A DNA stretch of 64,000 nucleotides, taken from positions 224,001 to 288,000 of the forward strand of contig CAWJGT010000003.1 of assembly GCA_963842525.1 (NCBI GenBank). Reading direction: 5' to 3'. The notes under the pieces are model-generated. The model worked only from the letters and a program-made list of their open reading frames with translations, did not search any database and had not been told where the DNA came from. The translations under genes and the position numbers were made by a program. Source of the DNA: an uncultured Holophagales bacterium. GTDB lineage: Bacteria > Acidobacteriota > Thermoanaerobaculia > Multivoradales > UBA5704. This document shows, one piece after another, positions 1 through 64,000 of the stretch (the first letter of the stretch is position 1; the number at the start of each line of letters is the position of its first letter).

Positions 1-292
1 TTTCCTCTTCAGACACCTTCCGGCTCCCTGCCGACCCGGCTTCACGGGGAACGAACACTCCATACTCTTTGTGGAAGACGTACTTGCCGCTGCGGAGCCC
101 TCTGTATCTCCTCCTCCGAAGCCGGCGGGTTCAGGCTGGCGGACGTGGAGGCTCGGGTGAAGGCGAAAAGCTTGGCGCAGCGCCAAAGACCGTGGCGCTG
201 GCTCTCCGTCACTGCCTTTGCCGCTCCGCCATGTACGGAGCGCCGGAGGTTTGAGCTGCCGCAATCCCGCGCGCTTCCTCGGCCTCGCCGAC

Positions 293-360
293 CTGGGCAC
301 GATCGAGCCCGGCAAGAAGGCGACCTCGTCCTCCTCGACGCCGACCCCCTGGCCGACATG
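293..360 (+). pseudogene. Remnant of an amidohydrolase-family C-terminus
   Basis: Reads LGTIEPGKK/(A)DLVLLDADPLAD across a 1-nt shift, the typical C-terminal motif of amidohydrolase_1 proteins; no intact upstream body visible. Confidence 0.45.
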
Positions 361-449
361 GCGGACGTGGAGGCCCGGGTGAAGGCGTCGGCCGGGGGGT
401 TGACGGAACAGCGCAGACGGCCTATCCGGAATACCTCCCGGCGGTCTTC

Positions 450-1626
450 TTACCTCTCCACGTATCCTTCCTGCACCCGCACCTTGGCCCCTTCGGCGCC
501 CCGGACGCGGAGCTCGATGCGGTGCCAGGTGCCGCGGCCGTTGTGGATGGAGGGGTAGTAGCCGAGGACGTACTGGTCCCGCAGCTCCTGGAGGATGCGG
601 ACCAGGGCTCCCTGGACGTCTTCGATGCGGGCGATGGGCTCGATGCGCCCGCCGCTTTCGAGGACGGTGCTGCGCAGCTCGTCCATCTCTTTGCGGTGCC
701 CTTCGGCGTCGCGCCAGGCGGAGTAGAGGAGCTGGAGGGGGGCCTCTTTCTCCGGGCTTTCTTCCTCGCGGGGGACGCGCAGCCAGTAGACCACGGCCTG
801 GCTCTGGCGGGCGACGACCCGCACGCGCTCCATGGAGAGCACGCTTTCGACGTCCACGCCGTCGGAGAGGAGGACGACGACTTTGCGGCCGAGCTTGCCT
901 TCGAGGCGCTTGATCCCCAGGTAGAGGGCGTCGTTGAGCGCCGTGCCGCCCTCGCGCCTCGACCTCGCCCAGGCCGAGGGTGAGGATCGACGGGATGTTC
1001 GTGAACGGGGTCTCGAGCAGGATGTGGTCGGAGAAGAGGACGAGCTTCGCCTCGTCGAGCCGGCTCATGGAGCGGACGAAGGAGCGGGCGCCGTCGAGCG
1101 CCCTCTGGAGCCGCTCGCCGCGCATGCTGGTGCTGGCGTCCAGGAGGAGGGTGGCATTGAAGGGGATGTCCCCGCGCTCGAAGGTGATCATCTTCTGCTC
1201 GACGCCCTCGTCCAGGATGGTGAAGTCGTCGCGCGTGAGGCCGGCCACGGGCCGGCTGCCGGCGTCGATGTTCACGAAGAGCTGCTGGAGATGGACGTCG
1301 ATCTCTTCGTCGACCTGGAGCGGCGCCGCGGTCAGGCTGGCCGAGGTGCTGGCGCCGGCCGCGTCGAAGGCCACGACCTCGATGTGGTGCTCGGCGTTCT
1401 CCTGGCCGGCGTCGACGACGATCCGCCAGGGCGGCTTTTCGAGGACTCCAACCCGCACGCGGTCGAAGTAGACCTCGACCCGCTGGGCCCGCCCGCCGCG
1501 GACGGCGGCCACGATCTCGACCTGGCCGAAGAGGGGCTGGCCGGGCGGCGGGCTGACGATCGACACCTCCAGGGCCGCGTGGGCGGGTGCGGCGAGGAGG
1601 AGAAGCAGGAGGACGAGGCCCCTCAC
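450..1626 (-). CDS. Secreted VWA-domain protein (acidobacterial VWFA-related) with Ig-like N-terminus; apparent frameshift near 955
   Basis: Manual translation from GTG 1626: signal peptide MRGLVLLLLLLAAPAHA, MIDAS-like LLLDASTSM, then after the shift GGTALNDA, VVLLSDGVD, ELRDQYVLGYYP...GTWHRIELRV (ORF 450..857). Confidence 0.8.
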
Positions 1627-1748
1627 CCCCGGCCCCTCTCCCATCCGCACTCCCGACCGCCGGGAGAGGGGAGCGAAGAGCCTTCCTTTTCCCCCCTCTC
1701 CCGGGGGAAGGGTGTGAGGATGGGAGAGGGGGGCCAGGGGGGTGAGGG
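1620..1748. repeat. REP-like inverted pair of CCCTCACCCC..CCCCTCTCCC..GGGAGAGGGG palindromic elements
   Basis: Two hairpin arms in inverted orientation between genes; same family recurs at 43687, 45999, 57334, 59831 and 63917. Confidence 0.85.
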
Positions 1749-1751
1749 TCC

Positions 1752-3917
1752 TCACGAGCCGCTCCTCGCCGCGCTGCTTCCCAGCGCGACGGCCAAAGCG
1801 GGCAGGTGCTCCGGCACGCTCTCTTCGAGCTCCTTCCGGGTCTGGTCCAGCAGGTCGAAGGGCGGCTGGTTGTAGCGGTGGCGGGCCGCCTCGCTGGAGT
1901 CACCGGGTTGGGTCGAGCTTCCCGGCTTGAAGCGGGCGAGGGCCTGGCGGGCCCGGGTGGGATCGCCGCGCAGGTCGTAGAGTTGGGCGAGTTGGAGAAT
2001 GAGCTTCTCGTCCCCGGGGAGCCGCTTCTGGCTGTCGAGCAGGAGCTTTTCGGCCTCGTCGAGCTGGCCGGCCGCGATCCTTGCGCGCGCCAGCTCATGG
2101 CAGGCCAGGGCGAGCACCCAGGGCTCCGGCTCGGGCGCCTGGACGAGGCCGGCCAGGAGCCGGTCGGCGTCGCGGCCCTTGCCGAGCCGCCGCAGGTTCA
2201 CGGCCAGGCGCAGCCGCGCTTCGCCGTGCTCGGGGTCGGCCTGCAGCAGCTTCTGCAGGTGATCGACCGCCTCGGGATAGCGCCCGGTACGCTCGGCCTC
2301 GACGGCGAGGCAGAGCAGGGCGACGGCATTGGCCTCGTCGAAGGCCAGGATCTGCCGCAGGGTCCGGTTTTTGATGCCGGGCGGCGCGGTGGCGATCAGG
2401 TCGGCGGCGAGAGCGAGCAGGAGGCGCGCCGCGGTCTTCCGGCCGGCCGGGTCGCCGCTCCGTTCGGCGTAGAGCTCGATCAACCGGAAGGTCAGCTCGC
2501 GCGCGTGGGTGGAGAGGAGGCGGTCCCGGCGCGCCTGCGCCTCCCGGTAGAGGGCCTCGTGCAGCAGGATCACGGGGATCAGGCTGCGCGGACCGGCCGC
2601 GGTGAGGTCCCTCGCCACCTCCAGCTCGACCTCGGCCAGGTCCTCGGAGCCGGAGCCGCCGCGCGCCAGCGGGCCTTCGAGCTCGGCCACGGCTCGCCGG
2701 GCCGCGGGGCCGTCTCCGGCCGCGAGGAGCTGGAGGGCCTGGCGATAGGCGCCGCGCACGGGCTCGGCCTTGAATCGGGGCTGGCGTTTGCGCGGGGCCT
2801 CGGCCCCTCCGGACCCCTGGCGCCCCGCGGCCGGCGCCGCTGCAGCGCGGGGGCTGCCGCCGAGGAGCTGAGCCCAGACCTTGCCGCCTCCGCCATCGGT
2901 GAGCAGGACGAACGGCGCCGCGTAGGAAAGGGTGTCCGACGGCGCGGCAAAGGCGAGGCCCTGGACTTTGGGGAGGACGGCACGGATCACGTACCGCCCC
3001 GCCTCGATCCCCGTGGGGACGAAGGTGGCGGTCAGCCGCTCCACCCCGGCGTTCCCCTGCCGCGCCTGCCGCTCCTCGATCCGGGCGGGGAGCTGGATGA
3101 CACGGGCGCCGTCAGGCCGGAGGATCTCTACCTCCAGCTCCCGGAGCTGGCCCACACCGTAGGCCCGCAGCTCGAAACTTGCCTCCTGGCCGATGCCGAG
3201 GACCGGCTGGGCCGCGGGGAGGCCGCCGCCGGCGAGCGCCGCGGGCGAGCCCGGCTCCGGCCGCGCGGCAGACCGGGCCTCCACCCAGGCATCCGGCGCC
3301 GGGTTCGGAAAGACCGGAGGCAGGAGGAGCGCGCTCAGCCCCTGCGGCCGCTCGGGCACGGAGAGGGGAAGGATGCGCAGGCCCACCTCGCCGGTCAGGC
3401 TGTTGCGCACCAGGGCCCGCAGCGAATACTCGCCGGCCGGCAGGTCCAGGTCGGCCAGGTACCGGACGCCGCTGCGGGCGACCTCGTCGCCGCGGCGGGC
3501 GAGGTCGACCTCCACGGTCTCCAGGAGCGATCCCTGGACGCTGTCGTTGTCGGAGAGGGCGTAGAGGCAGACCTCGAAGCGCAGCAGGTCGCCGGTCTGC
3601 CCTTCGAGCAGGGAGGTGCCGTCGATCTCGAGGAGGATCGCGACGCGGGCACGCCTGGGATTGCCGGCGTCTCCGGGAAAGGGGAGGGCGAGGACGGCCA
3701 CGTGGATGCTGCCGCCTCGCTGGCCGCTGACCAGGAGGGCGGCGCTCTCGACGCGCAGGCCGCCGGTGGGGAGGACGCGGACCGGCGGGGTTTCCGGTAT
3801 TGGCAATTCTGGCGCCGCTGCCGGCTCGGACGGGGGCGTCTGTGCCGCCGCGTTGCCGCTCGCGAGGAGGACCAGGAGGAGGGCGGCCGGAACGCGGGCC
3901 AGGCTGAATCGGAACAC
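1752..3917 (-). CDS. Secreted tetratricopeptide-repeat protein (VWA-associated)
   Basis: ORF 1752..4040; probable GTG start at 3917 before signal peptide ..LLLVLLASGNAAA; C-terminal TPR helices (AVDHLQKLLQADPEHGEARLRLA). Confidence 0.7.
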   Translation of the reverse strand: MFRFSLARVPAALLLVLLASGNAAAQTPPSEPAAAPELPIPETPPVRVLPTGGLRVESAALLVSGQRGGSIHVAVLALPFPGDAGNPRRARVAILLEIDGTSLLEGQTGDLLRFEVCLYALSDNDSVQGSLLETVEVDLARRGDEVARSGVRYLADLDLPAGEYSLRALVRNSLTGEVGLRILPLSVPERPQGLSALLLPPVFPNPAPDAWVEARSAARPEPGSPAALAGGGLPAAQPVLGIGQEASFELRAYGVGQLRELEVEILRPDGARVIQLPARIEERQARQGNAGVERLTATFVPTGIEAGRYVIRAVLPKVQGLAFAAPSDTLSYAAPFVLLTDGGGGKVWAQLLGGSPRAAAAPAAGRQGSGGAEAPRKRQPRFKAEPVRGAYRQALQLLAAGDGPAARRAVAELEGPLARGGSGSEDLAEVELEVARDLTAAGPRSLIPVILLHEALYREAQARRDRLLSTHARELTFRLIELYAERSGDPAGRKTAARLLLALAADLIATAPPGIKNRTLRQILAFDEANAVALLCLAVEAERTGRYPEAVDHLQKLLQADPEHGEARLRLAVNLRRLGKGRDADRLLAGLVQAPEPEPWVLALACHELARARIAAGQLDEAEKLLLDSQKRLPGDEKLILQLAQLYDLRGDPTRARQALARFKPGSSTQPGDSSEAARHRYNQPPFDLLDQTRKELEESVPEHLPALAVALGSSAARSGS

Positions 3918-3925
3918 CGGCGCTG

Positions 3926-3963
3926 ATGGTAGCACTCCGGATTGGCCCAATGCCTGGTAAAAT
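3926..3963. promoter_or_regulatory. Divergent extended -10 promoters
   Basis: TGcTACCAT on minus strand (3926-3934) and TGgTAAAAT on plus strand (3955-3963) between divergent genes. Confidence 0.45.
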
Positions 3964-3990
3964 AGCGGGCTGTCTGGAAAGGAGCGCAGC

Positions 3991-5943
3991 ATGAATCGAC
4001 GGGCTCTCTCGATCGGTGTCCTGGTTTTCCTCTCATTCACAGCCGTGTCCCGGGCCGCGGATCCGGAAGAAGCCCGGCCGCTCCTGCGGTTCGTCGAGGG
4101 ACGGATCTGGAAGTCGGCCGACCTGCCCGGGACGGTCGCCGAGCGGGCGGTGAGCCTCGACCCCGGGGCGCTTCATGCTTCCCGGATGAGCCTGCCGTTG
4201 CTGGACGGCCAGACCTACGAGCTGGTGCGGACCGGCCTCGAGCAGCGGAGCGCGGGCGATTTCGCCTGGCGCGGCCAAGTGCTCGACCCGAGCGGAGCGG
4301 AGGAGCCCTTCGGCAGCGTCACGCTGACGATGAAGAACGGCGCGGTCCTCGGGCGGGTCTCGGTCCCCGGCGCCTCGTACCAGATCGCGCCGGCCGCCGG
4401 CGGCGGCTACCGTCTGGTCGAAGTCGACGATACCCAGCTCGATCCCTGCGCGGTGCACAGCTTCGGCGGCGGCTTCGCGCACGAGGTGAGCGAGATGGCC
4501 ACGGCGGTCCAGGTGCCGCTCCGCCCCGAGTTCGCGAAGCCACCCAAGGTCCCGCCGACGACGAACCTGCGGCTGCTGATCCTCTACACCGACCGCGGGG
4601 CGCAGCAGATCGGCGGCCTCAGCGAGCTCGAGAGATGGATCCGGAGCGACGTGGACCTGGGCAACGCCTCCTTCACGAACAGCCGCATCCCGGTCCAGGT
4701 CGAGCTCGTGGGGATGGTGAGGCTCAACTACATGGAGACCGGCGATCCCTATACCGACCTGACCTTCCTCCGGATGTCCAACGACGTCGACCATCTGCGC
4801 CGCGAGCACGGCGTCACCCACGTCATCCTGATCGTGGGACAGATGGACTTCGCCTGCGGCATCGGGGACCTCATGCGCAAGGACAAGTACCTGGACAACA
4901 GCCGGCCGTTCCAGGGCAGCGCTGTGATCCGGGCGAGCTGCCTCGGCGGTTTCACGCTGATCCATGAGATCGGGCACACGCTCGCCGCCGAGCACGACCC
5001 GGCTTCGGGCTCGCCGGTCCAGATCGCGCTCTTCCCCCATGCGTACGGCCATATCGTCGAGGACAACTTCCGCACCGTCATGGCCTATCCGAACTGCTTC
5101 AACTGCCCGACGGCGCCGCACTTCTCGAATCCGGCGGTCCGGTTCGACGGCGTTCCGACCGGCATTGCCGGCAAGCGGGACAACAGCAGGGTCATCGGCG
5201 TTACGCGGGCGAAGTTCACCGGGCCGCCGGACGAGGGCTGCGTGCCCGGCCCCATCACCATGTGCCTGGGCGAGGGCCGGTTCAAGGCCGAGGTCGAGTT
5301 CCTGGATCCGCACGTCTTCAAGCTCGGCTTTGCCAAGGTCCTGAACGGCACGGACACGACGGGCTACTTCGGCTTTGGCGATGCCGCCAGCCCTGCCGTC
5401 GCGCTCCGGGTGGCTCCCGACGGCAACCGCGTGCAGGTCGCGTATGGCCAGCTCACCGACTTCCCGTTCGAGCTCACCATCTCCGACCTGCAGACCGGCG
5501 GCGTGAGCCAGTACTACGATACGCAGAACGCCTGCGGCGGCTCGGATCAGAACGCCTTCGGCGGCCCGATGTTGGTGTCGGCGGCGGCGGTGACCGGCGA
5601 GGCCAAGGCTAAACCCGCTGCCTGCCCCACCACGGCGGAAACGCTCTGTCTCCACGGCCGCTTCCAGGTGACGGTGGATTGGAGGAATTCCACCGGCGAG
5701 GGGCGGGCCAACGTCTCGACGGTCTCCCGCCTGGCGGGCTCTTTCGACTTCGGCGACGGCGGGGACCCCGAGCTGGTGGTGAAGATCAGCCCCGTCGGTA
5801 AGAAGAATTTCGGCGTCTACTACGGTGCACTGAGCAACCAGCAGTACACCCTCACCATCACCGACATCCGTACCAGGGCGGTGAAGACCTACGAGAACCC
5901 CGCCGGCAACCACTGCGGCGGCAACGAGATTCCGGCTTTCTAG
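3991..5943 (+). CDS. Secreted M12B/reprolysin-like zinc metalloprotease with two C-terminal repeated domains
   Basis: Signal peptide; HEIGHTLAAEHD zinc motif; Met-turn TVMAY; duplicated C-terminal module (MCLGEGRFKAEV / LCLHGRFQVTVDW). Confidence 0.85.
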   Translation: MNRRALSIGVLVFLSFTAVSRAADPEEARPLLRFVEGRIWKSADLPGTVAERAVSLDPGALHASRMSLPLLDGQTYELVRTGLEQRSAGDFAWRGQVLDPSGAEEPFGSVTLTMKNGAVLGRVSVPGASYQIAPAAGGGYRLVEVDDTQLDPCAVHSFGGGFAHEVSEMATAVQVPLRPEFAKPPKVPPTTNLRLLILYTDRGAQQIGGLSELERWIRSDVDLGNASFTNSRIPVQVELVGMVRLNYMETGDPYTDLTFLRMSNDVDHLRREHGVTHVILIVGQMDFACGIGDLMRKDKYLDNSRPFQGSAVIRASCLGGFTLIHEIGHTLAAEHDPASGSPVQIALFPHAYGHIVEDNFRTVMAYPNCFNCPTAPHFSNPAVRFDGVPTGIAGKRDNSRVIGVTRAKFTGPPDEGCVPGPITMCLGEGRFKAEVEFLDPHVFKLGFAKVLNGTDTTGYFGFGDAASPAVALRVAPDGNRVQVAYGQLTDFPFELTISDLQTGGVSQYYDTQNACGGSDQNAFGGPMLVSAAAVTGEAKAKPAACPTTAETLCLHGRFQVTVDWRNSTGEGRANVSTVSRLAGSFDFGDGGDPELVVKISPVGKKNFGVYYGALSNQQYTLTITDIRTRAVKTYENPAGNHCGGNEIPAF

Positions 5944-6009
5944 GGGCAGGGACTCGGGCGCCTCCGGAGCGAGGCGCCCCTTGGGGTTGGCGTTCCAGGT
6001 GTCCCCTAC
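5941..6009. terminator. GC-rich hairpin between convergent genes
   Basis: GGGCGCCTC-cggagc-GAGGCGCCC stem, enclosed by TAGGGG...CCCCTA. Confidence 0.45.
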
Positions 6010-7778
6010 TGCCTCGCCTCCCCCGAGGGTGCCTGGCCAGGGGTGTAGATGCCGGTGACCGCCGAGTCCACATTGCCGAGCTCGTCGCGGACGGCCACGG
6101 CGATGCGGTGCTCCTCGGGACGGAGGAGGAGGGGCATCTTGTAGCCGGCGGTCTGGCCGAGGGCGGTCAGGATCTGGTCGTTCGGGACCCGGATGGGGAT
6201 GGCGATCTCCTGGACCGGCGAGCTGCGGCCCTTGCGGTCCCGCGCGCTCACGAAGACCGAGACCTTTCCTTCATGGTAGGCCCCCTGCGGCAGGAGGACC
6301 AGCTTCGCCAGCGGGAACTTGACCAGCATCTCCACCTGCATCTGCCCCTTCTTGTCCTTCGTCTCGCGCACCAGCTCGAGCTCCACCTCCAGCGGGTTCT
6401 TCCCCGGGTCGAGCAGCAGCGCGGCGAGCGTCCGGTCGGTCATGCGGTCCCGGCTGGTCCGTTCCCGCCGGCCGTCGCGGTGGCGCACCACCAGGTCGCG
6501 GTGGTTGCGCATGCCGACCTCGATCTTCCGGTTCCTGCCGTCCTTCCGGGCCTGCGGGACATAGCCCAGCGAGTAGTAGGAGTCGAAGTCGTCGCGCATA
6601 CGCGCCAGGATCGGGCCCGGGTTGATGGCGTCCACGGAAGACAGGCCGCCGGTGCCGTCGGCCAGCCGCTGCAGCGATGTGGTCAGGTCGAAGGATTCGT
6701 TCCTCTCGAGCTCCACGTTCCAGGCGAACATTCCGCCGGATTCGGCCGAGAGCCCGGCCAGCTCCTCGGTGGCGCCCAGGGTGTAGATGGTGACCCGGTT
6801 GCCGTTGGCGTGCTCGACCATCTGGCCGAAGAACCGGGTCAGGTCGTTCTGGAAGCTGTCGAGCGGCGAGGCGCCGGCCTGCCGGCTGACCTCGGGGAAC
6901 TTGTTCTGGTAGGCCTGGAAGAACGTTTCTCCCGGCCGCTGCGACAGGCCGCCGCCCACGTAGAGGAGGGCCTTGCGGCCGGGCAGGCCGGCCAGGGCAT
7001 CGGTGAAGCGGGTCAGGGCTTCCAGGGTGGCCCGCGTCTCGTTGTAGCGCTGCTGGGCGTAGAGGCGGATCCCCGCGTAGAGGCTCTCGGCGACCTTGAC
7101 GGAAGCATCCGACCCGTTGTCGGCGCCGCCGGACCCCGCGCCGGCGCTCTCGATGTCCAGGAGGAGCCGCCGCTTGTCCATGGCCCGCTCGACGCCGCGC
7201 GGCGCCCCCTTGGCCACCTCGTCGAGGGCCGCGAGCAGCGCTGCCCGGTCGTCCGTGAGCTCCTGCACCAGGTCGACGTTCGAGCCTTCGTAGGTCCCGA
7301 CCAGGGCGAGGTCGCCCGGCCGCAGCCGCGGGATCACTTCCTCGCGCAACGACTTGAGGAGCCGGTTGCGCGCCGGCGCCGTGAGGCTCAGGTTGTCGAA
7401 GAGCAGGGCCAGGTGGAGCCGCTGCTCGTCCTCGATCGGGGCCGGGGGCGCGGCTGGCGCTTGGGTCGGACCGATCGTTCCGATCGGGCCGGTCGGTCCG
7501 GCCACCGCGGGAGCGGCGGCCTCTCTGGCGACGGCGAAGAAGTTGGTGACCTCCACCGGCTTGCCGTTCTCGAGGACCTCGAAGTCGTTCTGGGTCAGGC
7601 CGGTGACGCGGTTCCCCTGCCGGTCGGTGACGAAGACCTCCAGGTTGACAACCTCGACGTCGATCGATTCGTAGAAGGTCTCGGGCCCGGTCGTCTCCGG
7701 CTCCTGGGCGCCGGCGCCGAAGGACACCAGGAAGGGGAAGAGGACGAGAATCAGGAGAGAGAACGGTTTGCACGGCAT
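6006..7778 (-). CDS. VWA-domain protein (acidobacterial VWFA-related)
   Basis: ATG 7778 MPCKPFSLLILVLF signal; VNLEVFVTDRQGNRVTGLTQNDFEVLENGKPV, LPGRKALLYVGGG, LADGTGG, SYYSLGY. Confidence 0.85.
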   Translation of the reverse strand: MPCKPFSLLILVLFPFLVSFGAGAQEPETTGPETFYESIDVEVVNLEVFVTDRQGNRVTGLTQNDFEVLENGKPVEVTNFFAVAREAAAPAVAGPTGPIGTIGPTQAPAAPPAPIEDEQRLHLALLFDNLSLTAPARNRLLKSLREEVIPRLRPGDLALVGTYEGSNVDLVQELTDDRAALLAALDEVAKGAPRGVERAMDKRRLLLDIESAGAGSGGADNGSDASVKVAESLYAGIRLYAQQRYNETRATLEALTRFTDALAGLPGRKALLYVGGGLSQRPGETFFQAYQNKFPEVSRQAGASPLDSFQNDLTRFFGQMVEHANGNRVTIYTLGATEELAGLSAESGGMFAWNVELERNESFDLTTSLQRLADGTGGLSSVDAINPGPILARMRDDFDSYYSLGYVPQARKDGRNRKIEVGMRNHRDLVVRHRDGRRERTSRDRMTDRTLAALLLDPGKNPLEVELELVRETKDKKGQMQVEMLVKFPLAKLVLLPQGAYHEGKVSVFVSARDRKGRSSPVQEIAIPIRVPNDQILTALGQTAGYKMPLLLRPEEHRIAVAVRDELGNVDSAVTGIYTPGQAPSGEARQ

Positions 7779-7803
7779 GATCGCGGCTCCCGGGATAAGA
7801 GTC

Positions 7804-7850
7804 ATGGTAGCAGAAGCCCCCGCGGGGCGGCGGCCTGGTTCTGCTATAGT
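7804..7850. promoter_or_regulatory. Divergent extended -10 promoters for the VWA gene and the kinase/peptide locus
   Basis: TGcTACCAT (minus, 7804-7812) and TGcTATAGT (plus, 7842-7850). Confidence 0.45.
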
Positions 7851-7955
7851 TCGGGCAAGGGTTTGCCAAGGTCGCCATATGCGCCTGCCGGAGCAGGCTG
7901 AGACACTCAGCGCCACCATGACGAGAGGCCTCCGCGGCTGCTCGGAGAGTCCCGG

Positions 7956-11448
<3,493 letters not shown>

Positions 11449-11624
11449 GGCCTCCCTCCAGCGCTCCCGGCCCAACCCTCTGCTATGCTTGTGTCTTCAA
11501 CAGAAGCAGTGTGTCGAGCCGCCTTCCGCAGGCGGGGGCGGACACAACCGGAGGGTGCCGGCAGGAAGAATATGTGCCGGCTGGCCTATCAGACCCGGGG
11601 GACCTCCCCCGCGCGAGGTGAGAC

Positions 11625-12140
11625 ATGGCTTTCAAGCTCAAGGACCTGATGATCAACCTCATTCCGCCGGGCGTCGGCAAGGGCAAGGAGGGCTGCCTGG
11701 AGGCCTCGGCGCCCGGCCAGTTCTGTGGCACTGCCTCGGCGGGCGCCGGGTTCTGCGGCACGGCTTCCGCGGGTGCCGCAGGCTTCTGCGGAACTGCCTC
11801 GGCGGGAGCCGGATTCTGCGGCACAGCCTCGGCGGGCGCGGGGTTCTGCGGTACGGCGTCGGCGGGGGCAGCGTTCTGCGGGACAGCCTCGGCGGGGGTG
11901 CAGTTCTGCGGCACGGCGTCGGCAGGCGCGGCGGCGGATCCGCGGGCTGCCCTGGAGGGCCTGGTCCTGCTCAAGCAGCAGCTCCTCCAGGCGCTGGCGC
12001 AGGTCGAGGAGCAGGAGAATGCGCTGGAGGCCGCTTGCCGCCCGCAGTCGCTGGAGGAGGCCGAGGAGCTCGAACGCCACCTGCGCGACGCTCTCGAGGA
12101 GCTCGAGCAGCACAAGCGGGAGCTCCGAAAGCCGAAATAG
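11625..12140 (+). CDS. Putative RiPP (lanthipeptide) precursor A with 7 FCGTASAG core repeats and coiled-coil follower
   Basis: RBS GAGGTG; MAFKLKDLMINL leader; repeats at 11721-11927 with synonymous codon variation; LVLLKQQLLQAL helix; lyase and LanC genes downstream. Confidence 0.82.
   Translation: MAFKLKDLMINLIPPGVGKGKEGCLEASAPGQFCGTASAGAGFCGTASAGAAGFCGTASAGAGFCGTASAGAGFCGTASAGAAFCGTASAGVQFCGTASAGAAADPRAALEGLVLLKQQLLQALAQVEEQENALEAACRPQSLEEAEELERHLRDALEELEQHKRELRKPK
11721..11927 (+). repeat. Coding tandem repeat, 7 x 30-33 nt (xxFCGTASAG)
   Basis: TTCTGYGGN units start at 11721, 11751, 11784, 11814, 11844, 11874, 11904. Confidence 0.95.
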
Positions 12141-12168
12141 AACGGCCCGGCCTGCCACCATAGATGAG

Positions 12169-15100
12169 TTGACCACCGCCGGTGCTCTCCCTCGCTTCGA
12201 AATCGTCGGCCGCCTCGCGGCCGGGGATTCACCTCTATGCCGGGCGCAGGATCTGGCGAACGGGCGCCCGGCGCTCGTCCAGCTCCTGACGCCCGACCGG
12301 GAGGGCGTCGAAGCGCTGGCGCGTTTCCGGCGCGCGGCTCTCGCGGCCTCTTCGCTGGGCCACCCCCACATCGCTCGTCTCGAAGAGGTCGGCGCGGCCG
12401 GCGGCGATCTGTGCCTCGCCCTGGCACCCGCCGCGGGGGAGCCCGAGACCCTGGAGAGCCGCCTCGCGCACGGTTCCCTGGCCCGGGACGAGGCTGTCGG
12501 GCTGGCCGCGCAGATCGCCGCCGGCCTCGCCGAGGCGCACGCCGCCGGGATCGTCCATGGCGACCTGCAGCCCGACCTCGTTCTCTTGACGCCCGAGGGC
12601 GAAGCCAGGATCACCGCCTTCGGCCTCGGCGAGCTGGCCGACGCCGCGGCGCATCCCGGGGCCGCCGCCCCCTACCGGCCGCCCGAGAGGCTCCTCGGCG
12701 CTCCTCCCGACCCGCGGACCGATGTCTGGGCCCTCGGCATCATTCTCTACCGCATGCTGGCCGGGGTGCTCCCGTTCCGCGGTCTCGACGAGCGGGAGAG
12801 GGCCGAGGCCATGCTCCACCTGCGGCCCGACCCTTTGCCGAACCGTGCCTCCCTGCCCGCGGGGCTCGAGGCGGTCGTCCTGCGCGCCCTGGCGCGGCGG
12901 CCGGACGACCGCTATCCCGATGCCCGGACGATGGAGGCCGACCTGCGTGCGGTGGCAGCCGGCGCGGCGGTCGCTCCGCAGTCCGGCTCACGGCCCGATC
13001 TGCAGCCCGATTTACAGCCGACCTTGCTGGAGATCCCCGTGTCCCGCGCGCCGGAGCAGCGCCTGGTCCGGCAGCGGAGCTCCCCGGATCGCCCGGCGGA
13101 CCCGGCTCTCCACGGCGCGCCGTCCTACCGCCTGCTCGAAAAGATCGGCAGCGGCGGCACGGCCGTCGTCTATCGCGCCGAGGACACCCTGCTCGGCCGG
13201 TCCGTGGCGCTCAAGTTCCTCGCTCCCGAGCTGAGCCGCGATCCCGAGTCCAAGGCGCGCTTCCTGCGCGAGGCGCGGGCCGCCTCGGCGCTCGACCATC
13301 CCAATCTCTGTACGATCCACGAGGTGGGCGAGGACGAGGAGGGGCGGGTCTTCCTCGCCATGCCCTGCTACGAGGGAGAAACCCTGCGCGAGCGGCTCGA
13401 ACGGGGCCCGCTGCCGGTCGATCAGGCGCTCGCCATCGCGATCCAGGCGGGCCAGGGGCTCGCCCGCGCCCATCGCCAAGGCATCGTGCACCGCGACGTC
13501 AAGCCGGCAAACCTCATGCTCACCACGGACGGGGTGGTCAAGGTGCTCGACTTCGGCCTCGCCAAGCTGGACGGCGCCGCGCGCATCACCCGCGGGACCG
13601 CTGCCGGGGGCACCCTGGCCTACATGTCGCCGGAGCAGGCGCGGGGCGAGGAGGTGGACGCACGCTCCGACCTCTGGTCGCTCGGCGTGGTCCTCTATGA
13701 AATGGTGACCGGGAGCAAGCCCTTCTCCGGCGACACGCTGCAGGCGGTGCTCGCGGCGATCCAGCGGGCCGAGCCGGAGCCGGTCTCGCGCCTGCGGCCC
13801 GAGGCTCCGACGGAGCTCGACCGGATCCTCGCCCGCCTGCTGGCCAAGGACCCTGCCGGCCGCTATCCCGACGGGGAGAGCGCCGTCGCCGCCCTGCGGG
13901 CGCTGCGCGGTCCCGAGACGGTCTCGGGGCGCCGGCTCCAGGCGCCCGTGCCGCGGCGGCGGCGCTTGTGGCGGACCGCTATGCAAGCGGGAGCGGTGGC
14001 GGCCTTCGTAACGGCCGCCGGCCTGCTGCTTTGGAGCTTCGGCCCGCGGAAGCAGGGCGGCCCGGTGCTGGCGGCGACCTTCACGCCGCTCACGCATGGA
14101 GAGGGCCGCGAGACGTTCCCCAGCCTGGCGCCCGGAGGCGAGTTCTTCGTCTATGTGGCCCCCGACGGAGGGGATCTGGACATCTTCTGGCAGCGGATGG
14201 GCGGCGACAATCCGCTCAACCTCACCGAGGGCTCGCCCTGGGACGACACCCAGCCCGCCGTCTCGCCGGACGGCCAGCAGATCGCCTTCCGCTCCGAGCG
14301 GGAGGGAGGCGGCCTCTTCCTCATGGGGGCCACGGGCGAGTCCGTCCGCCGTCTCGCCGACGCCTGCTTCAACCCCGCCTGGTCGCCGAATGGCCAGGAG
14401 ATCGCCTGCGCGACCGAGGGGATCGCCCATCCCCGTGGGCGGCTCGCGCGCAGCCGGATCTGGCGCATCGAGGTGGCCACCGGGACGCGGCGGCTCGTGG
14501 ACACAGAGGACGGCGTGCAGCCGAGCTGGTCGCCCCGGGGCCGGCGGATCGCCTTCTGGGGGCTCTCCGGCGATTCGGCGCGGCGGGCACTCTGGACCGT
14601 TGCGGTCGACGATGCGGAGGAGGCGGAGGCCAGGGGCGAGCCGGTCCTGGTCCTCGACGACGGAGCCCTCAACTGGAGCCCGGTCTGGTCGCCCGACGGC
14701 GTCTGGCTCTACTTCGCCAGCGACCGAGGCGGCAGCATGAATCTCTGGCGGGTGGCGATCGACGAGGAATCGGGCCGCGTCCGGGGAGAGCCGGAGGCGG
14801 TGATGGCCCCGAACACCGCGAGCGTCCTGCCCAGCCTGACGCGGGACGGCCGCCGCATCGCTTTTGCCGGCGAGTCGGAGAGGTCGCAGCTCGTGCGGGT
14901 GGCTTTCGACCCGCAGAGCCGGCAGGCGGCCGGACCGCTCCAGCCGGTGAGCCAGTGGACCCGCGCGGTCCGCTCGGGCGACGTCTCGCCGGACGGGCGG
15001 TGGATCGTCTTCGACATCTCTGCGCCGCAGGAGGACCTCTTCCTCGTCCGCGTGGACGGAGGCGGCCTGCGCCAGCTCACCGACGACGCCTGGCGCGACC

Positions 15101-15708
15101 GCATGCCCCGCTGGTCGCCCGACGGGCAACGCATCCTCTTCTACTCCGACCGCGGCGGCAAGTACGAGGCGTGGGCCCTTCACGTGGACGGCGGCGAGGC
15201 CGAGCAGCTCACGCGCATCCCCGGCCGGCAGCTCTTCGATCCGATCTGGTCTCCGGACGGCCGGCGGCTGATCTGCGCGCTGGAGTTCCGCGGTCCGTAT
15301 GTGATCGACCTCGCGGAGGCGGGCTCCGCCGCAAGCGAGCCGCGGCCCCTCCTCCCCCTGGACGAGGCGGACGATTTCGCGGTCAGCTCCTGGTCGGCCG
15401 ACGGCCGGCGCCTGGCCGGCTTCGACCGCGCGTCGCGGATCGTCCTCTTCTCCTTCGCCACCGGCCGCCGCGAGGTGCTGCCGGAGACGGGTGAGGAGGT
15501 GGCCTGGCTGCCGGACGGCCGGTCGCTGGCCTTCCTGCGTGACGGGGAGGTCTGGATGCTGGAGGTCGCGACGCGTCGGACGACCCGGGTGCTGGCGCCG
15601 CCCCGGGGCTCCGCCTTCAAGCGGCTCGGCGTGGCCCCCGACGGCCGGTCGCTCTATCTCGTGCAGGTGAGCGAGCAGGGGGACATCGGATTGCTGACGC
15701 TGCCGTAG
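12169..15708 (+). CDS. Pseudokinase + Ser/Thr kinase + TM helix + TolB/PD40 beta-propeller (receptor-like kinase 2)
   Basis: Probable TTG start 12169 in ORF 11725..15708; first domain HGDLQP / AFG (degenerate), second [24 protein letters not shown]; [20 protein letters not shown]; WSPDG repeats. Confidence 0.88.
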
Positions 15709-15762
15709 GCTATACTTTCCTCGCGATTCATTTCTTCTGTTGGCTTTCGAGGAGGTGGAGCT

Positions 15763-16038
15763 TTGCGCTTCCAGATCCGTGACCTCACGGCCGCTGTCTT
15801 GCCGGCCGACGGCTTGCGCCTGTTTCCCTGCACCTGCCGGGTGTCGGCAGATCCGCCCCCGGAACAGCCCCAGGAAGCGCCAAGACCGCGGCCCCGTCCG
15901 CAGCCGGGTCGCGTTCCGCCCTGCCGGGGCTCCAACGCACCCACCGACGACTGTCCGCACCCCGGGGACGACTCCGAGAGGCAGGCTGGGCTCGCGCTGC
16001 TGAAGCGCCAGCTCCGCGCGGCTCTTGAGGCGCGGTAG
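15763..16038 (+). CDS. Putative RiPP precursor B (91 aa)
   Basis: RBS GAGGAGGT before TTG; MRFQIRDL leader; FPCTCRVS and PPCRGS..DDCP; follower LALLKRQLRAAL. Confidence 0.75.
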   Translation: MRFQIRDLTAAVLPADGLRLFPCTCRVSADPPPEQPQEAPRPRPRPQPGRVPPCRGSNAPTDDCPHPGDDSERQAGLALLKRQLRAALEAR

Positions 16039-16083
16039 CCGCCCGCGCCGGAGCGCTCTACTTCCGTCCGGGACACTGGCTCA

Positions 16084-18693
16084 TTGATCGGCAGCACCTT
16101 CTCCCGCTACGAGATCCTCGACGCGCTCGGCAGCGGGGGGATGGGAGTCGTCTGGCTGGCCGAGGACACCCGCCTCGGCCGCAAGGTCGCCCTCAAGCTG
16201 CTGGCGCCCGAGCTGACGCGCGACCCGGCGGCCAAGGCCCGCTTCCTCCAGGAGGCCCAGGCCGCGTCGTCGCTCGACCACCCCAACATCTGCACGATCT
16301 ACGACGTCGGCGAGACCGAGAACTGCCAGGTCTACCTCGCCATGCCCTCCTACGAGGGCGAGACGCTCAAGGCGCGGATCGCGCGCGGCCCCCTCTCCGT
16401 CGACGGCGCCGTGGACATCGCCCTGCAGGTCGCCAAGGGCCTGGCCAAGGCGCACCGGCAGGGGATCGTGCACTGCGACGTCAAGCCGGCGAACCTGATG
16501 ATCACCGCCGACGGGGTGGTCAAGATCCTCGATTTCGGGGTTGCCCGGCTGGCCGGGCCTGCGGGCAGCGGCACGGAGTCCCATCCCACGGGCGCCGTGG
16601 GCACGCCGGCCTACATGGCGCCCGAGCAGGTGCGCGGCGAGGAGGTGGACCCGCGCACCGACCTCTGGTCCCTGGGCGTAGTCCTCTACGAGATGCTGGC
16701 CGGCCGCCGGCCGTTCACCGGCGAGCGCGACCTGATGGTGCTCCATGCGATCCTCACGTCCCGGCCGGCACCGCTCTCCCGCGCCTGTCCCGAAGCACCG
16801 CCGGAGCTGGAGCGGATCGTCGTCCGCCTGCTGGCGCGCGATCCGGAGAGCCGTTACCCCGACGCGGAGAGCTTGCTCGCCGACCTGCGCCGCCTGACGG
16901 GGCCGGACACCGGCGCCTTTCCTGCGCCGTCGTGGCTGCCGCGGGGCCGCACCCTGCGGCGTGCGGCCGGGCTGGCCCTCGCCCTCGCGGTGGTGCTCGC
17001 CGGCGTCTATCTCTCCCTCTGGGGGGAGATCACGCCTCCTCGTGCCGCGCCCGAAATGGGCGTCATCCGCCTGACCAACCAGCCGGGGGTCGAGTCGTTC
17101 CCCAGCCTCTCTCCGCAGGGCGATTTCTTCGTCTACGCCCGGTCGATCGAGGGCGATACGAACATCTACCGGCAACGCGTCGCCGCGGAAGCCATTCCGG
17201 TCGACCTGACCGCGGGCTCCCCGTACGACGACACGCAGCCCGCCTGGTCGCCCGACGGCAAGCGGATCGCCTTCCGCTCGGACCGCGCCGGCGGCGGCAT
17301 CTTTCTTATGGGGCCGAACGGTGAGGAGGTGAGCCGCCTCACCGGCTTCGGCTACAACCCGGCCTGGTCTCCGGACGGCCGGGAGATCCTGTTCACCTCC
17401 GAGCCGGTCGACGATCCGGGCGGACGGATCTCCCGCAGCCACATCTGGCGCGTCGAGGTGGCGACCGGGCTCAAACGGCTCCTCGTCGAGCGCGACGGCA
17501 TGCAGCCGAGCTGGTCGCCCAGTGGAAAGCGCATCGCGTACTGGAGCCTCCGTCCCGGGAGCACGGGCCGGGTCCTCTGGACCATTTCAGCTTCCGGCGG
17601 CGAGCCCGTGGAAGCTATTGCGGACGACTTCATCAACTGGAGCCCGGTCTGGTCGCCCGATGGGCGCTGGCTCTATTTCGCCAGCGACCGCAGCGGCAGC
17701 ATGAACCTCTGGCGGATCCGGATCGACGAGCGGAGCGGCCAGGTGCAGGGGAAGCCTGAAGCGATCACCACCCCTTCGCCTTGGAGCGGTCCACTGAGCA
17801 TCAGCCAGGACGGCCGGCGGATCCTCTTCGCGGTCCGCAACACGGCGCGGAGCCTGGAACGGATCGCCCTGGACCCGGCGGGTCCCCGCGTCGTGGGACG
17901 GCCGCAGCCTGTCGTCCGGAAAGCGCTTCCGATCGCGTTCGGCAAGGCTTCTCCGGACGGCCAGTGGATCGTCTTCAGCACCCTGCCCCCACACGAGGAG
18001 CTGTTCGTCGTCCGGCCGGACGGCAGCGGCCTCCGCCAGCTCACCCAGGACGCCTATCGCAACCGCGGGCCAGGTTGGCTGCCCGACGGCCGGATCGTCT
18101 TCTTCTCGGACCGGGGGGGCCGCTTCGGCGCCTGGGCAGTCCGGCGCGACGGCACCGGCCGCCCGGAGCCGGTCGCCGCCAACCGCGGCGAGCCGATCCA
18201 CAATCCTCTCGCCTCTCCGGACGGCCTCTGGCTCGCCTGTACTGTCAACTTCCTCAATGCGGCCCTCATCGACCTTGCGCTGCCAATGGAGCAGCGGATC
18301 CCGGAGTCGCTCCCCTCGCCGATCCCCGGCACGACCTTCTTCCCCAGCTCGTGGTCTCCCGACAGCGGACAGCTCCTCGGAGAGGTCCAGGGCCGCGGCA
18401 TCTTCACCTTCTCGCTCGCCACCCGCGAGTTCCAGCGGCTGGCCGGCCGCGGCACGCTGCCGGCCTGGACGAGCCAGGGACAGAGGATCCTGTTCACGGA
18501 CGAGGGCAGGATCTTCGCGCTCGACGTGCCCACAGGAGGACGGGGTGCGGCAGGACGCCGGCGCGAGCTGTACGCGCCGCCGGAGTCGTCGACCTTGACG
18601 GCCTTCGACGTGAGCCCGGACGATCGGACCCTCTACGTCGTGCAGAAGCCGGCCGAGGGAGATGTCTGGATGCTCACGTTCGGCGGATTTTAA
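16084..18693 (+). CDS. Ser/Thr kinase (non-RD, HCD) + TM helix + TolB/PD40 beta-propeller (receptor-like kinase 3)
   Basis: GSGGMGVVW, VALK, HCDVKPAN, DFG, APE; TM AAGLALALAVVLAGVYLSLW; WSPDG repeats. Confidence 0.9.
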   Translation: MIGSTFSRYEILDALGSGGMGVVWLAEDTRLGRKVALKLLAPELTRDPAAKARFLQEAQAASSLDHPNICTIYDVGETENCQVYLAMPSYEGETLKARIARGPLSVDGAVDIALQVAKGLAKAHRQGIVHCDVKPANLMITADGVVKILDFGVARLAGPAGSGTESHPTGAVGTPAYMAPEQVRGEEVDPRTDLWSLGVVLYEMLAGRRPFTGERDLMVLHAILTSRPAPLSRACPEAPPELERIVVRLLARDPESRYPDAESLLADLRRLTGPDTGAFPAPSWLPRGRTLRRAAGLALALAVVLAGVYLSLWGEITPPRAAPEMGVIRLTNQPGVESFPSLSPQGDFFVYARSIEGDTNIYRQRVAAEAIPVDLTAGSPYDDTQPAWSPDGKRIAFRSDRAGGGIFLMGPNGEEVSRLTGFGYNPAWSPDGREILFTSEPVDDPGGRISRSHIWRVEVATGLKRLLVERDGMQPSWSPSGKRIAYWSLRPGSTGRVLWTISASGGEPVEAIADDFINWSPVWSPDGRWLYFASDRSGSMNLWRIRIDERSGQVQGKPEAITTPSPWSGPLSISQDGRRILFAVRNTARSLERIALDPAGPRVVGRPQPVVRKALPIAFGKASPDGQWIVFSTLPPHEELFVVRPDGSGLRQLTQDAYRNRGPGWLPDGRIVFFSDRGGRFGAWAVRRDGTGRPEPVAANRGEPIHNPLASPDGLWLACTVNFLNAALIDLALPMEQRIPESLPSPIPGTTFFPSSWSPDSGQLLGEVQGRGIFTFSLATREFQRLAGRGTLPAWTSQGQRILFTDEGRIFALDVPTGGRGAAGRRRELYAPPESSTLTAFDVSPDDRTLYVVQKPAEGDVWMLTFGGF

Positions 18694-18820
18694 TATATAA
18701 TACTTCATGGTAACCGCGGCATCGACCTCGTTTCCGTCCCCTTCGCCCGGGTGGGGCCTGGGACGAGGCCCGTGCGCTTCCCACGAGGACATCAGTGACA
18801 AGGAGACAAAGGAGGACACA

Positions 18821-18997
18821 ATGAGCTTCAAGTCGAGAGATCTATCGGTGCAGGTCGGCCCGGACGAGGGTATCGACACACCCTGCTGCCCGTGCCGGAG
18901 CACCGGGGACGAGTGGCTGGGCAGCCCGGGCGGCTCCCAGTTGGACGACCTGCGGCAGCGGCTTCGTGCTGCTGTGCAAGCCGAGTCCCGGCAGTAA
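18821..18997 (+). CDS. Putative RiPP precursor C (58 aa)
   Basis: RBS AAAGGAGG then ATG 18821; MSFKSRDL leader; TPCCPCRSTG core; follower LDDLRQRLRAAV. Confidence 0.8.
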   Translation: MSFKSRDLSVQVGPDEGIDTPCCPCRSTGDEWLGSPGGSQLDDLRQRLRAAVQAESRQ

Positions 18998-19032
18998 CGA
19001 TCGGCGGAGCTCTTCTGGAGATCTAGCGGGCG

Positions 19033-20232
19033 GTGGATATCCTGACGCGCGACTTCCGGGCAAATCCCCGCTTCGAGCTTGTTTTGTTTGACCGCCTTCC
19101 ACGAGAGGAGCGCCGGGCGCTGGCGGACCTGGCGCGAGAGCCTGGTTTCTATGGCGTGTTGCGGCCCGGTGACGGCAGCAGCGGCAGCGGTCTGGGCCTC
19201 AAGTCGGTGGACCGCGACACGGCGCTCCTCTTCCTCACCCTGCGTGAGCCGGGCCCCCTTCCTTCCTACGTCTGCTCCCAACTGGGCGCGGCGGCCTTGC
19301 GGACCGTCGTCGGCCGGCTGGTCGCCGACGGCGTGCTGGAGGTGGAGAGCGGGGGGGCCTTCCTGTCCGGCGCGGCGGCCTTCGAGCTCCTTGCCGAGGG
19401 CGCGGCGCGGTCCGCGACCTCTGGCGGGAGCGGCCGGCTCGCGGAGCTGTCTCTCGCGGCGCTCCGCTACGGCCAGGCGCTCGCCGTGGACGATCCGCTG
19501 CTCCTCTCCTGGCGCCTCTACTGCTTCCACCGCCGGCCCCTGACCCCGGCCTGGAAGCGGCTCCTGCCCGCGGCCGAGGCGGTCGAGGCGCACCTGGGGA
19601 TTGCGCCTGGGGGAGGGGCCCGCCGGCTTCTCGACCGGAGCTGGTCGCGGACGGCCCCGGTCGAGGGGTGGCTGAGCTGGCGCGCGCGCGCCCGGCGGGC
19701 CGCCGGTCCCGCCGCATCCTCCGCTGCGGAGGGACCCACCTGGAAGCTCTATGTCAGCCCGGTGCCCGAGGCCCTGGCCGCGTCCTTCGGGGAGATTCTG
19801 GAGGCCCTCACCGCGGCGCGTGCCGATCAGTTCAAGGTCGGCGCGGATGCGGCCGGGCTGCTCCGCCCGGACAAGATCGTCGCCTATTTCCCGAGCTTCG
19901 AGCGTCTCGCCGCGGCGGCGGAGACCCTCGCCGGGCGGCTCGCGGGAGCCCCGGCCCACGGCGTTCCCTTCACCTCCGAGATTGGCGGCGGAGGCCTCCT
20001 CTCCTGGGGTGTGGACCCGCCGCGGTCGCAGAGGACCTGGAGCGAGGGGGAGAGCTGGCGGCTCTGGCTGACCCACCGGCTGGCGCGGGCGCTGCTGGCC
20101 GCCCGCGTCCAGTCCGCCGATACAAGCGTTGATCCCGCCGCCGAGCCCTGGCGCTTCGCCCTGGAGCGCGTGCGCCTGGAAGGGGTCGACACCGCGACCT
20201 GGACGCCGGGTGCGCTCCTCTGGAAGGGCTGA
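19033..20232 (+). CDS. Stand-alone HopA1/OspF-like phosphoSer/Thr lyase with N-terminal RRE-like domain
   Basis: WKLYVSP...FKVG...LLRPDKIVAYF...GVPFT...SWGVDP resemble lanthipeptide lyase/HopA1 motifs; directly upstream of kinase-LanC. Confidence 0.68.
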   Translation: MDILTRDFRANPRFELVLFDRLPREERRALADLAREPGFYGVLRPGDGSSGSGLGLKSVDRDTALLFLTLREPGPLPSYVCSQLGAAALRTVVGRLVADGVLEVESGGAFLSGAAAFELLAEGAARSATSGGSGRLAELSLAALRYGQALAVDDPLLLSWRLYCFHRRPLTPAWKRLLPAAEAVEAHLGIAPGGGARRLLDRSWSRTAPVEGWLSWRARARRAAGPAASSAAEGPTWKLYVSPVPEALAASFGEILEALTAARADQFKVGADAAGLLRPDKIVAYFPSFERLAAAAETLAGRLAGAPAHGVPFTSEIGGGGLLSWGVDPPRSQRTWSEGESWRLWLTHRLARALLAARVQSADTSVDPAAEPWRFALERVRLEGVDTATWTPGALLWKG

Positions 20233-20238
20233 TCCACG

Positions 20239-22606
20239 ATGGCCATCACCGACCCCCTGGTGCTGTCTCCGGACCTGCTCCTGGTGCCGGTTGTCGACCT
20301 GCCGGAGGAGGTGCGCGCCCGCTTCGAGCATGACGAAGGGGACGTCGCGGTCACCCATCCGCGCTCGCGGACGCCCTCCCGCATCCTCGACGCGCGCTCG
20401 GCCGAGCTGCTGGAGCAGTTCCGTACGCCGCGGACGATCGTCGAGGCGGTGATCCACTTCAGCCGCGCGCGCGAGGCCGACCCCGAATCCACGCTGGAGG
20501 AGGCCTTCCCGCTTCTGCAGCGTCTCCTCGATTCCGGGTTCCTGGTCCCCGAGGGGAGCGACGAGGCGGCGGGCGTCCATCCCGCGCTGGCGCCGGGGGA
20601 GGAGGTCGCCGGGTATGAGGTTTTCGAGTGCGTGCAGGGGCTGGAGGACACCGAGCTCTACCAGGTGCGAAGGCCGGCCGGGCTCGCGGCCCTCAAGATC
20701 GAGCGCCCGGCCGCGGCAGGCCGGCGCGCGGAGCTCTTTGCCCGGGAGGAGGCGATCCTGGCGCACCTCGGTGGGGAAGGGACCCCCCGCCTCCTCGCGG
20801 CCGGAGAGCTCGACGGCCGGCGTTGGATCGTGCTCGAGTGGTGCCTCGGCGTCGACGCCGCAACCGCCGCCCTGGAGCTGCGCCAGCGCGGCGAGGCCGG
20901 CCGGCCCGGGTTGCTGGCGCTCTGCCGGGGGATCGCCGCGGCCTATGCGCGGCTCCACGAGAGGGGGGTGGTCCACGGCGACGTCCACCCGCGCAATGTC
21001 CTGGTGGGACGGGACGGCGCCGTGCGGCTGCTCGACTTCGGGTACTCGCTCTGGGACGGCGGCGCCGCGGAGATCGCCCGGCCCGGGCGCGCGGGCGTGG
21101 CCTTCTTCTACGAGCCCGAGTATGCCGCGGCGGTGCGGGCGGACCGGCCGTACCCGGCAGCCTCCACGGCTGGGGAGCAGCACGCGGTGGCGGCTCTCCT
21201 CTACCTGCTTCTGACCGGTGCCCACTACCGCGACTTCTCCCTCGAACGGCAGGAGATGCAGCGGCAGATCGCCGAAGAGCCGCCTCTCCACTTCGCGGAG
21301 CGCGGCGCGGAGCCCTGGCCGGAGGTGGAGGCGGTCCTGGCGCGCGCCCTGCGCAAGGTGCCCGAGGAGCGGTTCTCTTCCCTGGCCGATCTGGCCTCCG
21401 CGCTCGCGGAGGTGGAGGTCCTGCCCGTCCCTGTCCGGGGTCCGGCGTCCGAAAGCCGCGAGGCCGAAGACCTGCTCGACCGCTTCCTGGAGCGCGCGGG
21501 TGAGGGGGGCTCGCTCTTCGTCGCCGGGCTCCCCAGGGCGCCGACCGCGTCGGTCATGTATGGGGCCGCGGGGGTCGCCTGTGCGGTCTACCGGATCGCG
21601 CTGTCCCGGGAGGACGCGTCTCTCCTCGCCCTGGCTGACATCTGGGCGGAGAGGGCTGCTGCAGCTTCCGGCTCGGAGGATGCCTTCTACAACCCGGAGA
21701 TCGGGATCGACTCCGGGACCGTGGGGGAGAATTCCGTCTACCACACCGCTGCCGGGGTCCACGCGGTCCGCGCCCTGGTCGCCCATGCCCTCGGCGTGTC
21801 CGGCATTCAGGCTGCGGCCGTCCGGGCCTTCCTGGCCGAAGCGCGGCGGCCCTGTCCCCAGATCGACCTCGGCTTCGGCCGTTCGGGCTTCCTCCTGGCC
21901 GGCTCCCTGCTGCGCGACACGCTCCGGCCGGACCCTGCCGGCCCGCGCGCCGAGCTGACCGCCTGGGGCGAGGAGGTCCTGCGCGGCCTGTGGCGCGAGC
22001 TCGACCGGCTGCCTCCGGTGGCGGACCCGCGGCGGCCGGCCGGCCTGGGGGTGGCGCACGGCTGGGCCGGCCACGTCTATGCCGCGCTCCGCTGGTGCCG
22101 CTCGGCGGACACGCCCTTGCCCGCCCGTCTCGAAGAGCGGCTCGCCGGCCTTGCGGAGCAGGCGCGTCCCTGGGGGAGAGGGTTGCGCTGGCGCTGGCCC
22201 GGCGCGCCGGACGGGTCCCTCAGCATGCCCGGCTGGTGCAACGGCAGCGCGGGGTTTCGTCTTCCTCGGCACCCTCGCCGCGGAGATGCTGGGGGAGCCC
22301 CGCTACCGCCAGCTCGCCGAAGGGGCGGCCTGGAACGCCTGGGAGGCATCCGACCGCAACTGGAGCCTCTGCTGCGGCCTGGCCGGCCGCGCCTGGTCCC
22401 TCCTCCATCTCGCGCGGCACGGCGGCGGCCCGGAGTGGCTGGAGCGCGCCCGCCTCCTCGCCAACCGCGCGGCCCGTGAGGTCGCCCGCGGCGTCGAATC
22501 GCCCGACAGCCTCTATAAGGGAGAACCCGGCATCGCCGCCCTGGCCGCCGACCTCGCCCGCCCGGAGGCGGCAGCCATGCCCTTCTTCGAGGAGGAGGGG
22601 TGGTGA
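20239..22606 (+). CDS. RRE/PqqD-like + Ser/Thr kinase + LanC lanthionine cyclase; frameshift near 22255
   Basis: Kinase HGDVHPRNV, LLDFG; LanC motifs GVAHGWAG, WCNGSAG, then (ORF 22079..22606) LCCGLAG, SLYKGEPG; shift at GGGGTTT homopolymer. Confidence 0.88.
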
Positions 22607-22613
22607 CCGAGGG

Positions 22614-23612
22614 CTAAGACGGCGGCCGGGAGCCGGGCGGGGCGACGGCGAGGATCTTCTCGATCTTCTTCGGGTCATCCGGCAGCAGGCCCGAGGCGGG
22701 AAGGCGGGGGACCAGCCGGGCCCAGCGCTCCTCGCGGGCGAAGACGTCGCGGAAGATGGCAAGGGCCTTGTCCTCCTGACCGGCCACAAAGAGCGCTACC
22801 GCCTGCCAGAAGGGGAGCTCGGCGATCTCCGGGGCGAGCTCGCTGGCTTTCGTATAGTGCCGCAGCGCCGCCGGGAAGTCGTTTTTCGCCACCGCCTCAT
22901 CCCCCTGGTTCATCTCCTCGTAGGCGCGGTGCAGCGCAAGCAGCCGCCGCAGCTCCACCAGCGGCTGCGGGTTGTCGTCCACCCGCAGGTCGACCAGCTT
23001 GTCGCGCCACGGCTCGCCGGTCGGCTGGGCGCGGACGATGAGCAGCGCCGCGCTCTGCCGGCCGCGGATGTCGCCGCCCTCGGCCTCGGCGGCGTCCAGC
23101 GCCGCCAGCATGCGGTCGGCGAGGTCCCCCTTGGCGCTCTCGAAGGCGCGGGCCATGGCCGGCCAGACGGTCGGCTTGTCCATCAGGTTCGCCTGCACCG
23201 AGTACGCGGCCCCGGTCTGGTGCCCGGCGGCGTGGATGCACTTGGGGCCGGTCCAGGCCGCGACCCGCCCCTGGCGGTCCACCATGGCGACCTGCCGCAC
23301 GTCCTTCTCGGGGTCTTTGGCGAGCAGGGCGTCCAGCGCCTCCTGCGCCGATTTCCCCTCTTTCATCAGCTTCAGGCCGAGCGGCCCGTAGTCGATGCGG
23401 ACGAACGACTGCGTGGCGACCGCCCCCACGCCCGCCTCGGCCCACGGCACGGTCGGCCCGACCTGGAACCAGTGGCTCTGCACCGCGACGCCGAAGTCGC
23501 CCGTCGCCGGGTCGCGGGCCACGATCGAGTAGGTGTGCGCCAGGGGATCACGCGCCAGCAGGGGGAGCGGCAGGAAGGCGGCGGCCAGACAGAGGACGGT
23601 GAGACGCGTCAT
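22614..23612 (-). CDS. DUF1028 (Ntn-hydrolase-like) protein with C-terminal TPR
   Basis: Signal peptide then HTYSIVARDPATGDFGVAVQS, GVGAVATQS, GGDIRGRQSAAL, DLRVDD. Confidence 0.88.
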   Translation of the reverse strand: MTRLTVLCLAAAFLPLPLLARDPLAHTYSIVARDPATGDFGVAVQSHWFQVGPTVPWAEAGVGAVATQSFVRIDYGPLGLKLMKEGKSAQEALDALLAKDPEKDVRQVAMVDRQGRVAAWTGPKCIHAAGHQTGAAYSVQANLMDKPTVWPAMARAFESAKGDLADRMLAALDAAEAEGGDIRGRQSAALLIVRAQPTGEPWRDKLVDLRVDDNPQPLVELRRLLALHRAYEEMNQGDEAVAKNDFPAALRHYTKASELAPEIAELPFWQAVALFVAGQEDKALAIFRDVFAREERWARLVPRLPASGLLPDDPKKIEKILAVAPPGSRPPS

Positions 23613-23767
23613 CGGGACCTCCTGTTGGACTGCCGGGGAGCGTCGCAGAAAACCCGCCCCGAGGCAATGTACGCAAAAAGCCCTTCCCTCAGCCTCCCGG
23701 GTGACATATCATGCTTGGACTCCGGAACAAGTTGTTGACGGTTCCGTCAAGAAACGCCAACGTACCC

Positions 23768-25506
23768 ATGCAGAGTCTTGCCGACAGAGCGCTCTTTCCG
23801 GCGGTCCGGACGGGCGCGAGCAGGACGCTCCGGGGAGGAGCCTTCCTGGTGCCTCTCGCGCTGGGCGGGGCCTGCACGGCCGCGACGCTGCTGCTCTGGC
23901 GGGAGCTGGGCGCGGAACGGACCGCCTCGGGGCTGAGCTCGCCGTTCCCGGAGTCGGTGCTGGTCTCGGGGCTCCTCGTCTCCTGGCTGCTGGCCCTCTC
24001 GGTCTGGCTGCTGCAGCTCGCCCGTGCCCAGACCCGGGCCGAAGAGGTGGCCCGGCGGGAGCTCGAAGCGCAGATCGCCGAGCGCACCCAGGCCGAGAAG
24101 CGCTACCGGACGCTCTTCGAGCGCAACCCGGCCGGGATGTACCGCAGCACGGTCGAGGGACGGATGCTCGACTGCAACGACGCCTTCGTGCGCATGTTCG
24201 GCTACCCGGACCGCGAGACCCTCCTCGGCCTGCCCGTCTCGGCGCTCTACCATGACCCGGCGGACCGCGCCCGTCTTCTCGACCACTTTTTCCAGGGGGA
24301 GTCGCCGCAGAACGTCGAGGTGCAGCTCCGGCGTTACGACGGCGAGCCGTTCTGGGGGCTGCTGTGCGGTCCGGGCGGCGCGGTCCGGCCGTACCAGGAC
24401 CTCGACGGCGTCGCCGTGATCGAGGGGGCGATCCTCGACATCACCGACCGGAAACGGGCGGAGGAGGCGCTGCGCGAGCGTGAGCACGACCTCGTCCTGC
24501 TCGGCGAGCTCGGGGGGCTGCTCCAGACCTGCGACTCGGTCCAGGAGTCCTACGTCGTCATGTCGCGCCAGGGGAGGAAGCTCTTCCCCCACCTGCACGG
24601 GGCCGTCTACCTGATCAGCCCGTCGCGGACCGATCTCGACCTGGTGGCCTCCTGGGGGGATGCACCGTCCCTGCCCGGCGAAGGCCTCTTCCGTCCGGAG
24701 GACTGCTGGGGCCTCCGCCTGGGGCGGGAACACCTGGTGAGCGATCCGTCGCGGGACCTGGTCTGCCGCCACCTCGGGGCCACGCCGCCTGTCTCCTCCC
24801 TGTGCCTGCCGCTGGTCGCCCTCGGCGAGACCCTGGGCGTGCTCGTGCTGCGGACCGGGGAGCGGCCCGGCGCCGCCGAGGGCCTCGGCCGCGCGCGCTG
24901 CCAGCTCGCCGCCGCGGTGTCCGAGCAGCTCGCCATGGCCGTCGCCAACCTGCGGCTGCGCGAGACCCTGCGCCACCAGTCGATCCGCGACGCCCTGACA
25001 GGGCTGTACAACCGGCGCTTCTTCCAGGACTCCCTCGATCGGGAGCTCCGGCGGGTGCGGCGGCGGGGGGCCACCCTCGGGCTCCTGATGATCGACGTCG
25101 ACGACTTCAAGGTCTACAACGACACCTACGGCCACGAGGCCGGCGACCTCCTCCTGCGCCTGCTGGGCGATCTGCTGCGGCGGCGGGTGCGCAGCGAGGA
25201 CATCGCCTGCCGCTACGGCGGCGAGGAGTTTGCCCTGATCCTGCCCGAGGCTTCGCTGGAGACCACCCGGATGCGGGCCGAGGAGCTGCGCGAGGAGGTC
25301 AAGCGGCTCCGTCCCGTCTACCAGGACGGCCCGCTGGGCGGCATCACCGTGTCGATCGGGGTGTCCGCCTACCCGGAGCACGGGCCCCTGGGCGACGACA
25401 TCGTGCGCGCGGCCGATACGGCGCTCTACCACTCCAAGGCCTATGGCAGGGACTGCGTCTCGCTGGCAACCGTCTCCCCGCCCGACCGCCGCCTCATGAT
25501 CCCCGA

Positions 25507-25510
<4 letters not shown>
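23768..25510 (+). CDS. Membrane-bound PAS-GAF-GGDEF diguanylate cyclase
   Basis: Two TM helices, PAS (YRTLFERNP..DITDRK), GAF, DALTGLYNRR, RYGGEEF with RxxD I-site (RSED); start could be 23711 or 23768. Confidence 0.9.
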
Positions 25511-26994
<1,484 letters not shown>

Positions 26995-27028
26995 GATCTC
27001 AATCCGGTATGATTTCTGGCGGAGCTCC

Positions 27029-27634
27029 ATGTTCCTCCAGGACATAAGAAACGGCCGCGGCGACACCCCCAAGCTCGACGAGGAGCTCCAGCGCCTCTTC
27101 GACCGGTACTTCCGTTCCATCGTCCATTTCTTCCTGAACCGGGGTCTCGCGCGGGAAGAGGCGCTCGATCTCACCCAGGAGACGTTTCTTCGGGTCTATA
27201 GAAGCCTGCAGGGGTTCCGCGGGGAGGCCGGCGTCCAGACCTGGCTCTTCCGGATCGCGACGAACCTCTGGAACAATGAGGTGCGCCGGCGGAAGGCCGA
27301 GAAGCGGGAGGGATGGGAGGTCTCGCTCGAAGGTGTGGTCGAGGGAGGGCATCCCGTCCGGGCGGACCGCCACTTCGACGGCTGGTCGGAGCCTGCCGGT
27401 CCGCTCGATTCGATGCTGGACGACGAGCGGCGGCAGATGTTGCGCGAGTCCCTGGACGAGCTTCCCCCGCAGATGCGGCGCTGCGTCCTGCTGCGCATCG
27501 ACCAGAACCTGAAGTACCGCGAGATCGCCGGCGTGATGCAGGTCTCGATCGAGACGGTGAAGTCCCAGCTCTCCCAGGCCCGGGACCGGCTGGAGCGGAA
27601 GCTGGGCAGTTATTTCGATCCTGTGGACGTCTGA
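27029..27634 (+). CDS. ECF sigma-70 factor
   Basis: DLTQETFLRVY, TWLFRIATN, region 4 YREIAGVMQVSIETVKSQLSQAR. Confidence 0.92.
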   Translation: MFLQDIRNGRGDTPKLDEELQRLFDRYFRSIVHFFLNRGLAREEALDLTQETFLRVYRSLQGFRGEAGVQTWLFRIATNLWNNEVRRRKAEKREGWEVSLEGVVEGGHPVRADRHFDGWSEPAGPLDSMLDDERRQMLRESLDELPPQMRRCVLLRIDQNLKYREIAGVMQVSIETVKSQLSQARDRLERKLGSYFDPVDV

Positions 27635-27649
27635 AGTGACCGAGGTGTT

Positions 27650-28417
27650 GTGGTGGACAACGAGAAGGACCTGAAGATCGGCGTCCGCGCCCTGGCGGCG
27701 GAGGCGCGGCGCAGCCTGGAGCACCCTCTCCCTGAGGAGCTGCTCGACTACCAGGCGGGCGACCTGCGGGAGGCGGAGAGGGAGCGCATCCAGGAGCACC
27801 TGGCCCTCTGCCCGGGCTGCGTGCGGGCGCTGCTGGATCTCGAAGCCTTTCCCGATGTCGAGCCCGTCCGGCCCGAGGACCGGCTTACCGACGCCGAGCT
27901 GTCCCACGAGTGGCAGCGGTTCCGGCAGGCCGTGGCGCCGCTTCCCGCCGCGGAGAGGCCCCGCGTCTCGCATCCCGTTCTCGCTCTCGCGGCGGTCCTG
28001 CTGCTCGCGGTCGTGGGCCTCTCCTTCTGGGTCCTGCGATTGCGGGGCGAGGTGCGCGATCTGTCCGCCCCTCAGGCCGGCATCCTGGTCGCCGATCTGG
28101 TTCCGCGGGATGAGGCGGTCGAGCGGGCAGAGGGCGATGGAGAGGTGGTCCGCGTGCCGGGTTGGGCGGACCGCGTCGTCCTGATCCTCAACCTGGCCGA
28201 TCCCGTGACCCATCCCGCGTACCGGGTGGAGATCGCGCAGGACGGCCGGGAGGTCTGGCGCCGCGCGGGGATCCGGCGTAGCGCGGACGGCACCTTCGCT
28301 CTGGAGGTTCCACGGCGGCTCCTGCCCGCGGGCCGGTACCGCATCCGGCTCTTCGGGATCGAGGGCGGCGCCGAGCTGCCGGTGGCGGAGTACCGGGTCC
28401 GGATCGAGCCCGTGTAG
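27650..28417 (+). CDS. zf-HC2 zinc-finger anti-sigma factor, membrane anchored
   Basis: HLALCPGC motif, TM ALAAVLLLAVVGLSFWVL, follows ECF sigma. Confidence 0.85.
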   Translation: MVDNEKDLKIGVRALAAEARRSLEHPLPEELLDYQAGDLREAERERIQEHLALCPGCVRALLDLEAFPDVEPVRPEDRLTDAELSHEWQRFRQAVAPLPAAERPRVSHPVLALAAVLLLAVVGLSFWVLRLRGEVRDLSAPQAGILVADLVPRDEAVERAEGDGEVVRVPGWADRVVLILNLADPVTHPAYRVEIAQDGREVWRRAGIRRSADGTFALEVPRRLLPAGRYRIRLFGIEGGAELPVAEYRVRIEPV

Positions 28418-28419
28418 CG

Positions 28420-28800
28420 TACCCACACCTGTTTCTGCCTGTTCCTGGCCACCTTCTGAGCCGGCTGCGCCGATTTCTGAGCTTCCTGCACCGCGGCGCA
28501 GCCGACCTGCGCCATGGCGTGCGCTGGCCCGCCGAGGTGCAGGCGGACTACGCCGAGGCAGGGCCCACCTGCACCGTGGCGCAGGCCGATCCCACCGTGG
28601 CGTAGGCCGACCCCACCATGGCGCAGGTCACCTGCGCCGCGGCGCGGGTGCTCCCGCCACGGTGGGGCCCACCTACGCCACGACGGAGTCGACCCCCACC
28701 GTGGCGCAGGTGGCCCCCGTTTCGGCGCAGAACGTCCACAAAACAGCCAGGAAGCCCCCAGAATCGGCCGGCGCAGCCCCCGAACCGGTGCAGCTCGAAG
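28420..28800. repeat. Degenerate 21-nt-period array with inverted-repeat ends
   Basis: Units such as acctgcaccgtggcgcaggcc / gatcccaccgtggcgtaggcc / gaccccaccatggcgcaggtc. Confidence 0.65.
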
Positions 28801-28858
28801 ACTTTACGGCGCAGAAAGCCCCTGAGCTCGCCCGGCTGGCCGCCGACCCGGTGCAGCC

Positions 28859-29392
28859 CTATCCGCCCGACTCTGTGGACACCTCCGAATACATGGCGTC
28901 CAGTCCCACCCCGGCCAGCTCCAGCGCTACCCCGCCCGCCGCGGCCAACAGCAGCTTCAGCGACTCCGGCGACCGCGCCAGGCAGAGCGCCAGGTGCAGA
29001 CCAGGCGGAATGTCGTCGTTGAACAGCTCCAGGTGCGCCACGACCCCACACCAGTCGCCCCGGCTCTCGATGGCATAGCCGAGGAGGTCCGGCTCGGACC
29101 GCAGCCGGAAGGCCCGGTCGCGGCCCGTGGCCGGCAGGATCGCCGCCATGAGCCGCGCCAGCCACAGCGTCTTGCGCACCGCCACCGGCCGAAAGCCGCG
29201 AGTATAGCTCTCACCCGGCCGGAACAGCCCGTACCCGTGCTCCAGATGCTCTTCGATGTGCCACGGACCGGCCACCTCGGCTTCGGCTGCGAACGGCGGC
29301 TCGTCCTGCTCGCCAACTTTCTCAAGAAAGGAAGGATGAAACGCGTTGCGGGGGGAGGGAACCTCTTTGCTACTATCGGTGTAGCCACGCAT
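28859..29392 (-). CDS. Hypothetical protein (177 aa)
   Basis: ATG-started ORF with ordinary globular composition and an upstream non-coding region; no recognisable family. Confidence 0.55.
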   Translation of the reverse strand: MRGYTDSSKEVPSPRNAFHPSFLEKVGEQDEPPFAAEAEVAGPWHIEEHLEHGYGLFRPGESYTRGFRPVAVRKTLWLARLMAAILPATGRDRAFRLRSEPDLLGYAIESRGDWCGVVAHLELFNDDIPPGLHLALCLARSPESLKLLLAAAGGVALELAGVGLDAMYSEVSTESGG

Positions 29393-29803
29393 GGGACTAG
29401 CTCGCCTTTGCGTTGGTCAGGCTCGGGGTGAGGGGCCAACCTCGCTCGGGCCGTCTGTTTGGGATTTTCCTCGAAACGGACAGCGACAACGGGGGTTGCC
29501 GGTTTCGTTCGTCTGGGAGAAGCACCTCCTTTCCGGGAACGTTCCTGCCGAATTACCGCCAGTCTACCGCATCGGTTGCGCTTGTCAATACCCCGGGAAG
29601 GCCTTGCTGGTAGCGCCGGGCGATCCATTTCATGCCGACCGCCATCTGTGCCACCTCTTGCGCGCGCCCGACGGCGACGTGGAACGTCGACCTGAGCACG
29701 CGGCGAGCCGCGCCTGGGCCTCGTCGGCCCGTCTTCGTTCGGCGGCGAGCTCCCGCTCGGCCTACTGCCGGACGACGAGGATGGCCCTGGCGTTCTGAAG
29801 CGC

Positions 29804-29940
29804 GCGCGGACGGCACCTTTGCCCTGGAAATCCCGCGGCAGCTCCTGCCTGCGGGGAGCTACCGGATCCGCCTCTCCTGCCTGCGGGGAGGTGCCGAAGT
29901 GCCGGTGGCGAAGTACGCGGTCCGGATCGAGCCCGAGTAG
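29804..29940 (+). repeat. Diverged 137-bp duplicate of the anti-sigma gene 3' end (28281-28417)
   Basis: Colinear copy ADGTFALEIPRQLLPAGSYRIRL..VRIEPE* versus ADGTFALEVPRRLLPAGRYRIRL..VRIEPV*. Confidence 0.9.
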
Positions 29941-29985
29941 AGCAGGACTCCGTCAAAGTCGGTGGATGTCCGCTGCTCCTATGCC

Positions 29986-30717
29986 TCAGCCGCCGGAGCG
30001 CCCTTCGAGCTCGCGCCGGAGCCGCTGCAACTCCTCTTCAAGGGCGCGCCGGGCCGTGGCCTCTCCGGCGGCTCGTGCTTCCGCGGCCTGAGCCTGCGAT
30101 TCCGCAGCTTGGCGCGCCTCGGCTTCTGCGGCTCGGGCCGCTTCGAGCTCATCGTCCCACAGGAGGGGCTCGCCCGTGGCGGTGTCGACCAGCCGCAGAC
30201 GATTGCCCTCGGGCCGCAGCGTCAGGCCCGTCGTCCGGCTGAGCAGCGAGCCGTCGAGATGCCGCGGGATCGGCTGATAGAGCCCGTTCTTGAGGCAAAG
30301 GCCTTGCAGCCGGGGCCGCAGGTATTCCTCATAGGGATCGAAAAGAAAGTACTCTTCAACCCCGATCTCCTGGTAGATCCTCTTCTTCTTGGTCTGGTCC
30401 TTCGACGCGGTCTTGCGGGACGTGACCTCGATCACCAGGCTCGGGGGACACTCTTCCCAGAGCAGGTAGTTCGGCCGTGGCCATTTCTCCACTCCCTTGG
30501 CCAGCAGCACGTCCGGGGCAATGGCCGCCTTCGGGTCGCCCTGTCGATAGCAGAGGAACAGATTGCCTCCCACCCACACGTCCGGCACGGTGGCATACCG
30601 GCGCTTCAGCGCGCCAATGCTGTCCGTCATCACCTCGCGGTGCAGCGTGGTCTCGGCCATGGGCTGGCCGTCGGAGGTGGGATACTCGATCGCCTTCTCG
30701 AGTGGAATCGCGGCCAT
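29986..30717 (-). CDS. Uma2 (DUF820) family PD-(D/E)xK endonuclease-like protein
   Basis: YPTSDGQPMAET, APDVL, PSLVIEVTS, GVEEYFLFDP, coiled-coil tail. Confidence 0.9.
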   Translation of the reverse strand: MAAIPLEKAIEYPTSDGQPMAETTLHREVMTDSIGALKRRYATVPDVWVGGNLFLCYRQGDPKAAIAPDVLLAKGVEKWPRPNYLLWEECPPSLVIEVTSRKTASKDQTKKKRIYQEIGVEEYFLFDPYEEYLRPRLQGLCLKNGLYQPIPRHLDGSLLSRTTGLTLRPEGNRLRLVDTATGEPLLWDDELEAARAAEAEARQAAESQAQAAEARAAGEATARRALEEELQRLRRELEGRSGG

Positions 30718-30939
30718 GGGTGCCTTCCTTTCCCCGACGGGTTGCAGCATCAGAGCACAACACCCTCCGGGGCGCAACGTCTCGCTGTTTCAGGGTAGCA
30801 CGGCAGGGCGTGGAAATGAACCCTCACTAATGGGGGTGAAACACCCTCTTGGGAAGCCTCCAAGAACCCCATGTGCGCGTCCGGCCGCCCCTGGCGGTGG
30901 GCCGTCCGGCTTGTTACGATGGGCTGAACAGGTGCCCAG

Positions 30940-33792
30940 ATGAGCCGGCCCTCGCCTTCACTGGCTGCCGCCTTGACGGTGCTCGCCGTCCTGTCCGTCC
31001 TCCTTGCGGTGGCGGTCCCGCAACCCCGTACGAGCCGGGGCGGTGCGGTCCACTCCTACGGCATCCTCCTGCGTGCCGGAGAGTTCCTCCACGTCGCCGT
31101 CGACCAGCTCGGGGTCGACCTGACCGCCTCTCTCGTCGATCCGGCGGGACGGGAGATCCTCACCGTGGACAGCCCGACCGGCGACCGGGGACCGGAGTCG
31201 CTCGTTGTGATCGCCCGCCGGCCGGGGACCCACGTCCTCGAAGTCCGTGCCCTGGAGGCCGGGGATGCAGGACGCTACGCCGTGCGGATCGTGGCGCGGC
31301 GTCCTGCCACTGGCCTGGACCGGAGCCGGGCGGAGGCGGCGAGGCTCTACGGGATCGGCGAGCGCAGGCGCATCGCGGGGGGCACCGCATCTCTGCGGTC
31401 AGCACGCGATGCCTACGAGGCGGCGCTCGGTAGATGGCGCCGTCTCGGAGACCTTGCCCAGGAGACCGTGGCGCTGCGGCGGATTGCCGAGGCCGATTTC
31501 GTGCTGGGGGACCTGCGAGCCGCCCGGGATCACCGGCAGCAGGCCCTCGGCCTCTGCCGCCGTCTGGGCGACGCGCGCCAGGAGGCCGCAGTCCTCCTCG
31601 ATCTGGGGGTCGCCCAGCGCCTGCTCGGGGACCTGCGCTCGGCGGAGGCCTCCTACGAGCTGGCCCTCCACATCGCCCGCGAGCTCGGCGACCGCTCGAC
31701 CGAGGCCTGGGCCTTCAACAACCTCGGGAAGCTCTACGACAACGGGTCGGAGCCCCAGAAGGCGCTGGACGCTTATGAGAGGGCCCTGGCGCTCTGGCGG
31801 GACCTGGGCGACCGCTCCCGCGAGGCTACGGCCTTGCACAACCTCGCAACGGTCTACAGCCTGATGGGGCGCCTGCCCGAGGCGCTCGACCTCCTCGGGC
31901 AGGAGCTGTCGCTGCGGCGGGCTGTGCAGGACTCGCGGGGCGAGGCCGCCACGTTGATGTCCATCGGCTGGGTCCACACCCTGGCAGGCGATCCGCAGCG
32001 GGCGATGCCTCTCTACGACGAGGCGATCCGCCGCTATCGCGGGCTGGGCGATCTGCGGGGCTTGGCCGCGGTCCTCGACCGGCGCGGCACCGCCCTGGCC
32101 CGGCTCGGCAGGTTGCCGGACGCCCTGGCCTCCTACCGCCGGGCTCTCGCCATCTTCCGGTCCACCGGCGAGCCCGGGAGCGAGGCTCACACCCTGGCCA
32201 ACGTGGGGTGGATCCACGACGCGCTCGGCGATCCGCGGGCCGCCCTGGCCTGCCAGGAGCGGGCCCTCGGGCTGTTCCGCCGCCTGGGCGACCGCCATGC
32301 CGAGGCGGAGACCCTGCTGGCCGTGGCGCGGGCCGAGCGCCGGCGCGGCCGCCTGGACCCGGCGCGCTCCCGCATCGAGGAGGCGCTCCGGCTCCTGGAA
32401 GCCCTGCGCGGCGAGCCGCGCAGCCCGGAGCTGCGCACCTCGTATGTCGCCGTCCGCTACGACTTCTTCGAGCTTGCCATCGACCTCCTCATGGACCTCC
32501 ACCGGCGCGATCCGCGGCAGGGCTTCGACGCCCGGGCCTTCGAGGTCAGCGAGCGCGCCCGGGCACGCAGCCTGATGGAGGAGATGGCCGCGGCGCGCTC
32601 GCGGCAGCAACCCGGCGCGGACGATCACCCAGCGCCGGAGCCGCTCCGTCTGGAGGGGGTCCAGAGCCTCCTCGATCCGGACACGCTCCTCCTGGAGATC
32701 GCGCTCGGCGAGCCGGCGAGCCATCTGTGGCTCGTGAGCCGGGACGGTCTGATCTCCCGGCGGCTCCCCGGCCGGGCGGCCCTGGAGGCGCAGGCGCAAA
32801 GGGTCCGCGATCTGCTGCCGCGCAGCCACCGCCGGGGCGTCCGCCGGCAGGCCGACCTGGAGGCCGCCGCCCTCGGGCGGACCCTGCTCGGACCGGTGGT
32901 CGACCAGATCGGGAGCCGCCGCCTGGTGATCGTGGCCGACGGTGCCCTCCTGGGTGTCCCCTTCGCCGCCCTGCCCATTCCCGACGGACCGGCGGCCGGC
33001 CGGCCGCTCCTGGCCGACCATGAGGTGGTCCAGCTTCCCTCCGCCTCCGTGCTCGGCCTCCTGCGCCGCCAGATGGCGAGCCGCCGGCCGCCGCCCCGCA
33101 CCCTCGCGGTGGTGGCGGACCCGGTCTTCACCGCGGACGACCCGCGCCTGCGGCGAGGCGACGTCCGGCTTGCCGCCCTGCCGGCTCTCGCGCGGCTTCC
33201 CTTCGCCGGCAGAGAGGCGGAAGCGCTCCTGCGCCTGGTGCCGGCCGAGGACCGGCTTGCCGCGCTCGGCTTCGCCGCCAGCCGGGAGACCGTGCTGGGC
33301 GGGGGGCTGGCCGATTACCGCATCGTCCACTTCGCCACCCACGCCTTCCTCGATGCCGGGCACCCCGAGCTGTCGGGGCTCGCCCTCTCCCGCTTCGACC
33401 CGGGCGGACGGCCGCGGGAAGGCGATCTGCGCGCCTGGGAGATCTACGGCCTCGATCTGCCGGCCGACCTGGTGGTGCTGAGCGCCTGCCGCACGGCGCT
33501 GGGCCGCCACGTGCCCGGCGAGGGCCTGATGGGCCTCACCCGCGCCTTCCTCCATGCCGGCGCCGGCCGCGTTCTGGTGAGCCTCTGGAACGTCAACGAC
33601 GAGGCCACGGCCGAGCTGATGAGTCACTTCTACCGCAACCTGCTGGAGCGCGGTGTCCGCGGCGTCCGCGGTGTCCGCGGCGTCCCGGCCGGCCGCGCCC
33701 TGCGCGAGGCCCAGCTCGCGCTGCGCAGCGATCCCCGTTGGGAGGCGCCCTACTACTGGGCGGGCTTCACGCTGCAGGGAGATTGGAGGTGA
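30940..33792 (+). CDS. TPR + CHAT (caspase-like) protease with N-terminal signal/PPC-like domain
   Basis: Many TPRs (EAWAFNNLG, EATALHNLA); CHAT VHFATH, LVVLSACRT, SLWNVND, PYYWAGF. Confidence 0.92.
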   Translation: MSRPSPSLAAALTVLAVLSVLLAVAVPQPRTSRGGAVHSYGILLRAGEFLHVAVDQLGVDLTASLVDPAGREILTVDSPTGDRGPESLVVIARRPGTHVLEVRALEAGDAGRYAVRIVARRPATGLDRSRAEAARLYGIGERRRIAGGTASLRSARDAYEAALGRWRRLGDLAQETVALRRIAEADFVLGDLRAARDHRQQALGLCRRLGDARQEAAVLLDLGVAQRLLGDLRSAEASYELALHIARELGDRSTEAWAFNNLGKLYDNGSEPQKALDAYERALALWRDLGDRSREATALHNLATVYSLMGRLPEALDLLGQELSLRRAVQDSRGEAATLMSIGWVHTLAGDPQRAMPLYDEAIRRYRGLGDLRGLAAVLDRRGTALARLGRLPDALASYRRALAIFRSTGEPGSEAHTLANVGWIHDALGDPRAALACQERALGLFRRLGDRHAEAETLLAVARAERRRGRLDPARSRIEEALRLLEALRGEPRSPELRTSYVAVRYDFFELAIDLLMDLHRRDPRQGFDARAFEVSERARARSLMEEMAAARSRQQPGADDHPAPEPLRLEGVQSLLDPDTLLLEIALGEPASHLWLVSRDGLISRRLPGRAALEAQAQRVRDLLPRSHRRGVRRQADLEAAALGRTLLGPVVDQIGSRRLVIVADGALLGVPFAALPIPDGPAAGRPLLADHEVVQLPSASVLGLLRRQMASRRPPPRTLAVVADPVFTADDPRLRRGDVRLAALPALARLPFAGREAEALLRLVPAEDRLAALGFAASRETVLGGGLADYRIVHFATHAFLDAGHPELSGLALSRFDPGGRPREGDLRAWEIYGLDLPADLVVLSACRTALGRHVPGEGLMGLTRAFLHAGAGRVLVSLWNVNDEATAELMSHFYRNLLERGVRGVRGVRGVPAGRALREAQLALRSDPRWEAPYYWAGFTLQGDWR

Positions 33793-33872
33793 TCTGAACA
33801 AATCGCCCTTCCGCCGGGTCACTAGGGCCTGGACAGAGACGAACGAGATCGGCAACCGCCAAAGGAGGCAAG

Positions 33873-34007
33873 ATGAACCGCGAAGCATTCGGCCCCAACG
33901 TGCTCGGACCCGTCCATGAGTCCACTCCTCCGCCCGATGAGAACGACGGTTCCAAGACCGGTCGAGAGGTCCCGCCTGCCACGCCGCCGAAGCCTGGGCG
34001 GAGCTGA
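33873..34007 (+). CDS. Small Pro-rich ORF (44 aa) between CHAT and caspase genes
   Basis: Strong RBS AAAGGAGG; MNREAFGPNVLGPVHESTPPPDENDGSKTGREVPPATPPKPGRS*; below ORF-track cutoff. Confidence 0.5.
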   Translation: MNREAFGPNVLGPVHESTPPPDENDGSKTGREVPPATPPKPGRS

Positions 34008-34031
34008 TCCGGGCCTCTGGAGGAACCAACC

Positions 34032-36064
34032 ATGCCCGAGCCGCGCCGCAAGCATGCGCTCGTCATCGGCATTGACCGCTATCCCGGGATGGGCGAGAAG
34101 CTCCAGCTCCGGGGGTGCGTCAACGACGCCAAGCTCATCACGCAGGAGCTGTGCGGCCGGTTCGGGTTCCCTTCCAAGGACGTGACCGTCCTGAAGGACG
34201 AGGCGGCGACCCGGGACGGCATCCTGTCGGCGATGCGCGGGCTGCTGGAGCGGGTGGGCCGCGACGAGGTCGTGGTCGTCACCTACAGCGGCCATGGCTC
34301 ATGGATGCCCGATCCCGACGGCGACGAGCCGGACGGCCGCGACGAGACCATCGTCCCCTTCGACAGCGGCCGGGGGGACCACCCCTGCCGCGATATCCCC
34401 GACGACGAGATCCATGCCTGGCTGCTCGACCTGAGCGAGGTCACCCCCTACATCACCCTGATCTTCGACTCCTGCTTTTCGGGGGGGATCGTCCGCGACA
34501 CGTTCTCGGCGCGGACCCGCTGGGTGCCGCCCCACGACCGCCCGGTCGAAGCTGCCCGCCGCTTCCGGCCGCGCGCGCGGGGCCTGCGCTGTTCCCCGTC
34601 GCCGAAAGGTCCCAGCGGATGGCTCCCGCTTGAGCGAGCGCTATATGCTGCTTGCGGGCTGCCGCCACGACGAGTGCTCGCACGAGCATGCGGCCCGGCC
34701 GGAGAGATGGCGGGTGGCCTTCTACCACGGAGCGCTCACCTACTTCCTCTGGAAGGAGATGGACGAGGCATGCGCGGAGGATGAGCTATCGCGACATGTT
34801 CGAGCGTGCGAGCGGCCGGGTGACGGCCGGTTTCCCGCCAGCATCCACAGCTGGAAGGGGCGCGGGACCGCGGGCCGTTCGGCTCCCGCCTCTTCGCGCC
34901 CTCGCGCTTTCTGCCTGTTTGCGGTCGCCGGGGGGAGCGGATCACGATCGGCGGCGGGGCGGCGCACGGGCCTGACGGTCGGATCGGAGTGGGCGATCCA
35001 CCCCCAGGGGCGCCAAGGCCGCGGACGGGACTCCGCGCCTCGCTCTGGCCCGGGTCTGCCGGGTCGACGCCGTGCAGGCGGAGGCGAGATCCGTGGGGGA
35101 GGACGGCTCGTCGTCCCGTGCAGGCCGGGGGACCGGGCCTTCGAGCACGCCCACCAGTACGGTGAGATGCGGCTGGCCGTCGAGATCGACGCGCCGGAAG
35201 GTTCGCGGGAGGACCTGGCCCGGGCTGTCCATCGCTCGAGCCTGTTGCGCCTGGCGAAGAGGAGGGAAAGCGGCAGGCGAAGGTTACCTCCTCTCTCCGC
35301 GACAGCGGTGGAGCGAAGTGATCCCGTGCCGCAGCTCGGAACGGTCGCCGAGCCGGTATGGGCTGTTGTCGGGCAGGACGGCGATCTGCTGATGCCGGTG
35401 TGATCCCCGCTGGAGAGCCCGGCGCTCTCGGCCGGCTCGTCGACAACCTCAATGCCCGCGCCCGCTACGAGAACATCCTGCAGCTCGAAAATCACGATCC
35501 GGAGAGCCGGCTAAGGGGTGCATCCGTTTCCGCCTGCTGCGCCGGCAAGGCGAGAGATGGGAGCCGGCCGAGGGAGACTCCGCCGTCTTCGCCGAAGGGG
35601 AGAGACTGGCCCTGGAAGTCGAGAACCGGTGCGACGGAGCCGGTCTACATCAGCGTCCTGGACCTCGGCCTCTCCGGACGGGTCAGCCAGGTCTATCCTG
35701 TACGCGGCGCCCGCGAGCCGCTGGCGCCGGGCAGGACCCTGCAGGTCGGCGTACGGAAAGGCGAGGAGCTGGAGTTGTACATGCCCCGGGCCTTCCCGTT
35801 CACCGGCGACCCCGCGACCGCCGAAGGCACCGAGCACCTCAAGCTCTTCGCCACCACCGGCGAGGCCGACTTCGAGCTGCTGGAGCAGGGGGATACCGCG
35901 CCGTGCGCGCGACGCGCCAATCCGCGGACCCGCTGGCCGAGCTGCTGAGCGCGGCCCTGGCCGAGGACGCCATGCGCGAGATCCGGCCCACAGGCCCATG
36001 TCCCGGACGCCGACTGGACCACGGTGACGCGCCCGTTCCTCTGCGGCGGAGGAAAGGGTCGTGA
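34032..36064 (+). CDS. Metacaspase (peptidase C14) with C-terminal DUF4384-like domain; multiple frameshifts
   Basis: ALVIGIDRY, LRGCVNDA, YSGHGS, FDSCFSG, HGALTYFL; later frames PVYISVLDLGLSGRVSQVYP, EHLKLFAT; stop overlaps next GTG. Confidence 0.8.
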
Positions 36065-38949
36065 AGTACCGGGATTTCGTGGTGCAGATCGGGCCGCCGG
36101 CCGGAGAGGTCTTCCCGGTGCGGGTCCTGGAGTCGCCGGCGGGTGCCGGTTCCGGCGAGTCCGTATGCCTGAGATGGTGCCGGCGGGTTCGAGCAGCGGC
36201 GAGGGTGCGCGAGACGTGGCCGGGCCGCTGCACGGCGGCTCTCTGCCCGCGCCCGAGGAGATGGGACGGAGGCTCTTCGCGGCTCTCTTCACGGGCGAGA
36301 TCCGGGACCGCTACTACCAGAGCCGGGGTGGCATCGACGACGGCGAAGGTCTGCGCATCCAGATCCGCTGCGATCCGCGCCAGCCGGATCTCCTGCCGAT
36401 CCAGGCCCTGCCCTGGGAAGCTCCTCTTTCAATCCGACGCCCGCTGCTTTCTCGGCCTCGACCGCCGAACGCCGGTCGTCCGCTATCTGGATGTGCCCGC
36501 GCCGGTGGAGCCGGCACCCCTGCCGGAACGGCTGCGGATCCTTGCCGTCCTCACCGCGCCGCCCGCATCGCCGAACAGTCCGCTGCTCGACCTGGAGCGG
36601 GAGCGCCGCTGGATCGAGGAGGCCTGCGGCGCCCAGCCGCGCCTCGAGCTGACGATCCTGGAGCGACCCGATCCGCAGGCCCTCCGCGACGAGCTGCTGC
36701 GTGCGGTGTCTCGCCGGGAGCCCTACCACGTGCTCCACTTCGCGGGGCACGGCACCTTCGACGGCGAGCGCGGCGAGGGAGCGCTGCTCTTCGCGACCGC
36801 GGAGGGCGAGGCGCGGCCGTTGACAGGGGACGAGCTGGCGCTCCTGGTGCGCGGCACCGGCGGGCTGCGGCTGGCCGTCCTCAACGCCTGCCACAGCGGC
36901 AGGATGGGTGCGGAGCCGGACCAGGATGCCTTCGCCGGCGTGGCGGCGGCGCTGCTCCTGGGCGGCCTCCCCGCGGTGCTCGGCATGCGCCGGCCCATCC
37001 CGGACGACTCGGCCGTCGCTTTCAGCGCCACCCTCTACCGGCGCCTCGCGCTGGGCGAGCCGATCGACGCCGCGGTCACCGAGGCCCGCCTGGCCATCTA
37101 CCGCCGCGGCCGCCCGGCGGCGGAGTGGAGCACGCCGGTGCTCTTCCTGCGCGCCCCCGACGGCCGGCTCTTCGCGGGCGAGGAAGGCGGCGACGCTGCC
37201 GCGCTCGCCGGCTACCTGGGGCGCCTCCGCGAGGCCTGCGCCGCGGCGTTCGCGACCCAGCTCGTCCGGCCCGACCGCCTGTACGTACCGCAGTTCGCCG
37301 GCCCGCACGGTGGAGAGCCGGCCGCCGAGGTCGAGCTGCTTGGCGAGATGCTCGGCTTCTGGCAGGGCGAGCAGCCGCGGGTCGCGGTCCTCGGCAACTA
37401 TGGGATGGGCAAGAGCTATTTTGCCTGGAAGACCGTGCTCGATCAGGCCGAGCGCGCTGGCGGAGCGCGGGGCCGCATCCCCGTGCTCTTTCCGCTGCGC
37501 GACTTCAACTACGGGGCCGCCGAGGCTGCGGAGGGGCTGCGGCACGACCTGGTGGACCAGATCCTGGGCCATCTCCGGCGGCTCGACTTCCCGGTGGCGT
37601 CGCGGCGCGAGCTCGTGCGCTGGATCGAGGACGGCCGCATCGGCATCGTCCTCGACGGCTTGGACGAGCTGCAGATCCCCGGCAACGTCTCGTGGCGGAG
37701 CGTCCTCGCGCCCCTCGCCGCCATCCCCGGCGCGTGCTTCGCCGTCACCGCGCGCACGGCCTATGTGGGCGGCGCGGCGGAGCTCGACGGCTGGCGCGTC
37801 CTCCACCTCCTGGAATGGAGCGAGCGGGAGTGGCGGCGCTTCCTGGAGCTCCGGGAGGACCGGCTCGCCGCGGTCGGCGGCGTCGATGCCTTCCTTGCCC
37901 TGGTGGCGAACCGACCCCAGCTCTCCCAGCTCACCACGCGCCCCCTCTGGTGCGCCATGATCGCGGCGGTCGCCGACCGGATCGCCGGCCTGGAGGACCT
38001 GGATCTCCCCGGGCTCTACCAGGAGTTCTTCGACGAGGCTGTCCGGCGCCGCAAGCTGGCGCACCAGGTCCTGTCCGTCCCGTGGCGCTACTGCGCCATG
38101 GAGCGCTTCGCCGAGGAGTGCGTGCTCGAGCGCCGGTCGTCGCTGCACGAGCGCCAGCTCGTCGCCCTGCTGACCGCGCTCTTCGAAACCATCGGGGAGC
38201 CGCGGCTGCGCGAATACCTGGCGCAGGAGGCGAAGACGTACGCCTTCCTCAACTGCGATCCCTACCGCCACTACAGCTTCGGGCATGCCTCGTTCGAGGG
38301 CGATTTCCTGGCCGCGCGCATCGCCCGCCGGCTCGTCGGGGAGGCCACGGGGCGGCCGTCGGGGCCGCCGGAACGGGTCCCCGGGCGCGACGTCCTCCTG
38401 GCCTGGGGCCTCGACGAGGACCAGGTGACCTTCGCGGCCGGCATCCTTCAGGGCGACCGGATCCTCCGCTCCCTGGGGATGCTGGAGCCCGAGGACGAGG
38501 GCCATGCGCAGCTCTACGCCGCCGTCTCCGAGGACCTCCGGAAGCGCCTGGAGAGCGACGGCGAGCCGCCGCCGCTGCGGCGCAATCTTTTCCGCCTTTT
38601 GCTCGCGCTGTCGCGTGGCCGGCGGCGCCCGCGGCTGCGCGGCCTTCGCCTCGACGGCGTGGATCTGTCAGGCCTCGACCTGTCCGGCTGCGACTTCGAG
38701 AACGTGGGGTTTGAAGGGGCCAACCTCTCCGCGGCGCGCTTCGCGAACAGCCGGCTGGCGCGCTGCGTCTTCCATGGCGCGGTGATCGACGGCGCCGACT
38801 TCACGGGCGCCGATCTGGCCGGGGCCGATCTGCGCGGGGTCGACCTGCCGCAGGTCCCGCCGGTCCTCGCCGGCCTGCGCAACGCGGACAGGGCCCAATT
38901 GGACGCGCGGGAGCGCCGGATTTTCGCGCTCTCTGACCGGGAGGGTTGA
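36061..38949 (+). CDS. CHAT protease + NACHT/STAND NTPase + pentapeptide repeats
   Basis: VLHFAGHG and VLNACHS dyad; Walker A GNYGMGKS; Walker B IVLDGLDE; LTTRPL; YSFGHASF; C-terminal ADFTGADLAGADLRG; compensating frameshifts about 36165-36420. Confidence 0.85.
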   Translation: MKYRDFVVQIGPPAGEVFPVRVLESPAGAGSGESVCLRWCRRVRAAARVRETWPGRCTAALCPRPRRWDGGSSRLSSRARSGTATTRAGVASTTAKVCASRSAAIRASRISCRSRPCPGKLLFQSDARCFLGLDRRTPVVRYLDVPAPVEPAPLPERLRILAVLTAPPASPNSPLLDLERERRWIEEACGAQPRLELTILERPDPQALRDELLRAVSRREPYHVLHFAGHGTFDGERGEGALLFATAEGEARPLTGDELALLVRGTGGLRLAVLNACHSGRMGAEPDQDAFAGVAAALLLGGLPAVLGMRRPIPDDSAVAFSATLYRRLALGEPIDAAVTEARLAIYRRGRPAAEWSTPVLFLRAPDGRLFAGEEGGDAAALAGYLGRLREACAAAFATQLVRPDRLYVPQFAGPHGGEPAAEVELLGEMLGFWQGEQPRVAVLGNYGMGKSYFAWKTVLDQAERAGGARGRIPVLFPLRDFNYGAAEAAEGLRHDLVDQILGHLRRLDFPVASRRELVRWIEDGRIGIVLDGLDELQIPGNVSWRSVLAPLAAIPGACFAVTARTAYVGGAAELDGWRVLHLLEWSEREWRRFLELREDRLAAVGGVDAFLALVANRPQLSQLTTRPLWCAMIAAVADRIAGLEDLDLPGLYQEFFDEAVRRRKLAHQVLSVPWRYCAMERFAEECVLERRSSLHERQLVALLTALFETIGEPRLREYLAQEAKTYAFLNCDPYRHYSFGHASFEGDFLAARIARRLVGEATGRPSGPPERVPGRDVLLAWGLDEDQVTFAAGILQGDRILRSLGMLEPEDEGHAQLYAAVSEDLRKRLESDGEPPPLRRNLFRLLLALSRGRRRPRLRGLRLDGVDLSGLDLSGCDFENVGFEGANLSAARFANSRLARCVFHGAVIDGADFTGADLAGADLRGVDLPQVPPVLAGLRNADRAQLDARERRIFALSDREG

Positions 38950-38952
38950 GCC

Positions 38953-40527
38953 GTGTGGGAGCCGCTGCTCGAACGCGAGATCGAGAGCTGCACGTCGCCG
39001 GGGTGGTGGCGCGGGAGCGGCCAGCGGACGGTGTTCTGTCTCCTCGACCCACCCCGCCACGCCCTGCCCGCGGAGGCCTACCGCAAGGCGCAGGAGAGCA
39101 CAGTGCAGGTGTTCGCCGCGGTCCAGCAGTACCGCGCCGCTCCGCTCCCCATCGGCCTGCAGGACGATTTCTGGACGGTGGCGCAGAGGGATCTCGGCCC
39201 CGCCTTCGATCGTCCCCTCGCAGCCGATACTGCCGGCTACATCCAGCGCGGCGGCACCGGCATCGTGGCGGCCATCGCCGCGGCCAAGCCGCGTCCGCCG
39301 GTCCTGCGGCTGGAGAGCGAAGGCTTCGTCGCGGCCTACCAGCGCCTCCAGCAGGAGGCCATCTCGTTCATGGAGGATGCGGCGCCGTTCTTCGGCGCCC
39401 TGGTCGGCGCCTGGCGCGAGGCCGAGGCGCGGGTCGCCACGCCCGGGGTCCGCGAGCTGCGAGCGGCGCTGGAGGGCTTCCGGTCGCTCCAGGGAGGGCT
39501 GAGCGGCTCCCTGCGGGGGATCGCCGGCCTCGCCCGGTCCCTGGGCGTGGACCTGGAGACGCCGGCCTACCGGCCGATTGCCCTGTACGAGAAGATCGCC
39601 GAGCTCGAAGAGGGGCTCGACGAAGCCGCCACCAACCGTGACAAGAAGGCGCTGGAAGACGAGATCCGGGCACGCGTAAAGCCGCAGGCCGTCGAGCCGC
39701 GCGCCGCCGTGGAGCTCGCCCTCTACGAGCTGCTCGACCGCCACGAGGACGACGAGGACTACCGCGAGACCATCGCGGCCTTCCGCGAGCTGCTCGCACA
39801 GCCGGTCCTCCCGCCGCTGCCTGACTGGCTCCCCCGGTCGGTCGCCGAGAAGGTCGAGGGCTTCAGCGGCGACTACCTCGTCCAGGCGATCCGTATCCGG
39901 CCGGAGGATCAGCACCGGCCGCACAAGGGGCACGGCGAGCTGGTCTCGCGCCTCCTGGAGCTGGCCATCGTCCTGGGCATCGATCCGGCGCGCTATGCGC
40001 GGCTGCAGCGATTCGTCTACATCTCCAACCTCAACCACAGCATTCACGCGCTCAGCGGCTACGCTGCCGGCCCGGCGCTCCTGGCCGCGGTCGAAAAGCT
40101 GGGCGAGACCCTGCTCGCCCGCCGCGCCTCGGACCGCGAGAGGCGGCTCCTGGAGCAGGACCGGATGGCTCGATTCCTCGCCGAGCTGGGGAGGTTCCAC
40201 CTGGTCTACGACGCCGGCCTGCGGCGGGTGGTCCTGGGCTTCGACCTCGCCGGCTTCTGCCGCCTGCTGGCCGATCTGGGCGCCCGGCTCCCTGCCGGCT
40301 GGGAGGAGCGGGCGGCCGATCTCGATCGCCGGTTCGCGGCGGTGCGCGAGCTCTACCAGCGGACCCTCCTGCGCGGCAAGGACCTGGCAGGCAGCCTGCT
40401 CGCCGGCGCGGCGCAGCTCGGCGCGAGCGCCGCGATCCTCTACTGCGACGGCTACCTGAACCAGATCCTGGCCCCCTGGCTCCAGGGGCGCGATATCTCC
40501 TACTCCTTTCTCGTGCCGAAATGGTGA
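38953..40527 (+). CDS. Hypothetical protein, possibly a degenerate TIKI/TraB/ChaN-like fold
   Basis: 524-aa ORF 3 nt after the NACHT gene; C-terminus ..LYQRTLLR..AAILYCDGYL..LQGRDISYSFLVP resembles that fold's terminal motif (low certainty). Confidence 0.55.
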   Translation: MWEPLLEREIESCTSPGWWRGSGQRTVFCLLDPPRHALPAEAYRKAQESTVQVFAAVQQYRAAPLPIGLQDDFWTVAQRDLGPAFDRPLAADTAGYIQRGGTGIVAAIAAAKPRPPVLRLESEGFVAAYQRLQQEAISFMEDAAPFFGALVGAWREAEARVATPGVRELRAALEGFRSLQGGLSGSLRGIAGLARSLGVDLETPAYRPIALYEKIAELEEGLDEAATNRDKKALEDEIRARVKPQAVEPRAAVELALYELLDRHEDDEDYRETIAAFRELLAQPVLPPLPDWLPRSVAEKVEGFSGDYLVQAIRIRPEDQHRPHKGHGELVSRLLELAIVLGIDPARYARLQRFVYISNLNHSIHALSGYAAGPALLAAVEKLGETLLARRASDRERRLLEQDRMARFLAELGRFHLVYDAGLRRVVLGFDLAGFCRLLADLGARLPAGWEERAADLDRRFAAVRELYQRTLLRGKDLAGSLLAGAAQLGASAAILYCDGYLNQILAPWLQGRDISYSFLVPKW

Positions 40528-40540
40528 AAGGAGGAACGGC

Positions 40541-41206
40541 GTGGCAGATCTTTCCGATGTTCCCGCAGCCGCTGCCGAGACGGTGGAGAAGAGCTGCCGG
40601 GGGAACCGCTACTGCTCGTTCACCGGACCCTTTCACCCGGAGCACCTGGCGGGGACCGGCCGCGGCCGGCCGCACGTAGTGGGGCGCTGCTACAGCTTCG
40701 GCTGCGGTGCCTACGTCTGCGACCGCTGCGCGCACCGCCGGCCCCTGCCCGGGCCGGACGGCCAGGCTTCCGGCCGGCTCGAAATGCTGTGCTGCCCCTT
40801 TGACGGCGAGCCTCTCGGGCGCGGCGACACGTGGCTGGTCCTCAGCCCGGAGGGGCGGGTCCGTCTTCCCTTAACTGCTGAACGTGGAGGGTCAAAGATC
40901 ATGCTTCTCACCCGGCAGCACTTCATCGAAATCGGACAGCAGTACAAGGTCTCCGAGGGCGAGGCGGCCACCATGTTCAACGTCTATGAGAGCGGCTTCC
41001 GCGAAACGGCACCGCCACACGCGCCGATGGAGGTCAATGAAGGCGTCCTCCAGACAATCCATCTCATCATGGTGCTGGTCTCCGCCTACAAGAGCGGTGG
41101 GATCAGCGACGAGGAGCTGGCCCGGGGCCTTCAGAAAGCGTTTGCTGACCGGCAAAAAGCAGCGCAGCCGAAGCGCGGCTTTTTTGCACGCCTCTTCGGA
41201 AGGTGA
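40541..41206 (+). CDS. Hypothetical Cys-rich (zinc-finger-like) protein
   Basis: RBS AAAGGAGG; CRGNRYC...CYSFGCGAYVCDRC...CCP; amphipathic tail RGFFARLFGR. Confidence 0.65.
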   Translation: MADLSDVPAAAAETVEKSCRGNRYCSFTGPFHPEHLAGTGRGRPHVVGRCYSFGCGAYVCDRCAHRRPLPGPDGQASGRLEMLCCPFDGEPLGRGDTWLVLSPEGRVRLPLTAERGGSKIMLLTRQHFIEIGQQYKVSEGEAATMFNVYESGFRETAPPHAPMEVNEGVLQTIHLIMVLVSAYKSGGISDEELARGLQKAFADRQKAAQPKRGFFARLFGR

Positions 41207-41252
41207 GCCCCGTTCGCCTGAAACCTCCGCATCCTCCCGCCGTATCTCCCTC

Positions 41253-41299
41253 TTGACGACAGATGTAGTCACCGGGTAGGATGACTACAGACGTAGGCA
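41253..41299 (+). promoter_or_regulatory. Promoter with two BlaI/CopY-type operator palindromes
   Basis: TTGACG-18nt-TAGGAT overlapping TGACGACAgaTGTAGTCA and TGACTACAgaCGTAGGCA (TACA-N2-TGTA box). Confidence 0.75.
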
Positions 41300-41323
41300 G
41301 ATGTGGAGAACGACGGAGGACGG

Positions 41324-41710
41324 ATGAACCCCAGATCGATTGGAGACCAGGAGCTGGCGGTGCTGCGGTACGTCGCCGAGCAGGGGCCGACGACGGTGGG
41401 CCAGGTGGCCGAAGGGTTCGGCGAGCCGCGGGGGCTGGCGCGCTCGACGGTGCTCACGATGATGGAGCGGCTGCGCCAGAAGGGGCATCTGGACCGCGAG
41501 CCGGTGGACGGTGTGTTCCGGTACTTCTCGCCGGTGCCCGAAGGAGAGCTTCTGCGCGGCGCGGTGCGGACGTTCGTGGAGAAGACCCTCGACGGGTCCG
41601 TGTCGCCGTTCGTCGCCTATCTCTCGGAGACGGCGGAGGTCTCGGAGAGTGAGCTGGCGGAGCTCGAGGATCTTGTGGCCCGGCTCAAGTCGAAAAGGAA
41701 GGAGGGTTGA
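41324..41710 (+). CDS. BlaI/MecI/CopY family transcriptional repressor
   Basis: ELAVLRYV, ARSTVLTMMERLRQKG, FRYFSP, FVEKTLDGS. Confidence 0.92.
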   Translation: MNPRSIGDQELAVLRYVAEQGPTTVGQVAEGFGEPRGLARSTVLTMMERLRQKGHLDREPVDGVFRYFSPVPEGELLRGAVRTFVEKTLDGSVSPFVAYLSETAEVSESELAELEDLVARLKSKRKEG

Positions 41711-41711
41711 G

Positions 41712-43685
41712 ATGGACGGCTCGGCAACCCTGATCGGCCTGATCGGCCGTGCCTCGCTCCAGGGGGCGATCGCGATTGTCGCGGTGTGGGCCGTCTGCCG
41801 GCTCTTCCCGCGCCTGCCTGCCTCGCTGCGTTGCGGGCTCTGGTGGCTCGCCTGCCTGAAAGTGGTCCTCGGGCTCGTCTGGACCAACCCGGTACCGCTG
41901 CCGGTTCTGCCGGCCGCCGAGCGGCCACCCGTGACGCTCGTCGCCACGGCTCCCATGGCCGAGGCGGGGCCGGCTGCGGCCCACCCCTCGGCACCGCTCG
42001 ACGAGGCGGCGCCCTTCCCCTGGACGCTGGTACTGGTGGGGCTCTGGGCCGCCGGTCTCGTTGGACATCTCGCCTGGACCACCGGCCAGCTCCGGCGGGT
42101 TCGGGCAATCGTCCGGGAGGCCGAGCCCGTCAAGGAACGCTGGGTCGTGGACCTCTTCGCAGGGCTCCGGGAAGAGCCCGCATCACCCCGCGCGCCGAGG
42201 TGCTTTCCGCAGAGGTCGAGACGCCGCAGGTCCTCGGTCTGTTCCGGCCGGGGTCTTGCTTCCCCGGCGCACGCTCTCCCGCCTCTCTCCCGCAGAGCTG
42301 GCGATGACCCTCTGCCATGAGCTGCTCCATGTGCGTCGCGGCGACCTGTGGCTCGGCTGGGTGCCGGCGCTGGCGCAGCGGCTGTTCTTCTTTCACCCCC
42401 TCGCGCGGCTCGCGGTGCGCGAGTATGCGTTGGCCCGCGAGGCCGCCTGCGATGCGGAGGTGCTGCGGGTCCTCGATCCCGCTCCTGACGCCTATGGCCG
42501 GCTTCTCTTGAGATTGGGCGTGGCGCCTCGGGTCCCGCGGCTGGCCGCGGCGGGCGCCGCGCCCTCGGTTGAAACTCTGAAAAGGAGACTGATGATGCTG
42601 CAACAAGCTTCGGATAGAAAGCGCCTTCATCCCGCCTGGTGGGGGCTGGTCGTCCTCGTGGCTCTGGTGGGCCTGATCCCGTTCCAGATGGTGGCCCAGG
42701 GCCCGGAGGAGGAGGTCGCTCCGGTGGCCGCGGTCGAGCCTGTGCCTGAGATCGCGCCTGTCCCCGAAGGCGCGCCGGTCCCCGTGGTCGAGCCTGCGCC
42801 GGAGGCCCTGCCTGTCCCTGCGGAAAGCTCTCCCCGCGCCCGAGGCCCTGCCGGCCGTGGCGGGCGTGCCCGGTGCAGCAGCGCCTGTGCCCGCTGTGGC
42901 GGGCATGCCCGGTGTGGCGAGCGTGCCTGGTGTGCCATCCCTGCCCGTCCTCGCCGCCGCCGTGCCAGGCGCCTATCCGGCACCTCATGCGAAGGGGGCC
43001 GGGCAGTGCCGCCGGCGCCTCCGCGGCCGCCCGCGCCGCCAACTCCACCCAGAGCGCCGAGGGCGCGGCACGCTTCGTGGACCGACGACGGCGATGATTC
43101 CTATGTCGTCCGGCTGGATGGCAACCATCACATCATGAGCGGTTCCAGCTCGGAGTCTAAAAAAGGCCGGCAAGCTCCTGGTCTGCTCCGGGATCTGGTT
43201 CGAGCGCGACGGCAAGGAGTACGTCATCCGCGATGCGGCGACCGTCCGGCAGGTCGAGGGTGCTCTTCAAGCCCCAGACTCAGCTCGGCGAGAAGCAGGC
43301 CGGCCTGGGTGAGAAGCAAGCCGGCCTGGGAGAGAAGCAGGCGAAGATCGGTGCCCAGCAGGCCAAGCTCGGCGCCAAGATGGCTGGTCTCGGCGCGAAG
43401 CAGGCCTCTCTCGCCGCCCAGCAGGCGAGCCGGGGAGGGGAGGAGGATGACGATCTCGAAGAGAAGATGGAGGATCTTGGCCGCCAGATGGAGGCACTCG
43501 GCCGCCAGATGGAATAAGCTCGGCGAGCCCATGGAGGCAGCTCGGGCGCCAGCAGGAGAAGCTCGGAGAGCAGCAGGAGGCGCTGGGTGGGCAGCAGGAG
43601 AAGCTGGCTGGAGCAGGCCGAGCGCCAGCTCCGGACCATCCTGGACAAGGCGCTCGCGAGCGGTCTGGCCCAGGAAGTGAAGTAA
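41712..43685 (+). CDS. M56 (BlaR1/MecR1-like) membrane metallopeptidase with Pro-rich linker and coiled-coil tail; multiple frameshifts
   Basis: TM helices, HELLHVRRGD, FFFHPL, REAACDAEV, LKRRL; QAGLGEK repeats; follows the BlaI-type gene. Confidence 0.82.
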
Positions 43686-43686
43686 A

Positions 43687-43927
43687 CCTCACCCCCTGTC
43701 CCCCTCTCCCATCGCACTCCCCCCACCGGGAGAGGGGGAACGCGTCTGATTGCCTGCGGCATTTCGGGGGAGGGTTGGAGTGGCGGAGAGGCGTTCGGGT
43801 GCAGCATGCTGTGCCCCTACAGCCTCCACTGGCAGGCAGCTCCGGTAAAAACCGCGAGGCTCCGCCTACGTCCCCCCTCTCCCGGTGCGGGGAGGGGGGC
43901 GACGGGAGAGGGGGCCAGGGGGTGAGG
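43687..43927. repeat. REP-like inverted pair enclosing a GTAG-type palindrome
   Basis: Arms 43687-43740 and 43871-43927; internal GTAGGGGCACAGCATGCTGCACCC on minus strand (43797-43820). Confidence 0.8.
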
Positions 43928-45162
43928 TCACGGCCACAGCCACCAGATCGCCCCCCCCCCCGCCAGCGCCGCCCGAAGAGGACCGCCACCCGCCCGAAGA
44001 GAGCCCGGGTACCGAGGACGGCGACGATCCCCGCCTTGAAGACGAGGTTGGAGAGCACGGCGAGGAGGATCGCCCGCCAGCCGTCGCCCGCGGGGATGCG
44101 GCCGGCGTCGACCAGCCGGGCGGTCGAGAGGGTGAGGGCGTCGACGTCGGTCAGCCCGGAGAGCGCGGCCACTGTGTAGAGGCCGGCGGTGCCGAAGCGG
44201 TCGCGGGCGAAGGCGACGGCGAGGAGCACCGCGGCGTAGAGGGCCCCGAAGAAGAGGGCCGACCTGAGCTGCGCCGGGTTCCCCGGTTCGGGGGGCTCCG
44301 CGGCGTGGTCCCGGTCGGCGAGCCAGGCGACGACCGAAAGCACCGCCGCCACGCCGAACATGGCCCCGATCGGCGGCGCCAGGGCGAGGATCTGACCGGG
44401 GCCACGACCGCGATCTCGACCAGCACGCGGGCGAAAACGACGGTCGAGGCGATCATCACCACCAGGGCCGCCAGCCGGGAGAGCTTCCGGCGCCTCCTTC
44501 GTCCGGCGGGCGTAGCTGACCGTGGTGGCCGTGCTCGAGATGAGGCCGCCGAGGACCCCGGCGAGCACCGTCCCCGCCCCGCGCCGAACAGCTTGTACGC
44601 CACATACCCCGCCAGCGACAGCCCGACGATCAGCACCACCATCCACCAGATCTGGTAGGGATTGAGCACCCCATAGGGCCCAATGTCCCGGTCCGGCAGG
44701 ATCGGCAGGATGACCAGGGCAGAAGGACGAGCTGCATGATCGCCCGGATGTCCTGCTCCCCCATCCGCCCCACGAACCGGTGGAGGGGCTCCTTCAGATG
44801 AAAAGGACCGCAACCGCCCCGCCCAGGACGACCGCGAGCGTCAGCGGCGCGACGACCGTCCGGGCGCCGACGCCGTACATGACGAGAGCCGCGAACTCCG
44901 TCGTCTGCCCCGGATCGGCCTCCCCCTCGCGCAGCCGCACCAGGTTCCCCGACATCACCAGCCCCGCCACCGCCAGCAACCCCACCGCCACCACCCACCC
45001 GCCGAACGCCCGTCCGAGCAGCGCCGCCACCGCCCCGAGCAGCGTGATCAGGGCGAACGTGCGGATCCCCGCGATGGCGGAGTCGATCCGCTCCCGCTGC
45101 AGCCCGACCAGGAGCCCGAGCCCGAGGGCGACGGCGAGCTGGAGGAAAGGCTGCGGGATCAA
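43928..45162 (-). CDS. MgtC/SapB + DUF4010 membrane protein; multiple frameshifts
   Basis: [54 protein letters not shown] across frames. Confidence 0.8.
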
Positions 45163-45273
45163 TTCAAATAAGGTCTCTCCTGCCGGGCGGGCGGTCGGGT
45201 ACGGACGGACGGACGAGGGGATCGTGCGCGAGGCGCTGGAGGGAGAGGGACCTGCTCCGATCTGCTCCGGGAG

Positions 45274-45520
45274 TCGGACAGTTCGCGCCACGGATCGGAC
45301 GGTTTGCGCCAGCGGTGGGACGGTCCATGAAGCGGGTCGGACAGTCCGCCCCGCAGGTCGGACAGATTGTACCGCGGAGCGGACAGTTCGCGCCGAAGGT
45401 CGGACAGTTCCCGCCGCGGGGTGACCGCCATCATATCCGGCGTGAACCGTCCGACCCACGGAGCAAACCGTCCGACCTGCTTTGGTGGCGCCCGCGAGAT
45501 CGGCGCGAACTGTCCGTTCC
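45274..45520. repeat. 21-nt-period array that reverses orientation
   Basis: Seven units starting (T/G)CGGAC(A/G)G at 45274-45420, then inverted units (ACCGTCCGAC, AACTGTCCG). Confidence 0.75.
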
Positions 45521-45639
45521 GGTCTGGTGGCCACAGCAAAACCGGAGCGAGGTTCCGACCTGGTCTGGTGGTCGTCCCAAAATCGGGTCAACCGTTCGCC
45601 GCCCCGAACGTCGCCGTAGAGACGCCTGGTCCGGGACCA

Positions 45640-45990
45640 CGAACCTCACGGCGAAGCCAAGCGAGAACGAGAAACCATTGGCGAAGATCGTCCCGGCCAG
45701 GGAAAAGGAAAACGAGCCGCACGCCCTTTCCGGGTTCCAAGGAGGCCCGAGGACGACGATCCGTTCTTCTCAACGATTGAGGAGATCGTGGAAAGCCGTT
45801 TCGAGCACAGGCCGAGAGTGCTGGGAGAAACCTCGGCCGCCCGCCAGAGGACGTCTACGCGGTGAACGGCTATCTGCTGGACACCAACGTTCTTTCGGAG
45901 CTCCCGCCAAAAGCCCCTGCCTCCAAGTTCTGGAGCGCATCCGCCGGGTTCCTGCGCTGACCACATCATCGATTTGTGTGCTGGCTTCCG
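45640..45990 (+). pseudogene. Degraded type II toxin-antitoxin module (Phd/YefM-like antitoxin + VapC PIN fragment)
   Basis: KPLAKIVP antitoxin-like motif; GTG 45862 MNGYLLDTNVLSEL...TTSSICV PIN N-terminus truncated at a REP element. Confidence 0.6.
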
Positions 45991-45998
45991 TCATGGAG

Positions 45999-46125
45999 CC
46001 CCCCCGCCGGGAGAGGGGGGACGCATTCGGAGCTACCGTGCCGGACCTCGCCGAACTGCCTCAGCAACGTTCCCCCTCTCCCGGGGATGGGCGGGTGGGA
46101 GATGGGGAGGGGGCCAGGGGTGAGG
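45999..46125. repeat. REP-like palindromic elements
   Basis: GGGAGAGGGG arm and TCCCCCTCTCCCGGG...GGGGTGAGG arm of the same family. Confidence 0.75.
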
Positions 46126-46650
46126 TCACGGCCACAGCCACCAGATCGCCGCCCCGCCCGCCAGCGCCAGCCCGAAGAGGACGGCGATGCGGCCGAACAA
46201 GGCCCAGCATGGCCCCGATCGGCGGCCGACGGCCCGAGCTGGCTCAGCGCCACGATCGCGACCTCGACCAGCACCCGGGCGAAGACCACCGTCGATGCGA
46301 TCATCACGACGAGAGCGGCCAGCACCGTCCGTGCACCCGCTCCGAACAGCTTGTAGGCTACGTACCCGGCCAGCGACAGGCCGACGATCAGCACCACCAT
46401 CCACCAGATCTGGGAGGGGTTGAGCACCCAGATGGCCCCATGTCCCGGTCCGGCAGGACCGGCAGGATGACCAGGGCGAGGAGGACGAGCTGCATGACCG
46501 CCGCAGGTCCTGCTCGCCGATCTTCCCCACGAACCGGTGGAGCGACTCCTTCAGATGAAGCAGGACCGCGACCGCGCCCCCCAGGACCACGGCGAACGCG
46601 AGCGGCGCGACGACCGTCAGGGCTCCGCCCGATTACATCACCAGGGCCGC
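46126..46650 (-). pseudogene. Internally deleted paralogous copy of the DUF4010 gene
   Basis: Segments [60 protein letters not shown] match 43928-44890 with blocks missing. Confidence 0.8.
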
Positions 46651-46943
46651 GAGCAGAGAGTGCCGTTTGCCTACGATGGCGCATGGCTTTATCTCTCTTT
46701 TTCTTTCTGCGCTTACTAGCTCGGAAAACCCTTGTCTTGCCGATCTGTTGCGTATAATCGGTAACGCGAAATCGCTCAACGAGACCGGGAATGGGGTAGA
46801 CCCCCGTCCCTGACAAGCGACAAGGGAGCCTGGAGAGAAATTTCTAAGTTCGTCCGTCCAATTTGGGAATAGCTTTGCGGCTGAAATGACCTAAGGGAGT
46901 GCGTGCGACATTGATACCAGGTTAATGGTAGAAAGGAAGAACG

Positions 46944-48445
46944 ATGGCGACTGACTACATTCTTATCTAGAACGGTTTGTTTAAAGCAAACCGCGTCAGC
47001 CACACCGACGGCAGCAAGGAGCAGAACGGTCCAACGCTGCAGCTCGCGTGCCATGGCGATTGTGCACTTGGCAATGTATGACGCCTACGCGGGCGTAGTG
47101 AAAGAGCCGGCGAAATTGCCACATTACATCACGCCCGCCACGCCGCTCCATCAGGTTCCTCCATCCAGGCAGCGGTCGGGGGAGCCGCGTTCGAGACCCG
47201 ATGACTCTCTACCGAGCCAGCTCGAGTCTTCGAGGACAAGCTCTTGATGCATGGCGATGGATCGAATCCCGGGCATGATTTCGGCCGGCAGGTCGGGCAG
47301 GCGATCTTGATGGACCGCGAGGAGGACCCGGCAGCAAGTCAAGGCAAGTACCGGCCCACAAGGGACGTGGCGGGCACCGAGTTGATCAACAACCCTAGCC
47401 AGGGGTTCCACGGACCGGCCTATGGTACCGCCAAGGCTTTCGCCCTCAAAGCCCTCCACAAGTTGAACAAGCCGCCCTTCGACGACACTGTCTACGAGAA
47501 GGCGCTGCGGCAGGTTCGCGCCAAGGGAATCAAACCGGAGTTGATGGGAGAGTTCCCGCCAATCTCCAAAACGACCGCCGCTCTGCGGAAGAGACCCTGA
47601 TCGGGATCTTCTGGGGCTACGACGGTGCCGCCGGGCTCGGCACGCCGCCGCGCCTCTACAACCAGATCGTACGGAAGATCTCGATCGCCAAGGGGACCAG
47701 CGAGCGCGACAACGCCAGGTTGTTCGCCTTCGTCAACGCCGCCATGGGCGATGCCGGCATCCTGGCCTGGGAGCAGAAGTACGTCCATGATTTCTGGCGG
47801 CCGGTGGTCGGAATAAGAGAGCACGACAAGTCGCTGGGCCCCATCGATGAGGGACAGCCGATGCCGGCGGCGGACCGGATCTCCAAGGACGCCGATCCCT
47901 CCTGGCTGCCCCTGGGCGCGCCTTCATCCAATTCGGCAAGTGCCTGCGTGATGACCGCCCAAGCGACCTTCCCATTCGCCAACGCGCAGTTCGGCCGGGT
48001 GAAGAACTTCACGCCGAACTTCCCGGCTTACCCCTCGGGCCATGCCACCTTTGGGGCGGCCGCCCTGCACATCCTTCGCCTCTTCTACAAAGTCCCCGCA
48101 GGAGATACAAACCCAGACACCCTGTTGAACGGGTTGAAGAACCCGGATGGCACGGACATCTTCTTCGTCTCCGACGAGCTCAACGACAAGACGCAGGACA
48201 ACAACGGCACAGTCCGCCCGCTCCACCGCCGCAAGTTCAAGGACGGTGTGTGGGACATGATCATCGAAAACGGATTGAGCCGCATCTTCCTGGGTGTCCA
48301 CTGGAGCTTCGACGCCTTCGCGGTCAAGGCCAACGGCGCACCCAATCTGTCGAAGAACATCGGCGGCGTGCGGCTCGGATTGGATATCGCGGAGGACATC
48401 TTCGCCTTCGGCGGTAAGAAGGCGCCGAAGAAGTCGTCGGTTTGA
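46944..48445 (+). CDS. Vanadium-dependent haloperoxidase (chloroperoxidase-like); 5' half disrupted by stop/frameshifts
   Basis: SSRAMAIVHLAMYDAY, FWGYDG..LGTPPRLYNQI, KYVHDFWRP, PAYPSGHATFG, SRIFLGVHWSFD vanadate-binding motifs. Confidence 0.85.
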
Positions 48446-48551
48446 GGGGGGAGCAACCTCGCAGGAGGGACGGTGCTGGGCCGTTCCTCCTGGGCTCACC
48501 CCATCTTCAATTTTCTCGCCTTGTGCTCAGGCCGACTTTCATCACAGGTCG

Positions 48552-49511
48552 CTAAGGCGGGTTATAAATACTCGCTATCTTGAGAAGATCAACACAGGCA
48601 TAAAACGGCGTGACAAAATGAAATTTTGCCTCAGCGGTGGTGTATGAGTAGAGTCCGAGCGCATCCCCCCTGTCAGCTTCCTTTTTTTCCATCACTGTGA
48701 GGGAGCCTGAGTCTCCCCATTGACCGAAATTCTGGCCTCTCACAAGAATCTGGTTATCAAACACGACTTTCGTCGGATTCATTCCGCTCATGGTGATCTC
48801 GTACGAGATCATCGCGGTCACGTCGAGTACTTTGCCATTCTTGTCACTCGCCAGATTTGTCACCTTTCTTTTCACAGTCTGCGGAGCATTCTGCTTTGTT
48901 ATGTACTTCCCGCTGATCCGCCCATCTCTCTTCAGATCGACCCTGCCCTCGCATGGATCGACCTCGTCCTCGCATGGCAGGAAGAGTGCGCAGTCCGCTG
49001 AGTTGCTTTGCCCTTGCCCGGTATTGAACCCGCCAAAGCGCCACGATTTTCCCGCTGGTTTAAAGTCGTTTGGTGGAGACAGGACCCTCACGACGTGCTC
49101 TTCTCGTAAGTAAAAAATGTGCTCCACTGTCAGAACGGCCTTCGTCGAATCTTCGTGATAGACAAAACAACCTACACATCCCGGGTCCCCATCTTGCGGC
49201 TTGATCACCGACGCGGGTTCCAGTGAAAATTTTTTTCTGACCGCCGCCAAAAGATTTCCAAAGAAAGTGAAAAACCCGTGTCTGATGGCCTCCATTGGCG
49301 GCGGAGCGGGCGTGCCTCTATGCAACTCGACGAAGTCCAAGAAATCGGCCTCGACGCTCTGAAGGGTGGCCAACGCCGCCTCGCGGTCAGTGTAGAAGAC
49401 GATGAGTCTTTCCTCGACAGGATCTATTCCCACCCCGTTGATGCCATCTGCAGTACCATTGACTATTCTGGCCTTTAAAGTTTTTTTCATCTCTTCGATT
49501 CGAGCGTCCAT
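48552..49511 (-). CDS. Trypsin-like (S1) serine protease
   Basis: Triad-like VLTVEH, SADCALF, GDSGSL; no signal peptide; lower GC. Confidence 0.7.
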   Translation of the reverse strand: MDARIEEMKKTLKARIVNGTADGINGVGIDPVEERLIVFYTDREAALATLQSVEADFLDFVELHRGTPAPPPMEAIRHGFFTFFGNLLAAVRKKFSLEPASVIKPQDGDPGCVGCFVYHEDSTKAVLTVEHIFYLREEHVVRVLSPPNDFKPAGKSWRFGGFNTGQGQSNSADCALFLPCEDEVDPCEGRVDLKRDGRISGKYITKQNAPQTVKRKVTNLASDKNGKVLDVTAMISYEITMSGMNPTKVVFDNQILVRGQNFGQWGDSGSLTVMEKKEADRGDALGLYSYTTAEAKFHFVTPFYACVDLLKIASIYNPP

Positions 49512-50473
49512 TATCTGAAGCCCTCAAAGTAACCGCCAGTACAAGGCTTTTCTGTTGCCCCCGCCGAATCGTCTCTGGGAACCGGCACACGCCAGCAAAG
49601 CCATCGACTGGTTTCGCTGGAGAGGCCATAGAACACTTCGAAATCCGGATCGGGAATTCGTTGAACTCTCCTTGGGAGGATCGGATCTGGTTGAAAAAGG
49701 GCAGGGATCTCTGTCTCTGTGTGTACGATGTCGATCCGCAGCACACCCCTTTCTGGGATTTTTAGTATGTAGTCGGAAATATCCGGATCGCCGCTTTCTT
49801 TCCAGATCATGCTCTTGATCGTCACCTCATACCAATCGGCCGGCAGGCGAACCTTCCACGTCAGTTGGTTTGCTAATTCTCTTTTCCAAACCCGCTTTCG
49901 ATATTTGGGAGTGCCAAAGAAGGAATAGACGTAACCAAAATCAACTTTATCGCGCTTGTTTCTAAAAAAGCCGGTTACTGCCAAGTCGCCAGTGGTTAAC
50001 TGAAACGCAGCGGACAGGCCTCTCCTGTCGAAGTCTTTGCTCTTGGGATGGAACCGGAGAGATGCGTATCTATGTTTTGGCGAGATTTCCGACATCTGCG
50101 GCATATAGCACTTCACGTCGGGATGTATGGTGATTTTATTGGTTGGGAAACCAAAATCGAGTTGCTCTCCAAGCAAGAGGATAGCCGCTTGAGCCGGTGG
50201 ACGAGTATCCACCGCTTTCTTTGCGTACTCCCCATCCTGAAAGAGAGCTTCTATTTCGCCGGTAGTCTTATCCTTGTCAATTAGATCTTCGTTGACGATC
50301 AGAAAACCGAAGTGCGGGCTGCGGGCCGGCAGGAGGTTTTCGATGGGGCGCCACCGCGAGGGAGTGGGTACGAGTGCGTTCGGCATCAGCGCCCATAAAG
50401 TATCACCGTCGGGAACGTAGGCGATGGCTCCATGCAAACGCACCTCTAGGTACTTAGTTGATTCTTGATGCAT
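49511..50473 (-). CDS. Hypothetical protein (about 320 aa)
   Basis: RBS AAGGAGG before ATG 50473; TAATG-coupled to the protease gene; lower GC. Confidence 0.65.
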   Translation of the reverse strand: MHQESTKYLEVRLHGAIAYVPDGDTLWALMPNALVPTPSRWRPIENLLPARSPHFGFLIVNEDLIDKDKTTGEIEALFQDGEYAKKAVDTRPPAQAAILLLGEQLDFGFPTNKITIHPDVKCYMPQMSEISPKHRYASLRFHPKSKDFDRRGLSAAFQLTTGDLAVTGFFRNKRDKVDFGYVYSFFGTPKYRKRVWKRELANQLTWKVRLPADWYEVTIKSMIWKESGDPDISDYILKIPERGVLRIDIVHTETEIPALFQPDPILPRRVQRIPDPDFEVFYGLSSETSRWLCWRVPVPRDDSAGATEKPCTGGYFEGFR

Positions 50474-50543
50474 GCTTTTTCCCTCCTTGCTTGGAAACGT
50501 ATCTCGCATAGCCGGCCAGGAACCTCCAGCTTCGCTTCCCGCA

Positions 50544-53500
50544 TCAGATCCCACTCTCAATCACCTCCACTCCTCCCCATGTCCACGGCCGCTCTTGCCA
50601 ATCCTCGATCTCCTCTCGCGCCTGCCGCACCGCTGCCGCCGCATCGCCCAACTGGCGGCACGACCTGTGGAACATGGGAAAGTAGCTCGCCGCATCGTCG
50701 TCATCAATCTTCCAAAGGGTCCCGACTACGGCTCTTGCGCCGCTGGCCAGGAACGGTCGCGCCAGGCCGCCGAGGCCTTCGCCGCTGCTCCGGCGACGCT
50801 CTCGCAAGCCGAGAGGACGACCAGGGGCCGGCGCGGCAGGTCGGGAAGCTCGCTGCCAGAGCCGGTCCAGATTGACAGTCTCTTTCTCAAAGGCCAGCCA
50901 ACTCCACTCGCTGCGGGTCGAGTTCGCCGAGGCGTGCGTCGCAAGATGGAGCACATCGGCTCTCGGTGCGCACCTGCGGAAGCTCGCCCAGTCGTTGGCC
51001 CGGCAGCGGTCCGAAGCAGCTCCTCCATAGACCTCGCGCACAGCATCGGACTCCCCGACCGCCCGGGGCAGCGGATCGAGACCGAGAGCCGGATGAAATG
51101 AGGCGAAGCCCAGGCTCAGCACCGGAAGCCCCTCGTACGTAGGAACGGCGCGCCGGCCCTGCACAAAGCCTAGGAGTTGGCGCACGCTCGGAGCGAAGGA
51201 TAGGAGGAATATCTCATCCAGATAGCCGCCGGAAGCTGGATTCCACAAAGCGCGGAACGGCACGCCGTATAGCTCGGAATCGGGAATCAGGATCACTCGC
51301 TCCGTTCCTGCCGGCAGGCGTTCCAGGACGGGTGCAAGGAGTTCCTCAAAAAGCGCTCCAGAACTGCGCTTCCAGGCATCCAGTTCGCGCTCCCGCGAGA
51401 GCGAGCGGATGCGTTGGCCGAGCTTTTCTTGAAGAGTGAGGATCACCTGGTCCAGGCGCCCTCGGCTAAGGATCCACGCGACGGCCCGCTCGCCGAAAAC
51501 TGCGTATTCGACGATGGCCGTATCCGCCGGCACGGCGGCGGTGAATCGGTCCACGTCTTTGCGCCCGGGTAGCCAGAGCTCGGCGCTCCTGCGGGGGGCC
51601 AGGCGGTCGCGCATCTCCTCGGACAGCAAGAAAGCGGCCGGGCTCGGCTTGCTCCCGGCCGCATCAAGCTCCATCTTCAGAAGCTCCTCGTAGACTTGTC
51701 GCAGCTCGCTGGGTGAGCGCCTCTCGGCGCGCTCCGGCCGAAAACGATCGTTCTGATCCCAACGCCGGAATAGCTGGAGCCCGGCCCAGTATTCGGCAGA
51801 TGCCTCCTCCGGGCGGTCGAGCCGCTGGAGGACTTGGGCTCGCGCGGCCCGCGCCCGCGCCGCGGGAACCGCGAGCCCCCTGGCCTCGTAGCCCGCCGCT
51901 ACCTGGTTGAGGAGCTCGGCGGCCTCTTCCCGCTCGGTCGTGGACCTGTCGTTACCGGCCAGCCAGCGCGCCCGCGACGTGGTGAGGTCGATCTCCGTCC
52001 GCTCCTTGCCATCAGAGTCCGGAGCGGCAAGCAACAGCTCCCCGGCTTGGTTGAGGGCGTCCTTGGCAGCCGCCACGTCCGGTGTGAGGGCAGCTACCCG
52101 AAGCCAGGAATCCACCGCACACAGGGGCCGGTCGGGAAGATCTGGGCAGGCGTCGGCCGCTTCCATTCTCAGCTCGACGGCCGCTCGGCTAAACCGGCCG
52201 GCCGCCGCAGTGGCAGCAACCACATAGATGGAGTACCGATCCCAAGGATCCACCACCCACGATGCAGCCAAGAGCGCAGCAGCCAAATCCGTCGACGACT
52301 CACGCTCCCGACCAAGCAACCCGAGCAACTCGGCGATCATCGCCGCAATGACCGAAGAGGTTTCTCGATCACCCAGCGCCTCGAAATGCTGTCGGGCATC
52401 CCGATAAACGTCGACCGCCGCCTCCAGCCGGCCCTCCAAACTGATCCGAAAGGCGGCAATGCGCCGCGCCTCAGCCGCGATGGAAGGAAACCGTCCCCTC
52501 TCGGCCGCCAGATCGAGATCGTGGAGCTCGGCCCAGTCCGGCTCCGTTATCAGCCAGGCCCGCAGTACTCGGGCTCGCAGCTCAAAGGGACTTGTCGCGG
52601 CCCGAAAATCCGCAATCGCACTTTCGAGGAGCGCGAAGGCGGCGCCCGTCTGCTCTTCTCGCGCGCGCGAGCAGGCACGGCCAAAGGCTTGGTGGCCACG
52701 AGCTAGCCGGTCGAGTCGCGTTTGGTCTCCAGCCTGTTGGGCCTCGCGGATCGCGGCAGCACTTGCCGCCAGAAGCCGGCCGCCGTTTCCAGGAAGAGTC
52801 GATGCAACGACCTCGGCATCGGAGAGAGCTGCTTCGGCATTGGTAAGAGCTGCCGCGGCATCGGCCTGTCGGCTGGCGAGAAATTGTTCCGCCCAGCGAG
52901 TGAGGAGAATCCTCTCGCCAACCAGACGGGCAGCCCATGGATTTCTCTCCACCGCGGCAAGATCGATTTCCGGAGTCGCAAGTAGCTCGCTCCAGGACCG
53001 GCTCGAGGGAGCCTCCTGCTCCAGCCGGTTGAGCCGCTGTGCCGCTTCCTGAGCCCAGGCGGATCTGGCGTCCTGATCCAGGTAACGCCGCCAAGCGGCG
53101 ATAGGCCGGGCACGCAGTCCGAGTCTTTCGAGGGCGAAGGCTTGGTTGAACAAAGCTGGCAACGAGGGTTCCAACTGCGCCGAGCGCTGGGCCAGTTCGA
53201 CGGCTTCAAGCGCGGGCCACGGGTCTCCCGTGACATCGCTCTCCGCAAGCAAAGCCGCCGCAAGGTCATTGAGGAACCGAGGATCGTCAGGTTTCTGGGC
53301 GAGGGCTCTCCGAAGCAAGGCGACTGCCGCGTCTGGTTTTCCATTCAGAAGGTTAAGAACGGCCAGTGCTGCCCGGCTCTCCGGTGAAGCATTTCGTGCA
53401 TCGGCCGCCCTCTGAATCGCCACAGAGATCTTGCGGGGAACAGGCAATTCGTGCGAGGCCTCTACGGCCGAAGCGGCGTCTCCACGAGTTGAGGTCGGAG

Positions 53501-53796
53501 CACCCCCGGCCTTGGTGGAGGGCCGACTCGTGGAAGATGGGCGGCGGTAGGGTCTGTAGGAGCTTCTCCCCGGACACGCGCCCTTCGATCGGCCGAGACG
53601 GCCCGAGAGAGTCCAGCAAGCGCTGATGGTCCTTGCTGTAAGCCTGCTCACTCCCAGGCTCCGGGGCAAGAAACTCCTTGAGCGGAGTCAGGGCGAGCAG
53701 CCCAACGAGGCTGAGTCCAAGGAGTGACCACCGCAAGGCTCGCCGCAACGCGCCTCCGATCTCTCGACGTGTACCAGTCTCGCGGAGTGCGCCCAT
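50544..53796 (-). CDS. Membrane-anchored TPR + CHAT domain protein; frameshifts near both ends
   Basis: N-terminal TM and SRPIEGRVSG (ORF 53353..53847); FLNDLAAA TPR; CHAT VLHLATHA, VVLSACES (shifted frame), VGTLWKIDD, PWTWGG. Confidence 0.8.
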
Positions 53797-54077
53797 CCAC
53801 CAAGGGTGGGCCCGGCACAAAGGCAGACTGGAGTCGATACAAGACACAAGATAGCACGGGGCTGAAGCGTTCGTCGAGCTGCCGAATTACCGCCGATGCT
53901 TATCCAGATCTCATCCTAAAGGTAGACGGACGTTGCCGCCGTTTTCCGAAAATCCCAACCAGAGATTGGACATAATGCCTCTTAGTCACACTACCTGGTG
54001 AAGCCGGGCTACACATCAAGAGCACCCACTTCTTATACAATCGACCCGTTACTACGGTCTCGTCGCCAACCTCCTCC

Positions 54078-54878
54078 ATGGCCACCCTCCCCTGCCCCCC
54101 CGAGCTGACCCCTGAGCAGCTCTTCCTTGCCTACCTGAAGGACATCCAGGAGGCGGCGGCCCGCGCGTGCCGGCGGCATCGGCTCAGCCCAGAGGCCGCA
54201 GAGGATTTCCCCTCCTGGGCCATCGAGAAGATCATCGACGACGACTACGGCGTCATCCGGAAGTTTCAGGGGAAGAGTACTTTTCGCACCTACATCACCA
54301 TGGTCGTCCAGCGCCTGATGCTGGATTACAAGAACCACATCTGGGGGAAGTGGCGGAAATCGGCGGAGGCGGAGCGGCTGGGACCGGTGGCGGAACGGCT
54401 CGAGGTGCTGCTGGTCCGGGATGGGGTGCCGTTCGAGGAGGCCTGCGGGCTCCTGCGGACGAACGAGAAGGTGGAGATGTCCTGGGAGGCTCTGGCCGAC
54501 TTGGCGGGGAAGCTGCCTTTCCGCAATCCGCCCCGGCGGATGGAGCGGGAGGAGGCGCTTCTGAATCGGCCGGGAGGCGAGCTGGATCCGGAACGGCGTA
54601 TGCTTTGGAGGGAGGATCAGGCCCGCTGGCAGGAGATCCTAGCCCTGTTCGCTGGGATCCTGAAGACTCTCCCCAAAGAGGACCAGGTCATCGCCAGGAT
54701 GCGAGGCGAGCAGAAGGTGGTCGACATCGCCAGGTGTTTGGGATTGGACCAGAAGTCGCTGTATCGCCGGCTGGAGAAGATTTTCGCGACTTTACGCGCC
54801 GAGCTCGAGAAACGCGGGGTTACTACGGAGGAGATCCGAGAGATCCTCGGATTCCCGGAGGGCCACTTCGATGCCTGA
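54078..54878 (+). CDS. ECF-type sigma-70 factor
   Basis: AEDF, FQGKSTFRTYITMVVQRLMLD region 2; DIARCLGLDQKSLYRRL region 4. Confidence 0.82.
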   Translation: MATLPCPPELTPEQLFLAYLKDIQEAAARACRRHRLSPEAAEDFPSWAIEKIIDDDYGVIRKFQGKSTFRTYITMVVQRLMLDYKNHIWGKWRKSAEAERLGPVAERLEVLLVRDGVPFEEACGLLRTNEKVEMSWEALADLAGKLPFRNPPRRMEREEALLNRPGGELDPERRMLWREDQARWQEILALFAGILKTLPKEDQVIARMRGEQKVVDIARCLGLDQKSLYRRLEKIFATLRAELEKRGVTTEEIREILGFPEGHFDA

Positions 54879-54971
54879 CTGGCCGACCCGGGTAATCCTG
54901 GTTCCGCGTCCGTCCCATAGGGTGAATGAGCTTGTGCGCCAGAAACTTGGCGCAGTCTCCTTGCTGGAGTA

Positions 54972-56018
54972 GTGATGGATTCTTCTAGCGATACATGCCT
55001 GGCAATGGATGCATGTCCTCCCCTAGAGGACATTGCGGCCTTCCTGGACTGCACACTTTCGGCCGAGGAGCGGGATCGGATCGTGGCCCACCTCGCCGAT
55101 TGCGAGACCTGTTATGAGATGTTCGCCGGGGCCGCGGACTTCCTGACAGGCAAGCCGAAGGACCTGGAGACCATGACCGAGCCGGAGGGAAAGGTGGTGC
55201 GGTTCCCTTTCCCGAGTAGGACGACACCCCCCAGGTGGCTTGCTGCGGCCGCCGCAGCCGCATTGGTTGTGGTGGTCGTTGGGGGCGGATTCGTTTACCG
55301 CGACATGTACACACAGCCAAAGTTGGCCGTGGCCGAGTTGACTGAGCCGGTCTTGAGCAAGGCTGGAATCGTTGGCCAGCTTTACGATTGGTCCCGATTC
55401 CGAGGCCTCGGGAGCCCGAGTGGGTTCGAAGAGGAAGACGCCCGACGCGCCTTCATAGTGGGTGCCCGTCTCGTGGACCTCGGCTTGAGCTCCCACGTCG
55501 GGGACGTCGAGCAGACCCAGGAGGCCCTTCGGGCAATCGGTGAGCAACTCGACAATGCCCTTCTGATGGACGCCATGGCAAAGCGCTATCTCGCCGAAAA
55601 GGAGAAGGTCAAGACGGCATCGGACGCTCGGGAGATCGCCGAACAGATACAGGCGAGGGAGAGAGAATTAGAGAGCGACGAGGCCTCGACACTACTCCCC
55701 GAGTATCTCGCCTTCGGCAAGTGGGCCGAGTCGGGCCACGTGGCCGCCGCTCTCGAAAATCCTGCGTTCTTCGAGGACCGCACCAACCGGCGTTTCCTTT
55801 CATGGCTGCTCCGGCAGGAGGAGGAACCGGAGCAGCCGGGTGCTCTTCAGCTCCTCCTCTCCCGGCTACAGCACCGAGGCGAGATGCCGCTGGATTCAGA
55901 GGTCCTCGATCCTCTCCAGAGGATACAGGACACCCTGGCGCAGGGCGATCTCCAGAAGACGGACTATGAAGCCCTGAAGGCGAGCTTCGACAGCATCATT
56001 GGGCATTACGACATCTAG
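54972..56018 (+). CDS. zf-HC2 anti-sigma factor, membrane anchored
   Basis: CPPLEDIAAF..HLADCETC, TM WLAAAAAAALVVVVVGGGF. Confidence 0.82.
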   Translation: MMDSSSDTCLAMDACPPLEDIAAFLDCTLSAEERDRIVAHLADCETCYEMFAGAADFLTGKPKDLETMTEPEGKVVRFPFPSRTTPPRWLAAAAAAALVVVVVGGGFVYRDMYTQPKLAVAELTEPVLSKAGIVGQLYDWSRFRGLGSPSGFEEEDARRAFIVGARLVDLGLSSHVGDVEQTQEALRAIGEQLDNALLMDAMAKRYLAEKEKVKTASDAREIAEQIQARERELESDEASTLLPEYLAFGKWAESGHVAAALENPAFFEDRTNRRFLSWLLRQEEEPEQPGALQLLLSRLQHRGEMPLDSEVLDPLQRIQDTLAQGDLQKTDYEALKASFDSIIGHYDI

Positions 56019-56026
56019 ATTCGTCT

Positions 56027-56410
56027 GACTCGCGATCGATCCAGCGTCACCCTGAACGCGTATCGAGCGACCTGGATGCATTTCGGGTCACCTGGATCGA
56101 TCCAGCGTGACGCAGAACGCGTTCCGGGCGACTCTGGATGCGTTTCGCGCGACCTCGATCCATCCAGGGTGCTCGATACGCGTTACGGGTGACCGGGATC
56201 GATTCAGCGTCACCCTGAACGCATAACGCGTGCCCTGGATGCATTCCGCGTGAGCCGAAATCCATTCAGGGTGACCTGGACGCGTTTCGCGAGCTCGATA
56301 GCGATCCAGGATGACTTGAAACGCGCTGCAGGTGACTCTGGATCGATCCACGTGGCTCTGAACGCATGCACGTGACTCTGGATCGATCCAGGTGACTCGA
56401 AACGCGTATC
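56027..56410. repeat. Degenerate 20-21-nt tandem array with 3-unit higher-order period
   Basis: Cycling GATCGATCC.. / AACGCGT.. / GATGC.. units between convergent genes. Confidence 0.8.
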
Positions 56411-57872
56411 AGATCGCTCCAGATGCGTGGTCTCCCGCTCGCCACAGCTCTTCCAGCTCCCTTACCTCCCGCAACAGCGTCTCCCGGCAGGCCCGGAGCT
56501 CGTCGGCCACCTTTTTCCTGGTCCGCAGAAGGAGATACGCCCGCGCCTCCTGCCAGAAACGCCGGCTGGTCTCGTAGAAGAGGACGGCGATGTAGCCGGT
56601 GACCGGCCCTATTAATAAGGTCAGGGGCACCGCCCAGCCTCCCAGCCAGGGGGAGAGATACCGGGCGGCCAGCCAGGCTTCGATCCCCCAGGTCAGCGGG
56701 TAGAAGAGGACGGCTCCCAGCAGCTTGTAGGTGGCGATCTGGTCAGGGATCCGGCGGGCGATGGGTGGGGCGAGGAGATGGATGAGCTGGTAGGGGATGA
56801 AGTTGAGGACGGTGCCGACCAGCGCCAGCGGGAGATGGAACAGGAGGCGGAGGAGGGTACGGCCGGCGAAGCGGAGGACCGGGGAGAAGGGGTAGGCGGC
56901 GGCGACCTGGTCGTCCCGGAGATGGACAGCCTTGAGGAGCCGGTCGTAAGAACGGACAGCCTCTACGACGGCTTCGACTCTCTCGGGGAAGCGGCGCCTC
57001 AGGTCTTCGTAGCCCTCCAGGAAGGCCTGCTGGATCGGGAACTGCTCGGCGAGGCGGCGCCGGCCGGGGAGGTCGACCTGGGCGCGGCCGTAGAGCTCGG
57101 CGGCGCGGAGGATCAGCCGGGCCTCTTCCCAGGTGTCGTAGCTCAGGGTCACCTCTTCGAGGGCCTGCGAGACTCTCTCGGTCAGGGCTCGGACGGCTGC
57201 GACGTTGTCCGCCCGGTCGAGGGCCACCTCGGGAGCGGGATCGATCGGCTCCCCTACCTGGACGAGGGCCCTCGAACGGAAGCTCACCTTGGCGTCGAAG
57301 AGGAGGCCGATGGGGACGATGCGGACGGAGCGGCCCTCACCCCCCGGCCCCCTCTCCCATCCGCACTCCCTTCCCCCGGGAGAGGGGGAGATTGCCGGCG
57401 TGGACGCCGGCGCTCCCAGGGCAGACCTCTTCCGCTCATAGCCCAGGACGATCCTGGCGAGGCCGGTTTTCAGGGGCTGGAGGGCGGGCTCGCTGTGGCT
57501 CTTGCCTTCGGGGAAGAGGGCGACGGCTCCTCCTTCGGCCAGGACTTCGTGGCAACGGGCGAAGGTCTCCTCGTTCTGCGCGGTGTCCACTTGGTCCTGG
57601 CGGCGGTAGACGGGGATGGCTCCGGCCAGGTCGGCCCAGGGGCGGACGACCGGGTTCTTCCAGAGGGTGTGCTTGGCCAAGAGATGCGGATGGACCGGCA
57701 GCGGCCCCAGGAGGAAGAGCGGGTCGATCAGGCCGTTGACATGGTTGGCCACCAGGACCAGGGGGCGGCCGCGGGGGATGCGTTCCGCTCCGACCACCTC
57801 CACGCTGCGGAAAAAGACCCGGAGGATCAGCCGGAAGAAGGCGGAAAGGATGTCGTCACGGCGCCGCCGCAC
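56409..57872 (-). CDS. Glycerol-3-phosphate/lysophospholipid acyltransferase family protein
   Basis: ANHVNGLID (NHx4D), GAIPVYR, FPEGKSH, LKTG; C-terminal TM helices. Confidence 0.88.
   Translation of the reverse strand: MRRRRDDILSAFFRLILRVFFRSVEVVGAERIPRGRPLVLVANHVNGLIDPLFLLGPLPVHPHLLAKHTLWKNPVVRPWADLAGAIPVYRRQDQVDTAQNEETFARCHEVLAEGGAVALFPEGKSHSEPALQPLKTGLARIVLGYERKRSALGAPASTPAISPSPGGRECGWERGPGGEGRSVRIVPIGLLFDAKVSFRSRALVQVGEPIDPAPEVALDRADNVAAVRALTERVSQALEEVTLSYDTWEEARLILRAAELYGRAQVDLPGRRRLAEQFPIQQAFLEGYEDLRRRFPERVEAVVEAVRSYDRLLKAVHLRDDQVAAAYPFSPVLRFAGRTLLRLLFHLPLALVGTVLNFIPYQLIHLLAPPIARRIPDQIATYKLLGAVLFYPLTWGIEAWLAARYLSPWLGGWAVPLTLLIGPVTGYIAVLFYETSRRFWQEARAYLLLRTRKKVADELRACRETLLREVRELEELWRAGDHASGAI
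57334..57388. repeat. REP-like element inserted in frame within the acyltransferase gene
   Basis: CCCTCACCCCCCGGCCCCCTCTCCCATCCGCACTCCC..GGGAGAGGGG translated as SPSPGGRECGWERGPGGEG. Confidence 0.85.
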
Positions 57873-59181
57873 CGGCCGGCTCCTCGGGGCCTTGGTCGTG
57901 CTCTCCCTGCCAGGACTCGGCCGCGGCCCGGCCGCGCCGCTCGTCGACGAAGGAGATCCCGATCAGGCCGAGGACGAAGAAGGCCGCCGTGGAGAGCATG
58001 GCGACCCTCTGCGAGCCGGCCGACGAGGAGATCAGCCCGAAGATCAGGGGGCCGATCATGTAGCCGGCCTTGCCTGCCAGGCCCCAGAACCCGAAAAACT
58101 CGGCGCTCTTTTCCGGCGGCGTGAAGAGGCCCACCAGGGCCCGCGAGGCCGATTGCAGAGACCCGATCCCCAGCCCCGCGAAGAGGCCGACTCCCCAGAA
58201 GAACGCCTTGGTCTCGGAGAAATAGGCACCGGCGCAGACCAGGATCCAGAGGACGAGGGCGATCTGGATCGTCCGCACGCCGCCGATCCGGTCCTGGACC
58301 CAGCCAAAGAGGAAGGCACCTCCCGCCGCGGAGAGCTGGAGGAAGATGAAGAGGAGGATCAGCTCGCCGGAGGTGAAGCCCAGGGTGTTGGCTGCATAGA
58401 TCCCCGCGAACGCGACGACCGAGGTGAGCCCCGCGTAGAAGAGGAGGTAGACGGCGAGGAAGCGGACGATCTCCTGAAAATGGCGGATCGACCTGGCGGT
58501 CTCGGCGAGCCGGGCAAAGCCGTCCTGCACGTACTGAAGGGCCGTCTGCGTCCCGCGCGGCGCCCGCTCTTTCAAGAAGAGGAAGGTGGGCAGGGCCGCC
58601 AACAGGAAGAAGAGAGCGGTCAGCAGCCAGGCGAGGCGCAGGTTGGGGAGGTTGGCTTCCACGTAGCCGCCGGCCAGGAGGGGCCGGACGAGGACGAGGG
58701 AGCCCAGGCCGCCGAAATAGCCGATCCCCCAGCCCAGGCCCGAGATCTTGCCGATGTTGTCCGGCGTCGAGATCTCCGGCAGGAAAGCGCCTGCCAGGTT
58801 CTCCCCGAAGGAGAAGCCCACGAAGGAGAGCACGAACATGGCGAGGGCCAGCTCCACCCGGCCAGGAGTGGCGAAGTAGAGCATCGCCGTCCCCACTACG
58901 CAGGTGGCGTAGGTGAAAAAAAGAAAAAACTTTTTCCGCCCCGAGTCGTCCGCGACCGCTCCCACGATGGGCGAGAACAGCAGGACGATCAGGTTGCCGA
59001 CGGCGAGGGCTGCTCCCCACAGGGAGTCGCCCTGGCCCGGAGGCGCCACCAGCCGGGTGAAGTAGACGCCGAACGCCGCGGTGACGATGACTGTCGTATA
59101 GCTGCTGTTGGCGAAGTCGAACATCGCCCAGCCGAAGATCTCGCGCCGTTTCGGCGGCGGGTGGGCCCTGGGTGCGGTCAT
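57856..59181 (-). CDS. MFS transporter (UMF1/ATG22-like)
   Basis: WAMFDFANSSY, GAVAD..GRKK, ISGLGWGIGYFGG, SAEFFGF. Confidence 0.9.
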   Translation of the reverse strand: MTAPRAHPPPKRREIFGWAMFDFANSSYTTVIVTAAFGVYFTRLVAPPGQGDSLWGAALAVGNLIVLLFSPIVGAVADDSGRKKFFLFFTYATCVVGTAMLYFATPGRVELALAMFVLSFVGFSFGENLAGAFLPEISTPDNIGKISGLGWGIGYFGGLGSLVLVRPLLAGGYVEANLPNLRLAWLLTALFFLLAALPTFLFLKERAPRGTQTALQYVQDGFARLAETARSIRHFQEIVRFLAVYLLFYAGLTSVVAFAGIYAANTLGFTSGELILLFIFLQLSAAGGAFLFGWVQDRIGGVRTIQIALVLWILVCAGAYFSETKAFFWGVGLFAGLGIGSLQSASRALVGLFTPPEKSAEFFGFWGLAGKAGYMIGPLIFGLISSSAGSQRVAMLSTAAFFVLGLIGISFVDERRGRAAAESWQGEHDQGPEEPAGAAAP

Positions 59182-59316
59182 GGTTGGAGGTCTTCTATCA
59201 CGGACAGGGACCGGTTGCACGGGGAGAGGCCCGCATGGGTGCCCGGGCCGCACCTTGTCTGGTGAAGAGCCAACCTGCTACCCTCAGCAGCCCGGGGAAC
59301 GTTCAGGAGACTTGTC

Positions 59317-59829
59317 ATGGCCGAGAAATCGAAGCTGGATATTGCCGCCAACATCGCTATCCTGGTGGTCTGCGCGATCGCCGCGTTCATCCTCGTCCGC
59401 AACCACTTCTTCCCGCAGCGTCCGCCGGGGGCTCCTCCGGAGATCGAGGCGGGCGAACAGTACGACGCTCTGCGCAGCGTAGTGCCTGCCGGCGCCGAGC
59501 GAGCGCTGATCGTGGCGCTCTCGCCGACGTGCCACTTCTGCACCGAGAGCATGCCTTTTTACAAGCGGCTCATCGACCAGCGCAACCAATCGGGCTCGCA
59601 GGTCAAGGTCGTCGCGGCCGTGCCCCGGCCCGAGGCCCAGGCCGAGGAGTCGCAGAAGCTCACCGAGGCCGGGGTGCAGCCCGACGCCATTGTGCCGCTG
59701 GAATTCGCGGCGGTCCGGGTCAACGGCACCCCGACCATCCTGTTGGTCGACAAGCAGGGCAAGGTCCTCGGCGTCTGGGTTGGCAAGCTGCCGGAGAAAG
59801 GCGAGAAGGACGTCCTGAAGACGCTGTAG
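59317..59829 (+). CDS. Membrane-anchored thioredoxin-like protein
   Basis: N-terminal TM, SPTCHFC (CxxC), GTPTILLVD. Confidence 0.82.
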   Translation: MAEKSKLDIAANIAILVVCAIAAFILVRNHFFPQRPPGAPPEIEAGEQYDALRSVVPAGAERALIVALSPTCHFCTESMPFYKRLIDQRNQSGSQVKVVAAVPRPEAQAEESQKLTEAGVQPDAIVPLEFAAVRVNGTPTILLVDKQGKVLGVWVGKLPEKGEKDVLKTL

Positions 59830-59830
59830 G

Positions 59831-60034
59831 CCTCACCCCCTGTCCCCCTCTCCCATCGCACTCCCTTCCCCCGGGAGAGGGGGAACGTAGTTGGTGCTCT
59901 GAGGGAATAGCTGGCAGTTTCTTCTCAGAGACTCTCCTTTTCGAGAGATCCTCGACCTCGCCTCAAAGCTCCATCTGCGTCCCCCCTCTCCCGGTCGGGG
60001 GGAGTGCGACGGGAGAGGGGGACAGGGGGTGAGG
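59831..60034. repeat. REP-like inverted pair
   Basis: Arms 59831-59885 and about 59980-60034 are near reverse complements. Confidence 0.85.
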
Positions 60035-60110
60035 ATCTTGGCACTTCTCTTGCTCTCGTTTCCCTATACTCGGGCAATGGTGCTCCGAAGACGTTAAAAA
60101 GGGAGCCGAG

Positions 60111-60614
60111 ATGCAGATCGATTCACTTCAGAAACTCTACGTGGAAGAGCTCAAGGACATCTACAGCGCGGAAAAGCAGATTCTTCAAGCCCTTCCCAAG
60201 ATGGCGAAGAAGGCCTCCAACGAGCAGCTCCGTACAGCATTCCAGGAGCATCTCGAGCAGACGCGGGGCCAGGTCGAACGCCTCGACCGGATCTTCGAGC
60301 GGCTCGGCAAGAGCCCACGGGGCAAGAAGTGCAAGGGCATGGAGGGGCTCATCGAGGAGGGCAAGGAGGTCCTCGAGGAGGACATGGAGGACGAGGTGCG
60401 GGACGCCGCCCTGATCGCCGCCGCACAGAGGGTCGAGCACTACGAGATCGCCGCCTACGGCACCGTCCGCACCTATGCGGAGCTGCTGGGTGAGAAGGGG
60501 GACGCGAAGCTCCTCCAGCAGACGCTCGACGAGGAAGGCACTACGGACAAGAAGCTCAGCCAGCTCGCCGAGAGCACGGTCAACCTCGAGGCGCTGGAGC
60601 CTGTTGGAGCCTGA
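60111..60614 (+). CDS. yciF: Ferritin-like DUF892 stress protein
   Basis: ELKDIYSAEKQ, CKGMEGLIEEG, AQRVEHYEIAAYGT, TLDEE..TDKKL. Confidence 0.9.
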   Translation: MQIDSLQKLYVEELKDIYSAEKQILQALPKMAKKASNEQLRTAFQEHLEQTRGQVERLDRIFERLGKSPRGKKCKGMEGLIEEGKEVLEEDMEDEVRDAALIAAAQRVEHYEIAAYGTVRTYAELLGEKGDAKLLQQTLDEEGTTDKKLSQLAESTVNLEALEPVGA

Positions 60615-60676
60615 CCGGCGAGATTCCTGCATATTGTTGACGGATCGAAGGTGGAGGGCGAGGAGAGACCGATCCG

Positions 60677-61564
60677 GTGACCGGAAAGAGCTCGTCGAGG
60701 GGGAGGCGGAAGGATCTGCGGCGCTCGGTGCGCGAGTATGCGCGTGGCGTGATCGGGGGCCTCATCTTCAGCCTCCCGCTCCTCTACACCATGGAAGTCT
60801 GGTGGGCCGGGTTCATCGCCCGGCCCTTGCATCTTCTCGCCTATTTCGCGGTCGGTTTCCTCCTTCTCTTCGGGTACAACCGATATGCCGGGCTCCACCG
60901 GGACGCGGGCTGGCTGGAGGTGGCTTTCGAGGCGGTCGAGGAGACGGGCCTCGGGCTGCTGGTGGCGACCGGCCTGCTCTGGCTCCTCGGGCAGATCGAC
61001 GCGACCATGACGGTGAGCGAGGTCATGGGCAAGATCGTCGTCGAGGCGGTCACGGTGGCCATCGGCGTCTCGGTCGGCTCCGCACAGCTCGGCGGTAATG
61101 GCAAGGCGGGCAAGACGGGCAAGGGGGATCAGGGGATGAAAGGGGGCGGGGAGAAGAACGAGCCTCCCCTCGGGCTGTCGGGGCACCTGGCGCTCTCGGC
61201 GTGCGGTGCGGTGCTGTTCGCCAGCAATGTGGCTCCGACCGAGGAGATCATCCAGATCGCCGTCGAGGCCTCGCGCTGGAAAGTGGTCGGGCTCGCCCTC
61301 CTCTCCCTGGCTTTGGCGGCGGTGATCCTCTTCTACAGCGACTTCCATGGCTCGGAATCGGCGCGCTCGCCCGAGGACGGACCGGGCGTCGTCGCCCTCC
61401 GGGTCTCGGTCAACTATGCGATGGCTCTGGCGGTCTCGGCCTTCATCCTCTGGTTCTTCGGCCGGTTCGACGGCGCCTCCCTGGGGATCGGCGTCTCCCT
61501 GACCGTGGTGCTGGGGGTTGCCGCGTCGCTCGGAGCGTCCGCGGGGAGGCTCCTCCTGGAATGA
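60677..61564 (+). CDS. TIGR02587 / DUF2391 family integral membrane protein
   Basis: SLPLLYTMEVWW, NVAPTEE, ASLGASAGRLL. Confidence 0.85.
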   Translation: MTGKSSSRGRRKDLRRSVREYARGVIGGLIFSLPLLYTMEVWWAGFIARPLHLLAYFAVGFLLLFGYNRYAGLHRDAGWLEVAFEAVEETGLGLLVATGLLWLLGQIDATMTVSEVMGKIVVEAVTVAIGVSVGSAQLGGNGKAGKTGKGDQGMKGGGEKNEPPLGLSGHLALSACGAVLFASNVAPTEEIIQIAVEASRWKVVGLALLSLALAAVILFYSDFHGSESARSPEDGPGVVALRVSVNYAMALAVSAFILWFFGRFDGASLGIGVSLTVVLGVAASLGASAGRLLLE

Positions 61565-61944
61565 GCAGGCTCGAAAAGAACCCGCTGGAATGGACCGTCT
61601 TCACGTTCGGCCTTCTCGCCGTGCTCGCCACGGTCGGATTTCTGGTCTACGACGCGGCGACGGTCGACGATGCACCGCCGGACCTGCGGGTCGAGATCGG
61701 CCAACCCCTCCGCCGCTCCGGGGCTTTCGCGGTGCCGGTCACGGTGCACAATCGCGGCAGCGAGACGGCCGAAGGGGTCAGCGTGGAGGTCGTGCTCCAG
61801 GTGCCGGGAAGCCCGCCGGAGACCGCCGGCTTCGAGGTCTCCTTCGTCCCTCGCCAGTCCAGGCGCGAAGGGTGGGTCACCTTCCGCCAGGACCCCCGCC
61901 TGGGCCGGCTGACCGGCCGCGCGGCCGGCTACGAAACCCCCTGA
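61561..61944 (+). CDS. TIGR02588 family protein
   Basis: ATGA-coupled; KNPLEW, VHNRGSETAEGVSVEV, F.QDPR, GYETP. Confidence 0.8.
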   Translation: MSRLEKNPLEWTVFTFGLLAVLATVGFLVYDAATVDDAPPDLRVEIGQPLRRSGAFAVPVTVHNRGSETAEGVSVEVVLQVPGSPPETAGFEVSFVPRQSRREGWVTFRQDPRLGRLTGRAAGYETP

Positions 61945-61995
61945 CCGAGGTGTGATAGGGTCTGGCGCTTGCGCCGAGAGTGAAGGAGCGTACGT

Positions 61996-63915
61996 TTGGA
62001 AACGTCATCCGTCGTCAGCGGGCCGGCTTCTTCCCACAACGATCAAGACGACGACAGCGGTCTTCGGCCCCTGGCCGGGCTGGCCCTCGGCGCCCTGGGA
62101 GTGGTCTACGGCGACATCGGCACGAGCCCGCTCTATGCCCTGCGCGAGTGCTTCCACGGCTCGCATGCGGTGCCGCCGACGCCCGTCAACGTGCTCGGCG
62201 TCCTGTCCCTGATCTTCTGGTCGCTGATCATCGTCATCTCGATCAAATACCTGGTCTTCGTCATGCGCGCCGACAACCGGGGCGAGGGAGGCATCCTGGC
62301 GCTCCTGGCCCTGATCCGGACGGAACGGGGCCGCCGCGGGATCCTGATCGCTCTGGGGCTCTTCGGCGCCTCCCTGCTCTACGGGGATGGCATGATCTCT
62401 CCCGCGATGGCCGTGATCAGCGCGGTCGAGGGCCTGGGCGTGGCGACCTCGTTCTTCGATCCATACATCGTCCCGATCACGATCGTCATCCTGATCGGGC
62501 TGTTCATGTTGCAGCGGCGGGGCACCGGCGGAATCGGCGCCCTGTTCGGCCCGGTGATGATCGTCTGGTTCATTGTCATTGCCGCGCTGGGGATCCGCTG
62601 GATCGTCCAGGAGCCCGGGGTGCTCGCTGCGATCAATCCTTGGTACGCCGTGGTTTTCTTCGCACGGAACGGCGTCAAGGGATTCCTGGTGCTCGGCTCC
62701 GTGTTCCTCGTCGTCACCGGCGGCGAGTCGCTCTACGCGGACATGGGGCATTTCGGGCGGATCCCGATCCGGCTCGCCTGGTTCAGCCTGGTGCTCCCCG
62801 CCTTGTTGCTCAATTATTTCGGGCAGGGCGCGCTGCTGCTGCGCGAGCCCGGCGCCGCCGAGCACGTCTTCTACCGGCTGGTGCCGCAGTCTCCCTGGCT
62901 GCTCTACCCGCTGGTCGCCCTGGCCATGGTCGCGACGGTGATCGCTTCGCAGGCGGTCATCGCGGGCGCCTTCTCGCTCACCCGCCAGGCTGTCCAGCTC
63001 GGCTACACCCCGCGCGTCGAGATCGTCCATACCTCGGAAGAGGAGATCGGGCAGATCTACATCCCGTCCATCAACTGGATCCTGATGTTGTCCACGATCG
63101 GCCTGGTGCTCGGGTTCCAGAAATCGACCAACCTGGCCGCCGCCTATGGGGTCGCCGTCACCACCACCATGGTGATCACCACGTTCCTGGCCTACGTCGT
63201 AGCCCGCGAGCTGTGGGGATGGGGCCGGATCTCGGCCGTGCTGCTGATGGGGGCCTTCCTGGTGATCGACCTCGCGTTCTTCAGCGCGAACATCGTGAAG
63301 GTCCCTGACGGCGGCTGGTTCCCGCTGGTGATCGCCAGCCTCGTCTATTTGTTGATGACCACCTGGAAGCAGGGCCGCAGGCTTCTCGCCGAGCGCACCG
63401 GCGAAGGCGCCCTGCCGCTCGAGGAGTTCGTGCGCCAGGTCCAGCCGGGCTCCCCGATCCGCGTACCGGGCACCGCGGTCTTCCTGACCACCAATCCACA
63501 GGGGACGCCCACCACCCTGCTCCACAACCTCAAGCACAACAAGGTCCTGCACGAGCAGGTGGTGTCGATGACGGTGGTGACCGAGGAGGTGCCGAGCGTG
63601 CCGCAGCGCAACCGGGTGGACATCGAGCCGCTGGAGAAGGGGTTCTACCGGGTGATCGCCCACTACGGCTTCACGCAGGACCCCTGGGCGGCCCAGGTGG
63701 TCGAGGCGTTGCGGGACAAAGGCCTGATCCTCGACCCCATGCGAACGACGTACTTCCTCGGCCGCGAGACGCTGATCCCGGTCCGGGGCGGCGGCATGAT
63801 GACCTGGCGCAAGAGGCTTTTCGTCGTGATGGCAAGGAATGCGGTCCGCTTCACCGACTTCTTCCGCATCCCGGTCAACCGGGTGGTCGAGCTCGGGATG
63901 CAGATCCGGCTGTAG
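61996..63915 (+). CDS. kup: KUP/HAK/KT potassium transporter
   Basis: GVVYGDIGTSPLYA, ADNRGEGG, TGGESLYADMGHFG, GQIYIP, HNLKHNKVLHE. Confidence 0.96.
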   Translation: METSSVVSGPASSHNDQDDDSGLRPLAGLALGALGVVYGDIGTSPLYALRECFHGSHAVPPTPVNVLGVLSLIFWSLIIVISIKYLVFVMRADNRGEGGILALLALIRTERGRRGILIALGLFGASLLYGDGMISPAMAVISAVEGLGVATSFFDPYIVPITIVILIGLFMLQRRGTGGIGALFGPVMIVWFIVIAALGIRWIVQEPGVLAAINPWYAVVFFARNGVKGFLVLGSVFLVVTGGESLYADMGHFGRIPIRLAWFSLVLPALLLNYFGQGALLLREPGAAEHVFYRLVPQSPWLLYPLVALAMVATVIASQAVIAGAFSLTRQAVQLGYTPRVEIVHTSEEEIGQIYIPSINWILMLSTIGLVLGFQKSTNLAAAYGVAVTTTMVITTFLAYVVARELWGWGRISAVLLMGAFLVIDLAFFSANIVKVPDGGWFPLVIASLVYLLMTTWKQGRRLLAERTGEGALPLEEFVRQVQPGSPIRVPGTAVFLTTNPQGTPTTLLHNLKHNKVLHEQVVSMTVVTEEVPSVPQRNRVDIEPLEKGFYRVIAHYGFTQDPWAAQVVEALRDKGLILDPMRTTYFLGRETLIPVRGGGMMTWRKRLFVVMARNAVRFTDFFRIPVNRVVELGMQIRL

Positions 63916-63916
63916 A

Positions 63917-63972
63917 CCCTCACCCCCTGGCCCCCTCTCCCATCCGCACTCACGCCCGCCCGGGAGAGGGGG
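63917..63972. repeat. REP-like palindromic element after kup
   Basis: CCCTCACCCCCTGGCCCCCTCTCCCATCCGCAC..GGGAGAGGGG. Confidence 0.8.
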
Positions 63973-64000
63973 AATGGATCAAACGGGATCAGACTCCCGG

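Follow-up and report, generated by a model that had tools for sequence, protein, structure and literature searches.

Three small open reading frames (ORFs) from an uncultured Holophagales bacterium (GCA_963842525.1) likely encode the precursors of an undescribed lanthipeptide-type RiPP system, in which the synthetase is split into two proteins that each carry an N-terminal RRE-like domain. The window analysed here is the whole 64,000-nt stretch at positions 224,001–288,000 (forward strand) of contig CAWJGT010000003.1; the habitat of this Acidobacteria genome is soil. Our best reading is that the locus specifies a split, RRE-dependent, class IV/V-like lanthipeptide pathway in which each precursor has a leader as well as a follower.

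Proposed precursor genes and their family

The long-type precursor P1 (11625..12140, + strand; 171 aa, ATG start) consists of the N-terminal motif MAFKLKDLMINL, seven copies of FCGTASAG, the helix LVLLKQQLLQAL, and a helical tail of approximately 45 aa. The two short-type precursors are P2 (15763..16038, + strand; 91 aa, TTG start), with the layout MRFQIRDL..CTCRVS..CRGS..DDC..LALLKRQLRAAL, and P3 (18821..18997, + strand; 58 aa), with the layout MSFKSRDL..TPCCPCRST..LDDLRQRLRAAV; the P3 ATG is internal to a longer ORF beginning at 18707. All three open with MxF[KQ]x[KR]DL and carry the C-terminal helix LxxL[KR]xQLxxA[LV], and each start is preceded, 5 to 8 nt upstream, by a Shine-Dalgarno-like purine run (AGGTGAG, GGAGGTGGAG, and AAAGGAGG for P1, P2, and P3, respectively). 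These ORFs bear out the preliminary description, which had placed three precursors with these termini and middles at these coordinates, each with a clear ribosome binding site; its view of a conserved leader and C-terminal helix around a variable Cys/Ser/Thr core proved to describe a real conserved family with a hypervariable core.

The core units of P1 are encoded by a 30-nt tandem array of 7.5 copies (11702..11929, + strand) detected with Tandem Repeats Finder; among the repeat units, 168 compared codon pairs showed 80 synonymous and 0 non-synonymous differences, indicating strong purifying selection on the peptide sequence of the repeat. A six-frame scan of all 9,949,763 bases of the genome for ORFs of ≤300 aa, with the N-terminal motif loosened, found 44 ORFs that open with this motif; only three of these 44, namely P1, P2, and P3, which all lie inside 7.4 kb, also carry the C-terminal motif. 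The sharing of termini among the three exceeds chance. P1 matched the profile of the long form of the family end to end (E = 3.9e-40), and P2-like peptides are present at the syntenic site in two same-genus relatives (L119 and L120). A soil RNA library contains a 495-nt contig that covers the P3 region (18724–19218) at ~97% identity, and a near-identical environmental P3 variant shows five synonymous changes; within the motifs, it differs only by V52L and by stopping one codon sooner.

Spurious ORFs are generally abundant in DNA with 72% G+C, and this is the one point in favour of the view that the termini are shared by chance or that the ORFs are untranslated. We rejected this view, to which we give practically no credence, on the uniqueness of the double-motif ORFs in the genome, end-to-end relatives that number in the hundreds, the strong codon-level signature of selection, the Shine-Dalgarno sites on all three ORFs, and the syntenic position in relatives.

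The P1–P3 family is large and unnamed. In a curated set of 78 members, the F of the N-terminal motif is present throughout (100%), its acidic position (D or E) and its L are each kept in 97%, and the helix positions are L (92%), L (85%), Q (84%), L (97%), and L (83%). The core of these members contains 10.3% Cys and 16.1% Ser+Thr, with Gly at 13.7% and Pro at 11.8%, while Cys outside the core amounts to one across the N-terminal segments and three across helices plus tails; Ser/Thr is found at position +4 of 52% of core Cys, as compared to 15–20% at most other offsets. The long-form profile matched 1457 metagenome representatives (50% identity) at E ≤ 1e-3, of which 861 remained at the stricter threshold of E ≤ 1e-10. 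In an independent set, the best 150 of these profile matches, both motifs are present in 140 representatives, cores carry 3 to 29 Cys each, Cys numbers 0 in the N-terminal part and 1 in the tail, and 59% of 1544 Cys have Ser/Thr at +4. Known lanthipeptide precursors have the core at the C-terminus; the preliminary description had said as much, in agreement with general knowledge, and our literature search turned up no contradicting paper, no lanthipeptide with a follower, and no paper on this precursor/synthetase system.

The predicted lyase and kinase-cyclase genes

X399 (19033..20232, + strand; 399 aa) was assigned as a stand-alone phospho-Ser/Thr lyase by fold match. Its AF2 model (pLDDT 81) contains an RRE-like domain (residues ~8–111) and a lyase fold (residues ~200–399). 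Foldseek matched the model best to LxmY (9dk1_B, 4.9e-6), followed by HopA1 (4rsw, 5.7e-5), and also to the lyase domains of SalKC, CuvL, and ThurKC and to OspF/SpvC; probabilities were 0.97–1.00 for LxmY, HopA1, LanKC/LanL lyase domains, and OspF/SpvC. X399 had no match in Pfam or NCBIfam, and its sequence profile, compared with the PDB, left LxmY, HopA1, LanKC/LanL lyases, and OspF/SpvC all unmatched; among 14 of its relatives, weak Pfam matches were to HopA1 (2/14) and RamC_N (1/14). By its modelled fold, and by that only, X399 is predicted to be a lyase of the OspF/SpvC-like phospho-Ser/Thr type. Residues 1–111 repeat, in the model, the element order of the RRE domain of KC, the kinase-cyclase described below, and hhalign aligned X399 11–107 colinearly with KC 10–107 (E = 0.0054, probability 6.7%); this weak profile match, the topology, and one weak Foldseek row (8vpo, E = 0.28) hint that the region may be an RRE.

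Of 41 related genomes, 22 have X399; within the window's own family, it is found in 18 of 24 genomes. A search of 185,579 species genomes yielded 305 stretches encoding an X399 relative, with hosts in Acidobacteriota, Chloroflexota, and Armatimonadota as well as one Bacillus isolate. Clustering at 90% identity leaves at least 1534 stand-alone relatives of similar length, versus two longer ones, and among the 120 matches listed the source name is "hypothetical" throughout.

KC (20239..22606, + strand) encodes a fusion of an RRE, a Ser/Thr kinase, and a LanC-like cyclase, the latter two recognised by Pfam (Pkinase, 4.7e-11; LANC_like); its best NCBIfam match is LanL, at 93 bits against a cut-off of 650. 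In this assembly, the KC frame is broken by an extra base near 22256 (GGGGTTTCG), and LANC_like falls in both frames; if this one-base frameshift is real, the system is inactive in this genome. An uninterrupted KC ORF with the WCxG and CCG motifs is found in 60 of 62 relatives, and the individual LanC motifs are present in 61 (HGWAG), 62 (WCxG), and 61 (CCG) of the 62. The zinc motif of KC is Cys-Cys-Cys, the third ligand being Cys, not His. The kinase catalytic loop and DFG residues (H246, D248, N253, D266, and G268) are invariant among 22 relatives. The N-terminus of KC, modelled with pLDDT 89.7, has strands at 7–9, 14–17, 36–39, and 48–50 and helices at 52–62, 67–77, and 82–99 (residues 1–105), a predicted arrangement consistent with a winged-helix RRE. 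Searched with Foldseek, this N-terminal model matched a RiPP enzyme at each of the first 10 ranks, with non-RiPP entries from rank 11; matches include TigE (1.3e-3), TbiB1 with its leader, PqqD, MccB, ThcOx, MibB, and TglHI. Weak Pfam matches to ThcOx (5/22) and PqqD (2/22) were found among the relatives.

Genetic linkage and the neighbouring kinase genes

KC lies directly 3′ of X399 in 73 of the 76 loci with enough flank. A strict pattern detected a family ORF 5′ of X399 in 57 of 77 loci, and eight more were recognised by eye among the 20 misses (65 of 77); in the other 12 of the 77 X399 loci, a recognisable precursor was missing upstream. The preliminary description had expected a profile of the termini to find its matches near LanC and lyase genes, and a whole-genome search of 41 relatives agreed with it: 13 of the 20 matches at E ≤ 1e-5 are on the X399 contig, ≤16 kb from the lyase gene. 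Seven of the 20 lie away from X399; three of these seven come from a pair of genomes, 84% and 89% complete, that yielded no X399, and one lies at a distance of 1 Mb (G007, a 3-contig genome), which suggests that the X399/KC pair can act in trans.

Each precursor in the window is located directly 3′ of a gene encoding a kinase with a PD40 domain. K1 (8707..11448, + strand), an ORF encoding a Ser/Thr kinase with a PD40 (TolB-like) beta-propeller, shares 51% identity with K3 over residues 1–865; K2 (12169..15708, + strand) encodes a double Ser/Thr kinase with a PD40 propeller (two Pkinase stretches and PD40 in Pfam), for which we read TTG at 12169 as the probable start; and K3 (16084..18693, + strand) encodes a Ser/Thr kinase with a PD40 propeller (Pkinase 9.6e-51, PD40 1.9e-44). 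Further upstream, a Ser/Thr kinase-like domain (7956..8687, + strand; Pkinase 5.4e-28) ends in a frame break at ~8690; this domain and the following piece are in different frames here and in one shared frame in relative L021 (tblastn), and the domain probably forms the opening half of a gene for a double kinase.

This arrangement raises the question whether the small proteins chiefly partner the kinase-PD40 genes, as substrates, regulators, or ligands, with the X399/KC link being secondary. The array is syntenic in relatives L021, L022, L119, and L120, 39 of 71 loci have a kinase-PD40 gene ≤3 kb upstream, and in G007 and G017 a long-type precursor adjoins kinase-PD40 genes with X399/KC absent within 10 kb; the last point is weakened by the possible trans action of the pair in G007. 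However, the kinase-PD40 link is limited to the window's lineage: among the 30 most distant loci (L085–L114), only L086, L110, and L112 have such a gene upstream, and no Acidobacteriaceae, Chloroflexota, Armatimonadota, or Bacillus locus has one, although precursor, X399, and KC occur together there. The Cys/Ser/Thr-only character of the cores and the match of the leader to an RRE also give the ORFs the look of RiPP substrates, and we consider a primary partnership with the kinases improbable. L086, L110, and L112 are Thermoanaerobaculia or unclassified Acidobacteriota records. The Bacillus cassette (L105) comes from a cultured isolate, on a contig with 38.9% G+C.

Proposed mechanism and comparison with known systems

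A complex model of P3 with KC gave an ipSAE of 0.70, as compared to 0.26 for the best of three controls; of 80 solved complexes, 58 attain the mark applied, as do 2 of 110 mismatched pairs, and the model itself, built with its own alignments, lies outside this calibration's coverage. Runs share at least 64% of contacts, with a partner pLDDT of at least 59. In the model, P3 residues 2–14, 16–17, and 40–55 contact KC at RRE residues 3–95 (including 45–51) and kinase residues 287–289 and 333–340; P3 3–11 is placed as a strand beside β3 and α3, paired with KC 45–54 at an expected error of 1.5–2.2 Å. The score may partly reflect the predictor's memory of solved RRE-leader complexes. No confident contact of P3 with X399 was found in the complex model. 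The preliminary description had proposed bipartite recognition by two enzyme-borne domains; RRE-like N-terminal domains are indeed predicted on both the 19033 and 20239 products, but a separate domain for each terminus finds no support in the single complex model, which seats both P3 termini on the RRE and kinase part of the 20239 product.

By this modelled binding mode and by homology of the enzymes, the ~13-residue N-terminal segment (MxF[KR]x[KR]DLxIxV) would add as a beta-strand to strand β3 of the KC RRE, the C-terminal amphipathic helix (LxxL[KR]xQLxxxL) would dock beside it, and the Cys/Ser/Thr-rich middle, held at both ends, would form a loop facing the kinase. KC would then phosphorylate Ser and Thr, X399 would eliminate the phosphate, and the zinc-type LanC domain would couple cysteines to the dehydro residues, module by module, into small rings joining Cys(i) with Ser/Thr(i+4), as the dominant spacing suggests; a single X399/KC pair would serve P1, P2, and P3. 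Rings with Cys ahead of Ser/Thr have the rarer direction among lanthipeptides. The C-terminal helix may be a RiPP-type follower that is recognised and then removed. No conserved protease or transporter adjoins the cassette in the window or in the relatives' loci, so that removal of leader and follower, and export, find no support in the neighbourhood.

The same observation fits a different fate of the C-terminus, in which the ORFs are X399/KC substrates but helix and tail stay in the product, a lanthionine-stapled small protein with the leader as its sole handle and a tail for oligomerisation, surface or membrane association, or export. Approximately one third of family members (26/78) have an extra conserved, charged helical tail of 43–68 aa (..VEAQE..PQT.EEAE.LE.KL..AL.EL...K), which is long for a recognition tag and could belong to the product; the long form is the one spread across phyla, and the canonical RRE mode requires one beta-strand only, according to a review passage. 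On the other hand, 43 of the 78 end 0–15 residues past the 12-residue helix, leaving a minimal element as short as a recognition motif, P3 40–55 confidently contacts KC in the complex model, and class III leaders are recognised via an amphipathic Leu-rich helix in a passage of PMC8341899. We regard a retained tail as unlikely, if worth keeping in mind, and prefer the helix as a follower.

A wider form of the leader-follower proposal, which we put forward tentatively and hold to be rather doubtful as a whole, is a new lanthipeptide-type class with the substrate clamped at both ends, through a beta-strand leader and a helical follower, on an RRE-bearing split synthetase. Because of the clamp, long, freely variable, modular cores would be processed as loops into chains of small Cys(i)-dehydro(i+4) rings; because each precursor in the window's lineage would have been duplicated together with its own membrane Ser/Thr kinase (periplasmic PD40), products may be signals to cognate receptor kinases, with three peptide-receptor pairs here.

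If the leader-follower reading is true, a widespread lanthipeptide-type pathway, hosted chiefly by soil Acidobacteriota, is currently missed by annotation, and RREs are combined with class III/IV-type kinase-lyase-cyclase chemistry in which, as in class V, the lyase is a separate protein. A freely variable, repeatable core between two short handles would make an attractive scaffold for constrained-peptide libraries; the precursor-kinase arrays suggest a testable role in peptide signalling, and the Bacillus cassette offers an experimental entry point.

Class IV LanL enzymes (VenL, SgbL, and CuvL) unite an OspF-like phospho-lyase with a Ser/Thr-kinase-like domain and a zinc-type LanC cyclase, the trio of activities also predicted here; X399 matches the CuvL lyase domain in fold, and LanL is the family to which KC scores best. 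However, LanL is one polypeptide, whereas here the lyase is separate from the kinase-cyclase, and class IV cores are C-terminal, whereas here the core is flanked on each side by a conserved segment. Class V (LxmK/LxmY) has a stand-alone HopA1-like lyase and a separately encoded kinase, and X399 is likewise stand-alone and, judged by its fold, HopA1-like. Class V uses a phosphotransferase-type kinase that is a protein of its own, and the class V cyclase (LxmX, lexapeptide) is not known to be LanC-like; in contrast, the kinase here is a Hanks-type domain that shares one polypeptide with a LanC domain and an RRE.

Leader recognition in classes III and IV is described as RRE-independent in passages of PMC8341899 and PMC7470986, whereas here both X399 and KC have an RRE-like N-terminal domain. 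The zinc ligands of SgbL are Cys-Cys-His in a review passage, as compared to the CCG motif of KC. In class III, an amphipathic Leu-rich leader helix is essential for processing (LEQLEALD in MicA, as given in a passage of PMC8341899); this LanKC leader helix resembles LxxL[KR]xQLxxxL, but the helix here lies past the core, the cyclase retains its zinc ligands, and the system has RRE domains as well as an additional beta-strand motif at the precursor N-terminus. As in the ProcM/prochlorosin system (class II), a single enzyme system would serve many precursors with conserved recognition parts and hypervariable cores; ProcM differs in being a LanM dehydratase, and prochlorosin precursors have an N-terminal leader only. 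The zinc site of ProcM is CCG, with three cysteines. Conserved flanks around variable, often repeated cores are also found in PatE-type cyanobactin precursors and, with its follower, in bottromycin, as here, but with other enzymes and other chemistry.

Putative precursor array and anatomy of the peptide family

The array extends from 7.9 to 22.6 kb on the + strand of the window and comprises, in order, a kinase-like domain, K1, P1, K2, P2, K3, P3, X399, and KC. Each of the candidate precursor genes, P1 (11625–12140, 171 aa), P2 (15763–16038, 91 aa), and P3 (18821–18997, 58 aa), is located directly 3′ of a gene encoding a Ser/Thr kinase with a PD40 propeller, i.e., K1 (preceded by the kinase-like domain), K2 (a double kinase, between P1 and P2), and K3 (between P2 and P3). 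P3 is followed by X399 (19033–20232), a 399-aa ORF without family match encoding a putative stand-alone phospho-Ser/Thr lyase, and the array ends with KC (20239–22606), which encodes a kinase-LanC fusion. When the sequence was re-read, the termini, cores, and ribosome-binding sites of the three small ORFs were exactly those given in the preliminary description, which had proposed a leader and a follower around a variable core; a whole-genome ORF scan found the N- and C-terminal motifs combined in P1, P2, and P3 only. When the seven FCGTASAG units of P1 were compared pairwise (168 codon comparisons), 80 synonymous differences and no non-synonymous one were found, a codon pattern showing that every unit is translated and under selection. 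A contig of 495 nt from a soil metatranscriptome library (run X2) spans 18724–19218, including P3 and the start of X399, with approximately 97% identity; its P3 part carries five synonymous changes, P14R, G34S, V52L, and a stop one codon earlier, sparing both motifs except for V52L and the earlier end. This contig provides a weak hint that the P3 gene is expressed in a close relative of this organism, weak because such libraries can contain DNA. Between 5 and 6% of the sampled words of 18700–22700 were present in three public runs.

Neither Pfam nor NCBIfam presented a match above cut-off for P1, P2, or P3; the P1 tail showed a sub-threshold sigma-70 match (16.8 bits versus a cut-off of 42.9), which was the sole pointer to anti-sigma-like regulators, a reading that was rejected. 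We also rejected TOMM/azole precursors, which have similar CTx and CSx repeats, yet no YcaO was seen in the flanks.

The anatomy of the family was defined on 78 curated members (85 unique candidates less seven false positives removed by eye). These share an N-segment with the consensus M-[A/S/P]-F-[K/R/D]-x-[R/K]-[D/E]-L-[M/T/L]-[I/V]-x-[V/I/L] and a C-terminal element with the consensus L-x-x-L-[K/R/Q]-x-Q-L-x-x-x-L, whose leucines at i, i+3, i+7, and i+11 point to an amphipathic helix. The short type, which includes P2 and P3, accounts for 43 of the 78 members and ends 0–15 residues past the helix, while the long type (26/78), which includes P1, carries a conserved charged helical tail of 43–68 residues after it; tails of intermediate length were found in the other nine. 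The middle is hypervariable in both length and sequence and in many members consists of repeated modules (e.g., CTPSPPD, CYASGGG, CPxPS, CxxCTGTT, CTx runs, and FCGTASAG). Nearly all cysteines of the 78 members are in this core, where they represent 10.3% of the residues, with one cysteine in all N-segments and three in all helices and tails taken together. A Ser or Thr was found at +4 of 52% of core cysteines, versus 15–20% at most other offsets, and at +4 of 59% of the 1544 cysteines in a metagenome set (drawn from the 150 best of 1457 representatives); these counts include within-peptide repeats and related sequences and thus represent non-independent events. Many long-type cores close, immediately ahead of the helix, with a CGG[ST]..DPT-like element that is conserved, and several contain TTxTT or VTT runs.

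Two genes of the array are interrupted. In KC, an extra base in GGGGTTTCG, near 22256 (22240–22270), splits the LanC domain over two frames; with one base fewer at this site KC would read ..GWCNGSAGFVFLGTL.., matching its relatives, and the gene is uninterrupted in 60 of 62 relatives. The first kinase gene shows a frame change near 8690, between the kinase-like domain (7956–8687) and the kinase-PD40 ORF (8707–11448), two parts that are in a single frame in a relative (L021). The KC break represents either a homopolymer assembly error or a gene truly broken in this organism; contigs from public runs left 22184–22317, a stretch that includes the frameshift, uncovered. For the frame breaks in the window, assembly error is plausible because similar breaks were seen in other long-contig MAGs of the group, affecting X399 in one (G024) and a precursor in another (G023).

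The window has a G+C content of approximately 72% and is part of a 9.95 Mb genome assembled in 34 contigs; its nearest public relatives are Thermoanaerobaculia (Acidobacteriota) MAGs. An ORF of approximately 660 aa (3961–5943, + strand; an open frame without a set start), located 2 kb upstream of the array, presented weak matches to reprolysin-like (M12B) metallopeptidases and is the sole protease candidate nearby. The genes flanking the array on the other side encode a DUF1028-TPR protein (22614–23612, minus strand), a large ORF (23711–25510) assigned as a diguanylate cyclase by reading its translation rather than by a Pfam scan, an ECF sigma factor with a zf-HC2 anti-sigma (26975–28417), and a TPR-CHAT protein (30928–33792). 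At 46001–50000, G+C content declines from roughly 0.70 through 0.63 to 0.535, followed by 0.62–0.67 up to the window end; this drop may reflect foreign or mobile DNA. A promoter and terminator scan of 7500–23000 found a number of sites no higher than in shuffled sequence.

Distribution of the family and linkage to X399 and KC

X399 was present in 22 of 41 related genomes, in 18 of 24 genomes of the window's own family, and in only 7 of 301 genomes evenly sampled across the phylum, indicating that the system is patchy and concentrated in that family. In a collection with one genome per species, 305 stretches encode an X399 relative, with hosts including Acidobacteriaceae, Pyrinomonadaceae, Bryobacterales, Vicinamibacteria, Chloroflexota, Armatimonadota, and one Bacillus pfraonensis isolate. 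Among the best 80 loci, counting for each feature those with enough flank, KC directly follows X399 in 73 of 76, and a small ORF of the precursor family, as defined by a strict pattern, is located upstream of X399 in 57 of 77; when the 20 loci missed by the strict pattern were read by eye, 8 were found to hold a member (five overlooked by the pattern and one each with a variant N-motif, a frameshift, or truncation at a contig end) and 12 held none. No protease or exporter was found to be conserved beside the cassette in the relatives' loci, a mapping whose queries did not include the 3961–5943 ORF.

A profile built from 28 long-type members and searched in six frames against the 41 whole genomes yielded 21 matches, 20 of them at E ≤ 1e-5. 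The preliminary description had proposed a profile search of this kind as a check for enrichment near LanC and lyase genes; 13 of the 20 share X399's contig and lie within 16 kb of it. Among the other seven, three are on separate contigs of fragmented assemblies, three belong to two genomes (84% and 89% complete) in which no X399 was found, and the last belongs to a 3-contig genome, where 1 Mb separates it from X399; six of these seven were inspected, and five adjoin kinase-PD40 genes while one adjoins neither kind of gene. In a search space of 1.84 billion proteins, the same profile matched 1457 representatives of 50%-identity clusters at E ≤ 1e-3 (861 at E ≤ 1e-10), and most of the 150 best of these 1457 align from first to last residue.

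A complete cassette is present in a cultured Firmicute (L105, a contig of Bacillus pfraonensis strain 70b; 2609–6173), in DNA of 38.9% G+C, and encodes a 108-aa precursor, an X399 with 46% identity, and a KC with 40% identity; this host is phylogenetically far from Acidobacteriota, where the system is common.

The precursor and kinase array is syntenic in four genomes of the same family (L021, L022, L119, and L120). Of 71 loci, 39 have a kinase-PD40 gene at most 3 kb upstream of X399; every one of the 39 is a Thermoanaerobaculia-like record, and no locus from Acidobacteriaceae, Chloroflexota, Armatimonadota, or Bacillus has such a gene. Precursor and kinase modules were also found apart from X399/KC. 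At two loci, L116 (G007:C1:1998000-2017900; 9436–13722) and L115 (G017; 9602–13901), kinase and kinase-PD40 genes are immediately followed by long-type precursors that carry CP[IL]PSA-like repeats, and neither X399 nor KC is found within about 10 kb; G007 carries an X399/KC pair 1 Mb from the L116 precursor. The boldest reading of this lineage-specific pairing is that the precursor product and the kinase-PD40 protein may represent a peptide-receptor pair.

Putative functions of X399 and KC and a model of precursor binding

No match to X399 was found in Pfam or NCBIfam, and a PDB sequence profile with X399 as query found no relevant relative. A total of 1534 X399 relatives were found, and the names among the 120 listed are all "hypothetical", except for one fragmentary JGI name; fused forms are rare (2 longer proteins versus 1534 of similar length). 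In Foldseek searches with its AlphaFold model (pLDDT 81), the C-terminal half matched phospho-Ser/Thr lyases, namely the class V protein LxmY (from the LxmKY complex), HopA1, the lyase domains of class III/IV synthetases, and OspF/SpvC. Among 14 X399 relatives, two showed weak Pfam matches to HopA1 and one to RamC_N.

KC combines a Hanks-type kinase with a LanC-like domain; its best NCBIfam model is LanL, at 93 bits far below the cut-off of 650, and the LanC motifs are kept in its relatives (CCG in 61/62). For residues 1–105, a confident model (pLDDT 89.7) shows strands leading into three helices. The top 10 Foldseek matches of this N-domain are all RiPP enzymes, including TigE, TbiB1 with leader, PqqD, MccB, ThcOx, MibB, and TglHI, with modest E-values (1.3e-3 to 0.1) and non-RiPP entries from rank 11; a PDB sequence profile with the KC N-terminus as query found no relevant relative. 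In the X399 model, the secondary-structure elements of the N-terminal 110 residues come in the same order; this segment can be aligned with the KC N-domain in a colinear manner (hhalign E 0.0054, with a probability of only 6.7%) and also presented a weak TigE row in Foldseek. From the fold matches, the element order, the alignment, and the TigE row, we read both enzymes as bearing paralogous RRE-like domains, an assignment that we regard as firm in the case of KC and as tentative in that of X399.

The complex of KC 1–430, X399, and P3, predicted with one alignment per chain, presented an ipSAE of 0.70, versus 0.26 for the best of three controls, with contact agreement between runs of at least 64% and partner pLDDT of at least 59. 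Solved complexes attained the ipSAE mark in 58 of 80 cases and mismatched pairs in 2 of 110, a calibration that is only rough here because it was applied to three chains with alignments of our own. The preliminary description had proposed bipartite recognition by two enzyme-borne domains; the model retains contacts for both P3 termini and places them on one enzyme. Confident contacts involve just the two conserved segments (P3 residues 2–14, 16–17, and 40–55) and are all with KC (RRE 3–95 and kinase segments 287–289 and 333–340), none with X399; the tightest predicted pairs join P3 3–11 with KC 45–54. The control with KC swapped out and X399 kept scored 0.26, below the mark, and gives no verdict on X399-precursor binding. 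The predicted complex takes the form of the canonical RRE-leader strand pairing with a second contact by the C-terminal helix, and supports, rather than proves, binding; part of its score may represent the predictor's memory of that fold, since solved RRE-leader complexes exist.

The best-supported reading, with all steps drawn from homology and the model, is that one split synthetase would serve all three precursors. The leader strand would pair with the KC RRE, with the follower helix docked beside it, and the looped core would be phosphorylated by the KC kinase; X399 would then eliminate the phosphates, and thioether ring closure would fall to the LanC domain. The prevalence of the Cys-x-x-x-Ser/Thr spacing is suggestive of a single small ring in each module.

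Comparison with known lanthipeptide classes

Our literature search found no paper on this system; RRE-fusion supplements, which were outside its scope, could name a kinase-LanC fusion. A search directed at LxmK/LxmY likewise found no description of it in the accessible parts of the sources. PMC12328550 uses "class VI" for the streptococcal LanKCb, and PMC13083261 covers Acidobacteriota clusters of class III (AciKC) and class II (ThaM), both of them systems unlike X399/KC; the accessible text of these two papers, and that of PMC12710340, PMC7268733, PMC7470986, and PMC8341899, does not describe the X399/KC system.

The X399/KC system resembles a class IV/V lanthipeptide pathway yet falls outside both classes. 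A split-off lyase is common to class V and this system, and a kinase fused to a zinc LanC is common to class IV and KC. RRE domains, as predicted for X399/KC, are a feature of class I and of numerous other RiPPs; classes II–IV, in contrast, are described as RRE-independent (PMC7470986, PMC8341899). In the precursors of the family, the core is flanked on both sides by conserved segments.

Follow-up and report, generated by a model that had tools for sequence, protein, structure and literature searches.

A probable pair of neighbouring caspase-fold protease modules, one built on a NACHT-pentapeptide scaffold with linked accessory genes, in an uncultured Holophagales bacterium

Five consecutive genes (A to E) were analyzed in a 64,000-nt stretch of DNA from an uncultured Holophagales bacterium (hereafter, the window). 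On balance we favor reading them as two neighbouring systems, namely a proteolysis module (A-B) and a rare, horizontally distributed conflict system of the bNACHT type (C-D-E), with the frame breaks seen in B and C being consensus errors. The five genes and a sigma/anti-sigma pair upstream of them are as follows.

26975-27634, forward strand: ECF sigma factor (Pfam Sigma70_r2, Sigma70_r4_2 and Sigma70_ECF)
27650-28417, forward strand: anti-sigma factor of 255 aa with a zf-HC2 domain (Pfam), predicted to span the membrane once
30940-33792, forward strand: gene A, TPR-CHAT protein of 950 aa (Pfam CHAT, E=9.2e-68, and several TPR families)
34032-36064, forward strand: gene B, caspase (Peptidase_C14, Pfam E=1.1e-18 on residues 6-169 of the first ORF piece) with a long extension at its C-terminus
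36061-38949, forward strand: gene C, CHAT, NACHT, helical region and pentapeptide repeats, 962 aa (Pfam)
38953-40527, forward strand: gene D, partner of the NACHT-pentapeptide scaffold, 524 aa, family-less
40541-41206, forward strand: gene E, Cys-rich N-terminal domain and helical C-terminus, 221 aa, third member of the module

The row of TPR-CHAT, caspase and CHAT-NACHT-pentapeptide genes noted in the preliminary description of this DNA is thus present, with Pfam support and at the positions given there. The three proteases combine a domain match to the clan CD caspase fold (CHAT, Peptidase_C14 and CHAT, respectively) with His and Cys motifs (GHG/THA and SC.SG/AC.S). As had been claimed, these motifs are readable in every translation: ..HFATHAF.. 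and ..LSACRT.. in A, ..YSGHG.. and ..DSCFSG.. in B, ..FAGHG.. and ..NACHSG.. in C. From what is known of clan CD proteases, we take them to be catalytic dyads. The two tightly coupled genes without a family are D, whose GTG start lies 3 nt after the stop of C and is preceded by GGGAGGG, and E, whose GTG start lies 13 nt after the stop of D and is preceded by AAGGAGG. In a near-identical second contig of the same genome (C15), the stop codon of B overlaps the start of C (GTGA), and therefore B and C-D-E are probably co-transcribed in the window. No convincing terminator was found between genes A to E, and the sole promoter-like site is 3' of E. An operon of all five genes is not established: A and B are 239 nt apart, and the comparative data presented below divide the block into two modules.

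Frame breaks complicate the reading of both B and C. The frame of B is broken about 10-13 times between 34536 and 36043, according to a GC3 frame plot and frameshift-aware alignments to the intact homologues of three other loci (L003, L024 and L025). When read through, the gene (about 660 codons) contains no in-frame stop and is identical to the L025 homologue at 321 of 660 positions; as a control for this alignment, gene A shows no internal break against its own L025 orthologue. Gene C has two single-site breaks, near 36160 and 36420, and its stop-free read-through shares 832 of 955 residues with an intact orthologue of 956 aa (P0009). Both breaks coincide with a corrupted GAGCTC, as implied by that orthologue. 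In C15 breaks occur at different GAGCTC sites, including a compensated pair (+1/+2) in a conserved domain, which is found in this copy only; at the two GAGCTC sites of this pair the window agrees with the orthologue. The 3' 500 nt of B are in one frame in C15, the breaks in the first 1 kb of the gene being outside its coverage. Between the two copies GAGCTC is the most discordant 6-mer (4/16 versus 2.05% overall), and 16 of 73 indels are within 8 nt of AGCT (7.2% background). Unrelated nearby genes (BlaR1 and MgtC/DUF4010) are split as well; about 30 kb upstream is intact. Since both breaks in C sit at GAGCTC, the two copies break at different sites and the neighbours are also affected, the breaks are most likely assembly consensus errors and not signs of gene decay.

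It might be argued that the frameshifts are genuine and that B and C, if not the whole block, are remnants in decay. The sheer number of breaks would fit such pseudogenes, as would the break at about 36420, which is common to the window and C15, and the lack of any break in A, D and E, which lie in or beside the zone where B is broken about once per 150-200 nt. However, we regard decay as unlikely: the breaks fall on would-be GAGCTC sites or homopolymers and at different places in the two copies, the compensated pair is confined to C15, the 3' end of B is intact there, both read-throughs are free of stops, and unrelated genes are broken too. The preliminary description had named real frameshifts in a decaying block as grounds for abandoning its interpretation; this is probably not the situation here. 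More generally, the clustering of frame breaks at a short palindrome such as GAGCTC is a warning of assembly error.

Gene C has a tripartite layout consisting of an N-terminal effector, a central NTPase and a C-terminal repeat region. Pfam assigns CHAT (1.7e-32, residues 173-352), Pentapeptide (2.4e-14, residues 866-929) and NACHT (6.9e-6, residues 441-569), the last with 26.4 bits, marginally below the 26.7 cut-off; many members of the scaffold family carry a precomputed PF05729 annotation. The Walker A motif (GNYGMGK451S) has G445, G448, G450 and K451 invariant in 22 family sequences; in the Walker B motif (IVLD532GLD535E536) the same holds for D532-G-L-D535, and conservation of E536 is 90% or higher. 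The scaffold can be followed across different effectors. Residues 381-952 of C are 48% identical to a TIR-NACHT-pentapeptide protein at another locus (L020), whose neighbourhood is rich in TIR/STAND genes. Among 22 clusters, each covering at least 92% of the query, the N-terminal effector is TIR in 12, CHAT in four (one being the second copy from the same genome), a metallophosphatase (PF00149) in three, and APH/kinase-like and Mrr_cat in one each, one cluster having no annotated effector. The scaffold is also rare: only one of 401 genomes of the phylum, that of the window itself, encodes it, and the other 400 do not. Plasmid collections gave no match. Of the loci returned by a metagenome scan with the NACHT alignment, only L028 and L029 truly belong to the family, and 30 more are distant NTPases. 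No tRNA genes were found in the window and hence there is no obvious integration site. The domains, the invariant NTPase motifs and the rare, patchy and effector-swapped occurrence resembling that of conflict systems bear out the earlier view of C as an NLR-like STAND protein whose N-terminal effector has the caspase fold. In the suggested comparison with PADLOC, matches to PADLOC-DB v2 were confined to the CHAT, TIR or metallophosphatase N-termini (SAVED_CHAT, BovA, SAVED_TIR and PDC-S60). No model matched D, either form of E (the long one included) or the NACHT and pentapeptide regions.

Could C-D-E serve a purpose other than antiviral? A STAND switch with a role in regulation or development, acting for instance in stress-triggered proteolysis or self/non-self recognition in a social soil bacterium, would agree with the closest relatives of the individual parts, as the CHAT domain of C is most similar to the HetF type and the repeats to HetL/Alr5209-type pentapeptide proteins, both far below curated cut-offs. 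It would also agree with the abundance of signalling genes in the window (three Ser/Thr kinase-PD40 genes, GGDEF and ECF pairs, by Pfam) and with the absence of known defence genes beside C-D-E in the window, the neighbours being Uma2 and BlaI/BlaR1. Nevertheless, we consider such a switch quite improbable, because the exchange of TIR, nuclease, phosphoesterase and protease effectors, the patchiness and the L020 TIR/STAND island are usual signatures of conflict systems, and no DNA-binding output domain was detected in the gene C system.

Gene D directly adjoins NACHT-pentapeptide genes in the window, in C15 and at L020 and L029. At L020 it is co-directional with the TIR version (12-nt gap), and at L029 it is convergent. 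Equal contig sizes (12686, 4669, 22958 and 27790) suggest that D and NACHT clusters lie together in four more cases. Homologues of D are scarce: a search of 5.8e9 proteins gave only three other clusters, and one of 1.84e9 representatives gave 22 at E<=1e-30. In the order, for which 201 genomes were searched, D was found in its own genome only, two other matches being restricted to 74 residues (E about 3e-4). Plasmid and phage collections contained no match, and scanning metagenomes with an alignment of D yielded nothing either. Neither D nor E matched a family in Pfam, PADLOC or NCBIfam, a relaxed Pfam search across all five D sequences gave nothing consistent, and none of the 11 remote D-like proteins scanned had a Pfam family. 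ESM Atlas returned unnamed clusters only (score 0.92), with Omnitrophota as the commonest taxon. By weak profile matches, a D-like module lies within the first ~600 aa of giant proteins that are themselves uncharacterised and in part recorded from Omnitrophota. At L020, the fourth gene of the cluster (574 aa) was considered as a D paralogue and rejected (hhalign probability 9.8%).

In the AF2 model of D (pLDDT 74.6), the N- and C-terminal strands are predicted to form a small alpha/beta core, which is interrupted by some 370 aa of helical sequence. With this model VIA-align gave 2g5g (ChaN; Z 8.2, 200 aligned residues, rmsd 6.8), followed by 5t09 (HopBA1; Z 7.6) and 6xcq (Z 6.5), all to be read against the tool's stated noise of Z 7-8. 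At these noise-level scores, an alpha/beta core with a helical insertion would make D no more than a candidate for the ChaN/HopBA1/erythromycin-esterase fold. Hydrolases of the EreA/ChaN/HopBA1-like superfamily use histidines, whereas the D alignment has no invariant histidine. A Foldseek search of the PDB with the model returned coiled-coil and dynein entries, none of which reached E<=0.001, and a sequence-profile search of the PDB found nothing significant (the best hit was the HigA antitoxin, E=0.038, profile positions 285-350).

Two homologues of E were identified (P0006, 76%; P0007, 70% over 47% of the query). In addition, E is 31% identical (E=3e-29) to residues 53-269, in the N-terminal part (~220 aa) of the product of the gene after D at L020. 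E is known from four places only. Seven cysteines are invariant in four sequences, and the Cys-rich N-terminal domain is a probable zinc-binding domain. The AF2 model is poor (pLDDT 50), with moderately confident helices at 113-208 and the N-terminal 116 residues unmodelled; ESM Atlas offered only leads scoring below 0.9.

Upstream, A and B have a different evolutionary context. TPR-CHAT followed by caspase was found in all five relatives' loci examined, each time without C-D-E, and one of these loci (L025) is collinear and belongs to the same genus. Its sigma gene, likewise upstream of TPR-CHAT and caspase, shares 62% amino-acid identity with that of the window. The anti-sigma translation displays an HLALCPGC motif and a hydrophobic segment at residues of about 110-128 (KD19 2.72). 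The N-terminus of A is strongly hydrophobic as well (residues 8-26, KD19 2.79) and is a putative signal or anchor; in the hydrophobicity scan, an N-terminus of this export/anchor type was seen in A and not in B-E. The C-terminus of B, in the intact C15 copy, has a sub-threshold DUF4384 match (E=9e-4, 19.7 bits versus a cut-off of 27). At least ten CHAT regions paralogous to A are encoded elsewhere in the genome. Judged by these sequence comparisons, A-B and the ECF sigma/anti-sigma pair are a module inherited within the bacterial family. The sigma factor, the transmembrane anti-sigma factor, an exported or anchored A and the caspase B would probably constitute a proteolysis module regulated by an envelope signal.

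Because A-B recurs without C-D-E (5/5 loci) and C-D occurs without A-B (L020 and L029), the block probably represents two juxtaposed modules rather than one cascade. The preliminary description had envisaged a cascade of the three proteases with D and E as possible substrates; despite the shared strand, the tight B/C, C-D and D-E junctions and the lack of a convincing internal terminator, a functional operon in which TPR-CHAT activates the caspase and this in turn CHAT-NACHT, which acts on D and E, is very unlikely given these separate occurrences, the persistence of D beside TIR effectors and the export/anchor-type N-terminus of A alone, which argues for different compartments. D is kept where TIR replaces CHAT (at L020 and, judged from equal contig sizes, elsewhere). 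Being retained regardless of effector chemistry, it is unlikely to be a dedicated substrate of that effector. D and E would rather serve the sensor/switch part, and their role as CHAT substrates is unlikely. Given the likely co-transcription, a functional link between B and C may nevertheless exist.

How might C-D-E work as a conflict system? In C, the helical and pentapeptide beta-helix region at the C-terminus would act as sensor, the NACHT NTPase would switch the protein to its oligomeric state, and CHAT, at the N-terminus, would be the effector protease. Sensing of a trigger, most likely phage-derived, would lead to NTP-dependent assembly, and induced proximity would then activate CHAT to cleave host or phage proteins, with growth arrest or abortive infection as the outcome. 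We infer that D, and E with less regularity, assist the sensor/switch scaffold as accessory subunits, in the role of co-sensor, bait or negative regulator. A more specific and, in our estimate, improbable version is that D is a dedicated linked bait or co-receptor, so that the scaffold watches the state of D and not a phage molecule directly; a single bacterial operon would then encode both guard and guardee. D could in that case be a stand-alone form of the module in the giant proteins, and the scaffold plus D, with or without a zinc-binding E, would make up one sensing unit that is combined with different outputs (protease, NADase, phosphoesterase, kinase-like or nuclease).

Bacterial NLR relatives have mostly been studied as single-gene sensors. 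A clade that retains one or two partner proteins through effector swaps and changes of gene order offers a tractable case of how accessory subunits shape the sensing or restraint of an NLR-like switch, for instance in indirect 'guard'-type sensing. The block also illustrates that similar domains in a row do not necessarily make up one system. In the literature we came across no account of D or E, nor of accessory genes accompanying a NACHT-pentapeptide system, although supplementary tables of bNACHT/STAND surveys might list the clade.

Among known systems, the closest analogue of the sigma/anti-sigma/gene A part appears to be DdvS/DdvA of Myxococcus xanthus, described as an ECF sigma factor and a zinc-binding transmembrane anti-sigma factor linked to a periplasmic TPR-CHAT (PMC11506125). 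As described there, the TPR-CHAT of DdvA is fused to the anti-sigma factor and its His-Cys site is incomplete. In the window, about 2.5 kb separates the gene for the anti-sigma factor (255 aa) from that for the TPR-CHAT protein (950 aa, both motifs), and a caspase follows. There is no single DdvA-type polypeptide, and the similarity is limited to the presence of TPR-CHAT next to an ECF pair. Csx29 of Craspase (type III-E CRISPR), as far as its published architecture goes, resembles gene A in combining TPR and CHAT; unlike in Craspase, no Cas7-11/gRAMP, other RAMP or Cas family was detected among the window ORFs scanned with Pfam. Gene C shares its layout with Avs and other antiviral STAND NTPases, in which a STAND switch is joined to exchangeable effectors at the N-terminus and to a sensor at the C-terminus; in Avs, this sensor is reported to bind phage proteins (10.64898/2026.01.04.697583). 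The sensor of C differs in being a pentapeptide beta-helix plus helical region and not TPR, and it is accompanied by accessory genes.

The closest match to C-D-E is provided by bacterial NACHT proteins, antiphage relatives of NLRs, for which Kibby et al. (10.1101/2022.07.19.500537) describe caspase-type peptidase, TIR, calcineurin-like phosphoesterase, kinase and REase N-termini and C-terminal pentapeptide or other repeats as sensors. The effector-NACHT-repeat layout is the same, and the effector types listed in that survey, as well as pentapeptide sensors, all occur in the scaffold family of gene C. According to the same text, the tested bNACHT01 is apparently not in an operon with other genes, whereas here D and E travel with the scaffold. 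On these comparisons, C-D-E is an NLR-related variant of the bNACHT type whose new part is the two conserved accessory genes.

We identified five genes, all on the plus strand, between positions 30940 and 41206, where the GC-rich window has a GC fraction of about 0.69-0.75. They are designated here A to E:

A, 30940-33792, + strand: 950 aa, TPR-CHAT gene (Pfam CHAT, E=9.2e-68; many TPR families)
B, start 34032, + strand: caspase gene (Pfam Peptidase_C14, E=1.1e-18, on the ORF piece from 34032)
C, 36061-38949, + strand: 962 aa, CHAT-NACHT-pentapeptide gene (Pfam CHAT, 1.7e-32; Pentapeptide, 2.4e-14; NACHT, 6.9e-6)
D, 38953-40527, + strand: 524 aa
E, 40541-41206, + strand: 221 aa

The NACHT match of C scores 26.4 bits against a Pfam cut-off of 26.7, and D and E match no family in Pfam, PADLOC or NCBIfam. 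His- and Cys-containing motifs of the caspase-fold protease type are readable in A, B and C, and we take them to be the catalytic dyads. D follows C after 3 nt and E follows D after 13 nt, with a purine-rich, ribosome-binding-like stretch at each junction. Gene order, domains, motifs and gaps thus confirm the row of protease genes with tightly coupled C, D and E noted in the preliminary description.

The same description regarded the row as a triple caspase operon. The relatives point instead to two juxtaposed modules. In a DNA search, 22 of 41 related genomes, counting this one, had a match to B. For context we used five of the best matches on long contigs (G023, G011, G024, G019 and G002), leaving out G008 and G018 with their short contigs or little flanking sequence. 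Each of the five loci has a TPR-CHAT gene upstream of the caspase gene, on the same strand, and lacks C, D and E. The two genes directly adjoin in four loci (L022, L023, L024 and L025); those of L021 are separated by an ECF sigma gene and two ORFs. L025, a locus from the same genus, keeps the gene order of the window across the ECF sigma gene (62% amino acid identity), TPR-CHAT and caspase, and the similarity ends there. The gene after the window's sigma gene (26975-27634) encodes a zf-HC2 anti-sigma with one transmembrane segment. The N-terminus of A is strongly hydrophobic (KD19 2.79), a feature lacking in B to E, and A belongs to a large paralogous set with at least 10 more CHAT regions in the genome (66-73% DNA identity).

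Several other genes surround this module. An Uma2-family (putative restriction endonuclease-like) gene on the minus strand (29986-30789), with at least four paralogues elsewhere in the genome (71-73% DNA identity), lies between the anti-sigma gene and A and is absent from L025. A second TPR-CHAT gene (50544-53669, minus strand, 1041 aa) diverges from a weak sigma-like ORF (54078-54878) and a zf-HC2 anti-sigma gene (54972-56018); from 46 to 56 kb, GC falls to 0.53-0.64. At 8545-22479, a run of three Ser/Thr kinase genes with PD40 beta-propeller repeats (8545-11448, 11653-15708 and 16039-18693) precedes a kinase-LanC-like gene (20233-22479) and an uncharacterised 401-aa gene. Among the relatives, a CHAT-SAVED protein (14441-17080) and a RAMP-domain protein (6500-7894) flank the TPR-CHAT and caspase genes of L022 (G011:C1:1061000-1080000), which may point to a connection with cyclic-oligonucleotide or type III CRISPR signalling.

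The NACHT-pentapeptide part of C, hereafter the scaffold, has a different distribution. Residues 381-962 gave 186 matches among 5.8 billion proteins; 22 clusters cover at least 92% of the region and the rest match pentapeptide repeats only. According to precomputed domains, the N-terminus is TIR in 12 of the 22 clusters, CHAT in four (one being the copy of C on a second contig of this genome), metallophosphatase in three, APH/kinase-like with PF19974 in one and Mrr_cat (26% identity) in one, while one has no annotated N-terminal domain. All 22 aligned sequences share the Walker A residues (G445, G448, G450, K451) and Walker B (D532-G-L-D535), and conservation of E536 is 90% or higher. Judged by sequence, C is an NLR-like tripartite protein with intact NTPase motifs, and its scaffold is reused with five kinds of output domain. 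The scaffold is rare: of 401 genomes sampled across the phylum only the window's own has it, and the plasmid collection contains no match.

D is just as rare and is linked to the scaffold. The 5.8 billion proteins contain three other D clusters, all full length (86, 48 and 34% identity); a five-sequence profile finds 22 of 1.84 billion representatives at E<=1e-30, several of them fragments, and plasmids and phages yield no match. D clusters at full length number roughly 15. Among 201 genomes of the order D occurs in this one alone, two other "matches" being 74 residues (E about 3e-4) inside much longer frames. One other species genome carries D, at locus L020 (CAVQAM010000010.1), 12 nt past a 742-aa TIR-NACHT-pentapeptide gene whose scaffold is 48% identical to that of C over 578 residues. 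At the metagenome locus L029, a NACHT-pentapeptide gene and the gene for a 510-aa D homologue converge, the latter overlapping the 3' end of the former. Identical longest-contig sizes suggest four more pairs:

Putative scaffold-D pairs by longest contig (protein clusters)
12686: scaffold P0009, D P0002, E P0006
4669: scaffold P0013, D P0004, E –
22958: scaffold P0017, D P0129, E –
27790: scaffold P0024, D P0136, E –

D is thus a partner kept through effector swaps and one change of gene orientation. The TIR version of the module in L020 (1-21569) is surrounded by more TIR and STAND genes. They include a DUF4062-AAA_16 gene with an ISL3 transposase gene behind it, genes for an HTH_NWD1 protein and for a TIR protein adjoining an nSTAND5 NTPase, and a DUF4062/NACHT gene; an uncharacterised 574-aa gene (13495-15219) comes after the long E-form gene.

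In the model of D (pLDDT 74.6, pTM 0.54), strands close to the N- and C-terminus form a small alpha/beta core that a helical insert of about 370 residues interrupts. Foldseek returned nothing at E<=0.001. An independent search gave ChaN (Z 8.2), HopBA1 (Z 7.6) and, lower, erythromycin esterase (Z 6.5), values at a level which the tool calls common for unmatched models. Histidines are catalytic in this superfamily; D has no invariant histidine and would lack the catalytic ones even if the fold assignment were right. Weak matches to the D profile (E 1e-13 to 1e-4) also fall within roughly the N-terminal 600 residues of giant proteins of up to about 6000 aa (P0148-P0274; one is recorded from Omnitrophota). 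We scanned 11 remote D-like proteins of 514-2669 aa, and Pfam recognised no family in any of them. The most strongly conserved stretch of D (…LLELA.VLGID…, residues about 285-363, window about 39805-40041) gave several sub-significant matches to HigA-type antitoxin HTH domains (E 0.04-1, PDB sequence search), which faintly suggests an element of helix-turn-helix type.

E has two database relatives, and its N-terminal domain gave no usable structure model. Its Cys-rich domain recurs as the N-terminus of a 683-aa gene after D in L020 (31% identity, E=3e-29), the C-terminal half of which resembles the post-NTPase region and pentapeptide repeats of the scaffold (25% over 361 columns). Seven cysteines are invariant in four sequences. 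By these alignments, at least three loci or contigs other than the window keep the domain.

B and C are not continuous in the assembly. In third-position GC plots the frame of B switches repeatedly past about 34540, and C leaves and regains its frame near the 5' end. A frameshift-aware alignment of B with intact homologues (713 aa from L003; L024 and L025 proteins) gave 10-13 breaks within 34536-36043 without an in-frame stop. Identity to the protein from the same genus is 321/660, and the same routine found no internal break in A. Against P0009, an intact 956-aa orthologue, C has exactly two breaks, no stop and 832 of 955 residues identical. At both, the orthologue residues (…GEL…, …WELL…) imply GAGCTC, and the window hexamer is one base short or one base over. 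The second contig of this genome, C15 (15,433 bases), aligns whole to 35551-50949 (98.1%, 208 mismatches, 73 gap openings). At two further GAGCTC sites (about 37783 and 37848) its length is off by +1 and +2 bases relative to the window; between them about 22 of its residues are garbled and the window agrees with P0009. At the first C break a two-base difference separates the copies, both of which are out of frame. GAGCTC is discordant between the copies more often than any other 6-mer (4/16 versus 2.05% for all 6-mers, low-divergence parts), and 16 of the 73 indels lie within 8 nt of AGCT, compared with 7.2% of random positions. Across the 6.3 kb that the broken genes B, BlaR1 and MgtC/DUF4010 make up there is no intact GAGCTC, as against 1.27 per kb over the window's first 30 kb. 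In C15 the final ~500 nt of B run in one frame to the stop; the window has three to four breaks there. In the same error-rich zone (41297-45591), the unrelated BlaR1 and MgtC/DUF4010 genes are split as well:

41297-41710: BlaI-type repressor
41511-42320 and 42061-43680: BlaR1-type M56 peptidase, two ORFs
43267-45591, - strand: MgtC/DUF4010 gene, three ORFs

Long genes before 30 kb and after 56 kb are whole. We therefore attribute the breaks to consensus errors and not to mutations, very probably for C and probably for B, where break density is far higher and the first kilobase of breaks lies outside the C15 span. A modified-base motif disturbing base calling would account for the GAGCTC/AGCT discordance. 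Genome-wide 5-mer/4-mer statistics give a ratio of 0.68 for GAGCTC and 0.06 for the palindrome CAGCTG (287 observed, 4783 expected), which is thus almost absent, perhaps through avoidance of restriction or because a modified motif is systematically miscalled. C15 is a mosaic relative to the window, with identical 1-2 kb stretches, many substitutions at about 44000-45200, often at 3-base spacing, and indel-rich stretches at 45200-47600; it looks like sequence from another strain or haplotype that ended up in the same genome bin.

By analogy with published bacterial NACHT systems (Kibby et al.), the C-terminal region of C would sense a trigger, NTP-dependent assembly would bring CHAT domains together, and proteolysis would arrest the infected cell. 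D and E had been proposed as protease substrates. Since D accompanies TIR as well as CHAT versions, we set this idea aside and would place both on the sensing or regulating side, as co-sensor, bait or brake. Cross-talk between B and C-D-E is conceivable: in the C15 reading the B stop overlaps the C start (GTGA), so that B and C-D-E are probably co-transcribed in this genome. PADLOC, a check proposed in the preliminary description, did not recognise the C-D-E module, and no classical defence genes flank it in this window.

A partial literature search found no description of a NACHT-pentapeptide clade with conserved accessory genes like D and E. For the other module, the closest described analogue of the sigma, anti-sigma and TPR-CHAT genes is Myxococcus xanthus DdvS/DdvA, in which a transmembrane anti-sigma bears a periplasmic TPR-CHAT module (PMC11506125). 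In the window, anti-sigma and TPR-CHAT are encoded by separate genes rather than in one protein, and we therefore speak of likeness, not membership. The survey by Kibby et al. (preprint, 10.1101/2022.07.19.500537) lists caspase-type effectors and pentapeptide sensors among bacterial NACHT proteins. C is a new member of this known bacterial NLR-related class.
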